From positions 237,008 to 301,007 of the IMG/VR virus record IMGVR_UViG_3300036770_007539: a stretch of DNA of 64,000 nt. One strand, 5' to 3'. The position numbers were made by a program, and so were the translations under genes. The notes beneath the pieces were generated by a model. It was given only the letters and a program-made list of their open reading frames with translations, made no database searches and had not been told where the DNA came from. Positions 1-64,000 of this stretch are shown one piece after another (positions within the stretch are counted from its first letter, which is position 1; every line of letters begins with the position of its first letter).

Positions 1-403
1 CTTTTAAGGCTTCTAATGCTGGCTGATACCTTTTCTTGTTTAGAAATTGTAAATAAGCCTTAGCGCCTTCTATTGGGCTGTCCCAGTGCTGGAAAAATGT
101 TTGGGGGTGGTATGGTTCAAACCAATGAGTTTTACCATTTAAAATCTCATTGCATTTATATGACGTATATGTAACTCCTGGTTTTCTTTTAATATTCCCA
201 AAATTATTGTTATAAATAAACTTTCCTCTACCTACCTCTAAAGAGGTATGACACCACAAAATACATAATTGTTCTTTTGTTATTTCTTGATTATATAATT
301 CTTTCCAAGCCTGCCTCAGATAAAAAGCTAGCTCATTTTCATTTAAAGATGTGATGACGGCATCTCTGAATAAAGGATCGTTGGGTCTGGTAGAATGGTC
401 CAT
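1..403 (-). CDS. Putative glucosaminidase/lysozyme-like hydrolase, 3'-truncated by the window edge
   Basis: Hand-translated open frame from ATG 403 (MDHSTRPND...TSLEVGRGK..NNNFGNIK..EGAKAYLQFLNKKRY); not in the ORF track; start uncertain. Confidence 0.45.
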   Translation of the reverse strand, partial: MDHSTRPNDPLFRDAVITSLNENELAFYLRQAWKELYNQEITKEQLCILWCHTSLEVGRGKFIYNNNFGNIKRKPGVTYTSYKCNEILNGKTHWFEPYHPQTFFQHWDSPIEGAKAYLQFLNKKRYQPALEALK

Positions 404-486
404 AAGGTCCTCATAATAAAAAACTCCTGAAAAAAGTTTCCTTCTTTCAAGAGTTTGTTAGATAATTATATTTCAAATTATGCAAA

Positions 487-1317
487 CTAATTCATTATTT
501 TAATCCAAACATCTTTAAATTTGTTTAAATATTTTTCTTGCAGCAAAGAATTAAATCCTAATTCTGAGAATTTGACAGATAGTTTTTCTAAATCAAAAAC
601 TCCTTCTTTAACTTTCCAGTCGTTTGAATCAGAGTCTTTAATTGTAACAAAATTAATCAGAATCATATTCCTTTGATAGATTGAAAGCTCTTCTTCATTT
701 AGAAGATCTACGAAATTTTCTTTTATAACAGTTTTCTCTGCTTTCTTTTCGCCCATGATTCCGGGAATATTATCAGCTGTGTCTCCTTTGAGAGATTTAA
801 ATCTTACATAGTCGTAAGTTGGTGCTTCCATGAATTTTTTAGAAAAAGGATTGTAAATTTGAACGTTTAATTCTTTTTCTTGCAAGAGTTGCAGGTAGTC
901 AGAATCATTGCTAATGACAATATTTTCATGTTCTTTATTTTTTCTAACTAAAGTATTAATAACATCATCGCATTCATATTTGGCATGGCTAATTACTGTC
1001 ATGGGTAAATGATCTAAAATCTCATAAATTTTATATTTATTTTCGCGGAATAAATCTCTAACTTCTTGTTGAGCCGCTGTTTTAACAATTCGATTAGCCT
1101 TATAAGAAGCTAATAACTGATATCTGAATTCAGGATGACCCTCCAAAACAAAATAAACTTTGTCAGGACTGAATTGTTCCACTGTGGCTTTTAAATTTCT
1201 AATGAAATTAAAAGTCATAGCAAAGCTATCATCGGCATCTGATTTGCTTTTGCCAAATTTAATATTGGCACGCCACATGGCATTCATGCCATCAAAATAT
1301 AAAATTTTCACATTCAC
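487..1317 (-). CDS. 5'-3' exonuclease / flap endonuclease (T4 RNase H or PolA N-terminal-like)
   Basis: YFDG, YECDDVI, SNDSDYLQL, GDTADNIPG motifs. Confidence 0.9.
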   Translation of the reverse strand: MNVKILYFDGMNAMWRANIKFGKSKSDADDSFAMTFNFIRNLKATVEQFSPDKVYFVLEGHPEFRYQLLASYKANRIVKTAAQQEVRDLFRENKYKIYEILDHLPMTVISHAKYECDDVINTLVRKNKEHENIVISNDSDYLQLLQEKELNVQIYNPFSKKFMEAPTYDYVRFKSLKGDTADNIPGIMGEKKAEKTVIKENFVDLLNEEELSIYQRNMILINFVTIKDSDSNDWKVKEGVFDLEKLSVKFSELGFNSLLQEKYLNKFKDVWIKIMN

Positions 1318-1318
1318 C

Positions 1319-2245
1319 TCAAAGAGTAATATTAAAATCTTTTACAGCTTTATGAATTGCAAGATTTTTCATTTTGAATTCAAATTCAATATCTAGCTTC
1401 TCTTCATTGTTTAATTTTCTTTGAAGCTCTGGAATGTAGTGAACATAATCAGAATGTTTTCTTCGATCTTTAAAGGATCCTTCTTTAAGCAAAGGATCTG
1501 TATTGCTTAAATGAGTTAATGCTTTTACTTGCCATGTCTTCATAGATTTCTCTAGCCCTTCATCAATGCTCATGCCTCCATCGTTAAAGACGTGATGGTG
1601 GCTATCGAAGCAAATAGGAACGCCTGTTTCTTCAAAACATTGATATAAGTCATTGACATTATAGCAAAGCTCGTCATTTTCTAACGTTAACCTGTTTTTA
1701 ACATTTTCTGGTAGCTTTTTAATGCTATCAATTAAAGTTGTTAGCTGATCCCTTGTTCCGCCATGAATGTTAATTGCATAAAACGGACTCTGTTCTAGTT
1801 CCATAGAGTCAAAAATCCAGGCATGGTGTTCTAAAATTTTAATGCTTTTTCCAATAATGTCGTTTGTTTTAGACGAGATTACGCAAAATTGATCAGGATG
1901 ACAGGTAACTCGAACGTTTGATTCTTTGAGCTTTTTGCCAATCATCTTTAGTTTGTTATTAATCAAATTATTGTTAATTAACAAATGACTCACCAAGTCA
2001 TACAAAGGAAACAAATTAGAAGACAACCTAAAAACTTTGAATCCTTCTTTGATAACTTCATTTAAAGTCATAGAAAGATTATCCAAATTTGACATCCAAG
2101 TTTGGATTATTTGTTCTTCTGAGTATTTACCTTCATTGAATCTTCCAAATTGAAGATTTTTTTCTTCCATGGCATTGAAATATTCAATGATTCCATTTCT
2201 CTTCTCTTTTGATTTTAAATATTGACAGCACAAACCTATTGACAT
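1319..2245 (-). CDS. uvsE: UV damage endonuclease (UVDE)
   Basis: FRLSSNLFP, HPDQF, INIHGG, RLTLENDE, DSHHH, HSDY motifs. Confidence 0.9.
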   Translation of the reverse strand: MSIGLCCQYLKSKEKRNGIIEYFNAMEEKNLQFGRFNEGKYSEEQIIQTWMSNLDNLSMTLNEVIKEGFKVFRLSSNLFPLYDLVSHLLINNNLINNKLKMIGKKLKESNVRVTCHPDQFCVISSKTNDIIGKSIKILEHHAWIFDSMELEQSPFYAINIHGGTRDQLTTLIDSIKKLPENVKNRLTLENDELCYNVNDLYQCFEETGVPICFDSHHHVFNDGGMSIDEGLEKSMKTWQVKALTHLSNTDPLLKEGSFKDRRKHSDYVHYIPELQRKLNNEEKLDIEFEFKMKNLAIHKAVKDFNITL

Positions 2246-2793
2246 TGTTCGCCGAACCCTTCCAAGTCTATGACTTTGATCTTTAAAGAAGCATCACGCA
2301 TGATGTTTGCGTACCATAAGTCAATGTGCTTATAAGTAAACTCAGATAAAAATTGCCAGAAGCTATTTATTCTTTGAGTTTTAGTTTTGTGTATTTTAAA
2401 TGGTTTTTCTTCTGTTATGAATCGATGATAGCGGTCGCAGTTATATTCTATTTCATTCATTTCATATTTTTTCAATGGTAATAATTTTTCTCCGACATAC
2501 CAAAGAAATTTACCATCTAATATTTCGCCAAAATCATAAATATCCATGATATGTAAAGGCTTATTATTCTTTACATATTCACAAATTTCAAAAAAGTTAT
2601 TTTTATTTACTCTTGGATCTAAATTAATTTTAATAATTTTGTCATCATCATATTCGTAGATAATTCCTTCTGATCCGTATCCAATTCTGGATTTAATTTT
2701 ATTTTTATTTATTTTGCTGGGAAGTAATTGAAATATCTCTTCATCTTTCAATTCTTCGAATGTCAAATCATAAAATGCTTCTGTTATCCCCAT
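2236..2793 (-). CDS. Protein kinase-like fold protein
   Basis: IGYGSEGIIY glycine loop, IIK, HIDLWYAN catalytic loop, VIDLE. Confidence 0.6.
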   Translation of the reverse strand: MGITEAFYDLTFEELKDEEIFQLLPSKINKNKIKSRIGYGSEGIIYEYDDDKIIKINLDPRVNKNNFFEICEYVKNNKPLHIMDIYDFGEILDGKFLWYVGEKLLPLKKYEMNEIEYNCDRYHRFITEEKPFKIHKTKTQRINSFWQFLSEFTYKHIDLWYANIMRDASLKIKVIDLEGFGEQCQ

Positions 2794-3130
2794 AAATACA
2801 CAATTTGTCCCAAGTTAAATTTACTACACGGTATGTGATGCCATGTGGACCAATTTTATTGTGCAACACATGTGCCATCCCTAGCTTAACAAAGATATTT
2901 ACATCTGTCAAGCTTCTGTTAAAATTATCTTGATAAGAGCGAATTACTAAAATTCTTTTATTTAATTTCTTATTATCTTCAATGTATGAGGCGTAGCCAT
3001 CAATGGAAGAATCAAAAGTATATCCATCAATGATTTCATCAATAAACAATTGCTTAACCAACATGTTTTTAACATTATCGGTTAAGTCATTATTTACTAC
3101 GATAATTGCTGATGGGTAAAGACCACCCAT
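2768..3130 (-). CDS. Hypothetical protein
   Basis: 120 aa ORF tiled with its neighbours. Confidence 0.6.
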   Translation of the reverse strand: MGGLYPSAIIVVNNDLTDNVKNMLVKQLFIDEIIDGYTFDSSIDGYASYIEDNKKLNKRILVIRSYQDNFNRSLTDVNIFVKLGMAHVLHNKIGPHGITYRVVNLTWDKLCIYGDNRSIL

Positions 3131-3900
3131 CAGCTCTCTTCCTCAAAGTCCTCATCTTCCTCTTCCTCTTCCTCTTCCTCTTCCTCTTCCTCTTCTAGCT
3201 TATTCATTAAATTAAGAAGATTAACTTCGTTTTCATCATCAGAACTGTCAGCTAACTTTTTAAAAGTCGAATCATGAATATTTAACATTTTTAAATTTGA
3301 CTCTTGAAACTTTGCAGTTCTCAGCAAGGACAAATACAAATCATCAACTTCTTTATCAGAAACATAATTCATGTCGTCTGAAGAATTAACGTCTTGAGTG
3401 TCTTCAACGTCTCCGCCATCTTCATCGCTTGAATCGTCCATGCCTTGATTATATGAAGCATCATTAGCGTCATCTTCGATTTTATCATCTTCTTTTTCTT
3501 TATTTTCTTTTCTATGACGCCTTTTGGGAAGCATTTTAACTTCTCCCAAATCATCAACTGAGACATGTTGCTCAACTCCATCTACAATATAGCCAACATC
3601 GCCAGAATCATAAAATATAGCATCTGAAGCATTCGTTAAATCCATATGTTGGATTGTCTTATGGAACTTCATCATGTCTTTTCTAGCTGCATTTACTTGG
3701 CTTCTGGTTTTTTCTAAAGCAGCATTAATTTTGCTTGCTTGAGATTCCAAGTCATTTAAAGCCGCCTTGAGTCTACTGTAATTTTTTTTAGCTTTTTCTA
3801 AAGACGAAACTACTTTTTTTCTGCCAGTTTTTTCTTTAGCAGCTAATTTTTCAATAGCGGTAGCAAATTCTTCTGATGCTGAATGAATTTCTTTTATCAT
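3130..3900 (-). CDS. Coiled-coil protein with acidic tail and poly-Glu C-terminus
   Basis: Heptad-rich N-terminal half, Asp-rich middle, terminal Glu run. Confidence 0.7.
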   Translation of the reverse strand: MIKEIHSASEEFATAIEKLAAKEKTGRKKVVSSLEKAKKNYSRLKAALNDLESQASKINAALEKTRSQVNAARKDMMKFHKTIQHMDLTNASDAIFYDSGDVGYIVDGVEQHVSVDDLGEVKMLPKRRHRKENKEKEDDKIEDDANDASYNQGMDDSSDEDGGDVEDTQDVNSSDDMNYVSDKEVDDLYLSLLRTAKFQESNLKMLNIHDSTFKKLADSSDDENEVNLLNLMNKLEEEEEEEEEEEEEDEDFEEES

Positions 3901-3921
3901 GTCATTATGTTTTATTATTGA

Positions 3922-4647
3922 TTAATAATGTAGGTTTTTCTTATTTGCCCAGTATACATTTGCTTTTAATAAATTGTCATAAGTTCCAGCGTCTTGCCAA
4001 TATCCATTTAACATGGAGTGCTTTAATTGATTCTTATTTAGATACAAATTCAATACATCTGTAATTTCCAGCTGGTTTCTGTGAGAAGGAGATACTTCAT
4101 TTATCAGAGAGGACAATTGCTCATCAAACAAATATAATCCGGTAACGGCAAATTGACTTCCTGGATTGCTTGGTTTTTCAATAATTTCTAATATATTTCC
4201 ATTTGAATCAAAAGATGGGCAGCCAAAATTCTCAGGATCGGGAACTTCTTTTAAGAAGATTTTAGCTCCCTGAGAGAAGTCATTTACATCTTGATAAATA
4301 CTTGCGTCGGTGGTGTTGTCTCCAAGAATTACCGCCACTTGGCTGTCTTTGATAAAACTATCAGCTGCCTTAATGGCATCAGCAATACCACCGTCAGCTT
4401 TATCTTGATAGAAAAAAGACAGACTATTCAATCCAAAATCTTTTCCATTATTTAAAACTCTAATAAAATTACCAGCAAAAGGACCTGATACTACAATTCC
4501 AATATCTTTTACTCCTGCACTGACCAAAGTTTCTAGGGGATAGAAGATCATTGGCTTATCATAAATAGGTAAAAGATGCTTATTATTGGATTGGGTTAAT
4601 AGTCCAAGTCTCGTACCTAGTCCACCAGCTACAATTAAACCTTTCAT
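3922..4647 (-). CDS. Sugar-1-phosphate nucleotidyltransferase (RmlA/RfbA-like)
   Basis: GLIVAGGLGTRL, KHLLPIYDKPMI, ILGDN, EKP, LEITD, WQDAGT. Confidence 0.9.
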   Translation of the reverse strand: MKGLIVAGGLGTRLGLLTQSNNKHLLPIYDKPMIFYPLETLVSAGVKDIGIVVSGPFAGNFIRVLNNGKDFGLNSLSFFYQDKADGGIADAIKAADSFIKDSQVAVILGDNTTDASIYQDVNDFSQGAKIFLKEVPDPENFGCPSFDSNGNILEIIEKPSNPGSQFAVTGLYLFDEQLSSLINEVSPSHRNQLEITDVLNLYLNKNQLKHSMLNGYWQDAGTYDNLLKANVYWANKKNLHY

Positions 4648-4660
4648 ATTTTTCTCAATC

Positions 4661-4912
4661 TCAGTTTAGTTTCATCATTTCTTTATTAATGGATTCGTTA
4701 ATTACGACATCTTCAATCTCTGAATCAATTAAATATTCTTTATAATATTGATTGAAATTTAAATTTAAATATTCTACTTCTTCCGCTGATAATTTTTTCA
4801 TTCTGCTACTTAATAGTAATGATTCTGTTTTAATTAGAAAATCTGGATAGCCATTGTCTTTCATTAGTTTAAATCGGCACATGCTTCGAATAGTTAAATT
4901 TAAATTTTCCAT
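4661..4912 (-). CDS. Hypothetical protein
   Basis: 83 aa, tightly packed ORF. Confidence 0.55.
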   Translation of the reverse strand: MENLNLTIRSMCRFKLMKDNGYPDFLIKTESLLLSSRMKKLSAEEVEYLNLNFNQYYKEYLIDSEIEDVVINESINKEMMKLN

Positions 4913-4913
4913 T

Positions 4914-5261
4914 TTATGATAAATCCTTTGGGTTTTTTGTTGAGGGCTCTAGCCATGATGATGATTTTAATAATTCATCATGACCAATTACTGTTTTTGC
5001 ATTTTGCCAAAAGTCCTTGGATACTTCTAAAAAGTCTTCCAGCGACATCCCTAATTCAATAGCGCAGTTGGCTGATAATGACAATAACACATTAAATATT
5101 GATATCGTGCTGTCATAATTATATTTTTTTTCATAACTTGAACCAACTTTATCTATTACTTCTAAAAATTTCTCCGCAAGAAGTTGATTGAATTCTTCAT
5201 GAATTTTTTCTATTTCTTCTTCGGACATTTTTGTTTTTTTATAAGTTTTTTTCTTAGTCAA
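4914..5261 (-). CDS. Hypothetical protein
   Basis: 115 aa, tightly packed ORF. Confidence 0.55.
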   Translation of the reverse strand: MTKKKTYKKTKMSEEEIEKIHEEFNQLLAEKFLEVIDKVGSSYEKKYNYDSTISIFNVLLSLSANCAIELGMSLEDFLEVSKDFWQNAKTVIGHDELLKSSSWLEPSTKNPKDLS

Positions 5262-5935
5262 AATATTTTCCTTTTTAATTTTTTACAAAGTCTATAAATT
5301 CCTATTTCAGTTTTGGCGTCCGTTAAATAACCAGAGAGAATATGATTCAAAGCATCTTCTATTGATATTTTAAATGTTTGAGTATGTTTTTCTAATGGAT
5401 GACCGTCACCAATAACTGGAACTTTATTTTCATTTTTTATCTCTATATCTAAAAAGAATAGCCTTTCCCCACCTGTACCTGAGAAAACTCTTTTTCCGAG
5501 AAATGACATTTCATCGGGATTTACAACCAAGCCTGTTTCTTCTTTTAATTCTCTGGCAGCTGCCATCTTATAGCCTTTTACCAGTTGTTTAGATTCTTCT
5601 GGCTCCACAGCTCCTGCTGGCAATTCCCAAGTATTTCCAATTCCTACTTCTTCTGGAAAAGCCAAGTAATCTCCCGAACAAAAATCTTTTGTGGGTCGAA
5701 AGCAGCTTGTTAAATAAATGTGAGGTTCAGTCTCCAAGCTATAAGGTACAATAACTACTGCATCTAGAAACTTATTAAGTGCAAGGTCTAGCTCAAACTC
5801 CTCTGATACTTCTTGCGGATCTGTGTCGTATCGAATTACACCTTTTGTTTTCCAGATTTCATGCCATCCAGAATGAATAATTTTATAATCACTTAATTCT
5901 AATTTATGTTGTATGTGTGGTAATTTACAAGTCAT
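5258..5935 (-). CDS. Nudix hydrolase (ADP-ribose pyrophosphatase-like)
   Basis: WELPAG...ARELKEETGL Nudix box; DAKTEIG; start couples to the Fpg stop via ATGA. Confidence 0.8.
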   Translation of the reverse strand: MTCKLPHIQHKLELSDYKIIHSGWHEIWKTKGVIRYDTDPQEVSEEFELDLALNKFLDAVVIVPYSLETEPHIYLTSCFRPTKDFCSGDYLAFPEEVGIGNTWELPAGAVEPEESKQLVKGYKMAAARELKEETGLVVNPDEMSFLGKRVFSGTGGERLFFLDIEIKNENKVPVIGDGHPLEKHTQTFKISIEDALNHILSGYLTDAKTEIGIYRLCKKLKRKIF

Positions 5936-6759
5936 TTTTGTATCTCCGGGCACCACCAAGTGGTTCTTTTGTCCAATGTTTCTTCTTTGAGAATTTTCAT
6001 ATTATCGATTTGATTTTTACCATAAACTTTCAGGAAATTTTCAAAACCACCTTCTGCACCATTTGCATCTTTATAAGTCATTAAAGAAGCTCCCTGGAGA
6101 TTATAACTTTCTTTTAAAACATTTTCAATAGATTCTTTTAAAAGTTCTAGTTCATTATCAGATAGAGATAAGCCCGTTCGATGAGGGCTTAATTTTGCTC
6201 TGAACAAAGCTTCAGCTTTGACATAATTTCCAACCCCAGAAATATTCTTTTGATTCATCAAAATTTCTGGCAAAGTTTTGTCTTGTTTGATTTTCTTGTT
6301 AAAATCTTCTTGAGATGGAGGCGAATTTAACATGTCAGGTCCAATGGAGTTTAATTTTTCTTGCAATTCTTTTTCAGTCACTCGTTTAATTGTTCCGAAG
6401 TGCCTAGTATCATTAAAATAAATAATTTCTCGAATATTTATTCCTGGTTCAAAAGGCAATGATAAATGAATTCCAACTCCACTGTGTTTGCTTGGATTAA
6501 ACTGCCAAGCCCCGCTCATTCCTAGAGTAGAAATCAGGTTAGTCGAATCAGATAATTTCCAATATATAAACTTGCCCTTACAATTAATCGCTTTAATAAT
6601 TGGATATTGGCAATTGTTTAATTCTTCTTGAAATTTTGATAAAGAAATATCGGGTTTAGTTTTGAATCTGCCTCCGATTAGATCTAGTTTAATTATTTTT
6701 GAATTTTCGATCTTTTTAATTTGATCGACAATAGTTCTTACTTCAGCGCCTTCAGGCAT
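5932..6759 (-). CDS. mutM: Fpg/Nei family DNA glycosylase/AP lyase
   Basis: N-terminal PEGAEV, GKFIYW, LGMSG, FNDTRHFG, H2TH motif LMNQKNISGVGNYVKAEALF. Confidence 0.9.
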   Translation of the reverse strand: MPEGAEVRTIVDQIKKIENSKIIKLDLIGGRFKTKPDISLSKFQEELNNCQYPIIKAINCKGKFIYWKLSDSTNLISTLGMSGAWQFNPSKHSGVGIHLSLPFEPGINIREIIYFNDTRHFGTIKRVTEKELQEKLNSIGPDMLNSPPSQEDFNKKIKQDKTLPEILMNQKNISGVGNYVKAEALFRAKLSPHRTGLSLSDNELELLKESIENVLKESYNLQGASLMTYKDANGAEGGFENFLKVYGKNQIDNMKILKEETLDKRTTWWCPEIQK

Positions 6760-6782
6760 TGCATATCTTCCTTTAATTCAAA

Positions 6783-7082
6783 TCAAGAAATGTTATTAAT
6801 TTTTTTCTTATTTTGTAAAAATGTAAGAGATTCAAGATCGTCTGTTTTGTTTAATACTTTTTTCTGTTGCTCTCTTAATGCAACTTCAATTTCGCAGCTA
6901 ATTAATTTAGGATACAAATCCAATACGTCTTGGGCATTAAAATTCCCTGGACCCATTAAATCTTCCAAAATGACTTTGCAAGTTTTCAATGTTTCATAGC
7001 AAAGAGAGGCGCCTTCTTTTGCATAAATTAAGTAATCGGTCTTCTTTTCTAATTCAACTAATCTATCTTTAAATGACGACAT
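6783..7082 (-). CDS. Hypothetical protein
   Basis: 99 aa ORF. Confidence 0.55.
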   Translation of the reverse strand: MSSFKDRLVELEKKTDYLIYAKEGASLCYETLKTCKVILEDLMGPGNFNAQDVLDLYPKLISCEIEVALREQQKKVLNKTDDLESLTFLQNKKKINNIS

Positions 7083-7090
7083 AATTCTCC

Positions 7091-7306
7091 TTAACTGTTT
7101 TTACATGACCAACATTTGAAATGTGGTTTAAGTTCCGCATAAGGATAAAACTCAAAACAACTTTGACAAGTCGCCCCTGTAACTTGGCAAGTATCAAATA
7201 CAGGCAATTTAACAGAAAAATCAAACTCTAATTGTTGATTAGAGTTTTGATTTTTAAGTTTATTAATCATTTTTTCTTGTAAAATTTCTATATCTTTATC
7301 AATCAT
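7091..7306 (-). CDS. Small Cys-rich (putative Zn-binding) protein
   Basis: CQVTGATCQSC and CWSC. Confidence 0.5.
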   Translation of the reverse strand: MIDKDIEILQEKMINKLKNQNSNQQLEFDFSVKLPVFDTCQVTGATCQSCFEFYPYAELKPHFKCWSCKNS

Positions 7307-7751
7307 TTTTTCTCTTTTTATATGAATAAGTGTCTCCGCTTATATGATTTGAAACTTCTATATATTTTACATCTGTTACAGCCGAAATGCTGTAAATTGT
7401 TTCAGGATATATTTCATAAGCGTCGTCTGGGAGTAATTTTATAGTATGCGATGAATTGCCTTTTTCTACAAAAAGATCCATTCTACCTGAGATTATGAAA
7501 AAAGTTTTTATGGTATTTTTATGAAACTTTTTAGTTAAAATAGTTCTTCTTTTCAAGAAGATATTTTTAGCTATATATAATCTATTGTTTGTCCAGCGGC
7601 TTTCTTCGCCCCACAAGAACTTTTCTTTTTTTATTGAAATTTTTTTTGTTATTATTTTGTTTTGGTTCAAATAATGAACATATATCTTTACAAGATAAAG
7701 ATAGCTAAAAATTCCAAATAAAAAAAAAAAAATACCACTCAGCCCAGCCAA
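7299..7751 (-). CDS. Membrane-anchored degenerate cupin
   Basis: Hydrophobic N-terminus; WGEE..W, FFIISG, L.PDDAYEIYP, YIEVS cupin pattern lacking most metal-binding His. Confidence 0.55.
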   Translation of the reverse strand: MAGLSGIFFFLFGIFSYLYLVKIYVHYLNQNKIITKKISIKKEKFLWGEESRWTNNRLYIAKNIFLKRRTILTKKFHKNTIKTFFIISGRMDLFVEKGNSSHTIKLLPDDAYEIYPETIYSISAVTDVKYIEVSNHISGDTYSYKKRKND

Positions 7752-7778
7752 ATCCGCTCATAACAATATACTTAAAAT

Positions 7779-8072
7779 TTAGTTAATATCTTCTTTAACT
7801 GAATTATCTTTTAAAAGTTTTTCAACATAAATTCCGGCAGAATCAATCATTTCTGATAATTTATTTTTGTATTTGTATTTTTTTTCTAGTTCTTTTATTG
7901 CTTCTCTACACCAGAAATCATTGTGAGCTAAAATCATCAATTCTTCCGAAGAGAGCTTTCTCTTAGATTTATTTTCAAAATAAGCTCTAATATGGTTCGA
8001 AAGTTTCTCTGTTTGCTCTGCACAATCATCTTCTTCTTTGACTAAATATTTAAATTCAGAACTGTTAAACAT
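7779..8072 (-). CDS. Hypothetical protein
   Basis: 97 aa ORF. Confidence 0.55.
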   Translation of the reverse strand: MFNSSEFKYLVKEEDDCAEQTEKLSNHIRAYFENKSKRKLSSEELMILAHNDFWCREAIKELEKKYKYKNKLSEMIDSAGIYVEKLLKDNSVKEDIN

Positions 8073-8144
8073 ATGCTCTCCTTCTTGGCAAAGTTTGTTT
8101 AATTATCAGGCGTGAATTGTTTTTGTCAAGTTGTTATTTTTGAT

Positions 8145-8414
8145 TTAAGTGAATTCTTTAACCAATTCCATTGCTATTTGGCAAAATTTTTCCATAGAAT
8201 CTTCTAATTTTTCGCCAGAAGATTCTAAAAAAATTTTACCGTAACTTCCACAAACAACAAATTTATTATTTTTTTTAGTAAACTTTAACTTAAAACCTTT
8301 TTGTTTTAATTCAAAATATTTTTCCATTTTTTCCGAAAAAGCATCAGGTAAATTCTTTCCAAGAAATTGACCCAACGAACGAGTCGGTGCCACCGCCAAA
8401 TTTTTGTACTGCAA
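8145..8414 (-). CDS. Hypothetical protein (true start may be downstream)
   Basis: 89 aa ORF overlapping the next one. Confidence 0.45.
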   Translation of the reverse strand: MQYKNLAVAPTRSLGQFLGKNLPDAFSEKMEKYFELKQKGFKLKFTKKNNKFVVCGSYGKIFLESSGEKLEDSMEKFCQIAMELVKEFT

Positions 8415-8571
8415 GCACTAACTGGTCGGATATTTCAACTGCTCCAGTTCCTTCATTAATAAATAATAAAGATTCATTATCGATAATGTTTATTAAAATG
8501 TCCGGTTGTACCGAAAAAGAATTAGAAGAAACTAAAACCTTTTCAAAAAAGAATCTATCTCTTCGGCTCAT
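8344..8571 (-). pseudogene. Truncated paralog of the N-terminal domain of 11377..13158
   Basis: MSRRDRFFFEK..PD..II....LLFINE....VEIS aligns with MARKERFLFQK..PD..II....LLFINE....VEIS, then diverges. Confidence 0.5.
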
Positions 8572-8596
8572 AAAACCTTTATAATAAAATTATATC

Positions 8597-9040
8597 TCAC
8601 TGTTGAAACCAGCGATAAGTAACTCCCAGCATCACATTGCTGGCGCCTGTATTTTCATAAGTTATTTTAATGCATACCCCTTCTGGAATAATTAAAACGG
8701 CAGAAGTGGTAATTTCGTGCAAATGATCCCAAGGCGCAATGTATAAATCTTCAACATACTCGCCTACTATACTGTCAAGCCCTCTTCCTAAAACGTTATT
8801 TTTATCCACAATTGATAGAGAAAATTTATCTCCTAAATTTGGAGTTTTGACCCAATAACATAATCCTTGGAGTCGAACAGAAGAGCTAATCATCTTTTCA
8901 TGTATTGAAGTTCCTGGCGTACACGTATATAGTTCACCAATAAATCTTGGGTTAATTTCGGTGTAAGCATAAGGAGATTGTGCAATAATTGGAGTTCCAT
9001 CACTGGTTTTTGGATTTCCCCCTGAAATAAATCCACTCAT
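8597..9040 (-). CDS. Putative virion structural protein
   Basis: 147 aa beta-rich ORF in a coupled cluster. Confidence 0.5.
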   Translation of the reverse strand: MSGFISGGNPKTSDGTPIIAQSPYAYTEINPRFIGELYTCTPGTSIHEKMISSSVRLQGLCYWVKTPNLGDKFSLSIVDKNNVLGRGLDSIVGEYVEDLYIAPWDHLHEITTSAVLIIPEGVCIKITYENTGASNVMLGVTYRWFQQ

Positions 9041-9666
9041 ACTGACTCCTTATATCCGCGAGCAATGCATCGAAAAGTATTTATAGAAGTTAAATTATCT
9101 CTAATAGTAATCTTTAAAGAATCGCTTCCTCCAGAGGTAAGAACTACAGGCTTGTCAAAATTAATGTCAAAATGAATATAGTCTTCTGTAGAACTCACTG
9201 AGTTAATTAAGTTTGTGAAAGAGTCTGCATATTTCAAAAAATCACCTAAAAATCTAATAGGCTCATTTGAAATGTCTACTGTTTCTCCGGATTGAACAGT
9301 TTGTATAAGAATTCCATTAGTTAATGGCGTTCCGCCGCCTGTAGCGGTTCCAAATCTTCGAAAATCAGCAGTGTTTATTTCTAAGCTGGCATCTTCTAAA
9401 AATATTCTGATTCCATTAATCCATTGAGTAAATCCCGGAATAGAAACAATATTAAAAGTCACATTAGTTACCGATCCGTTAACATTCATATCAGGCGAAA
9501 TGCCGTTTACTAAATATTCTCTTAGCTGTCTTAAATTGGACAAATCAGGCGATGGAACTCCTTTAGAAGTTTCTGGCAACAACTGCACTCTAAGAGCATT
9601 GTTTTCAGTTACTGCAACTGCTCTATTGGTTCCAGTTCCATCAATAATTACTGATTTTAAGCTCAT
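9037..9666 (-). CDS. Putative virion structural protein
   Basis: 209 aa; N-terminal IIDGTGT motif shared with the next two ORFs. Confidence 0.5.
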   Translation of the reverse strand: MSLKSVIIDGTGTNRAVAVTENNALRVQLLPETSKGVPSPDLSNLRQLREYLVNGISPDMNVNGSVTNVTFNIVSIPGFTQWINGIRIFLEDASLEINTADFRRFGTATGGGTPLTNGILIQTVQSGETVDISNEPIRFLGDFLKYADSFTNLINSVSSTEDYIHFDINFDKPVVLTSGGSDSLKITIRDNLTSINTFRCIARGYKESV

Positions 9667-9675
9667 AAATTAACC

Positions 9676-10263
9676 TCATGCAAAATACGCACAAATTAAA
9701 TTCAAAGATACGTCTGCATTGGCTCCAACAGGTGTAAAAGTTACGGCAATTGTATCAGAAGTTCCTAAAACCAAAGCGCCTTGAAGAACTAGTTCATTAA
9801 AGCCAGCTGAAACATAGCCCAAAGATATTTCATTTCCTGCAGAAGATCCTACTGTTTGACCTGATGCATTTGCCCTATAAGCAACCCCAGAGAATCCCTT
9901 GCTGCTAGGAACATATAACTGTATTGGAGTTACAGCCGTTCCGCCAGATAATACTGTTCCGCCAGTAGTTTTTCTCCAAAGTTTCCAAACGCCCGCCGTA
10001 GTGCTACCAGCTGAAATTCCACCAACCGATAGCGGAAACAAGCCGTCATTTCTAACCCACAAAACTCCAGATTCTGTACCGGCTACCAAGCCAGTAATAA
10101 GACCTGTAGCAGAGTTTACAGCGGTATTTATTGTAAAAGCATCCTGTCTTTCTGCTGATGCCAATGCAATTGAGGGGATTGATTCTGCTTGTACTTTTAA
10201 TTTGTTTTTCGAAGTAACTGCAGCTAAATACCCTTGACCCGTTCCATCTTCAATTTTTGACAT
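9676..10263 (-). CDS. Putative virion structural protein
   Basis: 195 aa, Gly/Ser/Thr-rich; IEDGTGQGYLAAV. Confidence 0.5.
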   Translation of the reverse strand: MSKIEDGTGQGYLAAVTSKNKLKVQAESIPSIALASAERQDAFTINTAVNSATGLITGLVAGTESGVLWVRNDGLFPLSVGGISAGSTTAGVWKLWRKTTGGTVLSGGTAVTPIQLYVPSSKGFSGVAYRANASGQTVGSSAGNEISLGYVSAGFNELVLQGALVLGTSDTIAVTFTPVGANADVSLNLICAYFA

Positions 10264-10277
10264 ATTAATCCCTTGAT

Positions 10278-10862
10278 TTAAGCCACATTAACATAACCGG
10301 AAAAACCGGTATATGCATTAATTGTTTGAGCGCCATTAGCTGTGATAGTTACTAATAGGCTTTGTCCTCTTGGAATAGTTAGGTCTACTTCGCCAAATAC
10401 TCTTGTTGAGGCTGTTTGAGTTTGAAATAATAGTGGTGAAGAAGGCGGCGTTGCAAGCAAAGGCGTACCAGAATCTTGCTTCTTTGCATCAAATGCAAAA
10501 GATCTTCCTTCTCCAATTCGTCTGTTTTGAGGTGTAATGGCGACTCCCCCTGATACAGCGCTTGGATTTGCCCAAACTTTTAATAAAGCATTTTCAGTAG
10601 GTGCTCCACCAGCCACTCCAAGACCAATAAACCAGGCAGATATAAGAACATCATATGGCTCATTGTTTTTAAAATAAAATAATGGAGTTTGGGTTCCAAT
10701 AGTAATAGATACAAATTCTGTATTTAAATTAAAACCTAAGCCTTTAGCGCTTGCTTCTTCAAAAGTGGTTTGATTAACCGCTGAAGTAACTAATCTATTG
10801 TTATTATCAACGGAAGCCAGAAATCCTCTGCCTTTTCCGTCTTGAATAAAACTATTATTCAT
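10278..10862 (-). CDS. Putative virion structural protein
   Basis: 194 aa; IQDGKGRGFLASV; paralog-like to 9676..10263. Confidence 0.5.
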   Translation of the reverse strand: MNNSFIQDGKGRGFLASVDNNNRLVTSAVNQTTFEEASAKGLGFNLNTEFVSITIGTQTPLFYFKNNEPYDVLISAWFIGLGVAGGAPTENALLKVWANPSAVSGGVAITPQNRRIGEGRSFAFDAKKQDSGTPLLATPPSSPLLFQTQTASTRVFGEVDLTIPRGQSLLVTITANGAQTINAYTGFSGYVNVA

Positions 10863-11380
10863 AATGGGTCCTTTTCACCTGTAATTGATTCGAGCTGTCT
10901 ACGTATTAATGTTAATTCAGATAGCATTTGACTCATTAACATTGTTAATTGCCTGGATTCTACCGATAAAGAATTGGTATTATTTATCTCGGCAGAAGAT
11001 AATTTTGCACCACTTCCATCTGAAATTTTTACATTCAAAGTTTCTGGAAATTTTTTTCTAAAAATAGAAGCTGTTACTCCAGCGACAGATGTTCCTGATA
11101 ATGCCCAGTGAACTTTTACCGTTGGACTTTTGTTTAAATTTAAAATAATTACCTGAGCCACAGGCTCATTAATTGTAACAGATGATATTGCCTCTCCTAT
11201 GAGAGTATTTTCATCTGCTGGATCGACTTCAGATAAACTAAATGTTATAGAAGACCCTGAAGTTACTGGACCTGCAATATTATATACCAATCCTACTTCT
11301 GAGAATGAACCGGCTCTAAAAATAAAAGAACCATCAGAAGTAATGGTTTGATTATTTAATACAATTTCTGCGTCGCTCAT
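10859..11380 (-). CDS. Putative virion structural protein
   Basis: Beta-rich with a C-terminal coiled segment; ATGA-coupled. Confidence 0.5.
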   Translation of the reverse strand: MSDAEIVLNNQTITSDGSFIFRAGSFSEVGLVYNIAGPVTSGSSITFSLSEVDPADENTLIGEAISSVTINEPVAQVIILNLNKSPTVKVHWALSGTSVAGVTASIFRKKFPETLNVKISDGSGAKLSSAEINNTNSLSVESRQLTMLMSQMLSELTLIRRQLESITGEKDPL

Positions 11381-13158
11381 CTTATCTCCGACCAAGTTAA
11401 ATCAGCTTCGACATTGGTTCTGCCCACTGCCTCATTAACAGCTACAACAGTTAACGTATCAGCAACATTTGTTCCAGTTCCAGAAAAACCAGCAGTTCTG
11501 ATGATTCTGCCTTGAATATTAAAGAATTTAGAAATATCTATGTCTTGATGTCCTGAGTCTTCGGGTATAAACCCATGATAAATTAATTCCCCTCCAGAAT
11601 AAGAAGTTGCTGATTCATCGTACTCGACACCAGATTTAGAATTAACAGAATTCCAACTGCTGCCCGTTAAAGTTGCACCATAAATTAATTTAAAAGATAT
11701 TTTATATCCTTCCGTGCTAGCAGATAATAACTTTGGAAGAATCAACATTCTATTTGTGACTCCATTAAATGTAGCCTTGGGTCGAATTGATAATACGGGA
11801 ATTTCTGTTAAACCAACTAATTTTGGAACACTAGAATCAATAGCATGGATCCATTCAAAAGGTTCTTGCTGTTGCCCTTGAGCAGCTACACGAGCACAAA
11901 TTAATTTTACAGATCCTGCTGATGAAGCTGCCGTATTAGTAACTCGAACTTGAATTGGTAATGTGGCGGTCTTCATGTATGGAGCCGTTAAAGTGTTGGC
12001 ATGTTTTACTTCATGAACTAAAACTCCATCAACTGAATATCTTGTTGTTCCAACCCCAAACCATTGAAGTTCTATTTGGAAAATATTTCCCTTACTTAAA
12101 TCCAATGTTATTCCGCTAGGACCGCTACCATTCAAAGGATCAATATTCCAGGCGCTTTGATTATAAGTGGTTTCTACCGGAGCGCCTGAAGTACTGCTTC
12201 TTTCTACAATGGAAAAAGTTGTGCCTGATAATCTGAAAAATAACCCATCTTGATCATCAAAGTAGCCCCACTCCCTAACTTGATTAACTTGCCCGGTATC
12301 CGAATTAATAATAGACATATCAACTAATTGAGTATAGCTTGATTGATACTTGTAATATGTATTGGTTCTTATTTCAGAAGTGGAACCTGATGCACTTGTG
12401 ACTTCAACTTTTATAGCCGACTCTGCAGCTTCGTGAGTGGCAGCGCCTCCAGTAGAAGTTTTAATATCCCAATAACGAGAATCTAATTCATATTTGCTAG
12501 TTAAATCCGCAAATGTGTATAATTGTGCAACTTTTAATTCTTGTGATAAAGTGGCTTTGACTGGAGTGTTATTAGAGTCAAATAATTGAATCGGCTGTTT
12601 GGTCGTTCCAGTAGGATCGACCCTTAAAGGATTGCTTGAAGTTCCTGTTTCAACAGAGCCTCCAGATGCACTGGCTCTAAGCATGCTGCCAATAACATAT
12701 TCATTTCCAACACCAGTATTTGCATCAAAGACTCTGGCGCTTTGCATGTTGGAGCCATCATTGAATCCTGAAGCAGTTCCATTTTCAGGAAATGGAAAAT
12801 CGAAAGGATCGGTTGATGTGTAACCATCGCCACTGCCGCCGCCACCAGTGGATTGAGCAAAGTTATATATTGACGCATCATTTTGAATAAGGATAGTGGC
12901 TGATACACCAGCTACTAGTCTAAACCAAATTTTATTAATGTTTGAATAATTAACTAATAAACTCTTGATTCCTAAAGTAGAATTTAATTCACCATGTACA
13001 TTAGTTCCATCGAAAGAAATTTCAACGATAGCATTGCTTTCGTTAATAAATAATAAAGAATTATATTCAATAATATCAAAGACTACATCAGGCTCTACGT
13101 CAAAAGTAGAGCTTAATATAGTAAATTTTTGAAATAAAAAACGCTCTTTTCGTGCCAA
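11377..13158 (-). CDS. Large putative virion/tail protein with a lectin-like beta-sandwich region
   Basis: 593 aa, TTG start; REWGYFDDQDGLFF, QWFGVG motifs. Confidence 0.55.
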   Translation of the reverse strand: MARKERFLFQKFTILSSTFDVEPDVVFDIIEYNSLLFINESNAIVEISFDGTNVHGELNSTLGIKSLLVNYSNINKIWFRLVAGVSATILIQNDASIYNFAQSTGGGGSGDGYTSTDPFDFPFPENGTASGFNDGSNMQSARVFDANTGVGNEYVIGSMLRASASGGSVETGTSSNPLRVDPTGTTKQPIQLFDSNNTPVKATLSQELKVAQLYTFADLTSKYELDSRYWDIKTSTGGAATHEAAESAIKVEVTSASGSTSEIRTNTYYKYQSSYTQLVDMSIINSDTGQVNQVREWGYFDDQDGLFFRLSGTTFSIVERSSTSGAPVETTYNQSAWNIDPLNGSGPSGITLDLSKGNIFQIELQWFGVGTTRYSVDGVLVHEVKHANTLTAPYMKTATLPIQVRVTNTAASSAGSVKLICARVAAQGQQQEPFEWIHAIDSSVPKLVGLTEIPVLSIRPKATFNGVTNRMLILPKLLSASTEGYKISFKLIYGATLTGSSWNSVNSKSGVEYDESATSYSGGELIYHGFIPEDSGHQDIDISKFFNIQGRIIRTAGFSGTGTNVADTLTVVAVNEAVGRTNVEADLTWSEIR

Positions 13159-13382
13159 AGTTTTCCCCTACTTATATAATACCATTTAAATAGTTTAATT
13201 ATTTAATTATTTAATAATTTAAAAACATCAAAAAGTAAAAAGGCTACAGCAAAATCACTGCAACCTTTTTAAATGAAGGTGAAGAAACTGGAATTTTTCA
13301 AATAAAAAACGCTCTTTTCTGGTGGTCATATGCCCTCTTGTTATTATGGCGTTTAAATGATATTATTTTAAAAAATAAAGAA

Positions 13383-13404
13383 ACCGCAGCTATTACACTG
13401 CGGT
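13383..13404. terminator. Rho-independent terminator, possibly bidirectional
   Basis: ACCGCAG/CTGCGGT stem, flanked by A and T tracts. Confidence 0.6.
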
Positions 13405-13432
13405 CTCTTTATTTTTTTTTTGATGTAAAATA

Positions 13433-14905
13433 TCAGGTTATATCGAAGTAAATGTTAATAGTATTAGTACCATCATTTAATACTGCATAATAACTACCAG
13501 CAGTTAAACTTTCATCGGGCACTAAAGTTACAGATCCTCCTGTTACAGTACCGCTATCAATTAAAACATCAGGAGAAGCATCTAAGTATAGTTGCCAGCT
13601 ACCTTCGCCAGAAACAGTGATTTCTGTAGGCTCTTCAACTAAATTATATTGTGTTTCTGATGTGATTTGATATACAACGCCATTGATTGTAATAGTTACG
13701 AAACCAGAACCATCGGCAATCAATTCAGTTACTCTAGCATCGCCACTGGCGGAACCATCACCCCAAAGAGCGTGAACTTCTCCAGTGTATCCTGCAGGAA
13801 GTTCATAATAATCAAAAGATCCAAGCTTAACGGTAAAGCTGTTGGTACTAGCAGCTGAACCAAATTTAATAAACATTGGACGATTTGAGTTGTTGTAGAT
13901 AATTGCGCCTTCACGATCATTATTTGCAGCTAACAATGTAATATCGCTAGCGGAAACTGCGTGAGTGGTTACAATTGCTGAGTTAGCTTTGGACTCATTA
14001 ACTTGAAGAGCACCGTTGCTATCGAGTTTAAAGATTTGAACATTGGTTCCGTCCCAACCACCTGAGAGAAGTGGGAATCCTACTGGAGCAGAACCTGCTG
14101 CAGCAGCGCCGACCATAATTAAACGACCTTGGTCATCAGAGAGAACGTCTCTGGTAACGTCGCTGCTATCTGATGCACCAATTCTAACAGGGCTCCCTGC
14201 AATGGCAACGCCTTTAGCAGCGGCGCCAACATAAATTAAACGACCAGCTGTATCGGTTAAAACATCAGTGGTATCATAACCGTCAGAACCACCTAAGCGC
14301 ACTGGAGCACCAGCGACTGCACTTCCAGCGTCTCCAGCTCCAACACTAACTAAACGTCCAGCCGCATCTGCCAAAACATCAATGGCATCTGTGGAGTTTT
14401 TAGCAGCTATTCTGACTGGTGCTCCTGCTAAAGCAATCCCTGAATCAGCTGCTCCAGCAATGATAAGTTTGCCAGTGGAATCTGACAAGAGGTCTCTAGT
14501 GTCGGTACCATCAGAAGCTCCTAATCTTACAGGGTTTCCCACTGTAGCAGAACCGGAAGCTCCAAGACCGCCTACACTTGCAAGAAGTTCAGAAGCATCG
14601 TCTTGAACAATTGAAAGGTCTGTTGGGAAGTTATCGATGTCGATATGTCCCATAATTTTGAGTTCATCGCCATCACCTGCAGCGCCTTGGGTAGAAAGTA
14701 ACCCACCTGCAGGAGCGCCAGAAGTTCCAGCGCCTACAGCTAACTGGCGGCTATTTTCATCAAGTGAAATATAATGAGTATTTGTTCCATCAGAGCCAGC
14801 AAGTAGAATTGCAGCACTTTGTGCTGGTAATGAACTTCCGTCTTTAACAACGGCTTCATAGCCATCACTATTGAAGACGGTTGCAGTAGGAGAAGTTAAA
14901 GCCAT
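13433..14905 (-). CDS. Repeat-containing fibre/adhesin paralog 1
   Basis: Tandem ~39 aa GA..G.A.AGAPVR.G.SD..D.L.D..GRL repeats. Confidence 0.65.
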   Translation of the reverse strand: MALTSPTATVFNSDGYEAVVKDGSSLPAQSAAILLAGSDGTNTHYISLDENSRQLAVGAGTSGAPAGGLLSTQGAAGDGDELKIMGHIDIDNFPTDLSIVQDDASELLASVGGLGASGSATVGNPVRLGASDGTDTRDLLSDSTGKLIIAGAADSGIALAGAPVRIAAKNSTDAIDVLADAAGRLVSVGAGDAGSAVAGAPVRLGGSDGYDTTDVLTDTAGRLIYVGAAAKGVAIAGSPVRIGASDSSDVTRDVLSDDQGRLIMVGAAAAGSAPVGFPLLSGGWDGTNVQIFKLDSNGALQVNESKANSAIVTTHAVSASDITLLAANNDREGAIIYNNSNRPMFIKFGSAASTNSFTVKLGSFDYYELPAGYTGEVHALWGDGSASGDARVTELIADGSGFVTITINGVVYQITSETQYNLVEEPTEITVSGEGSWQLYLDASPDVLIDSGTVTGGSVTLVPDESLTAGSYYAVLNDGTNTINIYFDIT

Positions 14906-15149
14906 AGTTATCCTATAAAAAAAGTAAAATTTTAACGTTTTTGTTTGTGTTTAACTTGCTCTTAACTTTTTTCTGTCTATAGATATACGATAATATTGCA
15001 AAAATATAAGTAAATGGTAATAAAAAATTAAAACCATTCAAATATTATTAAATCGTAAAATTGAACAAAAAAACAAAAGGCTGAGGATCTTGCGACCCCC
15101 AGCCTTTCAGGTTTTATTTACGGATTATTGGTCATATTGGTGGAGGGAA

Positions 15150-17327
15150 TCACACGCCGCCGCCTCCGCCGCCGCCACCGCCACCGTTAAGCTCCCAAAA
15201 TACCAACCTAAAGGTGACACCGCTAGCTACCACAATCCAATGGTATTGGATTGTGGGAACACTACCAAATGGTGTTACAAATGTCGAAGCCGTAGAATGT
15301 GTGGATCCCTTGCTCTCGTATAGAGCTATGTCTAGCTCTGCTAGGTCTACAGGCATTCCACCGCCAACTGCCGACCCTTCTGGTGCCGGACCACCCGGGT
15401 ATGTGTTGTAGAAAATGTTTCCTGTGGATTGGAAGCTGCTATTCGAAGAGTATACTGTCAAATGCTGGGATGCAAATGTGGAAGATATGCTGCCAGGTGT
15501 CCCGGTATTATTACCATCGGAACTAACCTCATATACTCCGTCTTCTGCAACTGTGACTGTATTGGTATTGGTTACAGGACCTTCGAGCGTCCACGTCACA
15601 TCGTCATATGTTAATGTCACTGCACCCCCGCCGCCGCCGCCACCCCCGCCGCCGCCGCCAACAACATCCACAATGAGTCTGAGATCTCCCGTAGAATCTG
15701 AGCTATTGTAGAATGTGGCTTCGATGAGGTACCATTCTCCTGCAGTGATGTCTCCTGAGCCAACTTCTACAAGTGAGTTCTCAAAGACATCGTAGCTTCC
15801 GCTTCCACCATCGTCGTCATCAGCGACCAAGATGTTGGATCCTGTGTAGGAACTTCCCTCAAACAGATAGATGTAGTTGTCCTCGGACTGTACTTCATCC
15901 GTCTGTACACCGAGTCGTATACGGAGCGTTTCTCCTGGTTCAAGAGTAGGTGCTTGGAACTTGAAGTACTTCCCGTAGATCGTTTCTCCCATGTCTACGC
16001 TTCTATACTGCGCCACTACACTGGTGTCTACAGTGAAGTCATAAACTGTTCCATCGGTCAAGACCAGAGTGGGGTTAGCTGCGGTTCCTGATGCGCCACC
16101 GCCACCACCGCCGCCACCGCCACCACCGCCAGGGGCAAGTTCGGTTACTCTGGCAGATCCTGCAGCAGCTGCATCACCCCAGATGCCAGAAATTTCTCCA
16201 GTGAAACCTGCTGGTACAATATATTGAGCTTGTGGGGCAAGTCTAGCAGTAAAACTAGAAGTGCTTGCAGAAGCACCCAATTTTACATAGAGGAATTTAT
16301 TTGAGTCATTAAATACAATTGCGCCTTCACGAGCAGCATTAGAAGCTAATAAGCTTGCGCTACTTGTGGTTGCTGCTGTCTCATAGAGAGTAGCTTCGGA
16401 AGCTTTAACTTCGCTAACTTGTAGCGCCCCATTAGCGTCAAGTCTGAAGATTTGAACGTTAGTTCCATCCCAACCACCGGCAAGAACAGGATTTCCAGAA
16501 GGCGCAGAATCATCAGCTGCTGCACCTACCATAATTAAGCGACCCTGATCATCAGAGAGAATATCACGAGTGACATCCCCTGCATCAGAAGCTCCTAATC
16601 TAACAGGGCTTCCTACGATTGCATCTCCATTGTTTGCTGCACCGGATACAAGTAAACGACCAGCTGAATCCGTTAGAATATCAGTTGTATCCGTGCTGTC
16701 TGATCCGCCCATTCGTAATGGAGCACCTGCAACTGCATCTCCGGCTGAAGCAGCGCCTACATTAATTAAACGACCAGCGGCATCAGCAAGGACATTGATA
16801 GCATTAGTGCCATCGGAAGCTCCGACACGAACTGGAGCCCCAGCTAATGCATCGCCGCTTGATGCAGCACCAACAACAAGCAATCTACCAGAAGAATCTG
16901 ATAACAAGTCAAGAGTTGTTCCATCTGCTTCATTTTTAAGTCCAAGACGAACCGGATTACCAACGAGAGCTGCGCCAGAAGCGCCGAGACCGCCTACGCT
17001 GGCAAGAAGTTCGGAAGCATCATCTTGAACGATAGAGAGATCTGTTGGAAAGTTATCGATGTCGATATGACCCATAACTTTGATTTCATCACCATCGCCA
17101 GCAGCGCCTTGCATGCTAACAACATCGCCAGAAGGTGAGCCAGAAGTACCTGCACCGACGATTAATTCACGACCAGAAGAGTCAAGTGTAATGTATTGAC
17201 TGTTAGTTCCATCAGAGCCTGCTAGCAAAAGAGCTGCGCTATTTTCTGATAATGCTAAACCATTTTTTGTAGATATATCATAACCGTCTTGATTAAACAA
17301 GACTTGAGTTGGAGATTTAAGAGGCAT
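15150..17327 (-). CDS. Repeat-containing fibre/adhesin paralog 2 with poly-Gly linkers and a PPC-like domain
   Basis: Same repeats; three poly-Gly tracts; DNYIYL..ADDDDGGSG..G.WYLIEAT pattern. Confidence 0.65.
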   Translation of the reverse strand: MPLKSPTQVLFNQDGYDISTKNGLALSENSAALLLAGSDGTNSQYITLDSSGRELIVGAGTSGSPSGDVVSMQGAAGDGDEIKVMGHIDIDNFPTDLSIVQDDASELLASVGGLGASGAALVGNPVRLGLKNEADGTTLDLLSDSSGRLLVVGAASSGDALAGAPVRVGASDGTNAINVLADAAGRLINVGAASAGDAVAGAPLRMGGSDSTDTTDILTDSAGRLLVSGAANNGDAIVGSPVRLGASDAGDVTRDILSDDQGRLIMVGAAADDSAPSGNPVLAGGWDGTNVQIFRLDANGALQVSEVKASEATLYETAATTSSASLLASNAAREGAIVFNDSNKFLYVKLGASASTSSFTARLAPQAQYIVPAGFTGEISGIWGDAAAAGSARVTELAPGGGGGGGGGGGGASGTAANPTLVLTDGTVYDFTVDTSVVAQYRSVDMGETIYGKYFKFQAPTLEPGETLRIRLGVQTDEVQSEDNYIYLFEGSSYTGSNILVADDDDGGSGSYDVFENSLVEVGSGDITAGEWYLIEATFYNSSDSTGDLRLIVDVVGGGGGGGGGGGGAVTLTYDDVTWTLEGPVTNTNTVTVAEDGVYEVSSDGNNTGTPGSISSTFASQHLTVYSSNSSFQSTGNIFYNTYPGGPAPEGSAVGGGMPVDLAELDIALYESKGSTHSTASTFVTPFGSVPTIQYHWIVVASGVTFRLVFWELNGGGGGGGGGGV

Positions 17328-17473
17328 GTTTTTCCTATAGGTTAAAGTAAATAAATGTAATTGTTCTTGCCTTTACTTTCTCTTGCTCTCTTTGTTGTAA
17401 ATTTAAAGTTTATTATTATCCGGATTTAAAACTTTAAATTTACATTTTATATATATGCATTATTATTATAAAA

Positions 17474-17509
17474 AAAACGCTGCGCAGAATTTCTTCTGTG
17501 CAGCGTTTT
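17474..17509 (-). terminator. Rho-independent terminator
   Basis: 14-bp stem followed by a U tract on the minus strand. Confidence 0.7.
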
Positions 17510-17558
17510 CAGCCTAGAAAACTATTTAACTTTAACGAAGTTAAACAGTTTTTGTTTA

Positions 17559-18752
17559 TCAGGCTTCGAGTTCGGTGCAGCGTGCTGCGCCAGAAGCGGC
17601 AGCGTCGTCCCAAACACCGTGGATTGAGCCGGTGAAGCCGGAGGGGATTTCGAAGTAACCCATTGCGCCAACTTTGACTGAGAAGCTTGCTGTTGATGCA
17701 GCGCCACCGAGTTTGAGGTAGAGAGGACGGTTTGAATCGTTATAGATCATGCCGCCTTCACGGTCTGCGTTTGAAGCAAGGAATTCAGCAGAGGTTGTTG
17801 AGCAAGAAGAGCTTGAAACGGCTGCTGTTGCTGGTTTGACTTCGTTGATTTGAAGTGCGCCGTTGCTGTCGAGTTTGAAGGTTTGAACGTTGGTGCCGTC
17901 CCAGCCTGCCATGAGGACAGGGTTGCCGGAAGGAGCAGAGCCAGCAGCTGCTGCGCCTACCATGATCAAGCGACCTTGGTCGTCAGAGAGGATGTCACGG
18001 GTTACATCTGAAGAGTCAGATGCGCCGATACGTACTGGTGAACCAGAAACGGCTGCGCCGTCAGCTGCTGCACCGGAGATGAGGAGACGACCATCTGCAT
18101 CGGTGAGGATGTCGGTGGTGTCGGTTCCGTCAGAACCGCCCATGCGAACAGGGGCGCCTGCAACGGCGGAGCCTGCATCAGCAGCGCCGACCATTACGAG
18201 ACGACCAGCTGCATCAGCGAGTACGTCGATTGCATTGGTGCCATCAGAAGCGCCGATGCGGACAGGTGCGCCAGCGAGTGCTGCACCGGAGTCAGCAGCG
18301 CCAACGACGAGAAGGCGACCAGCAGAGTCAGAGAGGAGGTCACGGGTGTTGGTGCCGTCAGATGCGCCAATGCGAACTGGGTTGCCGACGAGGGCTGCAC
18401 CAGAAGCGCCGAGACCGCCTACGCTGGCAAGAAGTTCGGAAGCATCATCTTGAACGACGGAGAAGTCTGTTGGGAAGTTGTCAACGTCAACGTGACCCAT
18501 GACTTTGAGTTCGTCGCCGGTACCAGCAGTACCTTGGATGGAGAGAACTCCACCAGCTGGTGAACCTGCGGTGCCTGCGCCGACTACAAGTTGACGACCA
18601 TCAGAGTCGAGAGAAATGTAGTGGGTATCGGTACCATCAGAACCTGCAATGAGAAGTGCTGCACTGTTTTCTGCGAGTGCAAGACCATCTTTGACTGCAA
18701 TTTCATAACCATCAGAGTTAAAAAGAACGGAAACAGGTGATTCTAAAGCCAT
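17559..18752 (-). CDS. Repeat-containing fibre/adhesin paralog 3 (core only)
   Basis: Same N-terminus and repeats; ends right after the shared C-terminal domain. Confidence 0.65.
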   Translation of the reverse strand: MALESPVSVLFNSDGYEIAVKDGLALAENSAALLIAGSDGTDTHYISLDSDGRQLVVGAGTAGSPAGGVLSIQGTAGTGDELKVMGHVDVDNFPTDFSVVQDDASELLASVGGLGASGAALVGNPVRIGASDGTNTRDLLSDSAGRLLVVGAADSGAALAGAPVRIGASDGTNAIDVLADAAGRLVMVGAADAGSAVAGAPVRMGGSDGTDTTDILTDADGRLLISGAAADGAAVSGSPVRIGASDSSDVTRDILSDDQGRLIMVGAAAAGSAPSGNPVLMAGWDGTNVQTFKLDSNGALQINEVKPATAAVSSSSCSTTSAEFLASNADREGGMIYNDSNRPLYLKLGGAASTASFSVKVGAMGYFEIPSGFTGSIHGVWDDAAASGAARCTELEA

Positions 18753-19068
18753 TTTTTATCCTATAAATTTAGTTAGTTTTACTTACCGGTTAGTAGTTAA
18801 CTTAATTTGCCCAACATTGGGCGTCTTGCAGTTTGAAATGTCTTACGATATTTTTAATATCAAATAGATACAGAAAATATCCCATGTCAAAAAAATTTTT
18901 GCTATTTTGTCACATTGACAGTTTAATTCCTAATATTTTGTTAATGATATAGTTAGATTTAAGTCTAAGTTTATTGTCATTGATAATTGTTGTAATTGTC
19001 GTGCGAAATTAATCTTTCTTAATTATATACAACAAAATGTATAGAAATTTGATTAGTCAAAAAATTTT

Positions 19069-19743
19069 TTAATATTTAGTAATGCTTCTGGTTCTAGTTG
19101 TTTCTACAACGCCCGAATAAGTAATAGTATCTGTAACTGTAGCTAGTACTGTGCTTCCATCTGTAGCATATGACATCCACGTTACTTCAGATACTGTTCT
19201 ATTTGGATTATAAGTTAATACTTTTTCAACAATCTTTTGGCTTTTATCATTGGATGTCCACCAAACAATATTTGTGGGAAATACATTGCCTAATGGTAAA
19301 GTTTCTTTATATGCGCCTGTGGCAAAGCCTTCATATGGACCACGATCTGCTAAATGTATTAATCTTCTTAATGCATCATGGTCTACCCATTCAGGAGCTT
19401 CGCCAGGACCTTTTGCTTGTAAGAAATATCCATCAGGTCCGGGTGGTAAATTGACCCAATCATTTCCATCATAATATAAAGTAGAGCCATACGTTGCGCC
19501 AGGAACGTGAATGGTTGTAGTATTAATTGGCTCCCAAGATAAATTGTCATCGGTTCTACGATACAATACGTTAATGTCACTTCTCCAGAAAATTTCTCCT
19601 GGATAAGTTGGTGCCTCAGGAAAAGCTACGCCCGATGGCATTCCAAGAACGCCACCACATTCACGATCAAATTGCAATACCCCGGTTATTGTTCTATCCG
19701 AGGAATCGTTGATCTGTATCTGGGCTACTACTAATCCGGACAT
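19069..19743 (-). CDS. Putative tail fibre/virion protein
   Basis: GSTLYYDGNDWVNLPPGPDGYFL fibre-like motif. Confidence 0.5.
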   Translation of the reverse strand: MSGLVVAQIQINDSSDRTITGVLQFDRECGGVLGMPSGVAFPEAPTYPGEIFWRSDINVLYRRTDDNLSWEPINTTTIHVPGATYGSTLYYDGNDWVNLPPGPDGYFLQAKGPGEAPEWVDHDALRRLIHLADRGPYEGFATGAYKETLPLGNVFPTNIVWWTSNDKSQKIVEKVLTYNPNRTVSEVTWMSYATDGSTVLATVTDTITYSGVVETTRTRSITKY

Positions 19744-19883
19744 AAGCGACTACGATTATATATTATTATTGTATTTGACTACATTGTCATACAATGAGTT
19801 GGAACCAATTAAATTCATTATATTTTTTTCAAATATTTTTTTGTATTCTCCATTAAAAACAAAAAAATTACCGAAAGATAAAA

Positions 19884-20303
19884 TCATTTATCCTCCTGTA
19901 ATTTTCTTTGGTTGTCGATGTAATCTTTTAAAGCGTCAATGGTAACATTGCCGCTTGTTGCCAAAAAATATGAAGGAGACCAAAAATTATCTCCCCATAA
20001 TTTATCCTTTAAAAATTCTTTGTATTTTTCACGAATAGCTCGTGAAGTTCTACCTTTGAGTAAATTTATATACTTAGTAATATCTAAAGTGGGCTTAGCT
20101 CTAAAAATAATATAAAGGTGATCTTCTCCGCATTCTTGTTCTACTATCTCTACGTCAAATTCGCTGGAAACTTTTTGAGCAATAGATTTTAAATCAAGAA
20201 TAATATCGTCCTGAACAAAAACTTTTTGACGGTATTTGACTACCGTCACAAAGTGATAGCACAGTGAATACACTGAGTTGTTGTTTTTGTCGGTTCGATA
20301 CAT
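19884..20303 (-). mobile_element. tnpA: IS200/IS605 family Y1 transposase, possibly inactive
   Basis: YHFVTVVKYR, EDHL, LKGRTSR, FWSPSYF, YIDNQ; the HUH motif reads H-L-Y. Confidence 0.9.
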
Positions 20304-20427
20304 TTTTAGCCTACTGAATATTATATCGAACTATTAGCCATCATCAAAAAAAACTAAAAGTATTATAATCTCTAATGAAAAAAGAAAAAAGCCATGTATA
20401 ATGATGGCTTGTTAATGATAAATTGAT

Positions 20428-21150
20428 TTAAGTTTTGACGCTGGTAATGGATACGATCTTATTTCCTAAATATCCGAATGTTTCGGTCAAGGTATTAACT
20501 GGAGCACCAGCTGCATTATATTGAATAATGTGAACTGAAGAAACTTGAGTGTGACAAGGATTAATATTATAAGATAATTGGTACTCCCTTATTTTCTTAT
20601 TCATAGTATTGTCAGTATAAATCGTATAGTTCATTACCTTATTAGCATTGTAAGTAACTAAACTGTACCCATCTTCAGCTATGTGATGGGTTAATGTATC
20701 TAGGTTTTCGTGAGTGGCTTCGCTAATCCCAACGCTATTAATAGCAATTTCTTTGATTGCATCTTGAAGATTTCTAGAAGTAATAGAAGTCATTCCAGTA
20801 GGATCGAATCCTATGAATTTGGCTCCTGGAGGATGCATAAAATGCATTTCGCCAAAAGAAACTTCTTCTACATCTTCTGCTACGCTAAATGAATAGTCAT
20901 TTAATATTTCTTTAACAGTATAATATCCGTCTGCATCTTCTGCATTATAGATGCAAACTCTATCCCCAACTTGAACGGGGTCGTCAATACTTCTTAAAAA
21001 GAAATCAGTGGTAACAATTTTATTACCACTGACCAAAGAAGAAACAATATGTACGATGGAACCGCTGGCATAGACTAAATAACCGTCAGAAGATAACTCT
21101 TCACGGCTTAAAAAGTCTAGATCATGAAAATCTTCTTTTCTAAGTGCCAT
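20428..21150 (-). CDS. Putative virion protein
   Basis: 240 aa ORF in the structural cluster. Confidence 0.5.
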   Translation of the reverse strand: MALRKEDFHDLDFLSREELSSDGYLVYASGSIVHIVSSLVSGNKIVTTDFFLRSIDDPVQVGDRVCIYNAEDADGYYTVKEILNDYSFSVAEDVEEVSFGEMHFMHPPGAKFIGFDPTGMTSITSRNLQDAIKEIAINSVGISEATHENLDTLTHHIAEDGYSLVTYNANKVMNYTIYTDNTMNKKIREYQLSYNINPCHTQVSSVHIIQYNAAGAPVNTLTETFGYLGNKIVSITSVKT

Positions 21151-21174
21151 CGAAACTTATGTTAAAAAATTAAC

Positions 21175-21564
21175 TTAAATCTTAGTTTTTTTCTTTTCTT
21201 TCGTCGCCTTTACCTCTTTCATGCTTTCTTCTTGTTCTTTAAAGCCCTTTAATTCTTCCATTTCCTGGGCTCTTCTTTCTTCATCTAACTTATTTCTTTC
21301 GCTTTGTATAATCAAAGCATTGATAACATTATAAATTATGCTGCTCATAGATGAAAATGCTTGAGCTTGTCCTTCGGCAATAGCAGCTTGCTTTTTTAAA
21401 TTTTCCGCAGTTGTTAAACAATTTTGTTTATTTTTCTCCGCATCATTCATCATTTGGATTAAAGAAGCTTCAAAAAAGTCTTTTTGAGAAGGATTAATTA
21501 ATCCAACAGCAATTGCATCCATCAATCTTTTTCGTAATTTTACTAGATCGTCTGCGTAACTCAT
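21175..21564 (-). CDS. Coiled-coil hypothetical protein
   Basis: 129 aa, helical. Confidence 0.55.
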   Translation of the reverse strand: MSYADDLVKLRKRLMDAIAVGLINPSQKDFFEASLIQMMNDAEKNKQNCLTTAENLKKQAAIAEGQAQAFSSMSSIIYNVINALIIQSERNKLDEERRAQEMEELKGFKEQEESMKEVKATKEKKKTKI

Positions 21565-21776
21565 GTCTTTCCTTTATTTTGTTTAGCTACGTAATTGGCA
21601 ACCGTTAAACATAACTCGCAATAAACTCCATTCATTCCTTTGCCTTTGACAGAAAAAAATCTAGTTGGAATTCTTTCATTTCCGACAAGAAACGACTCAG
21701 GCGGAACATGCCCTGAGTCGCACTTGTTATTTAATGGATTTTCTACTTGTTTAATGTTTAAATCGGGCTTCATCAC
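21561..21776 (-). CDS. Small putative Zn-binding protein
   Basis: CDSGH and CELC. Confidence 0.5.
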   Translation of the reverse strand: MMKPDLNIKQVENPLNNKCDSGHVPPESFLVGNERIPTRFFSVKGKGMNGVYCELCLTVANYVAKQNKGKT

Positions 21777-21787
21777 CTATCTATATA

Positions 21788-23281
21788 TCATTGATAGATA
21801 AGATAGTTGATGTGATCATTCGTATTAATTCTAAAATAAAAAGTTACTTCTGTTGTGCTAGTTTCTTGATATTCATTTCCACCAGAAACAGGACCAGGAT
21901 CTCTTAGCAATCCTCTAGCAAATACCAACATGTTCTGACCATTGTTTGAAGTATCTAAGGTATAAGATGCTCCACCAGGAATTGTATGTGCAGTTCCAGC
22001 ATTGAAACCAGCAGAAACTCTTTCAATGATCCTTACGAAGTTAGCAGATTCTAAAGCCGTAGATAATGCTTGCAATGAAGCTGTAATGCTTTCTCCGCTG
22101 GTTAATAATGAACCGGTATAAGTTCTATCACCAATTTGCTCATTCAATACATTTAAAGCTTCTACAATGGATGGAGTCGCATCTGGCAGATCACTAAATG
22201 GATAATAATTCCCAGTGTTTGTTAATAGTGAATTAAGATCCGAAGAGCCGCTACCCGCCCCAATTAGAGTGTAAATGTCTTCAATGGCTTGTTTATCATC
22301 GTTGACATCACCAACTAAACCATTAACTAACAAAACACGTAAGGCATTTTCATCCATACTGTGCAACGATTGTCTATAAGGATAAATTGCATGAATGTTA
22401 GTGGGCTGATCTCCGTCCCAAGTATAAGGAACTGAAAAAGAAATTGGTGCGCCTGTTGGAACAGCTCTAAATTCAAGCTCAACGCTGTCAGGTGACATTC
22501 CGGAACCAGCTCTAACTCTTCCGAAAATGCGATAACCATCTTCTGCGCCGCCGACTGCAATTAATTCGTTTTCTAAATCAGAATACAATTCAACATAAGT
22601 TGACTCCCAGTTACCGGAATCATAACCATCCCAAATTGGAACGCCGGTAATGTCAACTGAATCAGCATGTTTTAAATTACCAACATCGGTCAAGGTAACA
22701 AATGTATCGCCCATGCCAACAGAAATATTCTCAAATTTTCTATTGGTAACAATGGCTTTTGCATCGGTGGTGTGTCCAGCAATGTTGGCTAAGTTAGCAG
22801 CTACAGTGGCGCTGGTATCTTCGGGACGTACATAGGTTGGAATAGCTGCATGATAGCTAACGCCTTTAATAGCTTCACGATCTGTACGAATAAAATTAAT
22901 ATCGTCTTCGAGAGAATATGGATTTCTTTCTTCCCAAGAAATTGAACCGCTGTTTGCATCAGGAAATACTGCAGTTGCATTAACAAATTCTATTTCTGTA
23001 GCAGATAGAACATCTGTAATTAAAAAGGTACCGTTGTTGCCAGGATCATCTGCATCAGTTATGGTAATAAATCTACCAATAGCAGAGGCTGTCATACCAG
23101 TTACGCCGCTAATCGATACAACTCCAGCATTGACTGCATCGACGCTTAGCGTTGCGCCTGACTGACCTGTTACAGGAGCGCCTAAAGAATTGGGCTCGTC
23201 AGATAAATTGGCATTGGCATTTTTAATTAAAGATCCGGCAATATCTAGTGCTTGATCAAGCGCATTTTTACGATAGCTCAT
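21788..23281 (-). CDS. Putative virion/tail structural protein
   Basis: 497 aa, beta-rich. Confidence 0.55.
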   Translation of the reverse strand: MSYRKNALDQALDIAGSLIKNANANLSDEPNSLGAPVTGQSGATLSVDAVNAGVVSISGVTGMTASAIGRFITITDADDPGNNGTFLITDVLSATEIEFVNATAVFPDANSGSISWEERNPYSLEDDINFIRTDREAIKGVSYHAAIPTYVRPEDTSATVAANLANIAGHTTDAKAIVTNRKFENISVGMGDTFVTLTDVGNLKHADSVDITGVPIWDGYDSGNWESTYVELYSDLENELIAVGGAEDGYRIFGRVRAGSGMSPDSVELEFRAVPTGAPISFSVPYTWDGDQPTNIHAIYPYRQSLHSMDENALRVLLVNGLVGDVNDDKQAIEDIYTLIGAGSGSSDLNSLLTNTGNYYPFSDLPDATPSIVEALNVLNEQIGDRTYTGSLLTSGESITASLQALSTALESANFVRIIERVSAGFNAGTAHTIPGGASYTLDTSNNGQNMLVFARGLLRDPGPVSGGNEYQETSTTEVTFYFRINTNDHINYLIYQ

Positions 23282-23354
23282 TGTTTCCTTTTAAAAACAG
23301 TTACATTAAGATGCAAAATTATTAATTGCTTAAACTCTTGATATATTAAAATAT

Positions 23355-24629
23355 ATGCTGATTTCAATTTTTACACCCACAAATAATACCTCTTGGCTTC
23401 TCGAAGCTTGGCAATCCCTGCAAAATCAGTCTCAAGAATTTGAATGGTTGATTGGTTTAAACAACGGAGCTGATGCTTCCATTATTCCCAATGATCCTCG
23501 GATTCGTCAAATAACTCTTGGAGAATGGAAAGGAGTTGGAGATGCCAAGCTTCGATTATGTTGTGAAGCCAAAGGAGAAGTAGTATTAGAATTAGACCAT
23601 GATGATATTTTAGCTGATGGAGCTTTGGCTAAAGTAGCAGAAGCTTTTGTCAATCCAGAAGTTGGTTTTGTTTATTCCGATACGGCAGAGTGGCTCGATG
23701 CTACAGGAGAGCCCTTTACTTATTCAGAAGCTTATGGTTGGAAAAGCTATCCTTGTGAAATTCAAGGAAGAAAGTTACAAGCCACTGCATCAAAACCAGC
23801 AACGGCTAGAAATATGTGTCAGATTCTTAATGCTCCCAATCATTTAAGAGCTTGGAGAAAAAGCGTTTATGATGCAGTTGGTGGACATGATGCCTCTTTA
23901 CAAGTAGCTGATGATTTTGATTTAATGTGCAGAACTTATTTAGTTACTAAGTTTTATCATATCAAAGAAGCTTTGTATGGTTATCGTCGAAGAGCAGATG
24001 GAGCCAATACTTGGATTTTGCATAATAAAGAAATTCAAAGACTTTGTGGGCAAGGAGCAGACCTAACTATTCCTGCGGAAGGTCAAGCTATGCCATTAAG
24101 AGATAAATATCTTCATAAGTTAGTTGAAAGAGAATGTCAATTAAATAATTTAAAGATGGTAGATATTGGCGGGGGAATTTTTGGAGCACCAGGCTGGACT
24201 ACTTTAGACGTTTCAGGTAAGCCAGATGTTCAATGGGATGTTTTTGGAACCAAGAAATTACCGTTTGAAGATAATTCTATTGGAGCTTTTAGAGCATTTG
24301 ATTTTCTGGAGCATGGTGAGAATTTGGATGCATTTTGGTTGATGGATGAAATTTATCGTTGTTTAGTTCCTGGAGGATGGTTTTTATCTTATACGCCTCA
24401 TGCGCAAGGAATTGGGGCAACGTGTGATCCATCTCATCGATCTCAGTGGGATGAACGAAGGTTTTTGTATTGGTGCTCTGAGCAATTGAGACCATTTTTA
24501 CTTTCGGCTTATCCTGAGGCTAAGGCTAAATTTCAAGCAGTAAGATTATATAAGGAGACAAGAATAATGGGACCTTCACCTTGGAGGTTTGAGGTCCCAT
24601 ATCTTATAGCTGATTTGATGAAAGTTTAG
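23355..24629 (+). CDS. GT2 glycosyltransferase fused to a class I SAM methyltransferase-like domain
   Basis: ISIFTPT, LELDHDD, HLRAW, ADDFDL; C-terminal VDIGGG, FDFLEH, LVPGG, DPSH. Confidence 0.85.
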   Translation: MLISIFTPTNNTSWLLEAWQSLQNQSQEFEWLIGLNNGADASIIPNDPRIRQITLGEWKGVGDAKLRLCCEAKGEVVLELDHDDILADGALAKVAEAFVNPEVGFVYSDTAEWLDATGEPFTYSEAYGWKSYPCEIQGRKLQATASKPATARNMCQILNAPNHLRAWRKSVYDAVGGHDASLQVADDFDLMCRTYLVTKFYHIKEALYGYRRRADGANTWILHNKEIQRLCGQGADLTIPAEGQAMPLRDKYLHKLVERECQLNNLKMVDIGGGIFGAPGWTTLDVSGKPDVQWDVFGTKKLPFEDNSIGAFRAFDFLEHGENLDAFWLMDEIYRCLVPGGWFLSYTPHAQGIGATCDPSHRSQWDERRFLYWCSEQLRPFLLSAYPEAKAKFQAVRLYKETRIMGPSPWRFEVPYLIADLMKV

Positions 24630-24631
24630 AT

Positions 24632-25561
24632 TTATTCAGTTATATCGCTGGGCGTTACTGAATATTTTTTCCAAGTTAACGGGGAAGTAGATGAGCAAAC
24701 ATAAATACCACTATCAGCGTAAACTGTTTGTCCTACAACTGCATCTCCTGGTAAGTCTGCAAATCCGCTGGCATTTGGAAAAGCTGAAGTGGGTGGTGTG
24801 AAATTGCTGGTGTAACGTGCTAAGCCTTTGGTGATCCTAAATTCATCGAGATAGCCATTCAAGAAGCCAGTGGGAGAATTCCAGCTTTCAGAACCGATTG
24901 ACCAATAGGATGCTCCGTTTGTGACCGAAGCTGCCGTGGCGCTGTCTCCAGCCTGTGTTCCATTCCAAAAAATCATTACGTTGCTACCACTTTTTACAAC
25001 TGCAAAATGATACCAAGTATCGACAAGTATCGTAGGAACTGTTCGAACAATACCACCAGGAGTACTATTCAAACTAAGTATAAGAGATGTCGATGAATTA
25101 ATCCCAAATCCAATGTCAGCAATACTTCCTGCGTTGTATTTGTTGACAATTACTTGATAGGATACGGTGTTGAGCCTTACCCATCCTTCAATGGTTAAAT
25201 CTCCGCTTCCGAAATCTGTGTCAGAAGATGCAGGAAATGTTAGGTAATCTCCGCTTCCATCGAAGGCAGCTGAAGCTCCACCGAATTTGCTTTGTGCCGT
25301 GCTAATTTTAGCATTTCCATATGCTGTAATCGTTTTTGGTGAGTATGATTTATCTGTGAACGTCGTGCTGTTATTAGCTCCGTCCATATGAAGGAGGAGT
25401 GAAACAGTTGGGTCTCCTATAACTGCATAAGATGATCCTGCCGCATTTGATCCGGCAATGCCTGTTGCGCCTTGAGCCCCCTGAGGACCTTGAATGCTTT
25501 GACCTTGTGGACCTTGGGCTCCCTGAGCCCCTTGTGGTCCTGCTACGTTTAAATTTAACAT
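24632..25561 (-). CDS. LamG/ConA-like fibre tip protein with a very short collagen segment
   Basis: LLLHMDG, KFGGASAAFDG, DLTIEGW, WYHFAVV, GYLDEFRITKG.ARY. Confidence 0.8.
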   Translation of the reverse strand: MLNLNVAGPQGAQGAQGPQGQSIQGPQGAQGATGIAGSNAAGSSYAVIGDPTVSLLLHMDGANNSTTFTDKSYSPKTITAYGNAKISTAQSKFGGASAAFDGSGDYLTFPASSDTDFGSGDLTIEGWVRLNTVSYQVIVNKYNAGSIADIGFGINSSTSLILSLNSTPGGIVRTVPTILVDTWYHFAVVKSGSNVMIFWNGTQAGDSATAASVTNGASYWSIGSESWNSPTGFLNGYLDEFRITKGLARYTSNFTPPTSAFPNASGFADLPGDAVVGQTVYADSGIYVCSSTSPLTWKKYSVTPSDITE

Positions 25562-25694
25562 TAATATCTCCTGAGATTGTTAATTGTTTAATCTTAATAC
25601 TAAAAAATATCAAGGTAAAAAACTTACCTTGATATTTTTCTTTATATTAGTATATGATTTTATTGGTAATTTTAAAGCGCCTCATTAACTAAAA

Positions 25695-27785
25695 TCAAGT
25701 TGGAACTATTGCATACTTTTTCCAAGCAACAGGGGACTCACCAGAACAAATAAACACGCCTTGATTAGTGTGAACAATGTCACCAGCTTTTGGACTAACA
25801 GGCAATGAAGCTGTGCCATCTTCTGTTGCAAATGCTTCTGTTGGCGGTGTAAAATTGCTAGTATAGCGAGCTGTGTGGCTAATTCTAAACTCGTCCATGT
25901 AGCCATTAAGGAAAAGGTTAGGTCCGCTTATTCTATCACATCCAATAGTAATGTGAATGCCAGAATTTTTAGGATTAGATGCCGCAGCGCCCCCATATTG
26001 AGTTCCATTCCAATATATTCTTAATTCTCCGCTTGAATTTCTAACTACTGCAATATGATGCCATGTTTCAGCAGTTATTGAGGGAATTGTAACAGGATGA
26101 GTAAATGTGGTAAATCCTCCAGGATGCCAAGCCCAAGTAATTTGAGTTGCGCTATCTATGTAAAGACCATAATCATAAGTAATGTTATGATTATGCTTTC
26201 CTATAATACACATTTGCGTATTTGGAACTGATGGAAAATACAACCATGTCTCTATGGTAAATTCTTTGTTGCCAAGAGCGAATTCATCACTGGGGTTGTA
26301 ATATATAAAAGAATCAGTGCCATTAAAATAACCACTGGAGACTCCAAATTTTTTAATGGCTGTACTTAATTTGGCACCACCTGATACAGTTGGAGTGATT
26401 GGACTAGAAGAGCTGTCAAGAAATGTTGTACTATTATTGTCGCCATTCATATGCAATAAGAGCATGGTCGAAGAGCCCGACACTGGCGTCAATTCCATAT
26501 AAGTATTTGCACTGTTTCCAGCGACTCCTTGCACGCCTTGAGGTCCTTGCGATCCGCCATATTCTCCTTTAAAGCCTTGACTTCCTTGGACTCCTTGGGC
26601 TCCTTGAGTTCCTTGAAAACCTTGATTGCCCTGAGTGCCTTGAGGTCCTTGAACTGCTAAACCTTGAAATCCTTGATTTCCTTGAGATCCTTGATTTCCT
26701 TGGCTTCCTTGGTCCCCTTGTACGCCTTGGGTACCTTGAAGACCCTGCGACCCTTGATGACCTTGCGACCCTTGAAAACCAATAAATCCATCAAAGCCTT
26801 GATGACCTTGAAGTCCTCGGTTTCCTTGAAAGCCTTCATTGCCTTGAAAGCCTTGAGGACCTTGGGGTCCTTGGGGACCTTGAGAACCTATCGGTCCTTG
26901 TGGTCCGGGTATTCCTTGAAAACCTTGAGTGCCTTGATCTCCCGTATGTCCTGGATATCCTTGATATCCTCTGTGTGGTCCAGGATGACCTTGATGACCT
27001 ACAACCGATCCTTGAACGCCTCTGTCTCCGCCATAGTTAGAATAACCTTGAGGACCTTGAACTCCTTGTATCCCTTGAGGACCGCCTGGAATTCCTTGAA
27101 ATCCTTGATGTCCCTGTGAACCCTGCGGACCTTGTGGACCAGGACCACCTTGAGGTCCTTGAGCCCCAGAAGATCCAGAATGTCCCGCAGGACCATTTGA
27201 GCCTTGAGGACCTTGATGACCTAAATGCCCATCCGGTCCTTGAAATCCTTGGACTCCAACAATATCTCCTTGAACTCCACGATTTCCTTGAACGCCTTGA
27301 ATTCCTCGATTCCCATCTAATCCTTGATGCCCTTGAAATCCTTGAAATCCAGTCTCGCCTTTCACGCTTAAGAAAATTGAATATTCTTTGCCTGCAACTA
27401 AACTTCCATCAGAGCCAGAAATATTAGCCGAAACGATAACTGCATATCCGCTTCCGGTAGAATATACTGAAGAAACATCAGTAACTGTTCCTACTCGATA
27501 TTTGCTATCATCATCCAATTGAACCAAGGAAAGTTTTAAATCTTGTGTTTCTAGCAATGATTTAAAACCAGCTAACAATACAGTTACATCATTGGATTCA
27601 TTGTTAATGACGTTAATTGCTAACTGTAAAGAGCTGCCTTGTTGAAAATATTTGGCATATCCATCTAATGGATTAACATCTTCTGCATTGTTGGATGGCG
27701 CTACTTTCCATTTAGAAACGCCTTTTAAATTAGATCCGCTGTTTCCTTGAGAACCTTTTGGAGCTGTGATATTTAAATGAATCAT
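25695..27785 (-). CDS. Collagen-like fibre with LamG domain
   Basis: Long G-X-Q triplet run; C-terminal LamG motifs. Confidence 0.85.
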   Translation of the reverse strand: MIHLNITAPKGSQGNSGSNLKGVSKWKVAPSNNAEDVNPLDGYAKYFQQGSSLQLAINVINNESNDVTVLLAGFKSLLETQDLKLSLVQLDDDSKYRVGTVTDVSSVYSTGSGYAVIVSANISGSDGSLVAGKEYSIFLSVKGETGFQGFQGHQGLDGNRGIQGVQGNRGVQGDIVGVQGFQGPDGHLGHQGPQGSNGPAGHSGSSGAQGPQGGPGPQGPQGSQGHQGFQGIPGGPQGIQGVQGPQGYSNYGGDRGVQGSVVGHQGHPGPHRGYQGYPGHTGDQGTQGFQGIPGPQGPIGSQGPQGPQGPQGFQGNEGFQGNRGLQGHQGFDGFIGFQGSQGHQGSQGLQGTQGVQGDQGSQGNQGSQGNQGFQGLAVQGPQGTQGNQGFQGTQGAQGVQGSQGFKGEYGGSQGPQGVQGVAGNSANTYMELTPVSGSSTMLLLHMNGDNNSTTFLDSSSSPITPTVSGGAKLSTAIKKFGVSSGYFNGTDSFIYYNPSDEFALGNKEFTIETWLYFPSVPNTQMCIIGKHNHNITYDYGLYIDSATQITWAWHPGGFTTFTHPVTIPSITAETWHHIAVVRNSSGELRIYWNGTQYGGAAASNPKNSGIHITIGCDRISGPNLFLNGYMDEFRISHTARYTSNFTPPTEAFATEDGTASLPVSPKAGDIVHTNQGVFICSGESPVAWKKYAIVPT

Positions 27786-27800
27786 ATTTTCTCCAAATTA

Positions 27801-29921
27801 TCAAGGATAGATGGTTACAGGTGTAGATGAATATTTTTTCCAAGTTGCAGGAGATGTTGCTGAACATACATAAAATCCATCTCCAGAGTAAACAATTTGA
27901 CCCAACGTTGGATTAGCTGGCAAGTAAGAAGCAGCATCTGCATTTGCAAATGCACTCGTTGAGGGTGTAAAGTTTCCTGTGTATCTGGCAATTCCTTTAC
28001 TGATACGAATTTCATCAATATATCCATTTACATACCAGCGAGGGGAGTTAGGTCTATCTGCGCCAACTCCTAAAGTAGAAACTGAGTTTGTTGTGGCGGT
28101 CACAAATGAATCACCTGCTTGAGTTCCATTCCAATAAATAGCATATGTTCCAGAGTTTTTTACAACAGCAAAGTGATACCATGCCCCAGTTGTTATTGCT
28201 GGAATTTCTCTGTAATAGAAAGCTCCATTTGTATAAAAATGTACATAATTGGCTCTGTCAATAGAGAATAACCAGTCTGCAGCAATGCCGCTATTATGCT
28301 TAGTAACAACGGTCATTGTAGTAGCATCGGACCAGCCCGCCCCTCCAGCAGCTCCAACTGAACTAAGATTTACCCATCCTTCTATGGTAAAATCACCGCT
28401 GCTCAAATCAAAATCTGAAGAATAAGGTATGTTTAAGTATCCGGAACCATTAAAACTTCCGCTGGCGCTGCCAAATTTACTGGTTGCTGTGCTAATTTTG
28501 GCAGTTCCGTTAGCTGCGGGAATCTTGGTGGTATAAGAGTTATCTGTAAATGTAGTACTTTCATTTGCTCCATCCATATGCAAAAGCAATGAAACTGTTG
28601 AATCACCTAAATCGGTATAACTAGCGTTTACTCCATTTCCAGGTCCAGCTGCCCCTTGGACTCCTTGTGGTCCTTGTGGTCCGGTAGTATCGCCTTGTAC
28701 ACCTTGCGTTCCTTGCGTTCCTTGGAATCCTTGAACGCCTTGAGTTCCCTGTGTTCCTTGCGTTCCTTGAGCGCCTTGCACAGATGAGCCTTGAACGCCT
28801 TGTGCTCCTTGAGTACCTTGAAAGCCCTGCGCTCCTTGAACGCCTTGAGTTCCTTGAGTTCCTTGAAAGCCTTGGGTTCCTTGAACACCTTGCGTTCCTT
28901 GGGCTCCAACGAATCCTGGCTCGCCTTGGAATCCTTGGTTTCCTTGAACGCCTTGAGAGCCTTGAACGCCTTGAGGTCCTGGGTATCCTCTAACTCCAGT
29001 GCTGCCCGTTGGACCAGTAGCTCCTTGAGGTCCGCCATACATGCCTTGATGACCTTGTGGACCTTGTGCTCCTTGCACTCCTTGATAACCTTGAGGTCCA
29101 CCAGCAGCGCCTTGAACGCCTTGGGGTCCTTGAGGTCCTGCATAGCCTTGGGGTCCTTGTGGAGCTTGAGGTCCCATTGCTCCTACAGGACCAGGGAATC
29201 CTTGCGGTCCTTGGGGATTTCCTTGATGACCTTGGGGTCCTTGGACGCCTTGGAATCCTTGAGGACCGCCAAATAATCCTTGAGGACCTTGAGCACCCTG
29301 ACTTCCTTGAACGCCCTGTCCTCCGACTACTCCTTGATAACCTTGAGGACCTTGAGCGCCTTGTACACCTTGGACTCCTTGAGGACCACCGGAGGCGCCT
29401 TGATGACCTTGCAAACCTTGAGGTCCTTGATAACCATCAACTCCTTGTACTCCTTGGCTGCCTTGAACGCCTTGTGCTCCGGTATCACCACGGACATTGA
29501 TTAATATAGAATATTCTTTTCCTTCGGTAAATTCTCCAGAAGCATTCAAAATAAGGCTGGCAATAATGGCGGCATTTCCTGATCCCACAGGATAAGGATA
29601 CACACTGGAAATAGCACTAATTAATCCAGATTTATAAATGCTAGGGTCATCATTTTGAATAACGGTAACGATTAAACCTTCAGATTGTAATAAGGTTTTA
29701 GAGCTAGTTAAGAACTCTAATACGCTGCTAGAACTGCTGTTAATTTCGTTGATTGCAAATTGTAAAGAAGGACCATCTTGGAAAAATTTAAAATATCCAT
29801 CGACAGGATAAACATCTGAATTATTTATAGCGGCAGACATTCGCCATTTAGAGTTGCCCAGTAAATTAGAACCGCTAATTCCTTGAACTCCTTGAGGTCC
29901 GCTGATGTTTAATTGTATCAT
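27801..29921 (-). CDS. Collagen-like fibre with LamG domain
   Basis: Long G-X-Q triplet run; C-terminal LamG motifs. Confidence 0.85.
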   Translation of the reverse strand: MIQLNISGPQGVQGISGSNLLGNSKWRMSAAINNSDVYPVDGYFKFFQDGPSLQFAINEINSSSSSVLEFLTSSKTLLQSEGLIVTVIQNDDPSIYKSGLISAISSVYPYPVGSGNAAIIASLILNASGEFTEGKEYSILINVRGDTGAQGVQGSQGVQGVDGYQGPQGLQGHQGASGGPQGVQGVQGAQGPQGYQGVVGGQGVQGSQGAQGPQGLFGGPQGFQGVQGPQGHQGNPQGPQGFPGPVGAMGPQAPQGPQGYAGPQGPQGVQGAAGGPQGYQGVQGAQGPQGHQGMYGGPQGATGPTGSTGVRGYPGPQGVQGSQGVQGNQGFQGEPGFVGAQGTQGVQGTQGFQGTQGTQGVQGAQGFQGTQGAQGVQGSSVQGAQGTQGTQGTQGVQGFQGTQGTQGVQGDTTGPQGPQGVQGAAGPGNGVNASYTDLGDSTVSLLLHMDGANESTTFTDNSYTTKIPAANGTAKISTATSKFGSASGSFNGSGYLNIPYSSDFDLSSGDFTIEGWVNLSSVGAAGGAGWSDATTMTVVTKHNSGIAADWLFSIDRANYVHFYTNGAFYYREIPAITTGAWYHFAVVKNSGTYAIYWNGTQAGDSFVTATTNSVSTLGVGADRPNSPRWYVNGYIDEIRISKGIARYTGNFTPSTSAFANADAASYLPANPTLGQIVYSGDGFYVCSATSPATWKKYSSTPVTIYP

Positions 29922-30007
29922 CTAATTCTCCAAAACAAGTTAAATAAATAAACTTACAAGTTTATCTTCATCTGCCCATCTTTATTTATATCTGTTTATT
30001 GAATAAT

Positions 30008-30475
30008 TTAATAACTTAACTCCACTTCCAATACCCCCACCGCCCTCAACCTCTCCATAACTAAATTGTCCATCTTGTAACAATGCAACCTCTCCCTGTC
30101 ACTATAATATACCTCCCCACGCCTCATATACAACATCATGTCATCGTAATCTAAATAATAATACTCATCATCCACCACCCTCTTCTCTACCTCTATCCCC
30201 AAATCCCCCAACTTGTTCACCCACTCCAATGCCACATCCCATAACAACATCTCCACCCTCCCCACCATACTTATATCTTTAACCCTCCAAATCTTTCCCA
30301 CTCCCATATCCTCCGACTCCATCAATAAATATCCAATCTCCTTGGTCTTTCCCCGTACACATATCCTCACCTCTCCATCTCTAGAAAAAAGTTTAACCTT
30401 ATACCCGTTGGGCAACTTCACCAAACGGTCTTTGAGCCCGTCTAAGTTGCGTATAAAAGTCATACCTATATGCAA
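30008..30475 (-). CDS. Hypothetical protein (possibly acetyltransferase-like)
   Basis: 155 aa; composition distorted by skew. Confidence 0.45.
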   Translation of the reverse strand: MHIGMTFIRNLDGLKDRLVKLPNGYKVKLFSRDGEVRICVRGKTKEIGYLLMESEDMGVGKIWRVKDISMVGRVEMLLWDVALEWVNKLGDLGIEVEKRVVDDEYYYLDYDDMMLYMRRGEVYYSDRERLHCYKMDNLVMERLRAVGVLEVELSY

Positions 30476-30628
30476 TTTTAATCGTAAATTTTCCCAAACT
30501 TAAATAATTAATTTAATCTTTTTCTCGTCGCCCTAAAAATTAAAATCTTCCGAGTAAACCTTGCCACCCAATATAAATCGATCCAAAATCGGAGTGCTAT
30601 CTTTCCGCTAAATTTAATATCATTTTTT

Positions 30629-31243
30629 TCAATAAATAAATTTTCTAATTTTATTTAATCCAATTCCCATTACCTTGGATAATACCTCCACCTCCGCTAA
30701 ACATTCTCGCTCTTGACCACCCACCAAATCCGCCCCAGACCAATCCTTTAATACATCCTTTAAATCAGGAATGAAAAATCCATAACCCTCCAAATCTTCC
30801 ACCAATAATTCATCCACCCCAATCAATTCCACATCCCCTTCCCCTAAATCCCGAATGTCCCGAATCTCATTATCAATCATATACCCAGCAATCTTTTCCA
30901 CATCCTCCGATGAAAAACAAGGATGATCCATTATCTCTCGGAAAAATCCATACCCCTTATCAAAAAACTCCGCCCGAGATATAAATTCCTCATATAACTC
31001 CTCATCATAATTCATCTTCTCTAAATAATATCTTCTTAAATCTTCCTCCGAACTCATTCCCAGTTCAGGTCCGTTCCATAATACCAAAATCCGAGAATAT
31101 CCAACAGCTACCCCCAATAACTCCCCAATGTCAAATCCAATAAATCCCTCATACTCAGGTTGAACATCCACAATAATTAATTTCCCTCCCCCAACCACCT
31201 GAGCAAACTTATCTACCAACTTCCTTATTTCCTTAACATCCAT
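30629..31243 (-). CDS. Hypothetical protein, cysteine hydrolase/isochorismatase-like N-terminus
   Basis: LIIVDVQPEY; GG..ECL.EV. Confidence 0.5.
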   Translation of the reverse strand: MDVKEIRKLVDKFAQVVGGGKLIIVDVQPEYEGFIGFDIGELLGVAVGYSRILVLWNGPELGMSSEEDLRRYYLEKMNYDEELYEEFISRAEFFDKGYGFFREIMDHPCFSSEDVEKIAGYMIDNEIRDIRDLGEGDVELIGVDELLVEDLEGYGFFIPDLKDVLKDWSGADLVGGQERECLAEVEVLSKVMGIGLNKIRKFIY

Positions 31244-31283
31244 ACCTCAATATCCTACCATTACCATATTTTCATATATTACC

Positions 31284-31667
31284 ATGATCCCCCTCAATTA
31301 TCAACTCCAAGCCCTAGGCGCCATTAATCAAGTCTTCCTCAAAATCCTCCCCCACTCTCCCCATGACCCCACCCCAGCCTGGATCTACCTCACCCTCCAT
31401 CCCAATAACTCCTGGATCCTCACCGCCTCCTCCTCCAATCTCCCTCTCCTAACCCAACTCTTCGAAATTGCCCTGGAACTTCCCTCCACCATCAATTCCA
31501 ACGGTATCTCGCCCTCCAATTTCATCCCTCCTTGGGAAATCCCCCTATGGGAATCCCTCCAAGAAAGATCCGATCTCTCCCATCACCCCTTCAAAAAAGA
31601 TTCAACCCACTTATTCCAAGATTTAAAAAATAATGACCGAATCTGCCTTAAAGATTATCACTTCTGA
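31284..31667 (+). CDS. Hypothetical protein
   Basis: 127 aa, fills the gap between minus-strand genes; Pro/Leu/Ser-rich because of skew. Confidence 0.4.
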   Translation: MIPLNYQLQALGAINQVFLKILPHSPHDPTPAWIYLTLHPNNSWILTASSSNLPLLTQLFEIALELPSTINSNGISPSNFIPPWEIPLWESLQERSDLSHHPFKKDSTHLFQDLKNNDRICLKDYHF

Positions 31668-31682
31668 ATCCTCATCCCAACC

Positions 31683-32306
31683 TCATCCCAACCTCTTCTT
31701 CAATCCACCAATCAATCCCCCCAAGGTCCGATCCACCCATACCGTCGTCCCACAATACGTATCCTCAAAATGTATCTCCTCGTAATTCCCAGGTACCTCC
31801 ACTACCTCATACCCATATGTCCCCCTCTTCACCCTCCTACCATCCCTCGTACTGTCATGCCCCACAATTACCCCAGCCCGACCCATTACCAGATTCACAA
31901 TATCTCCCCGATTGCAAATCCCCGGATCCACAAAAATTAAATCCCACCCACCCCCTACCCCATCCACGATCTCCCGTAACTCACCCATATGCCCCCGCTC
32001 CTCAATCGGATATCCCCCAACCCTCGCCTCCTCATGCGCCCGACGTATCCCCTCCCCAGCTTCCACATAAACACCCCTCCAGTTCCTACCAACATACCTC
32101 TCCCTGCTCCTCTCATACCACCCCCTATTAAATTCCCCCAAGGAAATCTCCACAGACATTACCTCCCCACTATGATCCAATAAATACTCCGTCCCATCCC
32201 CTATCCCAAATTCCAATAACCGTCCCACCTTATATTCCCTAAACACTATCTCCAGATAATGATGCCAGTCCTGCGCTACCCCAAATCCATAATCCCTCTT
32301 TTTCAT
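31683..32306 (-). CDS. Class I SAM methyltransferase-like protein
   Basis: LLEFGIG, VMSVE, WDLIFVD, VIVGHD. Confidence 0.65.
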   Translation of the reverse strand: MKKRDYGFGVAQDWHHYLEIVFREYKVGRLLEFGIGDGTEYLLDHSGEVMSVEISLGEFNRGWYERSRERYVGRNWRGVYVEAGEGIRRAHEEARVGGYPIEERGHMGELREIVDGVGGGWDLIFVDPGICNRGDIVNLVMGRAGVIVGHDSTRDGRRVKRGTYGYEVVEVPGNYEEIHFEDTYCGTTVWVDRTLGGLIGGLKKRLG

Positions 32307-32823
32307 TCATTTCTCCTAAAAGTTATTTTCTATCTCTTATATCTCTTAATTACTATGTTTCTAAAATGACCATATGTGACCATATAATAATTTGTTCCAA
32401 GAAATTTTTATCAAAAAGTCCTGAATTAAAGGATCCACTTTTTACCACTTAAAACCACTTTTTACCATTTTTAACTAATTAAAATCAACCCCAAAGAAAT
32501 TATCTTATAAATAAAAGATAACACAAGGAAATGTAATGGTGGGAAGTAGTGGGAAAAGAAAAAGATGTCAAAAATAGAAAATGAAAAGACTGACGGATAG
32601 AAAAGACATAGAGAGAAGTGGGATAGATGGGATAGAAGCGGGAACAGAGAGAAGAGGAATTGGATAGAAAGGGAAACAAAGAAGATAGAAGATGGATAGG
32701 AAATGGATAGAAGTGGGAACAGGTGGGTGATAGAATACGGATAGAAGGTGAATAGAATACAGATAGAAGAGGGAACAGGCGGGGTAGAAAGGGGATGGAA
32801 GGGGAGAGGATATGGATAGAAAG

Positions 32824-32987
32824 GGATAGAATACGGATGGAATATGGATGGAATATGGGTAGAATATGGGTAGAATACGGATAGAATACGGATAGGAGTG
32901 GGATAGAATACGGATAGGAGTGGGATAGAAGTGGGATGGAATACGGATAGAAAGGAATGGAAGTGGGATAGGAGTGGGATAGAAAGA
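32824..32987 (+). repeat. About 15 tandem copies of an 11-bp unit GGATAGAATAC/GGATAGGAGTG
   Basis: Units read directly; degenerate GGATAG copies extend left to about 32590. Confidence 0.9.
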
Positions 32988-33116
32988 GGAGAGGATTGGT
33001 GGGAGTTGGTGCCAGAAGTAAATAAGAGCCATAAGTACGTTTACCCTGCTCGGGCGTCCGCTTCGACACGCCTGTCATCCCCCTCCATCGCTACCTGCCC
33101 CCTTTTGCCCCATTTC

Positions 33117-33258
33117 TTGACAATCTCTGGTTTGTTGCTATATATATGGTGTGACGACGAGACGAGACGAAACGAAACGCATCGCGAAACGATGCGAAAC
33201 GGAACGAATCGGCTCACGAACGACGCACGCTTGACAAGTGCCGGATCGGCGCTAGGAT
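33117..33258 (+). promoter_or_regulatory. Tandem sigma70-like promoters, unit 1
   Basis: TTGACA 33117-N16-TATATA; TTGACA 33231-N16-TAGGAT. Confidence 0.75.
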
Positions 33259-33340
33259 AGTGGTGTGGCGGATCGTCACGCCGTTGCCGGACGGATTCCG
33301 GTATCTCCCATGGGGGCAACGCCCCCGGAAAGGATCTCCC

Positions 33341-33634
33341 GTGTCAAAGGGAGCGATCCGTAGGAGAGCCCGTCGCTACAGGGAGCACGGGCTCTCCTTC
33401 ATCGTGCGCGTTCGGCTGGCGAAAGCCGCCGAACGCGCGATGAGCGACGAGGGCGGTCTCCGCGCCCTCGGCGCGGAGATGATCACGCATCGCACGTACA
33501 CAATGTGTACGTGCGATGCGTGCGACGAGTGGATCGCCGAGTGGAAGCTCGGCGATTTCACCATCAAAACCGACAGCGGATACATCGTATCCGCTGTCAA
33601 AAACCAACCCGTGCTCCCCTCTTCGGAGGGTTGA
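33341..33634 (+). CDS. Hypothetical protein
   Basis: AAAGGA RBS and GTG start; stop lies inside a repeat hairpin. Confidence 0.55.
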   Translation: MSKGAIRRRARRYREHGLSFIVRVRLAKAAERAMSDEGGLRALGAEMITHRTYTMCTCDACDEWIAEWKLGDFTIKTDSGYIVSAVKNQPVLPSSEG

Positions 33635-33642
33635 GCGCGGGT

Positions 33643-33701
33643 TGCGTCGCCAAGGTCCGCTTTCGAGCGGAGGGGGTTCGATTCCCCCGCGACGCACTAC
33701 C
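33643..33701 (+). ncRNA. Anticodon-less tRNA-like element 1
   Basis: TGCGTCGC/GCGACGCA stem; T-arm GGGGG-TTCGATT-CCCCC. Confidence 0.7.
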
Positions 33702-33761
33702 GCGCCAGACGGATTCTGGTGTTTCTCGAATGGGGGACATATGTCCCCGGAGGATAAGAGC

Positions 33762-34496
33762 ATGATGAAAAAGTACAATATTGCCGCGAAGTCCGCTCCC
33801 GCTCCCGCCCCCGCCGCCGCCCCCGTCGCCGCCGCCGTCCTCGCCGCCCCGGAGAACCCGGGCGTGTGGTTCGACCTCCACATCACGCGATTCAAAGAGG
33901 TGGGTTGCTCGGCTCGGGGCAACTTCGCGATGGTGCCGTCGGGCACCGTCGCGATCCTAGGGGCGAGCGACTACGAAGTCGGAGACGCCCTTTTGTCATA
34001 CGACTTCGATCGGGAGGGGCACACGCCCCTCAGCACCGCCCTCTCGCTCCGCATCTGGGCGGACCACACGTGGTGGGGAAAGGAATACCTCAAAGGCTGG
34101 GGCGCCGCCGCCCGCCGAAAGGCGGAGCGGATCTTGAACGACCTCGCGACGCCCGGTGGTAGCGACGAGGAGGACTACCCGGCATGGGTAGCTGCTGCAA
34201 AGCAGTATACTCTCTACTGCTTCCCCCCGTTCGACTTGTATCAGCGTATTCTTGTTGTGGAGTCTGACAGGTGCGGGTTCATAACCGCCCGCGTCGACGA
34301 GCAGCATCCGGATGAGAGCAAGCCCATGCACGGGGGCTGGCTGGTGCTTGCCCTTGCTCGAACGCAAGACCTGCCATCCAAGACCCGCCAAGCATGGGAG
34401 ATGTGCTCCCCGCTGTGGAGGGCGAGAGCCCTCGAATACATCCGTATGGTTGGATTTAAGGTTACGCCAGGAAGTTTCCTGGCTGATCTGGTCTGA
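33762..34496 (+). CDS. Hypothetical protein with an Ala/Pro-rich N-terminal linker
   Basis: RBS and ATG after a structured leader; 244 aa. Confidence 0.65.
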   Translation: MMKKYNIAAKSAPAPAPAAAPVAAAVLAAPENPGVWFDLHITRFKEVGCSARGNFAMVPSGTVAILGASDYEVGDALLSYDFDREGHTPLSTALSLRIWADHTWWGKEYLKGWGAAARRKAERILNDLATPGGSDEEDYPAWVAAAKQYTLYCFPPFDLYQRILVVESDRCGFITARVDEQHPDESKPMHGGWLVLALARTQDLPSKTRQAWEMCSPLWRARALEYIRMVGFKVTPGSFLADLV

Positions 34497-34538
34497 CCTG
34501 TCTCCCCCGCGCTCCCCTTCGGGGTCGAGCGCGGGGGC

Positions 34539-34611
34539 GTGCATCGCTTTGGAGTCTCGTTCCCCCGCAAGGGGGAACGAGGAGGGGGTTCGATTCCCTC
34601 ACGATGCACCA
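34539..34611 (+). ncRNA. Anticodon-less tRNA-like element 2
   Basis: GTGCATCG/CGATGCAC stem; TTCGATT T-loop; ends ACCA. Confidence 0.75.
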
Positions 34612-34898
34612 TGAGGAACATTCGTTCCTCCCGTTGTCGGACGGATTCCGGCTTCTCGTTGGGGCGCTCGCGCCGCCGAGCGGGAGGCGTTCCGCGCTTC
34701 CCTTCGCGGCGATGAGCGCCGTGAGGGGAATCGCGGTCGCCGCCTCGGCGACCGCGACGTCATCTGACCCATCTGCCCCTGGCTCCCCTCGCAAGAGGGT
34801 CGAGCCGGGGGCATCACCCCGAGGAACATTCGTTCCTCACCCTGACCGGAGGGTGTCCGGTGCTTCCAAGGGGATGAATGTCCCCGGAAAGGATTCTG

Positions 34899-35111
34899 AT
34901 GACCATCGGCGAGGCGGTCGACCGCCTCGTCTCGGAGGGGTACAACCCCGACCGAGACGACCTCCCCGCATGGGCAAAGGGGAAGGGGTTCCGACAGGAA
35001 CTCCGGACCCTCCCCTGCGGGGAGGAGTGCTGCGGGCAAGGGTACGCCCTTGTCCGCGGCAACGACGACGAGGAGGAGGAGCGGTTCATTCCGCTTCCTC
35101 CTCTCTTCTGA
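34899..35111 (+). CDS. Hypothetical protein with CGEECCG motif (paralog of 40796..41086)
   Basis: AAAGGA RBS; shared motif. Confidence 0.6.
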   Translation: MTIGEAVDRLVSEGYNPDRDDLPAWAKGKGFRQELRTLPCGEECCGQGYALVRGNDDEEEERFIPLPPLF

Positions 35112-35163
35112 GACTCGCCCCTGGCTCCCCTCGCAAGAGGGTCGAGCCGGGGGCATTTTTTCT

Positions 35164-35408
35164 GCGCTACATTGGCTATTTGGAGATCTAGTGTATTCGA
35201 AGCCGTACTATAAGAAATATTCTTCTTTCAATGACTTCTTTTTCTTTTCTCTTTTCCAAGAAAGAGGGGGGAGGGGGAGTCAATGAAAAAAAATCTTCTT
35301 TACAAGAGGCTTTACCTTTCTTTTTAGAGATCATGTTTCTTCGAAGCCAGTGCAGGTCTGACATTTCTAATCAATCGTTCGTTTTATTACTCTCTTGATA
35401 GCTAGGGC
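35164..35408. repeat. AT-rich spacer element 1
   Basis: GCGCTACATTGGCT ... AGCCAGTGCAG ... GCTAGGGC. Confidence 0.75.
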
Positions 35409-35433
35409 ATATTGTCGTGTTTGCGTGCGTAAC

Positions 35434-35535
35434 TTGACAAGTGATGGATCGTTGCTAGTATGTAGGGTGTGAGATGAACGCAAACGAGACAACGCAAGCG
35501 CGCTTGATTGACAAGCGGTGCAGCGGTGCTAGTAT
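35434..35535 (+). promoter_or_regulatory. Tandem sigma70-like promoters, unit 2
   Basis: TTGACA 35434-N16-TAGTAT; TTGACA 35508-N16-TAGTAT. Confidence 0.8.
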
Positions 35536-35819
35536 GCGGTCATCGAAGATTCGACGCAGCATAGGGGCGTCGAGACGAGCCGCCGTTAGCGGTGCTCTAA
35601 CAGAGCAGTCACGGGCTAGCCCGTGAATCGAGCCGGGCGATTCCCGGTGGTGAGCAAGGGATCTTGCGGCTTTGCCGGTTGAAGCCGCAAGATCCCTTGC
35701 CCTTGATAATCTGTGGAAGCTGTGCATAATGGTGTGCATGGCTTTGGGGGTCAATCCCCGCTTTGCCGGAGAGTGTCCGGTAACGTCCAAGGGGACGCAT
35801 GTCCCCGGAAAGGACTTTC

Positions 35820-36185
35820 TTGAACCTCCAAAAGAGGATCGAGGAAGTGGACCAGGCGCTCGCGCGTCTGGTCCAGAGCGAGATCGTCGTCGCGCAGGTA
35901 GTGCTCGACGATCTGATCTACCTCCACCGCCCCGCCAGCCGTCAGCACGTCTTGCGACAGCGGGCGGATCGCCTACTCCAGGATCGGGACTGGCGAGTCC
36001 AGCCGATCCTGGAGCGGCGCGAGCGACTGGAGCGCCTTCGCGGGCTGCTCGTCGCTCGCGCCGCACGCGCCGCAGGTCGCGACACCTGCGGCTACTGTGG
36101 GTGGGACAACGGTCCCATCGACCCCGCCACAGGTCGCGGTCTCAGCCGTCAAGGCTGGGATTGCGGCTATTGCGGGGGGAACTAA
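35820..36185 (+). CDS. Coiled-coil protein with a C-terminal Zn finger
   Basis: CGYCGWD..CGYC; TTG start after AAAGGA. Confidence 0.6.
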   Translation: MNLQKRIEEVDQALARLVQSEIVVAQVVLDDLIYLHRPASRQHVLRQRADRLLQDRDWRVQPILERRERLERLRGLLVARAARAAGRDTCGYCGWDNGPIDPATGRGLSRQGWDCGYCGGN

Positions 36186-36243
36186 CCCTTCTCTCCGCAT
36201 CGTTTCCTCCGCGCTCCCCTTCGGGGTCGAGCGCGGGGGAGGC

Positions 36244-36312
36244 TGCATCTTCTCGCTTGGAGGCGAGCGCCCCTTGCGGGGCGGACGGGTTCGATTCCCG
36301 TAGGATGTACCA
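36244..36312 (+). ncRNA. Anticodon-less tRNA-like element 3 (four-arm)
   Basis: TGCATCTT/AGGATGTA; GG-containing D-like loop; 4-nt-loop middle arm; ACGGG-TTCGATT-CCCGT; ends ACCA. Confidence 0.75.
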
Positions 36313-36380
36313 TGAGAGCTTGTCTCTCCCGCGTCGGACGGATTCCGATTGTCTGCGATCGAGAAAGGAGGACTGTCCAC

Positions 36381-36722
36381 ATGGCACAGTACCTCGGAAA
36401 CGCCTTCTCGCTCGGTATGCTCGATTGTCTCACGGCGGAAACGCCTGTGAGCGTCGAGTGTGCCGCCTTCACGCTCGACGAGGCACGCGCCTACGTCGAG
36501 CACAACCGCCCGACCTCGACGGTCGGGCACCTCGACACGGCGGAACTCTTCTCCGCCATGTTGGGGTCTTCCGTGGAGATGCGCCGCGTCTCCACGTCTC
36601 TGATCGGCGGGGATGAGATCCTCGTCGGTCAATACAACGGTCCGCGTCTTCCGGAGGGGGCGAAGAGCCTCCCCGAGGGCGCCAAGGTCCGCTGGATTCT
36701 GGCGCGCATCGTCGCGCGCTGA
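36381..36722 (+). CDS. acrIII-1: DUF1874 / AcrIII-1-like viral ring nuclease (anti-CRISPR type III)
   Basis: YLGNAFS, TLDEAR, STVGHLDTAELFSAMLG, EMRR, GDEIL, RLPEG match the STIV B116 / SIRV1 gp29 / YddF pattern. Confidence 0.8.
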   Translation: MAQYLGNAFSLGMLDCLTAETPVSVECAAFTLDEARAYVEHNRPTSTVGHLDTAELFSAMLGSSVEMRRVSTSLIGGDEILVGQYNGPRLPEGAKSLPEGAKVRWILARIVAR

Positions 36723-36881
36723 GGGTCCACACTCGCCCCTGGTTCCCCGCAAGGGTTGAGCCGGGGGCGTCCCTTCGGGGGAATATCTTTGGAAACTGCC
36801 TGCAAGTTCTGGCTTGTGGGCAGCTTCGAGGGATTGTCCCTTGACCGTAGCTAGGCGGACACCTAGCATCAGGAGGGTCAC

Positions 36882-37106
36882 ATGACTCTTCAAGAAGCAA
36901 TCCGAGAGGTCCGAGACCTTTCGGGAATCCCGGAGGAGCAGCTGCTCCGGGATTGGAACGAGAAGAAGTGCCAGTCTATGGACTGGCACTTCGACACCGA
37001 GACGGTCGAAGACCGTCTCGGAGAGTTGGTGACGTACTTCTACGTGGAAATCATCCCCGAAGGGGATGGTTTCCGCGTCAGGTCTCGAAAAGAGACCTGG
37101 CGATGA
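36882..37106 (+). CDS. Hypothetical protein
   Basis: AGGAGG RBS; 74 aa. Confidence 0.6.
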   Translation: MTLQEAIREVRDLSGIPEEQLLRDWNEKKCQSMDWHFDTETVEDRLGELVTYFYVEIIPEGDGFRVRSRKETWR

Positions 37107-37413
37107 GCCTCGCCCCCGCGTTCCCCTTCGGGGTCGAGCGCGGGGGCACTCGCGGGTTGAGCCGAAAGGTTCCCCGCTCTGACTTCAGGTGGCTCCGACG
37201 CTGATAACGGCGCGGGTTTGATACCCGCTGGAGGACACAGAACATCCTCCTAGCGAAAAGCCGCAGCGGGGAGTGCTTCCGATTCGGGTTACGGTGCAGG
37301 TTTGAGTCCTGCTCTCCCGCGTCACGGGGGTCGGTTGAGACGCCGCCGAACGGAAGCAACGCCTGATTGCAACAACAATAAAGGGGGCGCATATCCCCCG
37401 GAAAGGATATGGT

Positions 37414-38127
37414 TTGAGGACCATCTGCATCGGCGACATCCACGGATGTATCGCCGAGTTTCAAAAGCTCGTGGAGGTTCTCGCGCCCACGAGCGAGGAT
37501 CGGATCGTCCTGTTGGGCGATCTGATCGACAAGGGTCCAAAAAGCGCAGAAGTGGTTCGCTTCGCCCGCGAGATCGGAGCGACCACCATTCAGGGCAACC
37601 ACGAGGAGAAGGCTCTTCGATGGTTTGCCCACGAGAAGACTCGGATCGCCACGGGGAAGGCGAATCCGATGAGCCCTCCCGAGCACAAGGTTCGGGAGTG
37701 GAACACGATCCCCGCCGATGATCGGGAGTGGCTGGCAGCTGCTCCCGTTTACACGGATCTCGGCTCCGGGTTCCTCGCCGTTCACGGCGGGATGCTGCCC
37801 GGGGTCAAGCCACAAGATCACAAGAAGGGAATCCCCCTCCGCCTGAGGTTCGTCAACGACAAGGGCAAGTTTCTGCCCCTCGACGACGACCACGGCGATC
37901 CTGAGGGAGGTATCCCCTGGTACCAGGTCTACGATGGGGAGCACTCCCTGGTGGTGGGTCACACGGTTCACAGCCTGGAGTATCCCCGAATGGATCGTAT
38001 CGGGGATCGGGTGATCTGGCACCTGGACACGGGTTGCGTTCATGGTGGTCGCCTGACGGCGCTCATCCTGGAGACGCAAGAAGTCGTCCAGGTACAAGCG
38101 TCCCAAGTCTACAAGGCGCGGGACTGA
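37414..38127 (+). CDS. Calcineurin-like metallophosphoesterase (ApaH/PrpE/Pnkp-phosphatase-like)
   Basis: GDIHG, GDLIDKG, GNHE, HGG, GHT, LDTGCVHGGRLTA. Confidence 0.9.
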   Translation: MRTICIGDIHGCIAEFQKLVEVLAPTSEDRIVLLGDLIDKGPKSAEVVRFAREIGATTIQGNHEEKALRWFAHEKTRIATGKANPMSPPEHKVREWNTIPADDREWLAAAPVYTDLGSGFLAVHGGMLPGVKPQDHKKGIPLRLRFVNDKGKFLPLDDDHGDPEGGIPWYQVYDGEHSLVVGHTVHSLEYPRMDRIGDRVIWHLDTGCVHGGRLTALILETQEVVQVQASQVYKARD

Positions 38128-38447
38128 GGCGATTGGATTGTTCCTGCGTTCCCCGCAAGGGTTGAGCGCAGGAACAAGTTTCAAGAAGAAAGGAAGAGGA
38201 AGTGGAAATCTGTATGGTTTCGGGTTTTCCGACTCCTTGCGGGTGTTTTGCCTGCCAGGAGTCGGTGGAGCAGGCGCGCGGTGGCAACTGCCACTGCAGC
38301 GCCTGCTGCAAGGTTCGCTTCGGAAACGAAGCGAACGAAGCGAACGAAGGTTGCCGATGGGAGGCGGTTCGACCGCCTCGTCCTCGGCAGTAGGAATCGC
38401 CCCATCGCGTTCCCCCTTGCGGGGTCGAGCGCGATGGGGATTTTTCT

Positions 38448-38683
38448 GCGCTACATTGGCTATATCTGAGATCTTGACATATTCGTTGCTGATGCAGAAT
38501 CTTTTTTTCTTCAATGATTTTTCTTTTTTCTTTTCTACGGGAGGGAGAAACAAGAGAATCAATGAGCTAAGATATTCTTCAAAAGAAACGACTTGTCATT
38601 TATCTTTTACGAGATCAAACACATTCGGAGCCGATGCAGCTCTGATTCGTTTATCAAACGTTTGTTTAGTTCTCAGCTAGGGC
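38448..38683. repeat. AT-rich spacer element 2
   Basis: GCGCTACATTGGCT ... AGCCGATGCAGC ... GCTAGGGC. Confidence 0.75.
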
Positions 38684-38717
38684 TAGGGTGTTCGTTTCTG
38701 CGTGAATCTGTGCAGCC

Positions 38718-38873
38718 TTGACAACGGGCGGATCGATGCTAGATTGTATGGTGTGAGAGAGAGCAACGAATCGAAACAAGCGAGCGAATGAGCGAACGCA
38801 TAAGCCGCGACGGTAGCGGTTAGCGGGTAGCGGATAGCGCGTAGCTTGACACGGTTGGATTCGCTGCTAGGCT
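38718..38873 (+). promoter_or_regulatory. Tandem sigma70-like promoters, unit 3
   Basis: TTGACA 38718-N16-TAGATT; TTGACA 38846-N16-TAGGCT. Confidence 0.75.
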
Positions 38874-38894
38874 TTCTCATAGAAGGGAGGTTAC

Positions 38895-39200
38895 ATGCAA
38901 CAGATTTGTGGAAGATGCTCCGGAAGGGAGAGTCATTCCTGTTGCCCTGATTGCAGGGGAAAGGGCTGGCTTTCCCGCGCGGACGTTCGCGTTCTTCGCT
39001 TGAAGCAGGCGGCATTCTGTTTGCTTCACGAGAAGGCGCGCGAGCATTGGCTCACGCTGAGTGAGCCGCGTCCGCGCCAGGAGTCCTTCGTGCTGGACTA
39101 CGTGTTCAAGCACGAGCAATGGTACTTCGAGACGATCGTCTCGAAGTTTACCCCGGAGCAGAAGCGCACGCTTCTGCGTCGGTTCCCCTGCAATCCCTGA
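38895..39200 (+). CDS. Hypothetical protein with a DnaJ-type Zn motif
   Basis: CGRCSGR..CPDCRGKG. Confidence 0.6.
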   Translation: MQQICGRCSGRESHSCCPDCRGKGWLSRADVRVLRLKQAAFCLLHEKAREHWLTLSEPRPRQESFVLDYVFKHEQWYFETIVSKFTPEQKRTLLRRFPCNP

Positions 39201-39307
39201 ACCGGGTAGAGCGAGCCCTCGCAAGGGGGCTCGTTCCCTACAACCGGATCTGGATCGTGATTGATCTAGGTTCGATTATAGGGATTACCCCTATTGAAAG
39301 GAGGAGC

Positions 39308-39445
39308 ATGAAGTTTCTGGAAAAGCTCTCGAATCGATTGCCCTACGTCGTTCAAGAGTCCCCGCTCGACCCGATCACTTGGATCTTTGCGGTCCCTTTG
39401 CTGGTCCTTTACGGGATTGGCTACATTGTCGGGGGATTGACGTGA
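39308..39445 (+). CDS. Small membrane peptide
   Basis: GAGGAG RBS; hydrophobic C-terminal half. Confidence 0.5.
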   Translation: MKFLEKLSNRLPYVVQESPLDPITWIFAVPLLVLYGIGYIVGGLT

Positions 39446-39615
39446 AAGACGACTTCCTCGACGATATCATCGCAAAGATCGACTCTCTTCGCATCGAGGA
39501 GTGCGAGAGCGGGGCGATCATTCGCAAGCCGGAGGTGAGCGACTTCAAGCGTCCCTCCCTTCTACCCAAGATCATCAACATGCGATCCTTGCTGGTCGAT
39601 TCTAGCAAGTCGTGA
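39442..39615 (+). CDS. Hypothetical protein
   Basis: GTG start overlapping the upstream stop. Confidence 0.45.
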   Translation: MKDDFLDDIIAKIDSLRIEECESGAIIRKPEVSDFKRPSLLPKIINMRSLLVDSSKS

Positions 39616-39621
39616 ACGGCA

Positions 39622-39687
39622 GCATCCCCTCGTGTGGTTGCGAGCACCTGAAAAGGTGGACAGGTTCGATTCCTGTGGGATGCACTA
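39622..39687 (+). ncRNA. tRNA-like element 4 (compact cloverleaf)
   Basis: GCATCCC/GGGATGC; CTCG-TGTGGTTG-CGAG; CACC-TGAAAA-GGTG; ACAGG-TTCGATT-CCTGT; ends ACTA. Confidence 0.75.
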
Positions 39688-39747
39688 CCGCGTCGGACGG
39701 ATTCCGATATCTCTTGAATGGGGGCAAAGCTCCCGGAAGGATTCTTC

Positions 39748-40131
39748 ATGTCGAATGATGACCGTATCGAGCGATTTGCTCGCTCGATCGCCTTGAAGCT
39801 GTACAACGATTCATGGTCCGAGAACGACCTCAAGTACTTTCTCGTACCCCGCCCGCCGCCTGCGTGGGTGGTTTGCAATGTTGCAGCTTCCAATGCGTTC
39901 ATTAGAGGCGGCGAACCTCTGGATCGAGAGGGCATGATCGCTCTTGCTGGTGATTGTGCAAGGAAAATCTTTGCAATCTTCCAGGAGGAGATGTTCATAG
40001 ATTCGGAGGTGACTGTTCCATCTCCCCTCTACCAGCAGGAAGATATCGAGCAGGCGATCTTGACCATCCCTGCGAGGGTGGACGAGGCTCTCGAAGAAGC
40101 GAAGAAACCCCCGATTCGTGCCATCGCATGA
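39748..40131 (+). CDS. Hypothetical protein
   Basis: RBS after a structured leader. Confidence 0.6.
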   Translation: MSNDDRIERFARSIALKLYNDSWSENDLKYFLVPRPPPAWVVCNVAASNAFIRGGEPLDREGMIALAGDCARKIFAIFQEEMFIDSEVTVPSPLYQQEDIEQAILTIPARVDEALEEAKKPPIRAIA

Positions 40132-40293
40132 GTTTGGTGTGGTATCGTCCCTGGCTCCCCTCTTCGGAGGGTCAAGCCGGAGGCACCCCTTCGGGTGAAT
40201 ATCTTTGGAGCCTGCTTGCAAGTTTCTTGTAGGCAGGTTCGAGGGATTATCTCTCGACCGATACCGGACGGATATCCGGCAAAGGGAGACATC

Positions 40294-40629
40294 ATGTACG
40301 ATGATGATGTGCTCGAAGCTCTGCTGGTGCTCTTGACTGAGCATCAGCGGTTGGAGAGGCTTCTGAACGCTCAGAAGTCTCGTGGGATCGCCTTCGAATG
40401 CCTTCTCCGCCAGCAGAAAGCTGTCGAGAAGGCTCTCTTCTCTCGCACGATGCGGGGGAAGATTCGCCGCCAGCTCCGCGACGCCGCCGACAAGGCGGCA
40501 GTCGAGAAGATGCACGCAGCCGCCGCCAAGAAGCTGCGAGAGGCAGAAGCTGAGAAGCGTTGGGAGGCGGAGGAGCGAATGAAGCAAACGTGGCGAGAGC
40601 TTGGCGCGGTCGCCGCCAAATTTCCGTAG
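40294..40629 (+). CDS. Coiled-coil hypothetical protein
   Basis: GGGAG RBS; Glu/Lys/Arg/Ala-rich. Confidence 0.6.
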   Translation: MYDDDVLEALLVLLTEHQRLERLLNAQKSRGIAFECLLRQQKAVEKALFSRTMRGKIRRQLRDAADKAAVEKMHAAAAKKLREAEAEKRWEAEERMKQTWRELGAVAAKFP

Positions 40630-40795
40630 TGTTCTAGATCGAATCCGTCCCATCGCGTTCCCCTTCGGGGTGAGCGCGATGGGGCGACCCTTCATGGGAA
40701 TATCTTTGGAAGCTACCTGCAAGTTTCTTGCAGGTAGCTTCGAGGGATTGTCCCTTGATTGAAACCAGGCAAATACCTGGTCTTTTGGAGGCATC

Positions 40796-41086
40796 ATGGG
40801 CATCATCATCGAAGTTGTGAACCACCCCTCTGCTAACGAAAAAACAAAATGGTGGATGATTGAGACGTTGGAGAACGTCTTCAACATCTCCTTGACTGCT
40901 GAGGAGGATCGCCAGTTGGATATGGTGATGGAGAATTTGCCCGTGGGAGGTACGATTCGTATCTCTCACGACAGTCTTCCTGTGGAGTACTTACTTCACC
41001 GAGCGCAGGAACGAGACGTTCCTTACTCTTGCGGTGAGGAATGCTGCGGAATCGAATCCTACGAATGGGTTCGGTTGTTGACATGA
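40796..41086 (+). CDS. Hypothetical protein with CGEECCG motif
   Basis: GGAGG RBS; paralog of 34899..35111. Confidence 0.65.
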   Translation: MGIIIEVVNHPSANEKTKWWMIETLENVFNISLTAEEDRQLDMVMENLPVGGTIRISHDSLPVEYLLHRAQERDVPYSCGEECCGIESYEWVRLLT

Positions 41087-41206
41087 CTTGGGAGGATCTT
41101 GGGGGAGTGGCAACGTTGCTGCTCCTCTTTCTGATGGTTCTCTTTGCGTGAAGTCCTGTCCGGGGCGAGGTTGAGCCGAAAGGTTCCCTCGTTCCGGGTC
41201 TTTTCT

Positions 41207-41444
41207 GCGCTACACTGGCTATTTCTTTGGAGATCATGCATGTTCAGATTCTTTTTTGTAATCAAAATCTTTCAGTGTTTTTCCTTTTTCTTTTTTCACA
41301 ACATAAGAGAAATAAACAACAATGATAAATGTGGTTTCAATAAACGATTTCTAACGATCATTTCTTTTCAAAGAGACATGAATGTTCAGAGCCTATGCAG
41401 CCCTGATTGTGTTATCAAACGTTCGTTTAGTTCTTAGCTAGGGC
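41207..41444. repeat. AT-rich spacer element 3
   Basis: GCGCTACACTGGCT ... AGCCTATGCAGC ... GCTAGGGC. Confidence 0.75.
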
Positions 41445-41479
41445 ATAAAGCGCGTTAGATCGTGAATATAGGCGTGCGC

Positions 41480-41595
41480 TTGACAAGTAGCTGATCGTTG
41501 CTAGTATGTAGGGTGTGAGAGGGAGAGTGTGAACGGAAACGCTAGCAAGCGCGAACGGGCTAGCGGTTGACAACGGCTCGAGCGTGGTGTATACT
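41480..41595 (+). promoter_or_regulatory. Tandem sigma70-like promoters, unit 4
   Basis: TTGACA 41480-N16-TAGTAT; TTGACA 41567-N17-TATACT. Confidence 0.8.
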
Positions 41596-41615
41596 GCATC
41601 ACGGTAGGAGGAAGC

Positions 41616-41789
41616 ATGTACGTCATTCAGGTAGGCAGGGGACCCAAGGGTTCGTATCGTACCCGCTACACGTTCAGTGCGGAGGATTGGACCAAAGCAA
41701 GCTTCTACTACGCTTGCATCAATGTGGGGTACGGGTACAAGAAGCGCCTTGTGCGCGATGGCAAGGTGATCGCACGCTGCTACAGCTGA
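41616..41789 (+). CDS. 57 aa basic protein (MYVIQVGRGPKGSY...)
   Basis: AGGAGG RBS; hand-translated, below the ORF-track cutoff. Confidence 0.6.
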   Translation: MYVIQVGRGPKGSYRTRYTFSAEDWTKASFYYACINVGYGYKKRLVRDGKVIARCYS

Positions 41790-41803
41790 AAGGACAAGTG
41801 AGC

Positions 41804-41959
41804 ATGAAAGTAACGCCTGCAATCGTCAAGGCTCAGATTCGTGCGGCGAGGGCGCAAGCCTCTCGCCTGAAGAAGATGATTGCGCTGCTGGAGCAGCGCG
41901 ACCGCGCATACAGGCACTTGGAGGAGCTTGGTGATAGATTGGCTCACTTGAAGAAGTGA
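41804..41959 (+). CDS. Small coiled-coil protein
   Basis: AAGGA RBS. Confidence 0.5.
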   Translation: MKVTPAIVKAQIRAARAQASRLKKMIALLEQRDRAYRHLEELGDRLAHLKK

Positions 41960-42068
41960 GCCGGAATGGGCGAGCCCTTGCGGGCTCGTTCCCTGCAATC
42001 GGACCTGGATCGTCACTGATCTAGGTTCGACTCCAGGGAATCTTTCCTGGTCTTTCGGAGGTGTGTTT

Positions 42069-42530
42069 ATGGTCAAGGTCGTCATCATGCAAGGTGTCCC
42101 TGGTTCGGGCAAGTCGAGCTACGTCAAGTCGCTGCGACCCGTGGCGACGGTGGTCTGCTCGGCGGATACGTTCTTCGAGTCGTGGAGCCCGGAAACGGGT
42201 GCTACCTATAACTTCGACCCGTCCAAGCTCGGCGAGGCGCACGGCGAGTGCCTGTTGAGTTTCGTGGACGCCATGGAATATGCCAACCAAGACGGCGATA
42301 CGGTGGTGGTGGATAACACCAACACCACCGCCATGGAGATTGCACCCTACATGGCGCTCGCGAACGCCTACGGGTGCGAGGTTGAGATCGTGCGAGTCCA
42401 GTGCGACCCCGAGATCGCCGCTGCTCGCAACATTCACGGCGTTCCGCTGGCTTCGATCCGCCGCATGGCAGACAACATCGCGAACTTCCACGCCCCGCCA
42501 TTCTGGCGGTTCAAGCTGACGGAAGTGTGA
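42069..42530 (+). CDS. P-loop kinase (AAA_33 / polynucleotide kinase / N4BP2-like)
   Basis: GVPGSGKS Walker A; SADTFF; VVVDNTN; ARNIHGVP. Confidence 0.85.
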   Translation: MVKVVIMQGVPGSGKSSYVKSLRPVATVVCSADTFFESWSPETGATYNFDPSKLGEAHGECLLSFVDAMEYANQDGDTVVVDNTNTTAMEIAPYMALANAYGCEVEIVRVQCDPEIAAARNIHGVPLASIRRMADNIANFHAPPFWRFKLTEV

Positions 42531-42632
42531 ACTAGGACGGGCGAGCCTGCAAGGGCTCGCTCCCTGCAATCGGGATTCGATACGGATCGAATCTCGATTC
42601 TAGGGAATGTCCCCTAGCAACATGGAGGCTTT

Positions 42633-42890
42633 ATGCCCTTGTTCGTTTCTTTCGAGGATGACAACATCGACCCCACCTACGCCGACGCTTCCGACGCGGT
42701 GATCGTTTCTGCGCTGCACGATGCGGCGTTGGAAACCAATCCGTGTGTGGGTCGCGGAGTGCGGCATCGTGCTCCGGTCGCGCCTCGCACCGAAAAGGAG
42801 ATCATCGCCTTCGCCAAGGTGATGGGATGGCGAACGGAAGGATCGGGGAGTGATCTTGTGATCTACCCCGCTGTTTCCGAGGATGACTGA
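42633..42890 (+). CDS. Hypothetical protein (paralog of 47019..47270)
   Basis: MPLFVSF.D...DPTYA shared. Confidence 0.7.
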   Translation: MPLFVSFEDDNIDPTYADASDAVIVSALHDAALETNPCVGRGVRHRAPVAPRTEKEIIAFAKVMGWRTEGSGSDLVIYPAVSEDD

Positions 42891-42963
42891 TAGGACGGGC
42901 GAGCCCCTTGGCAACAAGGGGCTCGCATCTCTCGACACTCAATCCGAAACGTGAAAGGCTGAT

Positions 42964-43128
42964 GTGGATCCGAAAGAAAAAAAGCAATCTATGTTGGACC
43001 GAATGAACGCGAATAACGCGGAGATTCATCGGAAGATGAAAGAAGCTGCGGAGAAGAATGGGGAAATGGATTCCTCGCTGCGCGAGGCTATTCTCAAGAT
43101 CGGAGCAAAACCCTCTTCGGAGGGTTGA
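42964..43128 (+). CDS. 54 aa hypothetical protein
   Basis: Hand-translated; ends PSSEG inside a repeat hairpin. Confidence 0.45.
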   Translation: MDPKEKKQSMLDRMNANNAEIHRKMKEAAEKNGEMDSSLREAILKIGAKPSSEG

Positions 43129-43185
43129 GCGCGGGCACCAATCGCCGCAAGGTGCGGCGATGATCAAACGTGAAAGGCTGGAATA

Positions 43186-43443
43186 ATGTTCTCGTTGAAA
43201 AATGTTTCAGTTCAGCGGACATTCATCCTGATGATCGGGGATCGTATTCAAGGCGTCGCCAAAAGCGAGCAAGAACTACGCCCCATTGCTAAGGAGGCGT
43301 GGCGTCGGTACGGGGTCGCGCGCCCTCAATCTCCCGGAAAGGTTTTCGTGGTAGAAACCACGATTCCCTTTTTGAAGGGAATCGAATGGGTGGAGACTAC
43401 ACCACCGAAGTTCGTGTGCGATATCGACCTGGATAGTGATTGA
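43186..43443 (+). CDS. Hypothetical protein
   Basis: 85 aa ORF. Confidence 0.55.
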   Translation: MFSLKNVSVQRTFILMIGDRIQGVAKSEQELRPIAKEAWRRYGVARPQSPGKVFVVETTIPFLKGIEWVETTPPKFVCDIDLDSD

Positions 43444-43526
43444 TCCAGGTTCGATGAAGGAAGTTTGAACCACAATGAGAAGCGAGCCCTCGCAAGGGGG
43501 CTTGCTTCCTAGACAAAGGAAGCTCC

Positions 43527-43988
43527 ATGACGTTATCAAGAGATGTCATGATCGAAGCATACAACGATGCGGTGGCAGCAGCATACGGGGCAATCCGTTC
43601 GCGCTGCCCTGTAGAACTGGCTACCGCTGCCGATCTTCTCGCAAAAACTTCACCTTCGGAGGAATACTTCGATAATCACGCCATCACTCAGCACAAGACC
43701 TTGACGCATCACGTCGAGTTTTATCGTGCTCAAGAACGCGACGACGACTTTTTGAATGCTCTGTTCGACGAGTTTGCCGACAATCACGACATGGATCTCG
43801 ACGACGACGACGCAGCTAGTTTCGCTCGTAGTTGTGTAAACAACTACGGCTCGAGCTTTCTTGTTTATCAAGAGGCGCGAGGTTCGTTTCCTGGTGGCGA
43901 ATGTACGGCGGGGGGAATCGCCTCTGCCTGGAATATCATTCGCGATCAGATCAAGTTTGCAAAGAAGGAAAAGGAGGTATTGCCATGA
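43527..43988 (+). CDS. Hypothetical acidic protein
   Basis: AAGGAAG RBS; 153 aa. Confidence 0.6.
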   Translation: MTLSRDVMIEAYNDAVAAAYGAIRSRCPVELATAADLLAKTSPSEEYFDNHAITQHKTLTHHVEFYRAQERDDDFLNALFDEFADNHDMDLDDDDAASFARSCVNNYGSSFLVYQEARGSFPGGECTAGGIASAWNIIRDQIKFAKKEKEVLP

Positions 43989-44398
43989 ACAAGTACGCCA
44001 GCATCAAGGAATACGTCGAAGCTCTCTACCGAGAGGGCAACAATCAGGTTGCGGATACGTTGCAGCGTATCCGTTCGGGCGAGTCCAACGACGTTTCCGA
44101 GGTTTTCAAACCTACGGAAGCTCTCCGAAACGCAGGCTTCGAGGTAATGCCTCAAGAAGTCACCGATCCGGTCCTGGAAGCCTTCGGATTGCGCTCTTTC
44201 GGAGAGGGTGCTTTTGCGGTATACGACATGTATGGTCGAACCCCTTATCACAAGCTCTCCAGTGCGGAGATTCTGGAGCGTTTCCGTGCCAAGACGGTCA
44301 CGCATGAAGTCGATGTTCTTTGCGAGTTTCTTCGCTACTATCTCGAAGGCGTTTTTCGTCGCGCCATGTACGAAGGCGAGCACTATCAAAAGAAGTAA
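43985..44398 (+). CDS. Hypothetical protein
   Basis: AAGGAGG RBS; ATGA coupling. Confidence 0.65.
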   Translation: MNKYASIKEYVEALYREGNNQVADTLQRIRSGESNDVSEVFKPTEALRNAGFEVMPQEVTDPVLEAFGLRSFGEGAFAVYDMYGRTPYHKLSSAEILERFRAKTVTHEVDVLCEFLRYYLEGVFRRAMYEGEHYQKK

Positions 44399-44525
44399 CT
44401 GAATCGTAAGGGCGAGCCTCTTCGGGGGCTCGCTCCCTGCAATCGAATATTGACTCCCGGCATGTTCTGGGATACAGTCGATGTTCGATTCTAGGGAGTT
44501 TCCCCTAGTTTCTTCGGAGGAAAGC

Positions 44526-44735
44526 ATGCGTTGTTTCATGTATGGCGAAGTTCACACGATGGACGGCAAGCGCAAGATGGTGCGACGTTACTTCGACGGA
44601 TCGGGGAACGTCTACGCAGCTGCACTTCAAGAACTTTACAAGCGTAAAGACAAGGGTTCCCCTTGGAGAGGTGATGCAGTCAACGTCATCACTCCTTTGG
44701 GACAGAGGGTGATCGTCGAAGTTCCTCATCTGTAA
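44526..44735 (+). CDS. Hypothetical protein
   Basis: GGAGG RBS after a switch-like leader. Confidence 0.6.
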   Translation: MRCFMYGEVHTMDGKRKMVRRYFDGSGNVYAAALQELYKRKDKGSPWRGDAVNVITPLGQRVIVEVPHL

Positions 44736-44788
44736 CCAATCTCAACACCTGGAGCATGTGTCTAAACTGCTCCTTTCCAAAGGAGAAT

Positions 44789-44914
44789 ATGTCCAAACGC
44801 AAGAACTCCGATGAAGTTCTCGAAGCTCGAATCGCTCATCGTCTCGCCATGATTGCCGCTTTGGAGGCGGAAATCGCGGAACTTCGCAAGCAACAAGGAA
44901 AGGATAACCAATGA
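44789..44914 (+). CDS. 41 aa coiled-coil peptide
   Basis: AAAGGAG RBS; hand-translated. Confidence 0.5.
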   Translation: MSKRKNSDEVLEARIAHRLAMIAALEAEIAELRKQQGKDNQ

Positions 44915-45189
44915 CCGCTCGATCTGCTCGTCGACAGCACTCCAAGTATCTGCGTGAGATGGGTGTGCCCTTCATCATGCGCCAGAGTCTCGCCAAGACT
45001 CGCTACCAAGGATTGATGGATGACCATTACTTGAGTCGAAAAACTCAGCTGGTCACTACCTACTACGACAGCAACGGTTGCGATTGCTGTCCTCCTTCCA
45101 AGATTCAATATTGGGAGGTGGTGGTGCAGAAAAAGACCTATCGAATCCAAACGGAAGATGGTCGAATCCAATCTTGCCTCAAGTTCTGA
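44911..45189 (+). CDS. Hypothetical protein
   Basis: ATGA coupling; 92 aa. Confidence 0.55.
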   Translation: MTARSARRQHSKYLREMGVPFIMRQSLAKTRYQGLMDDHYLSRKTQLVTTYYDSNGCDCCPPSKIQYWEVVVQKKTYRIQTEDGRIQSCLKF

Positions 45190-45237
45190 GGCTTGGGGAC
45201 GCATCTGGGGCTGAACGGTCCTGGGTGCGTCCCCGAA

Positions 45238-45489
45238 GCGCTACATTGGCTCAACAGTGATCTTTGCATGTTCAGAACGTTCTTTATGCAAAAGCATCTT
45301 TTTTCTTTCAATGATTGCTATTTCTTCTTTCAAGTAACGACATGAATAATCAATGAATGACAAGTATCTTTCAAACAAAGAACTTTCAAATCATATATCT
45401 TTTCAACCAGATCTTTGTTCGTTCAGAGCCTATGCAGTCCTGACTTTTTCACTGGCTTTTTGACGGTTTTCGTCCCTTCTGGCTAGGGC
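45238..45489. repeat. AT-rich spacer element 4
   Basis: GCGCTACATTGGCT ... AGCCTATGCAGT ... GCTAGGGC. Confidence 0.75.
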
Positions 45490-45522
45490 TAGATCGCTTG
45501 TTTTCGCGCATATTCGCGCGCC

Positions 45523-45649
45523 TTGACAATCGGCGGATCGTTGCTAGTATGTAGGGTGTGAGAGAGAGCACGAACGAACGAATGAACGAACGAACGCTAG
45601 CACGACGCTAGCGCGATGCGTTTGACGCGGCTCGATTCGATGCTACGTT
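45523..45649 (+). promoter_or_regulatory. Tandem sigma70-like promoters, unit 5
   Basis: TTGACA 45523-N16-TAGTAT; TTGACG 45622-N16-TACGTT. Confidence 0.75.
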
Positions 45650-45683
45650 GCAAGTGTCGCCGATACATGGCGAGGGAGGCAAT

Positions 45684-46157
45684 ATGTGGATTGACCAGCG
45701 CGAGATCGACCGAGAGAACGAGAACTACAGCCTGGAGTCGCACCAGGAGGTAGTTCAGGAACAGGCTCGGAAAGAGATGATCGCGAGCTTGACCAAGCTC
45801 TGGGAGGAGACGGATCGCAAGATCGACGGCAAACGCGAAGCTCTCACGAGTGAGAGCTTCGACGAATACATCCGTCGGATCGCAGATGATAACGCCTATG
45901 AGAAGCGCGAAGCTCTCTCGGAGAAGCTCGGACGCAAACTCACCCGTGATGAGGAGCACGAAATCTTTCGCGAGGAGAAGGATAGCATCATTCAAAAGAT
46001 CAATGGCGAGATCGAGATCCTGGTCGCCAAGCTCGACATGATCGAAACGCAACTTCGCAGCCTGGGTGCTCGCAAGGCACGTCCTTACGAGCACTGGAAC
46101 GAGGAGGAGCACATCGTTCAGTATCTGGAAACCAGGAACGACAACCGCGACTACTGA
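45684..46157 (+). CDS. Acidic coiled-coil protein (paralog of 53676..54170)
   Basis: Shared LGAR..RPYEH.NE.E..YLE.R..NDR C-terminus. Confidence 0.7.
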   Translation: MWIDQREIDRENENYSLESHQEVVQEQARKEMIASLTKLWEETDRKIDGKREALTSESFDEYIRRIADDNAYEKREALSEKLGRKLTRDEEHEIFREEKDSIIQKINGEIEILVAKLDMIETQLRSLGARKARPYEHWNEEEHIVQYLETRNDNRDY

Positions 46158-46212
46158 ACCCAAGATCCCGGCTCGCCCTTCGGGGCGGGTCGGGTTCGAC
46201 AACGGAGGAATC

Positions 46213-46485
46213 ATGGAAAAGATTGCACGAGTGGTTGAGCACCCCGAAGCCCAAAAGTACGACCTGCGATGCAACTATCATCGGGGCGTCCTGGTGGACG
46301 TGCCTTCGGACAAGGTTCTGCGAGGGTACGATGGCGGTCTGTACGCCACCGTGGACGGTGAGTGGTACAGCGTTCATCCGTCCAATACTTCCAACCTGAT
46401 CGGAGCCCTGGGTATTCGATACCAGCTCCGAGAGGAAGGCTCGGAGGGAGACATGATCTCCTTCCTGCAAGCGCAAACCGACTGA
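46213..46485 (+). CDS. Hypothetical protein
   Basis: GGAGG RBS. Confidence 0.6.
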   Translation: MEKIARVVEHPEAQKYDLRCNYHRGVLVDVPSDKVLRGYDGGLYATVDGEWYSVHPSNTSNLIGALGIRYQLREEGSEGDMISFLQAQTD

Positions 46486-46587
46486 TCTGGACGGGCGAGC
46501 CCGCAAGGGCTCGCTCCCTGCAATCGGGATTCGATACGGATCGAATCTCGATTCTAGGGAATGTCCCCTAGCAACGGAGGTATTGTG

Positions 46588-46908
46588 ATGGGCAAACTGG
46601 CAGGATCGATGTGGAGGATCAATAAGTCGAGCATGGTGGTTCCCCTCCAGCCTGTCGAGGACGCGGATGCGTATTGGTTTGGCTATGCTGAACTTGACGA
46701 GGGAGACACGGTAATCATCCTCGGTGAACCGGTCCCCACGGTCGATTCAGACCCCGCTAAGAAGCACCACAGCTACGTCCCTGTCGAGTTTCGTAACGGT
46801 TACGCGCCTTTTTTCGGGTGGCGCAACGGTTATGTGTCCAACTACAAGGGTTACATGAACGCGACCTACTTCATCTGCGAATCTATCTGGATGGAGAGAG
46901 TAGGGTAA
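46588..46908 (+). CDS. Hypothetical protein (SH3-like?)
   Basis: GGAGG RBS after a switch-like leader. Confidence 0.55.
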   Translation: MGKLAGSMWRINKSSMVVPLQPVEDADAYWFGYAELDEGDTVIILGEPVPTVDSDPAKKHHSYVPVEFRNGYAPFFGWRNGYVSNYKGYMNATYFICESIWMERVG

Positions 46909-47018
46909 TATCCAGAACTAGGACGGGCGAGCCCGCAAGGGCTCGCTCCCTGCAATCGGGATTCGACACTTGTCGAGTTTCGATTCTAGGGAATGTCCCC
47001 TAGCACCAAGGAGGCTTT

Positions 47019-47270
47019 ATGCCGCTTTTCGTTTCTTTCCAGGATTCCAGCACCGATCCCACCTACGCGCTCGCCGATGATGTGGTCCTCGTCGAGAGCA
47101 GCGACGACGATGACAACAATCCTTGCGTCGGGCGCTCGGTTCGTCGCACCGCACCCGTCGCTCCGATGACGGCGGAAGAGATTCGCGCTTTCGCTATGGT
47201 CATGGGTTGGTCATGGGAGACGCACCGTGATGGGACACTGGTCCTATCTACGGGCGTCCAAGATATCTGA
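47019..47270 (+). CDS. Hypothetical protein (paralog of 42633..42890)
   Basis: Same leader and N-terminus. Confidence 0.7.
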   Translation: MPLFVSFQDSSTDPTYALADDVVLVESSDDDDNNPCVGRSVRRTAPVAPMTAEEIRAFAMVMGWSWETHRDGTLVLSTGVQDI

Positions 47271-47389
47271 TAGGAAGGGCGAGCCCTCGCAAGGGGGCTC
47301 GCTCCCTGCAATCGAACCTTGATGCCGAAAACATCGGAGCTATGTCAAGGTTCGATTCTAGGGATGTCCCTAGTGTTACGGAGGTTTCC

Positions 47390-47848
47390 ATGAACGACGA
47401 TTATCTGCACGTCAACCAGTTCAGCTTCAACTTCCGCCAGAATCAGTACGAGATCCTGGAACTCAAGGGTGTCAACATCTACGAAGATAGGACCATCTGG
47501 TGCTCTCATGCCGATGATGGGGAAGGCTGGGATGTATTCATCTGCTACCAGCCCGAAGATGACGACAATACTGGGACCATCAATCCTAGCCATCTCAACA
47601 AGTCTTGGGCTAAGAAGTTCAAGACTGAGATGCAAGAAGATCAGGACGGTGAACCCGCTCCTTGGAACATGGGCAGGAATCTGAGCATGAGCGAGGTTCA
47701 AAGCATGGTTCGCTACTTCAGGCGAAAGATACTGGTGGGTGTCCTTCGGCAGAAACGCGACCGTGAACTCGGTTACTGTGACGAGGATCTCAACCGAGAA
47801 AAGTGGTCCAACTACTGGATCGGCGAAGGCTATACCGAATACTACTGA
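47390..47848 (+). CDS. Hypothetical protein (paralog of 52511..52957)
   Basis: Shared GEGWDVFI.Y.PEDDD, SWAKKFKTEMQEDQDG, MVRYFRR. Confidence 0.75.
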   Translation: MNDDYLHVNQFSFNFRQNQYEILELKGVNIYEDRTIWCSHADDGEGWDVFICYQPEDDDNTGTINPSHLNKSWAKKFKTEMQEDQDGEPAPWNMGRNLSMSEVQSMVRYFRRKILVGVLRQKRDRELGYCDEDLNREKWSNYWIGEGYTEYY

Positions 47849-47902
47849 AACAACGCACCTGGGCATGTGTCTAAACTGCCCTTTTCTTGAAAGGAGAATG
47901 TC

Positions 47903-48193
47903 ATGAACAATGATTTTCGTGCTTCCATTCTTGCCGCTCGTGAAGATTGGCGCATATCCAATCTGATCAAAGCAATCCAGTCTCATCTGGACGGTGAGGA
48001 AATCTATCTTCCCCGATTCGAGGAAGATCAGCAGGGCGGTCATTTCGTGCTCTCGGAATGGATCAAGATCCCTGCTTCCCGAATCATGAGAATATTGGGA
48101 GTCGACCATCCCCGCGATTTGGGATGGGGGCGTGATGGTGAACCACCGACTCCGAATCCTTCGGCAATTCCTTTCAAAGGAGAATGTCAATGA
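47903..48193 (+). CDS. Hypothetical protein
   Basis: AAAGGAG RBS. Confidence 0.6.
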   Translation: MNNDFRASILAAREDWRISNLIKAIQSHLDGEEIYLPRFEEDQQGGHFVLSEWIKIPASRIMRILGVDHPRDLGWGRDGEPPTPNPSAIPFKGECQ

Positions 48194-48390
48194 ACGTGAA
48201 TGAGTTTCTGAAAGAGGCATTGGAGCCGCAACCTCAAATGCGCAAGGGGCAGCATTTCATCAATCGTCTTACGGTGGTGAAGCCCTGGCTATCTTACAAG
48301 CTCCAGCAGACAGGCTTGGATCCATACTACGTTGACAGCAAGCTGCCTGCTGCAATCCAATACACCGTAGAAAACTGGGATCTCTTCTAA
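48190..48390 (+). CDS. Hypothetical protein
   Basis: AAAGGAG RBS; ATGA coupling. Confidence 0.6.
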   Translation: MNVNEFLKEALEPQPQMRKGQHFINRLTVVKPWLSYKLQQTGLDPYYVDSKLPAAIQYTVENWDLF

Positions 48391-48400
48391 AAGAGATACC

Positions 48401-48461
48401 GCATCGACTGGTCCGCACCCGCAAGGGTGCGGAGGAGGTTCGATTCCTCCACGATGCACTA
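48401..48461 (+). ncRNA. Anticodon-less tRNA-like element 5
   Basis: GCATCG/CGATGC; CTGGT linker; GCAA hairpin; GGAGG-TTCGATT-CCTCC; ends ACTA. Confidence 0.75.
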
Positions 48462-48513
48462 AGCACACAAGCTGTTGCATTGGGCAATTGCAAGTGCTTT
48501 CGTGAGGTGAGTC

Positions 48514-48891
48514 ATGGATTTCGTTCTTTCCCGCAAGACTGGCAGCGACATGTACGGATTCTGCCCCCTTTTCCAGTCTTTGGTCATCGGGAATCTGCGC
48601 GTCTCCATCCAAGCGAGTCGAACCCACTTCTCCTCTCCCCAAGCAGACTTCTCCAACTCGGACTTGTATTCTGAGTTCGAAGTGGCGCTGCTGACGCTCC
48701 GAGATGGCAAGTGGTTTCATCCGGAGAAGGACAAGCGGTTCGCTCAAACCGAATGGGCAAAGTACTACTGGAAAGACTACGATGACGTAGCTGCTTACGT
48801 ACCGCGTCATCTGGTGGCGCAAATGATAACTGACCTGCGCTTGGATGCGGCTTCAAGGCGAAAGCGTATGAAGCCGATTGCCAAGAAGTGA
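48514..48891 (+). CDS. Hypothetical protein
   Basis: GAGGTG RBS; 125 aa. Confidence 0.65.
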   Translation: MDFVLSRKTGSDMYGFCPLFQSLVIGNLRVSIQASRTHFSSPQADFSNSDLYSEFEVALLTLRDGKWFHPEKDKRFAQTEWAKYYWKDYDDVAAYVPRHLVAQMITDLRLDAASRRKRMKPIAKK

Positions 48892-48956
48892 CCGCACAGC
48901 CTCTCGGCTCGCCCTTCGGGGCGGGTCGGGAGGCTTTTTTTTTTGCGAAGAAGTAG

Positions 48957-49210
48957 AGCGGCTTCGCCGCTCCAATGTTTCTATCAATTTCTTTTTTTCA
49001 AAGCCATATTCATTTCAATTTCAAAAACAAATCATTTCTTTGAAATCTATTCAGATTCAATTACAAGATACTTTGATTTCAAACAGTATCTTTGATCATC
49101 TTATTCCATACAATGTTTTTCCATTCTTTTCTAACAAAGCCAATGTAGCGCTGACATTCCGTCAATGGTTTTTGTCCCGTTTTTTGCCTTTTACCCCTTC
49201 GGGCTAGGGC
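48957..49210. repeat. AT-rich spacer element 5 (variant)
   Basis: GAGCGGC-TTC-GCCGCTC CAATG ... AGCCAATGTAGCGC ... GCTAGGGC. Confidence 0.7.
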
Positions 49211-49234
49211 AGAATACGTCTAAACGCACGCGAT

Positions 49235-49360
49235 TTGACAAGCGCAAGATCGTTGCTAGTATGTAGGGTGTGAGAACGAATGCGAACACGCAAACGCTCT
49301 CGTCGAGAGTAGCACGGCGCGATTGACAATGTTTGACAATCGCGGATTCGTGGCTACAAT
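49235..49360 (+). promoter_or_regulatory. Tandem sigma70-like promoters, unit 6
   Basis: TTGACA 49235-N16-TAGTAT; TTGACA 49333-N16-TACAAT. Confidence 0.8.
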
Positions 49361-49397
49361 ACAGATGCGGCAATCAAGCCGCGTTTCGGAGGTTGTC

Positions 49398-49853
49398 ATG
49401 TCCAACACGTTCAAGATCGATCCCTCGTTCCTCGTCAAGTTCGTTTCCTCCGTCGTGGATGCTGCGAACAAGCGGATTCCGGTCAAGGATCTGGCTGGAA
49501 TCCTGCAAAGGCTCGACAGCGATCAGGGGCGCGTGGCTGCGTCGTTCGACGCCGACGATCTGGAAAAGGTGATCGTCGGCACGGTCAACAACCTGCACGG
49601 ATTCGACATTCGTGCGGGTCGTTCGGGTGGCGTCGGGCGCGTGGAGATGTTCAAGGGTGGAGCATCCGACGAGCCGAGCGGTGTCGCCGCGCAGATCGCG
49701 GCACGTCTGCGTGAATACTGCAAGGCGGCTGGAAAGCCCTTGGAGATCCCCGAGTCCCGGCGGATCGTCAACGCTTACCTGAACGATCTGATCTTGCAGC
49801 AGGCACCGGGCAATCTGACGGCGGAGGATCTGCTGTCTCGATACGGCGGCTGA
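49398..49853 (+). CDS. Promoter-proximal protein (paralog of 51807..52232)
   Basis: Shared VDAAN.R.PV, RAGRSGGVGR, FKGG, NAYL. Confidence 0.75.
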   Translation: MSNTFKIDPSFLVKFVSSVVDAANKRIPVKDLAGILQRLDSDQGRVAASFDADDLEKVIVGTVNNLHGFDIRAGRSGGVGRVEMFKGGASDEPSGVAAQIAARLREYCKAAGKPLEIPESRRIVNAYLNDLILQQAPGNLTAEDLLSRYGG

Positions 49854-49982
49854 TCGGGTGAGGGAGCGAGCCTTTAGGGGCTCGCTCCCTGTAACCGAGG
49901 GTTGACACCGAAAACATCGGATCTATGTCAATCTTCGGTTACAGGGAGCAATTCCGCTATCCTGTATTCTGGGAGTGTTTGC

Positions 49983-50243
49983 ATGAGAATGCATGAGATT
50001 CTGGCACCGATCCGCGCGCACGCACGTCTCGCTCCGCTGGATCGTCTGTCCGTGGATGGTGCGAAGATCCTCGCCGACATGGTGTACGCCATGCGTGGCG
50101 CGGATCGTCGCTGTCAAGAGCACGCGGCGGATTGTCTCGCGGCTCTGCGTCCGCGTCTCTACGATCTCTGGGACGTGGCTCGCGCTGTCGAGCCGTGTCC
50201 AGAGTGGCTGAAGCCACTGGCGGAGTACGGTCCTCGACACTGA
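49983..50243 (+). CDS. Hypothetical protein
   Basis: GGGAG RBS after a switch-like leader. Confidence 0.55.
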   Translation: MRMHEILAPIRAHARLAPLDRLSVDGAKILADMVYAMRGADRRCQEHAADCLAALRPRLYDLWDVARAVEPCPEWLKPLAEYGPRH

Positions 50244-50316
50244 AACAAGGGCGGGGAACGAGCCCGAATGGGCTCGTTCCCCGCCTGTCTCTCATCTCAA
50301 ACCTGGAGGTTTTCAC

Positions 50317-50655
50317 ATGCGTATGCACCCCACTACTGCCATTCTCGTGACCCTCAACACCTTCGCCCGCGAATACGTCGAGTATTACGGAGGGGTGAAT
50401 CACCTGCTGGACGTTCCTGTTCTCGCGGAACAGGGGCGTGCGCTGGAGGCGGTCATCACCGCCATCTACAAGGGAATCGTCGATGGCAGTATCCCTGCCA
50501 ACGAGCGCACACGTCAAAGCGCGCAACAGTGGAGCGAGGGGTTGATTACCCTTCCAGAATCTCTGGCATTCCTGATCTCTGAGATGAAGCCGCCGAAAGG
50601 CATTCCCCTTCACGGTGAACGCTTGGCGGTCATTCTTGGAGGCTTCTTGCCTTAG
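50317..50655 (+). CDS. Hypothetical protein
   Basis: GGAGG RBS. Confidence 0.6.
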   Translation: MRMHPTTAILVTLNTFAREYVEYYGGVNHLLDVPVLAEQGRALEAVITAIYKGIVDGSIPANERTRQSAQQWSEGLITLPESLAFLISEMKPPKGIPLHGERLAVILGGFLP

Positions 50656-50802
50656 TCATCGACACGAGAGCGAGCCCTCGCAAGGGGCTCGCTCCCTGCA
50701 ATCGAACCTTGACGAGCACTTGTTGCTGTGATAACGTCAAGGTTCGATTCTAGGGGATTGACAATTCTGTGTGAGCTAACCTTTCCCTCAAAGGAGGTAT
50801 CA

Positions 50803-51237
50803 ATGAACATCGAAATCGACCCGATCAGCATGGCTCTCATCAAGAACCCTCGTGCCGTTGCCAAGGCGATGGTGGTCCTGTTTTCTTTCCAGACAGCTAA
50901 GGAGAGAAGCACGGGCATCACCAGGGAATCCAACGGCAAGGGCTTCTCTTCTTACGACGATAAGAAGTGCAGCCGCTACGCACGATGGATCCTCCGCATA
51001 AGTAACAACGCCTCTGACGAGGAGGTGCGGACCAAAATCCGCAACTACCTGACGCACGGTCATCAACCCAACAACCGTGACCTGACCGGTACTCATCTGG
51101 ATGACGCTCGTATGCGCTCTCTCAAGTACGTCGGTCAGCTGAAGCGGTATGCTGACAGCAAGAAGGCTGCCAGCGCGGCGGTCACTGCACCGGTCACGGC
51201 TCCTACGGAGGCGAATGATGCAGCTGACGATTCTTGA
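50803..51237 (+). CDS. Hypothetical protein
   Basis: AAGGAGG RBS. Confidence 0.65.
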   Translation: MNIEIDPISMALIKNPRAVAKAMVVLFSFQTAKERSTGITRESNGKGFSSYDDKKCSRYARWILRISNNASDEEVRTKIRNYLTHGHQPNNRDLTGTHLDDARMRSLKYVGQLKRYADSKKAASAAVTAPVTAPTEANDAADDS

Positions 51238-51293
51238 CTATCTGATCCGTAGCAATGCGGATTGTGTAGTCCAGCAAGCTTGGAAGTGAAAGT

Positions 51294-51333
51294 GAGCGAG
51301 TCCCTGGCAACGGGGGCTCGCTCCTTTTTTTTG
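51294..51333 (+). terminator. Rho-independent terminator
   Basis: GAGCGAG..CTCGCTC stem followed by a T tract. Confidence 0.7.
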
Positions 51334-51344
51334 TGGATTTTTCA

Positions 51345-51600
51345 GCGCTAGGGCGGCTTTGCCGCCCCAATGAGATCAATGTTTGGAGCCCGATCTATTC
51401 CAATGCCCTATTTCTATTCCAACAATGCTTCTATATTCTTCTATCTATCTCTCTTTGCTTCTTTCAATTCATTCTTACAATGAACTTAAACAATCTCTTC
51501 AATGATCAATGTTTGGAGCCAATGTAGGTTTTCCATTGTTTTGGGTGATTTTTAATCTCAGAATTGGTGATTTCCCGAAAAAATGCTTTTTAGCTAGGGC
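51345..51600. repeat. AT-rich spacer element 6 (variant)
   Basis: GGGCGGC-TTT-GCCGCCC CAATG; several CAATG boxes; AGCCAATGTAG; GCTAGGGC. Confidence 0.7.
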
Positions 51601-51624
51601 ATGTTGCGCGTATGGGCGCACGAT

Positions 51625-51652
51625 TTGACAAGCGGGGGATCGTTGCTAGTAT
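51625..51652 (+). promoter_or_regulatory. Sigma70-like promoter, unit 7
   Basis: TTGACA-N16-TAGTAT. Confidence 0.8.
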
Positions 51653-51806
51653 GCAAGGTGTGAGAGAGACGCTAACCGATACGCGATAACGCGATAGGGC
51701 AACGATACGCATTTTCGCGTGTTTATGTTGGCGTGGGCTGAAGCTAGGATTAAGCGATGGTTGCTTAATGCGTGTTTCAGTGGTTGTTTGTTATTCGAGG
51801 TGTATC

Positions 51807-52232
51807 ATGTTCAAGTTCGATTTTTCCGCCGTCCACAACGCTGTTGTTTCGCTCGTCGATGCTGCAAACCACCGCGTTCCGGTGGAGGGGCTTTCCAAGG
51901 ATTTGAAGGTTGCGGGATTCGATCTGGGTGAGGACGCGGACGTGGTTATCCGCGCAATTTGCGCGGCGTCTACGGTCGTGGATTTGCGGGCGGGTCGTTC
52001 TGGCGGCGTTGGTCGAAAGGAGTGGTTTAAGGGCGGGGCTAATCCTGAGCCTACGGGTGTGGGTGCAAAGATCGCCAAATCCATTCGTGAAACCGCTGGA
52101 ATTTCTCTTCCCAAGGGTGATGAGCGTTCGGCTTCTCTGGCAATTGCGAACGCATATCTGGAGGCATTGGCGACTGGAAAATGCGATCCAATGCCGCTGG
52201 CGGAGGTAATCAAGAAGTTCGGCAAGAGCTGA
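51807..52232 (+). CDS. Promoter-proximal protein (paralog of 49398..49853)
   Basis: Shared motifs as listed for 49398..49853. Confidence 0.75.
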   Translation: MFKFDFSAVHNAVVSLVDAANHRVPVEGLSKDLKVAGFDLGEDADVVIRAICAASTVVDLRAGRSGGVGRKEWFKGGANPEPTGVGAKIAKSIRETAGISLPKGDERSASLAIANAYLEALATGKCDPMPLAEVIKKFGKS

Positions 52233-52510
52233 AAAGCCAAGGGTTTGCGGTAATCCCATAAAACCGCTCATAGCTTGCCAACTAGAGTCCTTTCCATTAA
52301 CGTAAGTGGCGGATACGTCCTGTTTTTGGTGTAAATGGTCGCTCTATTATTAGAGTAGTTGGCGCACCTGGGTAAGTGTATAAACTGCCTTTTTCCGGCG
52401 AGGCGATTACCTATCAAATCGTCGGAACCAAAACTAAAAAGTTAGAATAACTGGGCTGGCTATTTTTATAATAGCTGGTCTTAGATACTCTCGACAAAAG
52501 AGGAAAAGTC

Positions 52511-52957
52511 ATGAAACAAATTTTGGACGTTGAGGATTTCACCTTTTCTCTCGAGCCGGATCGGTATGAGATTCTGAGTCTAAAAGGTGCAAATCTCTAC
52601 GAAGATCGAAACATCTGGCTTGAAAAAGCGGAAAATGGGGAAGGTTGGGATGTATTCATTACTTACCGACCGGAAGATGACGATAACCGTGGCAGCTACA
52701 ATCCTGTGGGATTGAATCGATCCTGGGCTAAAAAGTTCAAGACTGAAATGCAGGAAGATCAGGATGGTGAGGTTAAACCCTGGAATATGGGCAGTAATCT
52801 GACCACGGATGAAGTTAAGGGAATGGTTCGATATTTCCGCCGAACGGCATTGGTGGGGATATTGCGAGCCAAGCGGGATCGTGAGTGTTACGGTGAGGAT
52901 TTGGAAAAGGAGAAGTGGGACAATTACTGGGCGGGTGAGGGATATTCTGGGTATTGA
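52511..52957 (+). CDS. Hypothetical protein (paralog of 47390..47848)
   Basis: Long shared blocks. Confidence 0.75.
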   Translation: MKQILDVEDFTFSLEPDRYEILSLKGANLYEDRNIWLEKAENGEGWDVFITYRPEDDDNRGSYNPVGLNRSWAKKFKTEMQEDQDGEVKPWNMGSNLTTDEVKGMVRYFRRTALVGILRAKRDRECYGEDLEKEKWDNYWAGEGYSGY

Positions 52958-53083
52958 GGGTAAACACCTGGGTAAGTGTTAAAACTGCCTTTTTCCCTAG
53001 GATGCGATTACCTATCAATTCCTAGGGACCAAACAATCAGAAAAACCAATAACTGAGTGTTTTTCGGAACAAGGAGAAATCAA

Positions 53084-53395
53084 ATGACCTTGCATTATCT
53101 CATGGCGGAATATGTTGATTCTCAATCGTACATGCACAATAACAGCGAAGTTATTGGTGGTCCTGGGTATAAGGAAAAGCAAAAGAGGCATTTGCGAGCC
53201 TGCAAAAAGCTCCAGGAATACGTCATGAACAATCTTCCCGCTGAAGATAACTTCAGCATTTACAATGGGGAAACCGAGGAGCGTCTAGTTTCTTTAATTA
53301 AGGAAACTGGGGAAGAACTATTTTACTCGAACGCTTCATGCGGCACGCGAATCTGTAGGGATAAGTTTGGGTTGGTTTATGTATTCGGCGTGTAA
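53084..53395 (+). CDS. Hypothetical protein
   Basis: AAGGAG RBS. Confidence 0.6.
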   Translation: MTLHYLMAEYVDSQSYMHNNSEVIGGPGYKEKQKRHLRACKKLQEYVMNNLPAEDNFSIYNGETEERLVSLIKETGEELFYSNASCGTRICRDKFGLVYVFGV

Positions 53396-53410
53396 TAGAA
53401 GGAGAGAATC

Positions 53411-53566
53411 ATGAACGAACGTGTTAGGTTGATTCGTCGAAAGCTCATTGATTACACTTCGGAATCCGAGGAATTCAAGGATTTCTATTTGGTGATTGAG
53501 GGTCAAAAGCTGACATTCAGCAGAGCCGGTGAGACGATCGAAATCAACATCGAAGAAAAGAGTTGA
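53411..53566 (+). CDS. 51 aa protein (paralog of 54441..54611)
   Basis: MNE.V.L...QKLT...E.IEINI.EKS; hand-translated. Confidence 0.6.
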   Translation: MNERVRLIRRKLIDYTSESEEFKDFYLVIEGQKLTFSRAGETIEINIEEKS

Positions 53567-53675
53567 AGTTTACACCTGGACAAGTGGATAAACTGTCTTT
53601 TCCTAATGGTGAGATTACCTATCAATCCATTAGGACCAAACAATCAGAAAAACCAATAACTGAGAGGTTATCATC

Positions 53676-54170
53676 ATGGCAATGGCAAATGTTCGTGGTT
53701 ATGTGGTTGAGTCCGAAGATTCTGATAACGAGGATTCGGATCGCGAGGATTCGGATAACGAGATCAAGGCAGAAATCCGAAGGGAAATGATTGCCAAGCT
53801 CGCGAGGGAATGGAATCAAATCAATAACCGAATCGAAATCGAAAGTTTCGATGATGAGCTTCAAGGTCAAAGGGCGGATTATCATGCCGAAATGGCAGAT
53901 GAATACGTCCAAAACTGTCTTTATGGGCTTTTCAAGGAAAAGCCCAATGTAACTCCAGAGGAAAAGGCGGCTTTCATTGAAAAAGCCCAAAACGAATATT
54001 ACAAGAAAGTTTCCCAAGAGGAAAACAAGATTTATCTGCAGAAGCAGGTAATCGAGGAGCTTTTGGGAAATTTGGGTGCTCGAATGATGCGTCCTTATGA
54101 GCATCATAACGAGATGGAGGGTTATTACCGATATATGGAAAACCGATACAACAATGATCGGGATTGGTAA
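53676..54170 (+). CDS. Acidic coiled-coil protein (paralog of 45684..46157)
   Basis: Shared C-terminus. Confidence 0.7.
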   Translation: MAMANVRGYVVESEDSDNEDSDREDSDNEIKAEIRREMIAKLAREWNQINNRIEIESFDDELQGQRADYHAEMADEYVQNCLYGLFKEKPNVTPEEKAAFIEKAQNEYYKKVSQEENKIYLQKQVIEELLGNLGARMMRPYEHHNEMEGYYRYMENRYNNDRDW

Positions 54171-54234
54171 TAACTGAACAAACACCTAGGGTAAGTGTAT
54201 AAACTGCCCTTTTCCTAAAGGTTGGAGGTGCGAT

Positions 54235-54426
54235 ATGGGTTACGACATGAATCTCGGAAACATAAACTTCGAGAATATGGTAAAGCGAACGGCTCAAATG
54301 CTTTCCTTTGAGGTTTCCGTGGAGGATATTCGCGAAGCCCTAATCGCAGAAGGTTGCACGGAGGAGCAAGCGTATTTTGTTTATATTGCGGCAAAGTTGC
54401 TTCTTCGCGAGCCTGCAAACCCTTGA
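54235..54426 (+). CDS. Hypothetical protein
   Basis: GGAGG RBS. Confidence 0.6.
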   Translation: MGYDMNLGNINFENMVKRTAQMLSFEVSVEDIREALIAEGCTEEQAYFVYIAAKLLLREPANP

Positions 54427-54440
54427 AATAGGAGGAAATC

Positions 54441-54611
54441 ATGAATGAAAAGGTCAAACTTCTTCTCGAGAAAATCGTAGATTTCGTTACCTTGGAATCC
54501 GAGGATTTCGAGGACTACGACCTAATATGGGATAACCAAAAGGAACTTCAAAAGCTGACATTAATCGGTGCCAGCGAGAAGATCGAAATCAACATCCAAG
54601 AAAAGAGTTGA
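54441..54611 (+). CDS. 56 aa protein (paralog of 53411..53566)
   Basis: AGGAGG RBS; hand-translated. Confidence 0.6.
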   Translation: MNEKVKLLLEKIVDFVTLESEDFEDYDLIWDNQKELQKLTLIGASEKIEINIQEKS

Positions 54612-54698
54612 GGTTTACACCTAGGGTAAGTGTATAAACTACCCTTGTATAAACTGCCCTTTTCTTCATAAACCTTTCAAAGCAGAGGAAAAAAAGTC

Positions 54699-54974
54699 AT
54701 GAAGATCAGTTTTTGTCATCCCAGGAGCGCACACAAAACTGTTTACTTTTTTTTCGGTCGCCACAATGTTAGGGCTGGCTTTACAGTAAAGGATTCTAAC
54801 GGTTATCTGCCAATGATCCACTTTGGTTTCAATGAAAAAAGCGGGGATATTCGCTTGGGTGTGAGCTTTCAAAGTTACTTGATTTTGAAAGAGCGATTAC
54901 CCGTCTTGGCAGATGGAATCATGAAAGTTCAGAACAAGGCGAGAAAGTTGATTGATACTCGCTGGAAAGATTGA
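54699..54974 (+). CDS. Hypothetical protein
   Basis: 91 aa ORF. Confidence 0.55.
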   Translation: MKISFCHPRSAHKTVYFFFGRHNVRAGFTVKDSNGYLPMIHFGFNEKSGDIRLGVSFQSYLILKERLPVLADGIMKVQNKARKLIDTRWKD

Positions 54975-55025
54975 TCAGCTAAAAGCTGAAGTTTGACACC
55001 TAAGCATGTGTATAAACTGCTTTAC

Positions 55026-55098
55026 GGGTCCATAACTCAATTGGTAGAGTAGCTGGCTTTTAACCAGTTTGTTGGCAGTTCGACCCTGCCTGGACCCA
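55026..55098 (+). tRNA. trnK: tRNA-Lys(UUU)
   Basis: GGGTCCA/TGGACCC acceptor; anticodon loop CTTTTAA; GGCAG-TTCGACC-CTGCC. Confidence 0.9.
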
Positions 55099-55246
55099 CA
55101 AAGAAAAAGACAAATCTAAAAGAGGAAAACATGAAAATCCTGGTATTGAACGATTCTGCGGAGGAGATTCTTTTGGCATTGAAGCCATAGATTGAAAACA
55201 CGGTTACATGCACAAGTAACTTCCTCAAACATTTGAGGGATGGAAA

Positions 55247-55966
55247 ATGAAAGCAAGAATCCTAAGTGACCTACATTTTGAGTTTTCTCAAGACCAAGGA
55301 AAGGATTTTATTGCCAATCAAAACGATTCGGACTATGATCTTTTGATTTTGGCAGGCGATATTGCTCCTGTAGGAATCTTGCTGTCTGTTTTCCAGAAGT
55401 TTCGGAAAGCGGCTGGCAATCGACCTATTGTATTCGTTCCCGGCAATCATGAATATTATCATTCCAGCTTGGAAGAAGCTAACAATATCTTCTCTCAGCT
55501 TGATGAGATTCATGTTTTGAACGGAAATGTTGTCAATATCGGGGATGTGCGAATTGTGGGAACTACCTTGTGGTTTCCTCATTCTGGAATGATGCAAGCC
55601 TCTGATTATCAAATCAATGATTTCCATAAGATTTCTGATTTGAATCAGTGGCTAAATCACCGATCTAGGTGGGAGGCTAACTTCCTAAATCAAAACATCC
55701 AAGAGAATGACATAGTGGTAACTCATTATCTGCCTTGTTATGACTCGGTGGATGATAAGTTCAAGAACAGCAATCTCAACAAATACTTTGTTCATAACGT
55801 AAAGCCTTTGGTTGAGGATTGCGGAGTTAAACTTTGGGTTCATGGTCATACCCATTCTTCTGTGGATTACACTTTGGGTTCTACCAGGGTGGTTTGTAAT
55901 CCCTGTGGATATCCTGGGCATGATTTGAATCTGAACTTTAACAACCGCCTAACCATTGATCTTTAA
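55247..55966 (+). CDS. Calcineurin-like metallophosphoesterase
   Basis: LSDLHFE, LAGDI, VPGNHEYY, VTHYLP, WVHGHTH, VVCNP.GY. Confidence 0.9.
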   Translation: MKARILSDLHFEFSQDQGKDFIANQNDSDYDLLILAGDIAPVGILLSVFQKFRKAAGNRPIVFVPGNHEYYHSSLEEANNIFSQLDEIHVLNGNVVNIGDVRIVGTTLWFPHSGMMQASDYQINDFHKISDLNQWLNHRSRWEANFLNQNIQENDIVVTHYLPCYDSVDDKFKNSNLNKYFVHNVKPLVEDCGVKLWVHGHTHSSVDYTLGSTRVVCNPCGYPGHDLNLNFNNRLTIDL

Positions 55967-56062
55967 TGACATGGTGGCAATGTCTTAGGTTCCCACTTAT
56001 CCTATAAAAGTGGAAGTTTCTCCTATTACCCAAAACACACCCATTAACAAACAAAGGTAAAT

Positions 56063-56482
56063 ATGAACAAAGCAGCTTCTTTGTACGATTCGGCAGCAAA
56101 CCTTATTTCCGCCAAAGCCGTTTATTGGCTTAATAACCATCGTTTGCAACTCCTGAATCTTAAGAATAGCGAAATTACCCGACGTTTGAGCAGTTACAAT
56201 ATGGGTTGGATTTCGGCTATCTCGATTCTCGAGCATTTTAGCTTTCTTCAATCCTTGGACGAAGAATTCATGAATCATCGGGAATATCAAATTCTGTGTG
56301 ATTCCTGGTTTGCTTCTCATGATGCAGCTTTGGTTGAATGGGCAAAGATGGAATTTGAGCAATTGGCTCAAGTTGCAAAGGAAGATATGGAGGGAATTAC
56401 TAAAGACTCAATTTCCCCCCGAGCCGCACAACAGCTTTTTGATACAGTTCGCATCAGAAACTTTAAGGGTCTGGCTGCGTAA
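56063..56482 (+). CDS. Hypothetical protein
   Basis: 139 aa ORF. Confidence 0.6.
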   Translation: MNKAASLYDSAANLISAKAVYWLNNHRLQLLNLKNSEITRRLSSYNMGWISAISILEHFSFLQSLDEEFMNHREYQILCDSWFASHDAALVEWAKMEFEQLAQVAKEDMEGITKDSISPRAAQQLFDTVRIRNFKGLAA

Positions 56483-56546
56483 AGGTAAAGATTCACCTGG
56501 GCATGTGGATAAACTGCCCTTTCCCCCAACATAAAAACGAGGCTTT

Positions 56547-56726
56547 ATGAACAACGATTCTACTCAGTTTCAGTTTACTTGCTGTGATTCTTGTTTTCAG
56601 AAGTCTGTTTGTACCGTTCATTATTACAACGGTATTCCTGTAATTGCTACCTGCAAAACCTGCGATCTTCGTGCCTTCCAAAATAAGGCTTCTCAGCAAA
56701 TCAATCAATGGCTAATCGGTAAGTAA
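56547..56726 (+). CDS. 59 aa Cys-rich protein
   Basis: CCDSC..C..CKTC; hand-translated. Confidence 0.5.
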   Translation: MNNDSTQFQFTCCDSCFQKSVCTVHYYNGIPVIATCKTCDLRAFQNKASQQINQWLIGK

Positions 56727-56736
56727 AGATAAAACC

Positions 56737-56922
56737 ATGCGTAATTACCAAGAATCCCTCAATCGTTTGATTTGTGACATGACTTCTCTAAAGCGCGTTT
56801 ATGAGTGTACGCATCCAAAGACAAATGATACTTTTGTGGAATTGGTGGAGGATAACGTAACCACTCGATATCGTTGGGATATTGAAGATGGGTTTATATC
56901 TTGCGGCGAAGTTTTATTTTGA
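56737..56922 (+). CDS. Hypothetical protein
   Basis: 61 aa ORF. Confidence 0.5.
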   Translation: MRNYQESLNRLICDMTSLKRVYECTHPKTNDTFVELVEDNVTTRYRWDIEDGFISCGEVLF

Positions 56923-56934
56923 AGGTTGAAGGGC

Positions 56935-56962
56935 TTGACAAGAAAATTTCCCGTGTTATGTT
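56935..56962 (+). promoter_or_regulatory. Sigma70-like promoter
   Basis: TTGACA-N16-TATGTT with extended TG. Confidence 0.7.
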
Positions 56963-57080
56963 AGCTTGGTTGGCGGATATCCCTAAACCGCCCGTTTAAT
57001 ATCAAAAGCCTACAAGAAGGATATTAAATGTAAATTTGACTTGTGGGCAGACCTGGGTAAGTCTAAAACTGCCCTTTAAT

Positions 57081-57164
57081 GTCGCTGTGGTGGAATCGGC
57101 AGACACGATTGACTCAAAATCAATTGATAGTAATATCGTATCAGTTCAAGTCTGATCAGCGACA
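57081..57164 (+). tRNA. trnL: tRNA-Leu(CAA)
   Basis: GTCGCTG/CAGCGAC; ATTGA-CTCAAAA-TCAAT; long variable arm; TTCAAGT T-loop. Confidence 0.9.
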
Positions 57165-57200
57165 CAAATTCTCAAGTAACCCAATCCAAAGGATAAAGCA

Positions 57201-57377
57201 ATGAATTCCGATAATAAACAAGCCCTGAAAAACCTCAACGAAGGCGAGGAGATTGTTATCGAGGGAAAAACCTATACTCTGTTCCATAATGAATATGGAA
57301 ACCGAGAGTATAAGGTTTCCCCTCATGCGCCAAAGTGTTATGATAAGGATTGCTACTGGACAGCTAATCCTTTCTGA
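57201..57377 (+). CDS. 58 aa hypothetical protein
   Basis: AAAGGA RBS; hand-translated. Confidence 0.5.
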   Translation: MNSDNKQALKNLNEGEEIVIEGKTYTLFHNEYGNREYKVSPHAPKCYDKDCYWTANPF

Positions 57378-57503
57378 TAATATTTAAGGTTGACCGTTTC
57401 CTCCATGAAAAACGGCAGCGGTTTCCGGTAATCCCTTAGGTATTAAAACCGGGTATTGTAAATCCAAGCCAAATCTTTAACTCCAAGATAAAGGCAAAGA
57501 CAA

Positions 57504-57698
57504 ATGAGCAGCTATTCCATTGTTATCGGGCGTTTCGAGTTTGGGGATTCCGAGATGTTTTCGGTAATCCAAACCAATAATATTGAGGAGCTTTCTCCTG
57601 TGGATCGGGATAATCCGCACTTTGGTAAATGGGTGGATATGGTTTATACCACCTTTTCAAAGGGGCGGCTTTTCCATGATGAGAAAAATGGTTCTTAA
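57504..57698 (+). CDS. Hypothetical protein
   Basis: 64 aa ORF. Confidence 0.45.
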   Translation: MSSYSIVIGRFEFGDSEMFSVIQTNNIEELSPVDRDNPHFGKWVDMVYTTFSKGRLFHDEKNGS

Positions 57699-58083
57699 TG
57701 GTCGCAGCCGTCATTATCAGGATTTAGATATGACTGAAAAAGAAATTCAAGATCGAATCAATGTGATTAAAAATTTAGCTGCTGAATATCAAGGATATCA
57801 AGAGCAGAATAAAAGTTATAAAAGTTTAGCCGGTGAATATAAATGGAATGATTTGGATCTTCCTCCAAGGAAAAAGTTATCTTTTACTACTATCAATGGA
57901 ATTGACTTTTACATGGTAGGTCGTAATTCCAGTCAAGATTTTTATCTTGGATTAGATTCAAAAGGAAATTATTGGATTCGTTCTTTGGAAGTAGATTCTT
58001 ATAACGAAGATGGCGAACCTGAATATAAAGAGGATATTCACCAAGTAGATAATTTGGAATATGCTTATTTAGGTCATCTATGA
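57676..58083 (+). CDS. Hypothetical protein (start uncertain)
   Basis: Long open frame. Confidence 0.55.
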   Translation: MMRKMVLNGRSRHYQDLDMTEKEIQDRINVIKNLAAEYQGYQEQNKSYKSLAGEYKWNDLDLPPRKKLSFTTINGIDFYMVGRNSSQDFYLGLDSKGNYWIRSLEVDSYNEDGEPEYKEDIHQVDNLEYAYLGHL

Positions 58084-58370
58084 AGATTGAGCTTATAGAA
58101 ATCAAAGATAATCCTGATGGTTCTGCCCAATATATTTTTGAGGTAGATGAGGAACCAGGATTAGTCTAAAAACAAAGGGTTGGGTGGACTCCTGGAAAAC
58201 ACCTTTTGTAATATAAGTGGGTGTCTTTACCTAATACTTTGGTCGGTATTATGGCAGGGCAAGATTTAGATAGACGACCAACTATCTAAATTAAAGGTTC
58301 GACGCCTTTTATTAGCGAGAGCTAATACGCAATAAAGGCACGCACTTATATTACAAACAAATTCGAGGAG

Positions 58371-58604
58371 ATGATTATGTTCAATGTTGACTGGAGCGGT
58401 GCGGTTCCTATTTCTGAAGTTACCCGAAACGAGTGGGCAAAGGAGCTTATCAATAAGCTCCAGGAAAATCCCGAAATGGAATATACTTATATTCTTGGCG
58501 GTGAAAGCATTGTCTTTGCCGCAAAAAGCGGAGATCGAATCCAAGTTTTCGATTGCAAGCTAGTTCGACGGGGAGAAACTTCCCTGGAACCTACCGAGGA
58601 GTAA
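58371..58604 (+). CDS. Hypothetical protein
   Basis: GAGGAG RBS. Confidence 0.6.
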   Translation: MIMFNVDWSGAVPISEVTRNEWAKELINKLQENPEMEYTYILGGESIVFAAKSGDRIQVFDCKLVRRGETSLEPTEE

Positions 58605-58801
58605 ATCCTGAAAAATCCGTGCCAGTTAGCTACTGGCTAGTTAGGACCAACCTAATGAATGAAATGGGGTAGCTCCCATAAAAAAGGGATGTTAACCGAG
58701 TCTATTCGGTGAGCCATAACCGCTGGCTTTGAGTTATTTCAACGGATCGCGTAGGGCGTCCCGAGAAATAACAGCGGTTACTTTTATAAAGGGAGAAAAT
58801 C

Positions 58802-59011
58802 ATGATTAAGCACGCCGTTGAAGGTTCGGAAAACGTATTCGAGGAATGTAATGCGATTCCGGTTCGAGTATTGTTTTCTCCTGGTGGACCTACGGGCGAA
58901 CCTACTTATTATCTAATGCAAGATGATAAGATGATGATTATCTCCCAAAGTATGTTGAAGGCTATTGTGGAGAAAAGCGTGATGGAGGAATCTTATTCTG
59001 AGGAAATTTAG
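58802..59011 (+). CDS. Hypothetical protein
   Basis: GGGAG RBS. Confidence 0.55.
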   Translation: MIKHAVEGSENVFEECNAIPVRVLFSPGGPTGEPTYYLMQDDKMMIISQSMLKAIVEKSVMEESYSEEI

Positions 59012-59039
59012 AGGTGGGAAAAGAAAGTTGTAACGGGGG

Positions 59040-59068
59040 TTGACGGGGAAAAGAAAGAGTGTTATAGT
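59040..59068 (+). promoter_or_regulatory. Sigma70-like promoter upstream of tRNA-Leu(UAA)
   Basis: TTGACG-N17-TATAGT. Confidence 0.7.
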
Positions 59069-59105
59069 AGTGGTGTGAATGAGAGAATAGATTAGCTTAA
59101 TATAT

Positions 59106-59397
59106 GCCTAGGTAGCCCAAAGGCAGGAGGCAGGGGACTTAAAAAATTGAGTGCTCCTTGGGAAACTAAGGAAGTAGAACTGCTCAAATTCGGTGAAACT
59201 CTCTGAAAGGAGACAATACCGAGCCAAGCAAATCGAAAGATTTGAAGGTGTAGAGACTAGACGGGCAGGGTCTAAGGCAATAATCAAATTGCTATGATCA
59301 AGGTATAGTCCAGACCACAACTCAAGAAATTGAGCCTGGTGTGAATCAGGGTGGTAAGAAAATCCCTACAGTGTGGGTTCGAATCCCACCCTAGGCA
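59106..59397 (+). tRNA. trnL: tRNA-Leu(UAA), split: exon 1 59106-59140, exon 2 59359-59397
   Basis: GCCTAGG/CCTAGGC acceptor; spliced anticodon arm GGGGA-CTTAAAA-TCCCT; GTGGG-TTCGAAT-CCCAC. Confidence 0.9.
59141..59358 (+). ncRNA. Group I intron (IC3-like, 218 nt, no ORF) in the tRNA-Leu(UAA) anticodon
   Basis: P AAATTCGGTGAAAC, Q AATACCGAGCC, R AGAGACTAGA, S AAGGTATAGTCC; terminal G; inserted after U34. Confidence 0.9.
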
Positions 59398-59504
59398 CTA
59401 ATGTAGGATAAAGTAGTAAAGTAATAAAGGCGCTGGTTATGATGAAAAATCAAATTAGCGCCTTTATTCTTAGCATCAAGTTTGTCTGAAAAGGAGTTAA
59501 TACC

Positions 59505-59678
59505 ATGCGTAAGTATCTCACCAAGGTTCAAGTTCTGTCTCTTTTCCGAGAATTCGATAACTCCCCCAAAGGTGATATTGTCTGGAAACGTGAAGCCTGG
59601 AATAACTTTACCGATTATCTTTGCAAGGATGGACAAATTTCATCCCAACAATATGATAATTGGACCAATCCGTTCTGA
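59505..59678 (+). CDS. 57 aa hypothetical protein
   Basis: AAGGAG RBS; hand-translated MRKYLTK...WTNPF. Confidence 0.6.
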   Translation: MRKYLTKVQVLSLFREFDNSPKGDIVWKREAWNNFTDYLCKDGQISSQQYDNWTNPF

Positions 59679-59728
59679 CCAATAATTCCTCAAATTCCAT
59701 CTCGTTAGTTTTAGAGAAAGAGGATATC

Positions 59729-60193
59729 ATGGAAATCTGTAGCAATTGCAACGGTGAAGGTTATGAATACTTCGTGGAGGATTTCCGAGAGTTTCGAGAT
59801 GCCTGTTATCATTGTGGTACAACCGGAATGATTGACGATAATAAGGCATACCATGATAAAATCCAAAAGGTTGCCGTATTTCTAGCCCAATGCGAAGTTG
59901 AGGATTATCGAAAAGCGGTGGATTCCAATCCTGATGGAGAAGGTTGGGATTTTCGAGCAGCCGAATCTATGATGAGCGGTTGGGAACTGTACCAATCTTG
60001 TGTTTATAATTATGCTGAGGAGTATCATCATCTCTTGACAAAGATGGATCTTGAAGGTCAAGATTTGCTGATTGCTTGGCATAATCAAGTCTTATACAAT
60101 CTTTGCAGAAATCCGCCTGCTGTTAACTTTGTTCCTAGGGTTACTTATCAGCCAGATTTGTATCAGGTTGATAGTGATGAAATTCCGTTCTGA
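59729..60193 (+). CDS. Protein with an N-terminal DnaJ-type Zn finger
   Basis: CSNCNGEG..CYHCGTTG. Confidence 0.65.
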   Translation: MEICSNCNGEGYEYFVEDFREFRDACYHCGTTGMIDDNKAYHDKIQKVAVFLAQCEVEDYRKAVDSNPDGEGWDFRAAESMMSGWELYQSCVYNYAEEYHHLLTKMDLEGQDLLIAWHNQVLYNLCRNPPAVNFVPRVTYQPDLYQVDSDEIPF

Positions 60194-60206
60194 GAGGGAT
60201 ATTAAA

Positions 60207-60428
60207 ATGCGAAAGAACATTCAGGCTGCTTATTCTGCCGCTATCAATGGTAAGAGCTATTCCACTAAGAATGGTTCTCTTTCGGTAAAAGAGGGGATTA
60301 TCCGTAGTTATGCTATGGAAATCGGTCGATTAATCAATGGAAATGAGATTGAGGTGACTTCCGAAAAAGCTCCAAGTAAGACCACGGCTTGTCATATCAA
60401 GGGTTTGCGATTTCTGGCAGATAGATAA
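60207..60428 (+). CDS. Hypothetical protein
   Basis: GAGGG RBS. Confidence 0.55.
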   Translation: MRKNIQAAYSAAINGKSYSTKNGSLSVKEGIIRSYAMEIGRLINGNEIEVTSEKAPSKTTACHIKGLRFLADR

Positions 60429-60440
60429 GAAAGAGGCAAC

Positions 60441-60698
60441 ATGAATTTTCTCGAGTCTTTTACTAAGATTGTAGCTTCGCTGGAAGCCAGCCAAAAGGAT
60501 CTTAATGACTTGATTGAAATTCGGTCAAGTTATCAAAAGATGCTAAACCATCTTTCTAAAAAGACACCTACTCCCGAAGTTCAAACCCAAATCCAAAAAA
60601 TCTCTCGAGATTTACAATACGCAAACAAACTGATAGCTAAATGTCAAACCGCTATCAAGTTATTTTCCCAAGCTCTTAGCTCTCCAAATCCCAACTAA
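60441..60698 (+). CDS. Helical protein (paralog of 61427..61681)
   Basis: IVA.LE..Q.DLN.L ... LSS.NPN shared. Confidence 0.6.
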   Translation: MNFLESFTKIVASLEASQKDLNDLIEIRSSYQKMLNHLSKKTPTPEVQTQIQKISRDLQYANKLIAKCQTAIKLFSQALSSPNPN

Positions 60699-60701
60699 CT
60701 T

Positions 60702-60745
60702 AAAAGGGGAAGGTTTCCTTAACTGGAAACCTTCCCCTTTTTTTT
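60702..60745 (+). terminator. Rho-independent terminator
   Basis: 17-bp perfect stem followed by a T tract. Confidence 0.8.
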
Positions 60746-61336
60746 GTTCATTATTTAATTATAATAATATAATTAACAATCTCTATTTCAATGTTTTAAA
60801 AAGCAGCCGCCCTAGATATTCTAATATTATATTTACTAGCTTTTTGCTTTTTCTTTTAATTCTTCGCCAGCCATTTCTCATTGCCCTGGGTTTTTTCCAA
60901 TGTCTTTTCATTCTTAGCCCGGTTTAATTACTAAATAACTTATCCATACAAGCGATTAATTGTTTATGATTGTTTATACAGTTATCTTTGAAGGAAATCC
61001 TGGCAAGAAGATAGCACCAGATATTAATTTGACAAGAATCAAATAGCTATAGATAGAAGATTGGGGAATTAATGTAAGTAAGGGTGGCAAAGATAACAAT
61101 AGCGGAAGGGCTACGGCGGCAAATTCTAAGATTATATTTACTAGATAACTTCTTATTATTAAATTACTGGTTCAATTTCATTTCTTATTACCCTTATTAC
61201 TCTTTTCTTTTTCCTTTGCTAGAGGGATTTTCCAAGCATAATTACATTAACATACGCTTGTTTGGTTCCATATATATACTATATAATATAGTGATTAAGA
61301 TTTGCGTGTGTGTGGATACTTTCTGGTAAATGGGGG

Positions 61337-61365
61337 TTGACGATTTAAATGATCGTGGTTAAGTT
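61337..61365 (+). promoter_or_regulatory. Sigma70-like promoter
   Basis: TTGACG-N17-TAAGTT. Confidence 0.6.
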
Positions 61366-61426
61366 ATCTGAGGGTGGGTAGAACAATTAAGGAAAGTTAG
61401 TTATTCCTGCAATTGGAGAGGCAAAT

Positions 61427-61681
61427 ATGAACATTGATATCTTTAATGAGATTGTTGCTGATATGGAATTGGCTCAATCGGATTTAAATCTTCTTTATGC
61501 TGCTCAAAATGATGCCATTGATCAATTGGCTAAACTTGCTATGAAAGCCATTTCAAACGAGCGTTATATTCTTGCGGTAGAAAAGATTGAAAGTCAGCTT
61601 TTGGAAATTGAGGATCTTATTTATGATTCTCGGATGACCATTCAATTGGCTATTAAGGTTCTTTCCTCCAATCCTAACTGA
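61427..61681 (+). CDS. Helical protein (paralog of 60441..60698)
   Basis: Shared motifs as listed for 60441..60698. Confidence 0.6.
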   Translation: MNIDIFNEIVADMELAQSDLNLLYAAQNDAIDQLAKLAMKAISNERYILAVEKIESQLLEIEDLIYDSRMTIQLAIKVLSSNPN

Positions 61682-61694
61682 AAGAAATATCACC

Positions 61695-62321
61695 ATGAAT
61701 TCTATTCTTCGAGCTACCAATAATCTCAAGCCTTTTCTGAATCAAATTGTGGGTTATGTTCGGGTGAATAAAAGTTATATTCATCATAAGAATACTTTTG
61801 AGACTGCGGCATGGTGGGAAGATTCCGAAATTCAAACCGGGATTTATCCTTTGGTTTTGAAGCAAAGCTATTTGGCTCCTTATTCTTTGATCCTATCTAG
61901 TATTTTTTCTGCTAAGGTGACAGATTGTCATTTTGGTAGTTCTCATGATAAGAATCGAATTGGTGGGGATCGAGAGATCCATGTAAATTTTGATATTGTA
62001 GATTGTATCAATAAGACGGGTTATATTTCTGGCGAAGAAAAGGATTTTGTAGTTCATCCTTTTCTGTGGGAAGGATTTATTGAGTCTGCCCGAATTGAAT
62101 TGGAAGAATGTGTTAAGGGTATGAATCAGTCTTATCAAGATTATCATTTTAAGGGAGATGGTAATTATAATGGTAATCTTTCTATGCTGGGTTATTATGC
62201 TCGAAATATCGAGGCATTGACTAAGGCAATTGATGAAATGAAGCGGGTAAAAGATAAGTTTGATAACGCTACGGAATATATGGCTAAGATTTATTCCGAA
62301 AATACTTCTTGGGCAGCTTAA
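61695..62321 (+). CDS. Hypothetical protein
   Basis: 208 aa ORF. Confidence 0.65.
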   Translation: MNSILRATNNLKPFLNQIVGYVRVNKSYIHHKNTFETAAWWEDSEIQTGIYPLVLKQSYLAPYSLILSSIFSAKVTDCHFGSSHDKNRIGGDREIHVNFDIVDCINKTGYISGEEKDFVVHPFLWEGFIESARIELEECVKGMNQSYQDYHFKGDGNYNGNLSMLGYYARNIEALTKAIDEMKRVKDKFDNATEYMAKIYSENTSWAA

Positions 62322-62343
62322 TCTTAATTAACTTAACTGAAAG

Positions 62344-62365
62344 AGCCCCTTTATTGGGGCTTTTT
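62344..62365 (+). terminator. Rho-independent terminator
   Basis: AGCCCC/GGGGCT stem followed by a T tract. Confidence 0.7.
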
Positions 62366-62427
62366 CTTTGGTGGATCTTTAACGATCCAATTCTCGAGAT
62401 ATGGCAAAAAGAAGTTATTTTGAGGTG

Positions 62428-62455
62428 TTGACACATAAAAGTTCGTGGTTATGTT
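62428..62455 (+). promoter_or_regulatory. Sigma70-like promoter
   Basis: TTGACA-N16-TATGTT. Confidence 0.7.
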
Positions 62456-62462
62456 AGGGTAG

Positions 62463-62660
62463 GTGGGAGAAGCAAAGATAAAAAAAGCTGAGAATATCAT
62501 GGATAAGCAAATCAAGGATTATGAAACCTGTGGAGTTTGTGGATATGATCATTCTTATGATTTTCCTGTTCTTTCGGAAGAACAACTTTTGGAAGCGGAA
62601 GCTCAACATCTCGAGTTTGAATATCAATGTTTGAATGACTTTGATTATCCTGGACCTTGA
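62463..62660 (+). CDS. Small acidic protein with CxxC
   Basis: CGVCGYDH; start may be 62499. Confidence 0.5.
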   Translation: MGEAKIKKAENIMDKQIKDYETCGVCGYDHSYDFPVLSEEQLLEAEAQHLEFEYQCLNDFDYPGP

Positions 62661-62684
62661 GTAAATTTTAGAATCGAGGTATTT

Positions 62685-63188
62685 ATGAGCAACGATATGA
62701 CCAAAATCAATCATCTTGTGATTCAAACCGCTGAATATTTGGGTTCTGTCCCAAGCGATGATGATAGTTTTGATGCAAAAATCAAAGTCACGGGTACATT
62801 TAATGGTATCAAGTTTGAAGTATTTGATACCATTGCTGTAGCTTTGAAGCAAGATTTGTATGGCAGATTTTACATGAAAGATTATGAAAGTCATTTCATT
62901 GAGGGAAATGGCGATAATTATCAAATCTTTCTTGATGGTAAGGAAGATACTGCTGACAATTATACTTTGGATTTGTCTTTTAAGGACAAGCTAGATTCTT
63001 TTTTGGATTATATTGGTTGGGATAACGGAAGCGATAAATTGCAAAAGGCTTTGATTCCTTTGAAGAGTCAAATTCTTGAAGTAGAGGAAAATTATTTTTC
63101 TGAATCTATCGGTGATTATCTTGATTCGGAAAAAGAATCCAGAGATCCGCTCGGATATCGTGGGCTTAGCCAATCTGATTTTATCTGA
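62685..63188 (+). CDS. Hypothetical acidic protein
   Basis: GAGGT RBS; 167 aa. Confidence 0.65.
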   Translation: MSNDMTKINHLVIQTAEYLGSVPSDDDSFDAKIKVTGTFNGIKFEVFDTIAVALKQDLYGRFYMKDYESHFIEGNGDNYQIFLDGKEDTADNYTLDLSFKDKLDSFLDYIGWDNGSDKLQKALIPLKSQILEVEENYFSESIGDYLDSEKESRDPLGYRGLSQSDFI

Positions 63189-63218
63189 GGATTTTCGGCT
63201 GGAGAGGAAAAAGCAATT

Positions 63219-63599
63219 ATGAAACGCACTATTGAAATGGAAGATACTTTGGAGTCTCGTGTTAATTCTGCTATTGAGCAGGTTCGCGAGCATTTTCAAT
63301 CTTATCTGAAGGACAATAATTGTACGGAATGTCCTGATGTTTCAGATTTGAATTATTCTGGGGAGGTTCATGAAATTGTAGATAGTTGCGTTCCGGTGTA
63401 TACCAAGGAAATTAAAGATACTTGGTATTTGCATCAAGACGAGCTAACTGAGGCTTATGAGAATTCTGGAATGGGCGATAATTCTTTTGATAATGGGGGA
63501 ATGGTAGCTATTTATTGTTATATTGAGCAAAAGGTTTACGAATGGTTTGATGAGAATTCCGAGGAGATTTTCGAGAATTTCAAGAAGGATCAAGGATAA
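63219..63599 (+). CDS. Hypothetical acidic protein
   Basis: 126 aa, Asp/Glu-rich. Confidence 0.65.
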   Translation: MKRTIEMEDTLESRVNSAIEQVREHFQSYLKDNNCTECPDVSDLNYSGEVHEIVDSCVPVYTKEIKDTWYLHQDELTEAYENSGMGDNSFDNGGMVAIYCYIEQKVYEWFDENSEEIFENFKKDQG

Positions 63600-63603
63600 G
63601 AAT

Positions 63604-63807
63604 ATGCTAAGCACTACCAAGAAGTTTTTTATGCTTGTGGATAATGAGGGAATTGATGCTGTCACAAATTCTTGGAATGACATGAGGGATTATTGTTCGG
63701 AAACTGGCAAAACTGGCAAAGTTTATGTGGTAGAAAATAAGATTCCTTTTGGGGGCAAGGTAGAGGATATTACAACTGTCACTAATTTCTTTGGTGATAT
63801 TAAGTGA
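63604..63807 (+). CDS. Hypothetical protein
   Basis: 67 aa ORF. Confidence 0.5.
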   Translation: MLSTTKKFFMLVDNEGIDAVTNSWNDMRDYCSETGKTGKVYVVENKIPFGGKVEDITTVTNFFGDIK

Positions 63808-64000
63808 TTTGAACAGATGGTTAAGGTTAAACATCTATGGCGAAATCTTTGGCATTTTCTCAGAGGAGTTAATGTGGAGAATTATCGAGGGATTTGTCAA
63901 AGGTGCGGTCAAACCGGACAAGTTCATATTTCGGAAGTGAAGTGTCTCAGGCATAAGTGAATGAAAAAGAGAAATGCGCCATTGGGGGTGGCGCATTTTA

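What the first reader, a model, noticed from the sequence alone, without database searches (positions are those of the whole stretch)
44451..50740. Promoter-like -35/-10 pairs hidden inside the long stems
Seen: the four longest family B copies contain TTGACT-N17-TACAGT (44451), TTGATG-N16-TATGTC (47319), TTGACA-N16-TATGTC (49882) and TTGACG-N17-TAACGT (50709). In each, the -35 box is complementary to the sequence at the -10 box. The short copies lack this insert. Inference: optional internal promoters that could be silenced by cruciform extrusion, or that generate a 5' end giving only the downstream hairpin.
Basis: partly seen in the sequence, partly recalled or inferred. Interest (0 to 1): 0.6.

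Follow-up and report, generated by a model that had tools for sequence, protein, structure and literature searches.

The report
Promoter-bearing hairpin cassettes between phage genes
A three-hairpin repeat between the small early genes of an uncultured jumbo phage sometimes carries a bacterial-type promoter at the tip of its middle hairpin, much like the promoter/stem-loop cassettes (PeSLs) known from T4-type phages; two of the four claimed promoters look credible, two look decayed, and the stems behave as RNA structures, not DNA cruciforms.

Summary
The window is the last 64 kb of a 301-kb IMG/VR jumbo-phage record. The four -35/-10-like pairs exist, at 44450, 47319, 49902 and 50709; two claimed coordinates were off, by 1 and 20 nt. 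They lie in the apical part of the middle hairpin (H2) of a three-hairpin cassette (H1-H2-H3). The cassette has 9 copies, all on the + strand, each between a stop codon and the next Shine-Dalgarno.

I scored the four against a matrix built from 29 predicted stand-alone promoters of this phage and relatives:
- B50 (TTGACG-N17-TAACGT): 15.8 bits, credible.
- B44 (TTGACT-N17-TACAGT): 11.7 bits, credible.
- B49 and B47 (TATGTC, C at -7): 5.2 and 2.1 bits, background level.

In related metagenomic phages the embedded boxes and the 17-nt spacing are kept across five unrelated spacer sequences. The same hexamers also occur as stand-alone promoters directly before genes. The stems covary strongly, with G·U far more frequent than A·C, and the sense strand folds better. 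That points to RNA structure and argues against cruciform silencing.

The closest known kind is the PeSL cassettes of T4-type phages. No transcript data exist.

The parts
44408..44508 (+). Family B copy B44, long form. H1 44411-44433, H2 about 44436-44496, H3 44491-44508. Embedded -35 TTGACT 44450-44455, 17-nt spacer forming a small hairpin, -10 TACAGT 44473-44478. The next gene starts at ATG 44527.
   Evidence: 92.3 bits. Promoter score 11.7 bits. The same subtype in relative L007 has TTGACT-N17-TAGAGT and scores 18.2 bits.
47275..47373 (+). Family B copy B47, long form. Embedded TTGATG 47319-47324, 16-nt spacer, TATGTC 47341-47346. Poor promoter match, with C at -7 and T at -35 position 5.
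   Evidence: 89.9 bits. Promoter score 2.1 bits.
49862..49945 (+). Family B copy B49, long form with the most perfect long stem and no H3. Embedded TTGACA 49902-49907, 16-nt spacer, TATGTC 49924-49929. It precedes gene 49983-50243. In three relatives the homologue of that gene is preceded by a TTGACA-N17-TAACGT copy.
   Evidence: 87.1 bits. Promoter score 5.2 bits. Orthology.
50666..50767 (+). Family B copy B50, long form. Embedded -35 TTGACG 50709-50714, 17-nt spacer with a TGn extended -10, -10 TAACGT 50732-50737. This is the best promoter candidate.
   Evidence: 90.4 bits. Promoter score 15.8 bits. Boxes are identical in L005, L007b, L009, L011 and L012 with different spacers.
39207..39294 (+). 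Family B copy B39, short form (H1, 13-bp H2 with a small loop, H3 ATAGGG/CCCTAT). No promoter module.
41966..42050 (+). Family B copy B41, short form, before the AAA_33 kinase-like gene 42063-42530. The homologous gene in L007 and L011 is preceded by a bare TTGACA-N17-TAACGT promoter instead.
42537..42617 (+). Family B copy B42, short form.
46491..46571 (+). Family B copy B46a, short form.
46923..47003 (+). Family B copy B46b, short form, before gene 47019-47270. In L007, L009, L011 and L012 the homologue of that gene is preceded by a long, TAACGT-bearing copy.
45523..45650 (+). Operon promoters that feed read-through transcripts across B46a, B46b and B47. P1 is TTGACA-N16-TAGTAT with an extended -10 and a conserved leader. 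P2 is TTGACG-N16-TACGTT at 45622.
   Evidence: (D4, D10).
49235..49360 (+). Operon promoters P1 (49235) and P2 (49333, TTGACA-N16-TACAAT), upstream of B49 and B50.
48898..48945 (+). Intrinsic terminator (17-bp stem plus T9) that ends the operon holding B46a, B46b and B47. The H1-like hairpin at 51294-51333 with a T8 run ends the next operon. H1 inside family B has no T run.

Best explanation
Family B is a composite intergenic regulatory cassette in the early, ORFan-rich block of an uncultured jumbo phage. It works like the PeSL (promoter-early stem-loop) cassettes of T4-type phages.

Anatomy. Each copy sits between a stop codon and the next Shine-Dalgarno.
- H1 is a GC-rich hairpin without a U tract, inferred to act as an attenuator or 3' stabiliser.
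- H2 is a long hairpin.
- H3 is a small hairpin just before the SD.

The optional promoter. In the long copies the tip of H2 carries a sigma-70-type promoter.
- The -35 (TTGACN) forms the top of the 5' arm.
- The 16-17-nt spacer folds into a small upper stem.
- The -10 (TAnnGT) begins in a 3'-side bulge and ends in the 3' arm. This explains the unusual '..GT' hexamers.
- I infer that B50, and probably B44, are active internal early promoters. A start about 7 nt after the -10 lies in the 3' arm of H2, so those transcripts would carry only H3 plus the SD.
- B47 and B49 have C at -7 and are weak or decayed versions. B49 corresponds by position to a TAACGT copy in relatives.

The stems. Shown: they are maintained on the sense-strand RNA, through covariation, G·U excess and strand asymmetry. 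Inferred: they act in read-through transcripts from the operon promoters as processing, stability or translation elements, for example an RNase III-type target flanked by protective hairpins. They do not act as DNA cruciforms.

Modularity. H1, short H2, the promoter and H3 are mixed and matched between related phages whose gene order is shuffled.
For: Structure.
- The covariance model finds 9 copies in the 301-kb genome, all in the window and all on the + strand.
- It finds 10 more in related contigs.
- 96.9% of cells are paired, 10 pairs carry compensatory changes, and 0 of 500 shuffles reach the observed values.
- G·U outnumbers A·C by 57 to 12.
- The sense strand is more stable in 16 of 18 copies, by 3.9 kcal/mol on average.

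Promoter.
- Scores are 15.8 bits for B50 and 11.7 for B44, against a genome 99.99th percentile of 12.6 and a training range of 9.8-22.2.
- The minus strand of the same hairpins scores 3.3 bits or less.
- Embedded TTGAC[TGA]-N17-TA[AG][CA]GT is conserved across five spacer classes in L005, L007, L009, L011 and L012.
- Bare TTGACA-N17-TAACGT and TTGACT-N17-TAGAGT sit directly before SD-ATG at L007 8380, 7746, 7350 and 6328, at L011 1775, 2001 and 2329, and at L012 908.

Modularity.
- The same gene is preceded by a short copy, a long copy or a bare promoter in different phages.
- Gene order is shuffled, with 47-95% protein identity between homologues.

Precedent.
- PeSLs have stem-loops between or overlapping the -35 and -10 boxes, a stop codon at the 5' end and an SD plus start codon at the 3' end. 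They were shown to have promoter and terminator activity (PMC2839356; PMC4122927).
Against: - There is no transcript evidence. No RNA run holds this phage.
- The host is unknown, and the 'training' promoters are themselves predictions chosen partly with a TTGAC...TA...T pattern.
- The -35-like T-x-G-A-Y is present in the short copies too, so its conservation is partly a stem feature.
- Two of the four claimed promoters fail the phage's own standard.
- There is no AT-rich UP region before the embedded -35. H1 and the lower stem lie there.
- The copies are related by descent, so the counts are not independent events.
- The RNA role of H1, H2 and H3 is inference only. No RNase III gene was found in the 301 kb.
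Confidence: 0.6

Rival explanations
1. Pure RNA element. H2 is only an RNA hairpin, for example a T7-like RNase III processing site or a stability element. The promoter likeness is a by-product of a TTGAC/GTCAA stem plus a conserved UA-containing 3' bulge, which would itself be the functional RNA motif.
For: - Covariation is strong, with G·U excess and sense-strand bias.
- Short copies have the same lower stem and T-x-G-A-Y without any promoter.
- The spacer always keeps a small hairpin with compensatory changes: AGCA/UGCU, GGCA/UGCC and GGCG/CGCC.
- B47 and B49 keep perfect hairpins but poor boxes.
Against: - The same -35, 17-nt spacing and -10 hexamers (TAACGT, TAGAGT) recur in relatives without any enclosing stem, directly before SD-ATG.
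- Most TAACGT copies, embedded and bare, also carry the extended -10 TG.
- Only the + strand scores as a promoter.
Confidence: 0.2
2. The inverted repeat extrudes as a DNA cruciform under supercoiling and thereby switches the embedded promoter off.
For: - The -35 and the -10 region lie on opposite arms of an inverted repeat.
- B49 and B50 have nearly perfect 13-20-bp lower stems, with DNA hairpin energies of -18 to -20 kcal/mol per strand.
Against: - The stems tolerate many G·T pairs, which become A·C on the other strand (57 against 12).
- The minus strand folds worse in 16 of 18 copies.
- The central part is a 16-29-nt non-palindromic region with an asymmetric bulge. From general knowledge of cruciform extrusion, this is unfavourable.
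- Several copies have DNA hairpin energies of only -5 to -12 kcal/mol.
Confidence: 0.05
3. A selfish or neutral repeat. Family B is a MITE/REP-like repeat, or merely a patch of homology that mediates recombinational shuffling of gene cassettes, with no regulatory role of its own.
For: - Gene order is shuffled and identity is mosaic between relatives, with the elements at module boundaries.
- The same element subtype occurs in different gene contexts, for example B44 and L007a.
- PeSLs are proposed to mediate such shuffling (PMC2839356).
Against: - All 9 copies here and all 10 in relatives share one orientation and one precise position, between stop codon and SD.
- Compensatory changes show selection on pairing.
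- No copy lies outside the early block of the 301-kb record.
- Shuffling and regulation are not mutually exclusive.
Confidence: 0.1

Closest known systems
PeSL (promoter-early stem-loop) cassettes of T4-type phages (RB49/phi1, PST, nt-1; Arbiol et al. 2010, PMC2839356; Comeau et al. 2014, PMC4122927)
   Same: - Repeated intergenic cassettes in ORFan-rich, plastic early regions.
- A stop codon at the 5' end and an SD plus start codon at the 3' end.
- A sigma-70-like -35/N17/-10 combined with a stem-loop that can lie between or overlap the boxes.
- G-T pairs in the stems.
- Association with modular gene shuffling.
   Different: - Three hairpins instead of one.
- The promoter is optional: 4 of 9 copies carry it, and only 2 are convincing.
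- The promoter is enclosed by a 13-20-bp lower stem that is conserved at the RNA level.
- There is no AT-rich tract before the -35.
- H1 is not a G-run/C-run stem.
- The phage is a jumbo phage (301 kb on record, about 71% complete) with no detected T4 gp23 or gp20 homologue (with uninformative controls). Its only link to T4-like phages is a virion protein 31% identical to those of T4-like cyanophages.
- Promoter and terminator activity are untested.
RNase III processing sites between early genes of phage T7/T3 (from general knowledge, not tested here)
   Same: Conserved irregular hairpins of about 20 bp with an internal loop or bulge, placed between cistrons of polycistronic early transcripts. 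After cleavage they leave a 3' hairpin on the upstream mRNA.
   Different: - No sequence relationship.
- Cleavage is not shown.
- No phage RNase III gene was found and the host is unknown.
- T7 sites do not contain promoters.
REP/BIME-type intergenic palindromic repeats of bacteria (from general knowledge)
   Same: Repeated, imperfect palindromes in intergenic regions of operons, which act on mRNA stability.
   Different: REPs occur in both orientations and genome-wide. Family B has one orientation, one 11.6-kb block, a fixed position relative to the stop codon and SD, and an optional promoter.

Membership tests
PeSL cassette | Sigma-70-like -35 and -10 boxes about 17 nt apart | tested here: inconclusive
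   Met for B50 (15.8 bits) and B44 (11.7 bits). Not met for B47 (2.1) and B49 (5.2). Absent from the five short copies. Activity is untested.
PeSL cassette | Stem-loop adjacent to, between or overlapping the promoter boxes | tested here: met
   H1 lies upstream. The upper stem lies in the spacer. The lower stem includes the -35 and the end of the -10.
PeSL cassette | [quoted passage not shown] | tested here: not met
   The 40 nt before the embedded -35 are the GC-rich H1 and the lower stem. AT-rich tracts occur only before the operon promoters P1.
PeSL cassette | Intergenic, with the upstream stop codon at the 5' end and the SD plus start codon at the 3' end | tested here: met
   True of all 9 copies.
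PeSL cassette | Concentrated in a hyperplastic region, upstream of ORFans | tested here: met
   All copies lie in window 39.2-50.8 kb, and none elsewhere in the 301 kb. Neighbouring products have no Pfam hit, apart from AAA_33 and Metallophos.
PeSL cassette | Associated with indels and shuffling of the flanked genes between close relatives | tested here: inconclusive
   Gene order is shuffled and identity is mosaic against L007, L011 and L009. No clean recombination joint inside an element was obtained. The X6 joint is best read as the paralogous B42 locus.
PeSL cassette | Demonstrated promoter and terminator activity | not testable with these tools
   There are no RNA runs. Reporter assays are needed.
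PeSL cassette | The phage that carries it is T4-type | tested here: inconclusive
   PF07068 and PF07230 gave no match, but the controls did not ring either. A virion protein is 31% identical to those of T4-like cyanophages.
T7-type RNase III processing site | Irregular hairpin of about 20 bp between cistrons of one transcript | tested here: met
   Extended H2 has 20-21 pairs with an internal mismatch or bulge, supported by covariation. It lies between the predicted operon promoters and terminators.
T7-type RNase III processing site | Cleavage by RNase III | not testable with these tools
   There are no RNA data. No RNase III gene lies in the 301 kb.
Cruciform-controlled promoter | Near-perfect DNA inverted repeat with a short centre, equally stable on both strands | tested here: not met
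   G·T 57 against A·C 12. The + strand is more stable in 16 of 18 copies. The centre is a 16-29-nt asymmetric region.
REP/MITE-like mobile repeat | Dispersed copies in both orientations | tested here: not met
   9 of 9 copies here and 10 of 10 in relatives lie in the gene orientation and at a fixed stop-to-SD position.

The most novel reading that the evidence does not exclude
A dual-coded element. The same about 60 nt would be both a sigma-70 promoter in DNA and, in read-through transcripts, a selected RNA hairpin. The base-pairing needs of the hairpin would dictate the promoter's unusual '..GT' -10 hexamers.

The 5'-CUAGGG of H3 can pair either with CCCUG/CCCUA just after H1 or with CCCUAG downstream, and both pairings covary. 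Transcripts that start at the internal promoter lack the upstream partner. They would therefore fold differently from read-through transcripts, which would couple transcript origin to the stability or translation of the next gene.
Probability: 0.2. Interest if true: 0.65.

Novelty: new variant of a known kind. Interest (0 to 1): 0.45.

Why it matters
PeSL-type cassettes have been described only in T4-type phages. They are thought to drive both the regulation and the modular shuffling of phage ORFans. This finding shows an analogous but architecturally richer cassette in an uncultured freshwater/subsurface jumbo phage lineage. It has three hairpins, an optional promoter enclosed in an RNA-selected stem, and interchangeable modules at orthologous sites.

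That suggests the promoter-plus-stem-loop cassette is a general solution in large phages. It also offers a compact natural test case for how one sequence can satisfy promoter and RNA-structure constraints at once. For annotation, it marks candidate internal start sites and processing sites in an otherwise featureless ORFan block.

Tried and rejected
- blastn of 44-51 kb against the phage collection found no match.
- Three IMG/VR pattern scans gave only chance matches or nothing (inspected).
- The search for sequencing runs found DNA runs only, from subsurface and freshwater metagenomes, and no RNA.
- Laying the DNA contigs of four runs gave no clean element-to-element deletion. The X6 joint 46575>47018 carries 21 differences on its right side and matches the arrangement at the paralogous B42 locus, so I do not count it. 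The X3 'goes back' joint is B50 mapping onto B47.
- Homologues of the gene after B47 were found, but their contigs could not be fetched. One search was a frame slip, corrected.
- T4 capsid and portal families gave no match, but the controls were silent.
- I considered a tRNA-like reading of family B, because GGTTCGATTC resembles a T loop. I rejected it because the flanks do not form a T arm and that string is the 3' arm of H2.
- I considered H1 as an intrinsic terminator. It has no T run in family B, unlike the H1-like terminators at 48898 and 51294.
- Complex prediction, structure prediction and the large representative protein search were not needed.

Full report
Context. The window is the last 64 kb of a 301,007-bp IMG/VR virus record (G000:C1:237008-301007), which CheckV rates as about 71% complete. 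It is therefore a jumbo phage.
- Minus-strand structural genes (tail fibres, virion proteins) fill the first 33 kb at 30-45% GC.
- From about 33 kb onward all genes are small, lie on the + strand and are mostly without Pfam hits. GC there is 50-63%.
- This block is cut into operons of 2.4-4 kb by a nearly identical predicted promoter. It reads TTGACA-N16-TAGTAT with an extended -10 and a conserved leader, at 33231, 35434, 35508, 38718, 41480, 45523, 49235 and 51625.
- A second promoter often lies about 100 nt downstream of the first. AT-rich DNA and true terminators lie upstream of these promoters.

The repeat. A motif search and then a covariance model found nine copies of 'family B' in the whole 301 kb.
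- All nine are in the window between 39.2 and 50.8 kb, and all are on the + strand.
- Each begins a few nucleotides after a stop codon and ends a few nucleotides before a Shine-Dalgarno and start codon.
- Each has a GC-rich hairpin without a T run (H1), a long hairpin (H2) and a small hairpin, CTAGGG-loop-CCCTAG (H3).
- Five copies are short: H2 is a 13-14-bp stem with a small loop of 4-6 nt.
- Four copies are long. Their lower stem is followed by a 3'-side bulge and a small upper stem.

Checking the observation. The four claimed motif pairs are real, but two coordinates are off: they lie at 44450, 47319, 49902 and 50709. The -35-like hexamer forms the top of the 5' arm. The short copies lack the module.

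Is the promoter likeness more than chance? I built a position matrix covering the -35, the spacer length and a 9-nt -10 region. The training set was 29 predicted stand-alone promoters of this phage and its relatives. I scored every position of the genome on both strands.

| Site | Score (bits) | Genome positions scoring as high (of 601,934) |
|---|---|---|
| B50 | 15.8 | 23 |
| B44 | 11.7 | 84 |
| B49 | 5.2 | 996 |
| B47 | 2.1 | 3,428 |

- Training promoters score 9.8-22.2 bits in leave-one-out, with a median of 19.8. The genome's 99.99th percentile is 12.6.
- B49 and B47 fall below every training promoter. Both have C at the -7 position, which from established knowledge of sigma-70 promoters is one of the two most important -10 bases.
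- The minus strand of the same hairpins scores 3.3 bits or less, so the palindrome alone does not create the match.
- The generic consensus scan lists only the 44450 site.

Relatives. IMG/VR and the phage collection gave nothing. One metagenome scan with an H1-plus-junction pattern gave four contigs. Homologues of the gene at 47019 gave more.
- The model finds ten further distinct copies in L005, L006, L007, L009, L011 and L012.
- On the 18 distinct sequences, 96.9% of cells pair and ten pairs carry compensatory double changes. No shuffle of 500 reaches any measure, and slid controls collapse.
- G·U and U·G cells outnumber A·C and C·A by 57 to 12.
- The sense strand folds more stably than the antisense strand in 16 of 18 copies, by 3.9 kcal/mol on average.
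- The copies share descent, so these are not independent events. Even so, the direction is clear: pairing is selected on the sense-strand RNA.
- A symmetric DNA cruciform would suffer from every G·T as an A·C on the other strand. DNA-parameter hairpin energies are modest. The long copies also have a 16-29-nt asymmetric centre.
- I therefore reject cruciform silencing as the likely mechanism, although only probing could exclude it.

Evidence that the boxes are promoters. In the relatives the embedded module recurs as TTGAC[T/G/A]-N17-TA[A/G][C/A]GT, with five unrelated spacer sequences.
- The spacers keep a small hairpin through compensatory changes (AGCA/UGCU, GGCA/UGCC, GGCG/CGCC). The boxes, the spacing and an extended -10 TG in most TAACGT copies stay fixed.
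- The same phages also carry bare versions with no enclosing stem, directly before SD-ATG. TTGACA-N17-TAACGT occurs at L007 8380, 7746 and 7350, at L011 1775, 2001 and 2329, and at L012 908. TTGACT-N17-TAGAGT occurs at L007 6328.
- A bare element that keeps both boxes and their spacing is hard to explain by RNA pairing.
- Orthologous positions differ between phages. The kinase-like gene (42063) follows a short copy here and a bare promoter in L007 and L011.
- The gene at 47019 follows a short copy here and a long TAACGT copy in four relatives.
- The gene at 49983 follows B49 (TATGTC, spacer 16) here and a TAACGT, spacer-17 copy in three relatives.
- So the promoter is an optional, exchangeable module, and B49 looks like a decayed version in a hairpin that stayed perfect.
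- One caution: T-x-G-A-Y at the -35 position is invariant in short copies too. The -35 is therefore partly a stem feature. The weight rests on the -10, the spacing and the bare copies.

Mechanism. Shown: the anatomy, the position, RNA-level covariation, conservation of the boxes, and modular exchange. Inferred:
- B50, and probably B44, fire as internal early promoters. With a start about 7 nt after the -10, the transcript would begin in the 3' arm of H2 and carry H3 and the SD.
- H1 attenuates read-through transcripts or stabilises their 3' ends.
- In read-through RNA, H2 is a processing or stability element. An RNase III-type target flanked by protective hairpins is the most economical guess. 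No RNase III gene lies in the 301 kb, so a host enzyme would be needed.
- The 5' arm of H3 (CUAGGG) can also pair with CCCUG/CCCUA right after H1, and both pairings covary (and direct reading of B39 and B41). Read-through and internally initiated transcripts could therefore fold differently. This is speculation.

Comparison with what is known. The closest known kind is the PeSL cassettes of T4-type phages.
- They combine sigma-70-like promoters with stem-loops that lie between or overlap the boxes.
- They have a stop codon at the 5' end and an SD and start codon at the 3' end.
- They are concentrated before ORFans in hyperplastic regions.
- They have shown promoter and terminator activity and a role in modular shuffling (PMC2839356; PMC4122927).

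Family B shares the logic and the setting. Gene order and identity between this phage and L007 are indeed mosaic, at 47-95%. It differs in several ways:
- It has three hairpins.
- The enclosing RNA-selected stem is not a PeSL feature.
- The promoter is optional.
- The AT-rich upstream tract is absent.
- The phage is not demonstrably T4-type.

I therefore file it as working like a PeSL, as a new variant rather than a member.

Limits. There are no RNA data. The host is unknown. The promoter training set is predicted, not mapped. The relatives are few and related by descent. Three further related contigs could not be fetched. The DNA-contig overlay gave no clean recombination joint.

Verdict. The 'optional internal promoter' reading is supported for two of the four sites, and the cruciform reading is not. 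Interest is moderate.

Noticed in passing
window 33667-33699, 34579-34611, 39655-39687, 48400-48461, 59368-59400: Intergenic tRNA-like mini-elements. Each has an acceptor-like stem, a GNRA-type hairpin, a T arm (GGAGG-TTCGATT-CCTCC) and a 3' tail ACGATGCACTA. ARAGORN and Rfam do not call them (sequence read). They may be RNase P/Z-type punctuation of the early transcripts.
   Followed up: no
window 44745, 47854, 52363, 52963, 54182, 54617, 56492, 57034: A second intergenic family, CACCTGGGCATGTGT[C/A]TAAACTGCCC, lies just upstream of genes (D5/D11/D14). It becomes the dominant element after 52 kb. It could be a phage-specific (middle or late) promoter or an RNA element.
   Followed up: no
window 32674-32999 and 30000-32000: About 25-30 tandem copies of an 11-nt unit (GGATAGAATAC-like) lie at the divergent junction between the minus-strand structural genes and the plus-strand early block. 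Next to them is a 2-kb stretch with GC skew -0.67. This is iteron-like and may be an origin or a regulatory array.
   Followed up: no
window 33000-52000 versus the rest: Composition is sharply split within one phage genome. The early ORFan block has 50-63% GC, against 30-45% in the structural and tRNA regions.
   Followed up: no
window 59131-59336; 55026-55099; 57081-57165: A group I intron (Rfam, 59.9 bits) and two tRNA genes, Lys-TTT and Leu-CAA.
   Followed up: no
G000:C1:30695-30880 (outside the window): The phage encodes a protein with a sigma-70 region 2 domain, in a 285-aa ORF scoring 44.9 bits. The ORF lies just downstream of a TTGACA-N16-TATGTT motif. No RNase III gene was found.
   Followed up: partly
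window family B copies, e.g. 46517-46571; alignment A3 columns 29-34 with 114-119: The CUAGGG at the 5' arm of H3 is complementary both to CCCUG/CCCUA just 3' of H1 and to CCCUAG downstream. For the first pairing, one pair covaries AU 8, GU 7, GC 3. For the second, there are compensatory ATAGGG/CCCTAT in B39 and CCAGG/CCTGG in B41. The two conserved pairings are mutually exclusive.
   Followed up: partly
window 43478-43510, 50254-50290, 51294-51333; L006 1208-1288; L005 2823-2901: H1-like hairpins also occur alone between genes, or with a T run as true operon terminators. In relatives an H1 can be followed by a different long perfect hairpin. The H1-plus-long-hairpin architecture therefore recurs with unrelated sequences.
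   Followed up: partly
L009 2640-2690 (= L010 175-225): One related copy carries a tandem duplication of TCTTGACGGG, giving two -35-like boxes. Only the second lies 17 nt from the TAACGT.
   Followed up: no

What the first reader, a model, noticed from the sequence alone, without database searches (positions are those of the whole stretch)
59106..59397. Phage tRNA-Leu(UAA) with a cyanobacterial/plastid-type group I intron
Seen: a 218-nt intron after U34, with P, Q, R and S elements and a start (AAAAAATTGAG) like the trnL(UAA) IC3 intron; no homing endonuclease. Known: this intron site is classic for cyanobacteria and plastids. Inference: horizontal spread via phages, and splicing-gated supply of a UUA-reading tRNA for AT-rich late genes.
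Basis: partly seen in the sequence, partly recalled or inferred. Interest (0 to 1): 0.65.

Follow-up and report, generated by a model that had tools for sequence, protein, structure and literature searches.

The report
Phage tRNA-Leu gene with self-splicing intron
A large phage carries a leucine tRNA gene interrupted in its anticodon loop by an intact-looking self-splicing (group I) RNA intron; this arrangement proves common in phage sequence databases, yet annotation pipelines miss it and I found no paper describing it.

Summary
Window 59106-59397 (+) is a split tRNA gene: 5' exon 59106-59140, a 218-nt group I intron 59141-59358, and 3' exon 59359-59397. Rfam RF00028 scores 59.9 bits (cut-off 50, E 1e-12).

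All helices P1-P9.1, the U.G wobble at the 5' splice site, omega-G, and a GAAA loop with its 11-nt receptor are present. The fold covaries across 108 related introns.

The label 'cyanobacterial/plastid-type' is too narrow. The same intron at the same site occurs in at least 102 IMG/VR viral loci and in many bacterial phyla. The window's nearest relatives are viral (79% identity, against at most 68% for cyanobacteria).

Two uncultured huge-phage records and the cultured Agrobacterium phage Atu_ph07 carry unannotated copies.

The spliced tRNA is unusual. It has only a 5-nt variable loop, a shape seen in 17 of 102 viral copies and 0 of 65 bacterial copies.

UUA is the phage's main leucine codon, common in structural genes and rare in the ORFs around the tRNA. 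This fits codon supply. Nothing supports 'splicing-gated' control. Splicing and charging are inferred, not shown.

The parts
59040..59068 (+). Sigma-70-like promoter TTGACG - 17 nt - TATAGT with a TG extension, followed by AGTGGTGTG. This is the same promoter family as eight repeated promoters in the GC-rich block upstream.
   Evidence: 10 of 12 matches; promoter-like sites overall are at chance level in that scan. Family resemblance judged by eye against repeats D4/D10. Function is inferred.
59106..59140 (+). 5' exon: acceptor 5' strand, a 3-bp D stem with an 11-nt D loop, the anticodon-stem 5' strand, and C32 U33 U34.
   Evidence: ARAGORN with introns allowed; sequence read.
59141..59358 (+). 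218-nt group I (IC3-type) intron with no ORF. It ends with omega-G at 59358.
   Evidence: Rfam RF00028, 59.9 bits, E 1e-12. Covariation on 108 homologues. 97 of 104 family-conserved columns are kept.
59137..59152 (+). P1: exon ACUU plus intron AA, paired with UUGAGU (the internal guide). The U59140.G59149 wobble marks the 5' splice site.
   Evidence: Rfam alignment. U.G in 107 of 108 sequences (columns 12/50).
59155..59172 (+). P2 hairpin (7 bp) with a GAAA tetraloop (L2).
   Evidence: All 7 pairs covary in the family (helix 3).
59180..59185 (+). P3 5' strand; pairs with 59263-59268.
   Evidence: 6 of 6 pairs covary, 99.7% of cells paired (helix 4).
59190..59222 (+). P4 (element P 59190-59195 with element Q 59217-59222), enclosing P5 (59200-59213, GAAA loop).
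   Evidence: P4 is 99.7% paired (helix 5). P5 pairs in the window itself but aligns poorly with the family.
59223..59249 (+). P6 (2 bp) and P6a (6 bp, GAAA loop).
   Evidence: helices 7 and 8 (6 of 6 pairs covary in P6a).
59253..59268 (+). Element R: P7 5' strand (59253, 59255-59259), then P3 3' strand (59263-59268). Contains the core GTAGAGACTAGACGG.
   Evidence: P7 columns are invariant in 108 sequences. The 19-mer was used as the scan pattern.
59269..59299 (+). P8 with an 11-nt GAAA-tetraloop receptor variant (UCUAAG ... UAUGA). This is the presumed docking site of L2.
   Evidence: Helices 10 and 11 covary. The receptor was recognised by eye against the canonical CCUAAG...UAUGG motif, from established knowledge.
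59306..59311 (+). Element S: P7 3' strand (TAGTCC), the guanosine-binding helix.
   Evidence: Invariant columns; 100% paired (helix 9).
59314..59355 (+). P9.0 (59314-59318 with 59351-59355), enclosing P9 (59321-59334, GAAA loop) and P9.1 (59335-59350).
   Evidence: P9.0 is 97% paired with 4 covarying pairs (helix 12). P9 and P9.1 are lineage-specific hairpins that pair in the window.
59359..59397 (+). 3' exon: A35 A36 A37 A38, anticodon-stem 3' strand, a 5-nt variable loop (ACAGU), the T arm, the acceptor 3' strand and discriminator A73. CCA is not encoded; the next bases are CUA.
   Evidence: AAAATC is invariant in the family.
59426..59469 (+). Possible terminator: a 9-bp hairpin (59426-59434 with 59457-59465, 22-nt loop), followed by a T-rich run.
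   Evidence: Seen by eye. The terminator scan did not call it because the loop exceeds its limit. Weak.
57081..57165 (+). Neighbouring intron-less tRNA-Leu(CAA), of ordinary class-II shape with a long variable arm.
55026..55099 (+). Neighbouring tRNA-Lys(UUU).

Best explanation
This is a functional phage tRNA gene for anticodon UAA, split after U34 by a self-splicing IC3 group I ribozyme.

The gene appears to be its own small transcription unit, driven by a sigma-70-like promoter at 59040-59068. In the precursor, the intron folds into P1-P9.1. A free guanosine bound at P7 attacks the bond after U59140, which the U.G wobble in P1 selects. Omega-G (59358) then enters the G site, and the 5' exon's 3' end attacks the bond after it, joining U34 to A35. 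RNase P, 3' trimming and CCA addition by host enzymes would then yield a 74-nt tRNA (77 nt with CCA).

That tRNA reads UUA, and probably UUG. UUA is the most used leucine codon of this 33% GC phage, so the tRNA would support translation of its AT-rich structural genes.

The intron itself is most likely a tolerated passenger. It has no endonuclease, it is absent from close homologues, and it travels with a phage-borne family of tRNA-Leu(UAA) genes.

The tRNA body is a phage-typical variant without the long variable arm. It keeps A73, U8, A14, A15/U48, G18G19 and a 3-bp D stem, and is therefore probably still charged with leucine.

Shown here: the sequence, the fold, conservation and covariation, the family's distribution, and codon usage. 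Inferred: transcription, splicing, processing, leucine charging, and neutrality of the intron.
For: Rfam 59.9 bits, E 1e-12. Every core helix pairs in the window.

Across 108 homologous introns, 87.9% of cells are paired, against 31-40% when partners are slid. The covariation score is 0.373 against 0.05-0.09, and 0 of 500 shuffles reach it. 97 of 104 columns conserved at 90% or more are kept, and all 7 deviations lie in peripheral P5/P9. The splice-site residues are family invariants.

The exon-exon anticodon stem covaries (helix 1). This pairing is required for Anabaena intron splicing according to Zaug et al. 1993, listed in the references of PMC3984707; the requirement itself is from my own knowledge.

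The family is abundant in viruses: 102 of 197 viral loci fetched with two core patterns carry tRNA-Leu(UAA) with an intron after U34. It is also present in huge-phage record LR756501, its duplicate LR756503 (hit only), and cultured phage Atu_ph07.

Intron-less relatives of the same short tRNA occur in DNA contigs of freshwater metagenomes and in viral loci.

Codon usage: UUA is 39.6 per 1000 codons genome-wide. It is 44% of Leu codons in structural genes, against 10% in the ORFs around the tRNA.

Removing the variable arm from a bacterial tRNA-Leu mainly lowers affinity for LeuRS. Identity rests on A73 and tertiary pairs (PMC2377443).
Against: No RNA data are available: no listed run holding this DNA is RNA. 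Splicing, processing and charging are therefore untested.

The tRNA lacks the long variable arm that defines bacterial tRNA-Leu, so leucine identity is an assumption.

The gene lies in a compositionally odd terminal part of the contig (GC 0.36-0.64) whose own ORFs hardly use UUA.

Promoter-like sites occur at chance frequency in the local scan, and the terminator is not canonical.

P5, P9 and P9.1 differ from the family consensus.
Confidence: 0.75

Rival explanations
1. Splicing-gated control: the intron acts as a timer or switch. Mature tRNA(UAA) would appear only when GTP, Mg2+ or a phage or host factor allows splicing, which would couple late-gene translation to the infection stage.
For: UUA-rich structural genes against UUA-poor ORFs next to the tRNA show that demand for this tRNA differs between gene sets. 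The gene has an early-looking sigma-70-type promoter.
Against: There is no evidence of regulation. Characterised tRNA group I introns (Anabaena, Azoarcus) self-splice efficiently without factors (established knowledge). Close homologues of the tRNA exist without the intron, so the intron is dispensable. The same codon pattern is explained by plain codon supply.
Confidence: 0.08
2. Anti-defence adaptation: the intron in the anticodon loop, the loss of the variable arm, or both, make the phage's UUA reader (or its precursor pool) resistant to host tRNA-cleaving defence nucleases. Translation would then continue after host tRNA-Leu is destroyed.
For: Class-I-shaped 'Leu' tRNAs are seen only in viral loci in this sample: 17 of 102 intron-bearing copies against 0 of 65 bacterial ones. 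Intron-less short Leu tRNAs with UAG, CAA, GAG and UAA anticodons also occur in viral loci. One library paper's abstract reports that the Septu defence system cleaves the variable loop of tRNA-Tyr (PMC13096335, listed).
Against: No defence nuclease specific for tRNA-Leu or its variable arm was identified here. The mature spliced tRNA has a normal anticodon loop. Most phage copies (85 of 102) keep the long arm. This is purely inferential.
Confidence: 0.1
3. Decaying or non-functional locus: either the ribozyme no longer splices, or the exons no longer make a usable tRNA. In that case the missing variable arm would be a deletion in a pseudogene.
For: The window's intron sits on a long branch (0.44 substitutions per site). 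It deviates from consensus in P5 and P9/P9.1. The variable arm is missing.
Against: All core pairings and invariant residues are intact. The deviating regions still form clean GAAA-capped hairpins. The acceptor stem (7 bp), anticodon stem and T stem (5 bp each) pair without a mismatch apart from one G.U, and only the D stem is short (3 bp). The same short shape recurs in 17 independent viral loci with compensatory changes. A 95%-similar intron-bearing allele is present in an unrelated freshwater study (X7 record 29).
Confidence: 0.05
4. The spliced tRNA is charged with an amino acid other than leucine, or by a phage-encoded synthetase. That would make it a recoding tRNA for UUA/UUG.
For: The class-I shape and a D arm (UAGCCCAAAGGCAGGAGGC) unlike the canonical Leu D arm (UGGYGGAAUUGGUAGAC). 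Body-similarity ranking against 653 tRNAs gives no clear isotype.
Against: A73, A14, A15-U48, G18G19 and the 3-bp D stem match known Leu identity features (PMC2377443). Some short viral Leu tRNAs keep the typical Leu D arm. Structural proteins with recognisable families use UUA heavily, so a changed meaning would probably be harmful. This last point was inferred, not checked column by column.
Confidence: 0.02

Closest known systems
[quoted passage not shown] Anabaena PCC 7120; Xu et al. 1990 and Kuhsel et al. 1990, cited in PMC3984707)
   Same: Same ribozyme class (IC3) and the same insertion site between U34 and A35. Same exon context (ACUU | AAAAUC), a similar 5' start (AAAAUUGAG) and the same R and S cores. 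No endonuclease gene.
   Different: Only 49-68% identity (median 57%) to the eight cyanobacterial copies sampled. Cyanobacteria form a separate clade (support 99), although the window's place is not resolved (AU p 0.36). The host genome is a phage. The tRNA lacks the long variable arm. P6 is short, and P9/P9.1 are different.
Phage-borne tRNA-Leu(UAA) introns found here in IMG/VR contigs, in uncultured huge-phage records LR756501/LR756503 (735 kb) and in Agrobacterium phage Atu_ph07. All are unannotated.
   Same: Same site and same fold. These are the nearest relatives by identity (up to 79%, or 90% over aligned columns). 17 of 102 share the short-variable-loop tRNA body.
   Different: The window's P1 loop, P5 and P9/P9.1 are its own: its exact 5' junction 19-mer is found in no viral contig. 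LR756501 and Atu_ph07 have normal long-arm tRNA-Leu. The Atu_ph07 intron is 278 nt with an enlarged P8.
Azoarcus tRNA-Ile(CAU) and Agrobacterium tRNA-Arg(CCU) IC3 introns (Reinhold-Hurek and Shub 1992; structure papers such as PMC13168695)
   Same: A compact IC3 architecture of about 200 nt, with a GAAA L2 docking into an 11-nt receptor in P8, a GAAA L9, and an identical AGGUGUAGAGACUAGACGG core (comparison from my own knowledge of the Azoarcus sequence).
   Different: Those introns are inserted 3' of the anticodon (after position 36) in other tRNAs. The probable Azoarcus-type clade, labelled Met(CAU) by ARAGORN, is the most distant group in the tree (support 100).
Classical phage group I introns in protein-coding genes (T4 td, nrdB, nrdD; Twort; mycobacteriophage capsid introns, PMC3706429)
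   Same: Group I ribozymes carried by phages. This same phage has at least three of them in its major head protein gene.
   Different: Those introns interrupt ORFs, often encode homing endonucleases (here LAGLIDADG), and belong to other subgroups. The 2014 review states that all phage introns known then were in protein-coding genes (PMC3984707).
Lak megaphage tRNA introns (Devoto et al., bioRxiv 10.1101/356790)
   Same: Introns inside tRNA genes of very large phages, noticed because the genes are over-long.
   Different: Those introns were reported as 'enigmatic' and were placed with a eukaryotic tRNAscan model. They lie in Phe, Gly, Thr and Tyr tRNAs. The passages I read describe an Rfam test but assign no class.

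Membership tests
Group I intron (Rfam RF00028) | Conserved catalytic core P3-P8 with the P, Q, R and S elements, scoring above the curated threshold | tested here: met
   59.9 bits against a gathering score of 50, E 1.1e-12, full model 1-253. Core helices are 99-100% paired in the family.
Group I intron (Rfam RF00028) | U.G wobble pair in P1 at the 5' splice site, and a terminal guanosine (omega-G) at the 3' splice site | tested here: met
   U59140.G59149 and G59358. Both are invariant or nearly invariant in 108 homologues.
Group I intron (Rfam RF00028) | Guanosine-binding helix P7 forming a pseudoknot with P3 | tested here: met
   P7 59253, 59255-59259 with 59306-59311. Five of six pairs are invariant and all pair (helix 9).
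Group I intron (Rfam RF00028) | GTP-dependent self-splicing | not testable with these tools
   No RNA run holds the locus. Needs an in vitro assay.
IC3 tRNA-anticodon-loop introns (Anabaena/Azoarcus type) | Compact architecture without a P5abc extension; L2 GAAA with an 11-nt receptor in P8; L9 GAAA; P9.0 | tested here: met
   L2 GAAA 59162-59165. Receptor UCUAAG...UAUGA lies in P8. L9 GAAA 59326-59329. P9.0 is 5 bp. The subgroup was assigned by comparison with known structures from my own knowledge, not by a subgroup-specific model.
tRNA-Leu(UAA) intron lineage | Insertion between U34 and A35 of a tRNA with anticodon UAA, with exon context CUU | AAAAUC | tested here: met
Cyanobacterial/plastid clade of the tRNA-Leu(UAA) intron | Phylogenetic placement inside the cyanobacterial/plastid clade | tested here: inconclusive
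   The free tree puts the window outside the cyanobacterial clade (support 99) among viral and proteobacterial introns. Identity to cyanobacteria is at most 68%, against 79% to viral copies. The AU test does not reject window plus cyanobacteria (p 0.36). No plastid sequences were available.
Bacterial tRNA-Leu (class II tRNA) | Long variable arm (more than 10 nt) | tested here: not met
   The variable loop is 5 nt (ACAGU, 59368-59372) and the mature length is 74 nt. The class II definition is as given in PMC2377443.
Bacterial tRNA-Leu (class II tRNA) | Leucine identity elements: A73, U8-A14, A15-U48, G18G19 to the T loop, a 3-bp D stem | tested here: met
   All are present in the sequence. Elements are as listed in PMC2377443. 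Presence of these elements does not prove charging.
Bacterial tRNA-Leu (class II tRNA) | Aminoacylation with leucine | not testable with these tools
   Needs an in vitro charging assay or tRNA sequencing of charged species.
Mobile group I intron (with homing endonuclease) | An intron-encoded or adjacent homing endonuclease gene | tested here: not met
   No ORF in the 218-nt intron on the + strand. The 70-aa TTG ORF on the minus strand (59108-59320) was not scanned against families. Flanking ORFs have no LAGLIDADG, GIY-YIG or HNH hits.

The most novel reading that the evidence does not exclude
[quoted passage not shown] In phages, the intron-bearing gene may have evolved into a distinct class-I-shaped leucine tRNA that evades host tRNA-directed defences. 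If so, the long-debated 'ancient intron shared by cyanobacteria and plastids' would be one branch of a phage-circulated element.
Probability: 0.15. Interest if true: 0.8.

Novelty: new member of a known kind. Interest (0 to 1): 0.5.

Why it matters
The tRNA-Leu(UAA) intron is the textbook example of an 'ancient' group I intron. How it came to be scattered among bacteria without a homing endonuclease has stayed open.

A 2014 review states that every phage group I intron known then sat in a protein-coding gene (PMC3984707).

This locus, and the 100 or more viral loci recovered from it, show that phages routinely carry the intron inside their own tRNA-Leu(UAA) genes. Standard pipelines miss these genes: bacterial-mode tRNA finders skip them, and Rfam failed on LR756501 and Atu_ph07. 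Phage tRNA inventories are therefore undercounted. In Atu_ph07, part of the gene is mis-annotated as a hypothetical protein.

A cultured carrier (Atu_ph07 on A. tumefaciens C58) makes splicing, charging and intron transfer directly testable.

The class-I-shaped leucine tRNAs seen only in viral loci are a second lead, bearing on tRNA identity and on phage-host conflict.

Tried and rejected
- Expression evidence: the look-up of sequencing runs returned no RNA run, so splicing could not be observed. It showed a 95%-similar intron-bearing allele and intron-less relatives. The joints are short-sided (29-35 nt) and marked 'between: not known', so they are only suggestive.
- Placing the intron phylogenetically: the quick ML tree leaves the window on a long branch in a polytomy, and the AU test is inconclusive. 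I therefore do not claim it is non-cyanobacterial by descent, only that its nearest sequences are viral.
- Close relatives by exact 5' junction 19-mer: none in IMG/VR.
- Rfam on the homologous introns of LR756501 and Atu_ph07: no hit. The family model is not sensitive for these.
- Isotype of the short tRNA body by similarity to 653 tRNAs from fetched loci: no clear signal.
- A first splice-aware parser used a wrong S-element regex and undercounted. It was corrected.
- ARAGORN's raw intron calls labelled many copies Tyr(ata), Ser(aga), Phe(gaa) and others. The 14 'Tyr(ata)' and several other long-arm calls turned out to be boundary mis-parses of tRNA-Leu(UAA). Some other labels, such as Met(CAU) and Arg(CCU/UCU), are probably real.
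- ARAGORN's tRNA-Ala(cgc) and tRNA-Trp(cca) calls with huge introns in the window are rejected as tRNAs. They end on anticodon-less tRNA-like elements.
- Chimeric assembly as the cause of the GC jump: considered. An independent Logan contig bridges the junction, and repeat families span both sides. It cannot be fully excluded, because the data probably come from the same site.
- The joined (spliced) exon sequence was used only inside local scripts (ARAGORN, ViennaRNA). It was not sent to any database or search tool. External searches used referenced, unspliced stretches or short core patterns, and the database search with the joined sequence was left out.
- The large protein searches, structure prediction and complex prediction were not used. 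The finding is an RNA gene and they would not bear on it.
Full report
**What is there**

The window is the last 64 kb of a 301,007-bp linear IMG/VR virus record, estimated 71% complete. It encodes virion structural and collagen-like tail-fibre proteins, so it is a jumbo phage.

At 59106-59397 on the + strand, Rfam finds a full-length group I intron. The match is RF00028 at 59131-59336, 59.9 bits against a gathering score of 50, E 1.1e-12.

Default ARAGORN sees only tRNA-Lys(UUU) at 55026-55099 and tRNA-Leu(CAA) at 57081-57165.
- 5' exon 59106-59140
- intron 59141-59358
- 3' exon 59359-59397

The exons joined in a local script give a 74-nt cloverleaf. The intron holds no ORF on the + strand, and no flanking ORF has an endonuclease domain.

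**Anatomy of the ribozyme**

Intron position n corresponds to window coordinate 59140+n. I mapped these elements:
- **P1:** exon ACUU plus intron AA with UUGAGU; U59140.G59149 wobble at the 5' splice site.
- **P2:** 15-21/26-32, GAAA loop.
- **P3:** 40-45/123-128.
- **P4:** 50-55/77-82 (elements P and Q).
- **P5:** 60-64/69-73, GAAA loop.
- **P6/P6a:** 83-84/108-109 and 89-94/99-104, GAAA loop.
- **P7:** 113, 115-119/166-171 (elements R and S).
- **P8:** 129-132, 136-141/148-153, 156-159, with an 11-nt GAAA-receptor variant UCUAAG...UAUGA.
- **P9.0:** 174-178/211-215.
- **P9:** 181-185/190-194, GAAA loop.
- **P9.1:** 195-198/207-210.
- **omega-G:** 59358.

All these pairs are standard pairs in the window.

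I projected this structure onto an alignment of 108 distinct tRNA-Leu(UAA) introns from viral and bacterial loci (A1). The results:
- 87.9% of cells are paired, against 31-40% when partners are slid by 1-3 columns.
- The covariation score is 0.373, against 0.05-0.09 for the slid versions.
- None of 500 shuffles reaches the observed values.
- P2, P3, P6a, P8 and the exon-exon anticodon stem covary strongly. P7 is almost invariant.

The window keeps 97 of the 104 columns that are at least 90% conserved. The seven exceptions all lie in peripheral P5 and P9/P9.1, where the window has its own clean hairpins. The G of the U.G wobble, omega-G and the AAAATC that follows are invariant, and the splice-site U is nearly so (107 of 108). 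By every sequence criterion, this looks like an active IC3-type ribozyme. Activity itself is inferred.

**How common it is, and who its relatives are**

The R-core 19-mer AGGTGYAGAGACTNGACGG occurs in at least 119 IMG/VR contigs and at least 120 GTDB genome contigs. A second pattern, the S element plus the P9.0 strand, again hit at least 119 viral contigs.

A splice-aware parse required CUU | intron ending in G | AAAAUC, with the joined exons then checked by ARAGORN. It finds tRNA-Leu(UAA) with an intron after U34 in 102 of 197 viral loci and 65 of 120 bacterial loci. The bacterial carriers include Alphaproteobacteria, Acidobacteriota, Bacteroidota, Chloroflexota, Nitrospirota and Cyanobacteriota. 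The site is therefore not specific to cyanobacteria.

Identity of the window's intron to each group:

| Group | Median | Maximum |
|---|---|---|
| Viral, long-arm tRNA | 74% | 79% |
| Bacterial, non-cyanobacterial | 67% | 74% |
| Cyanobacterial | 57% | 68% |

In a maximum-likelihood tree, the cyanobacterial introns form a clade (support 99) that excludes the window. The window sits on a long branch (0.44) in an unresolved group of viral introns. An AU test does not reject forcing the window together with cyanobacteria (p 0.36). I therefore call the lineage question open.

Several virus-bacterium sister pairs in the tree are compatible with exchange between phages and hosts, for example L105/L242 (support 100) and L068 with Burkholderia loci. 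Prophages, or bacterial DNA in viral contigs, could also produce such pairs.

**Unannotated copies in published phage genomes**

The uncultured 735-kb huge phage LR756501 has a tRNA-Leu(UAA) with a 205-nt intron. The cultured Agrobacterium jumbo phage Atu_ph07 has one with a 278-nt intron (MF403008.1, about 112,890-113,251). There the 3' part is annotated as a hypothetical protein.

Rfam detects neither copy. Neither genome paper contains the word 'intron' (PMC7162821; PMC6102473).

A 2014 review states that all phage group I introns then known were in protein-coding genes (PMC3984707). The Lak megaphage preprint calls its tRNA introns enigmatic and previously unreported in phages (10.1101/356790). 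My literature searches found no description of group I introns in phage tRNA genes. The library does not hold most subscription journals, so this is absence from what I could search, not proof of novelty.

**The tRNA is not an ordinary tRNA-Leu**

The layout is: acceptor GCCUAGG/CCUAGGC; U8 A9; a 3-bp D stem with an 11-nt loop; anticodon stem GGGGA/UCCCU; loop CUUAAAA; variable loop ACAGU (5 nt); T arm GUGGG-UUCGAAU-CCCAC; A73. No CCA is encoded.

Bacterial tRNA-Leu is class II, with a long variable arm (PMC2377443), so this defining feature is not met.

The same short shape (73-75 nt) occurs in 17 of the 102 viral intron-bearing copies and in none of the 65 bacterial ones. That gives roughly p = 2e-4 if the loci were independent, which they are not fully. 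Short 'Leu' tRNAs without introns also occur in viral loci, with anticodons UAG, CAA, GAG and UAA. Some of these keep a typical Leu D arm.

DNA contigs from freshwater metagenomes show intron-less relatives of the window's short tRNA, with UAA and CAA anticodons (loose ends at 59359).

The window's tRNA keeps A73, U8-A14, A15-U48 and G18G19, all known Leu identity elements. In Aquifex, deleting the variable arm mainly lowers affinity. I therefore think leucine charging is likely, but it is untested. Similarity ranking of the tRNA body gave no clear isotype.

**Function and context**

The genome is 33% GC over most of its length. UUA is its commonest leucine codon: 39.6 per 1000 codons, and 29-59% of Leu codons in the 20-kb bins up to 260 kb (44% or more in most). 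Codon usage differs sharply between gene sets within the window:

| Gene set | UUA share of Leu | UUA per 1000 | AAA share of Lys |
|---|---|---|---|
| Structural and tail genes (0.4-30 kb) | 44% | 33 | 82% |
| Small + strand ORFs around the tRNAs (52.5-63.6 kb) | 10% | 8.9 | 39% |
| GC-rich block ORFs (33-52 kb) | 2% | 1.6 | 18% |

The phage's tRNA-Leu(UAA) and tRNA-Lys(UUU) thus match the codons of the bulk and structural genes, not of their own neighbourhood.

The gene has a sigma-70-like promoter (TTGACG-17-TATAGT, 59040-59068). Its downstream AGTGGTGTG resembles eight repeated promoters in the GC-rich block. This suggests early transcription by the host polymerase, which is an inference.

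Nothing speaks for splicing acting as a gate. The intron is absent from close relatives, and comparable introns self-splice constitutively (established knowledge).

**Caveats**

- There is no RNA evidence.
- The tRNA lies in a compositionally aberrant terminal 31 kb. An independent Logan contig bridges the AT-rich tail-fibre genes into the GC-rich block, and repeat families link that block to the tRNA region. A chimeric join is therefore unlikely, but not excluded.
- The joined exon sequence was analysed only in local scripts and was not submitted to any search tool. That step was left out.

**Verdict**

This is a real, intact-looking IC3 group I intron in a phage tRNA(UAA) gene. It is a new member of a known kind. 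The family proves widespread in phage databases, and I found no paper describing it in phage tRNA genes. The tRNA body is an unusual class-I shape.

Interest is moderate. It rests on the phage reservoir for a classic intron, the annotation blind spot, and the short-arm leucine tRNAs.

Noticed in passing
window 33000-52300 (+ strand): A 19-kb GC-rich block (GC 0.49-0.65) inside a 33% GC phage. It carries eight copies of one conserved sigma-70-like promoter (TTGACAAG...GATCGTTGCTAGTATGTAGGGTGTGAGA) at 33228, 35431, 35505, 38715, 41477, 45520, 49232 and 51622. It also has many repeated GNRA-capped GC hairpins and terminator-like CTAGGG...CCCTAG elements, and small + strand ORFs with host-like codon usage (GC3 0.67, UUA 2% of Leu). 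Pfam hits there include Metallophos, STIV_B116-like and AAA_33.
   Followed up: partly
window 33642-33699, 34542-34611, 36246-36312, 39617-39687, 48385-48461 (+): Five tRNA-like structures without an anticodon. Each has a 6-7-bp acceptor stem, a GG-containing D region or D hairpin, a stable hairpin in place of the anticodon arm (GCAA or UUGC tetraloop in three; six-base loops in TLS1 and TLS4), a canonical T arm (GGUUCGAUUCC), A73, then CCA or CUA. Those I read in sequence (TLS1-3) sit next to small ORFs. MFE folds agree. Rfam has no match. ARAGORN with introns mis-called two of them as tRNA-Ala and tRNA-Trp with huge introns. They might be RNase P/Z processing signals or tRNA mimics. A pattern scan found 75 viral contigs, 66 of which were ordinary tRNAs, and a few similar anticodon-less elements.
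   Followed up: partly
window 44745-57077, nine copies (e.g. 54981-55024 and 57034-57077): A conserved ~30-44-nt element (CACCTGGGTAAGTGTATAAACTGCCCTTT). It lies immediately 5' of tRNA-Lys(UUU) and tRNA-Leu(CAA), and before several small ORFs, but not before the intron-bearing tRNA-Leu(UAA). It could be a phage-specific promoter or a processing site (families D5/D11/D14).
   Followed up: no
genome G000:C1:129400-133000 (loci L001, L003, L004; outside the window): The major head protein gene (phrog_2522) is split into at least three exon pieces by group I introns. Rfam gives 75 bits at 129690-129938, with weaker hits at 130850-131010 and 132408-132533. Two LAGLIDADG homing-endonuclease ORFs lie there (L001:2011-2802, L003:791-1594).
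   Followed up: partly
L398 1495-1856 = MF403008.1 ~112,890-113,251 (minus strand), Agrobacterium phage Atu_ph07: An unannotated tRNA-Leu(UAA) with a 278-nt group I intron after U34, in a cultured 490-kb phage. GenBank places a 'hypothetical protein' CDS (AUZ94936.1) over its 3' part. Rfam cmscan finds nothing there even at E 0.01. The same holds for LR756501 at 190,2xx-190,5xx (L005 1473-1763).
   Followed up: yes
viral loci L030, L049, L065, L083, L096, L124, L269, L293, L304, L310, L321: Intron-less tRNAs with leucine anticodons (UAG, CAA, GAG, UAA) but only 73-78 nt, so without the long variable arm. Several keep the typical Leu D arm (GGAAUUGGUA). None was seen among the 41 tRNAs in the bacterial loci. 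This suggests that class-I-shaped leucine tRNAs are a recurrent phage feature.
   Followed up: partly
window 32540-33000 (+): A purine-rich tandem array with an 11-nt period (GGATAGAATAC / GGATAGGAGTG variants, about 40 units), sitting exactly at the AT-rich to GC-rich transition (D1/D2).
   Followed up: no
window 30000-32310: Four ORFs (three on the minus strand, one on the plus) in a stretch with extreme strand composition: GC skew -0.66, with the + strand almost free of G. They have no family hits and an unusual Leu codon mix (UUA 34%, UUG 35%).
   Followed up: no
window 25695-29921 (-): Two adjacent paralogous ~700-aa tail-fibre proteins with collagen triple-helix repeats and a C-terminal Laminin_G_3 (concanavalin-like) domain. 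A glycosyltransferase-methyltransferase fusion gene lies next to them at 23355-24629 (+).
   Followed up: no
viral loci: The same IC3 core also interrupts other phage tRNA genes according to ARAGORN: Arg(UCU), Met/Ile(CAU), Lys(UUU/CUU) and possibly suppressor-like anticodons (UCA, CUA). About 35 of 120 viral hits are not in any tRNA and are presumably in protein-coding genes. The isotype calls were not individually verified.
   Followed up: no
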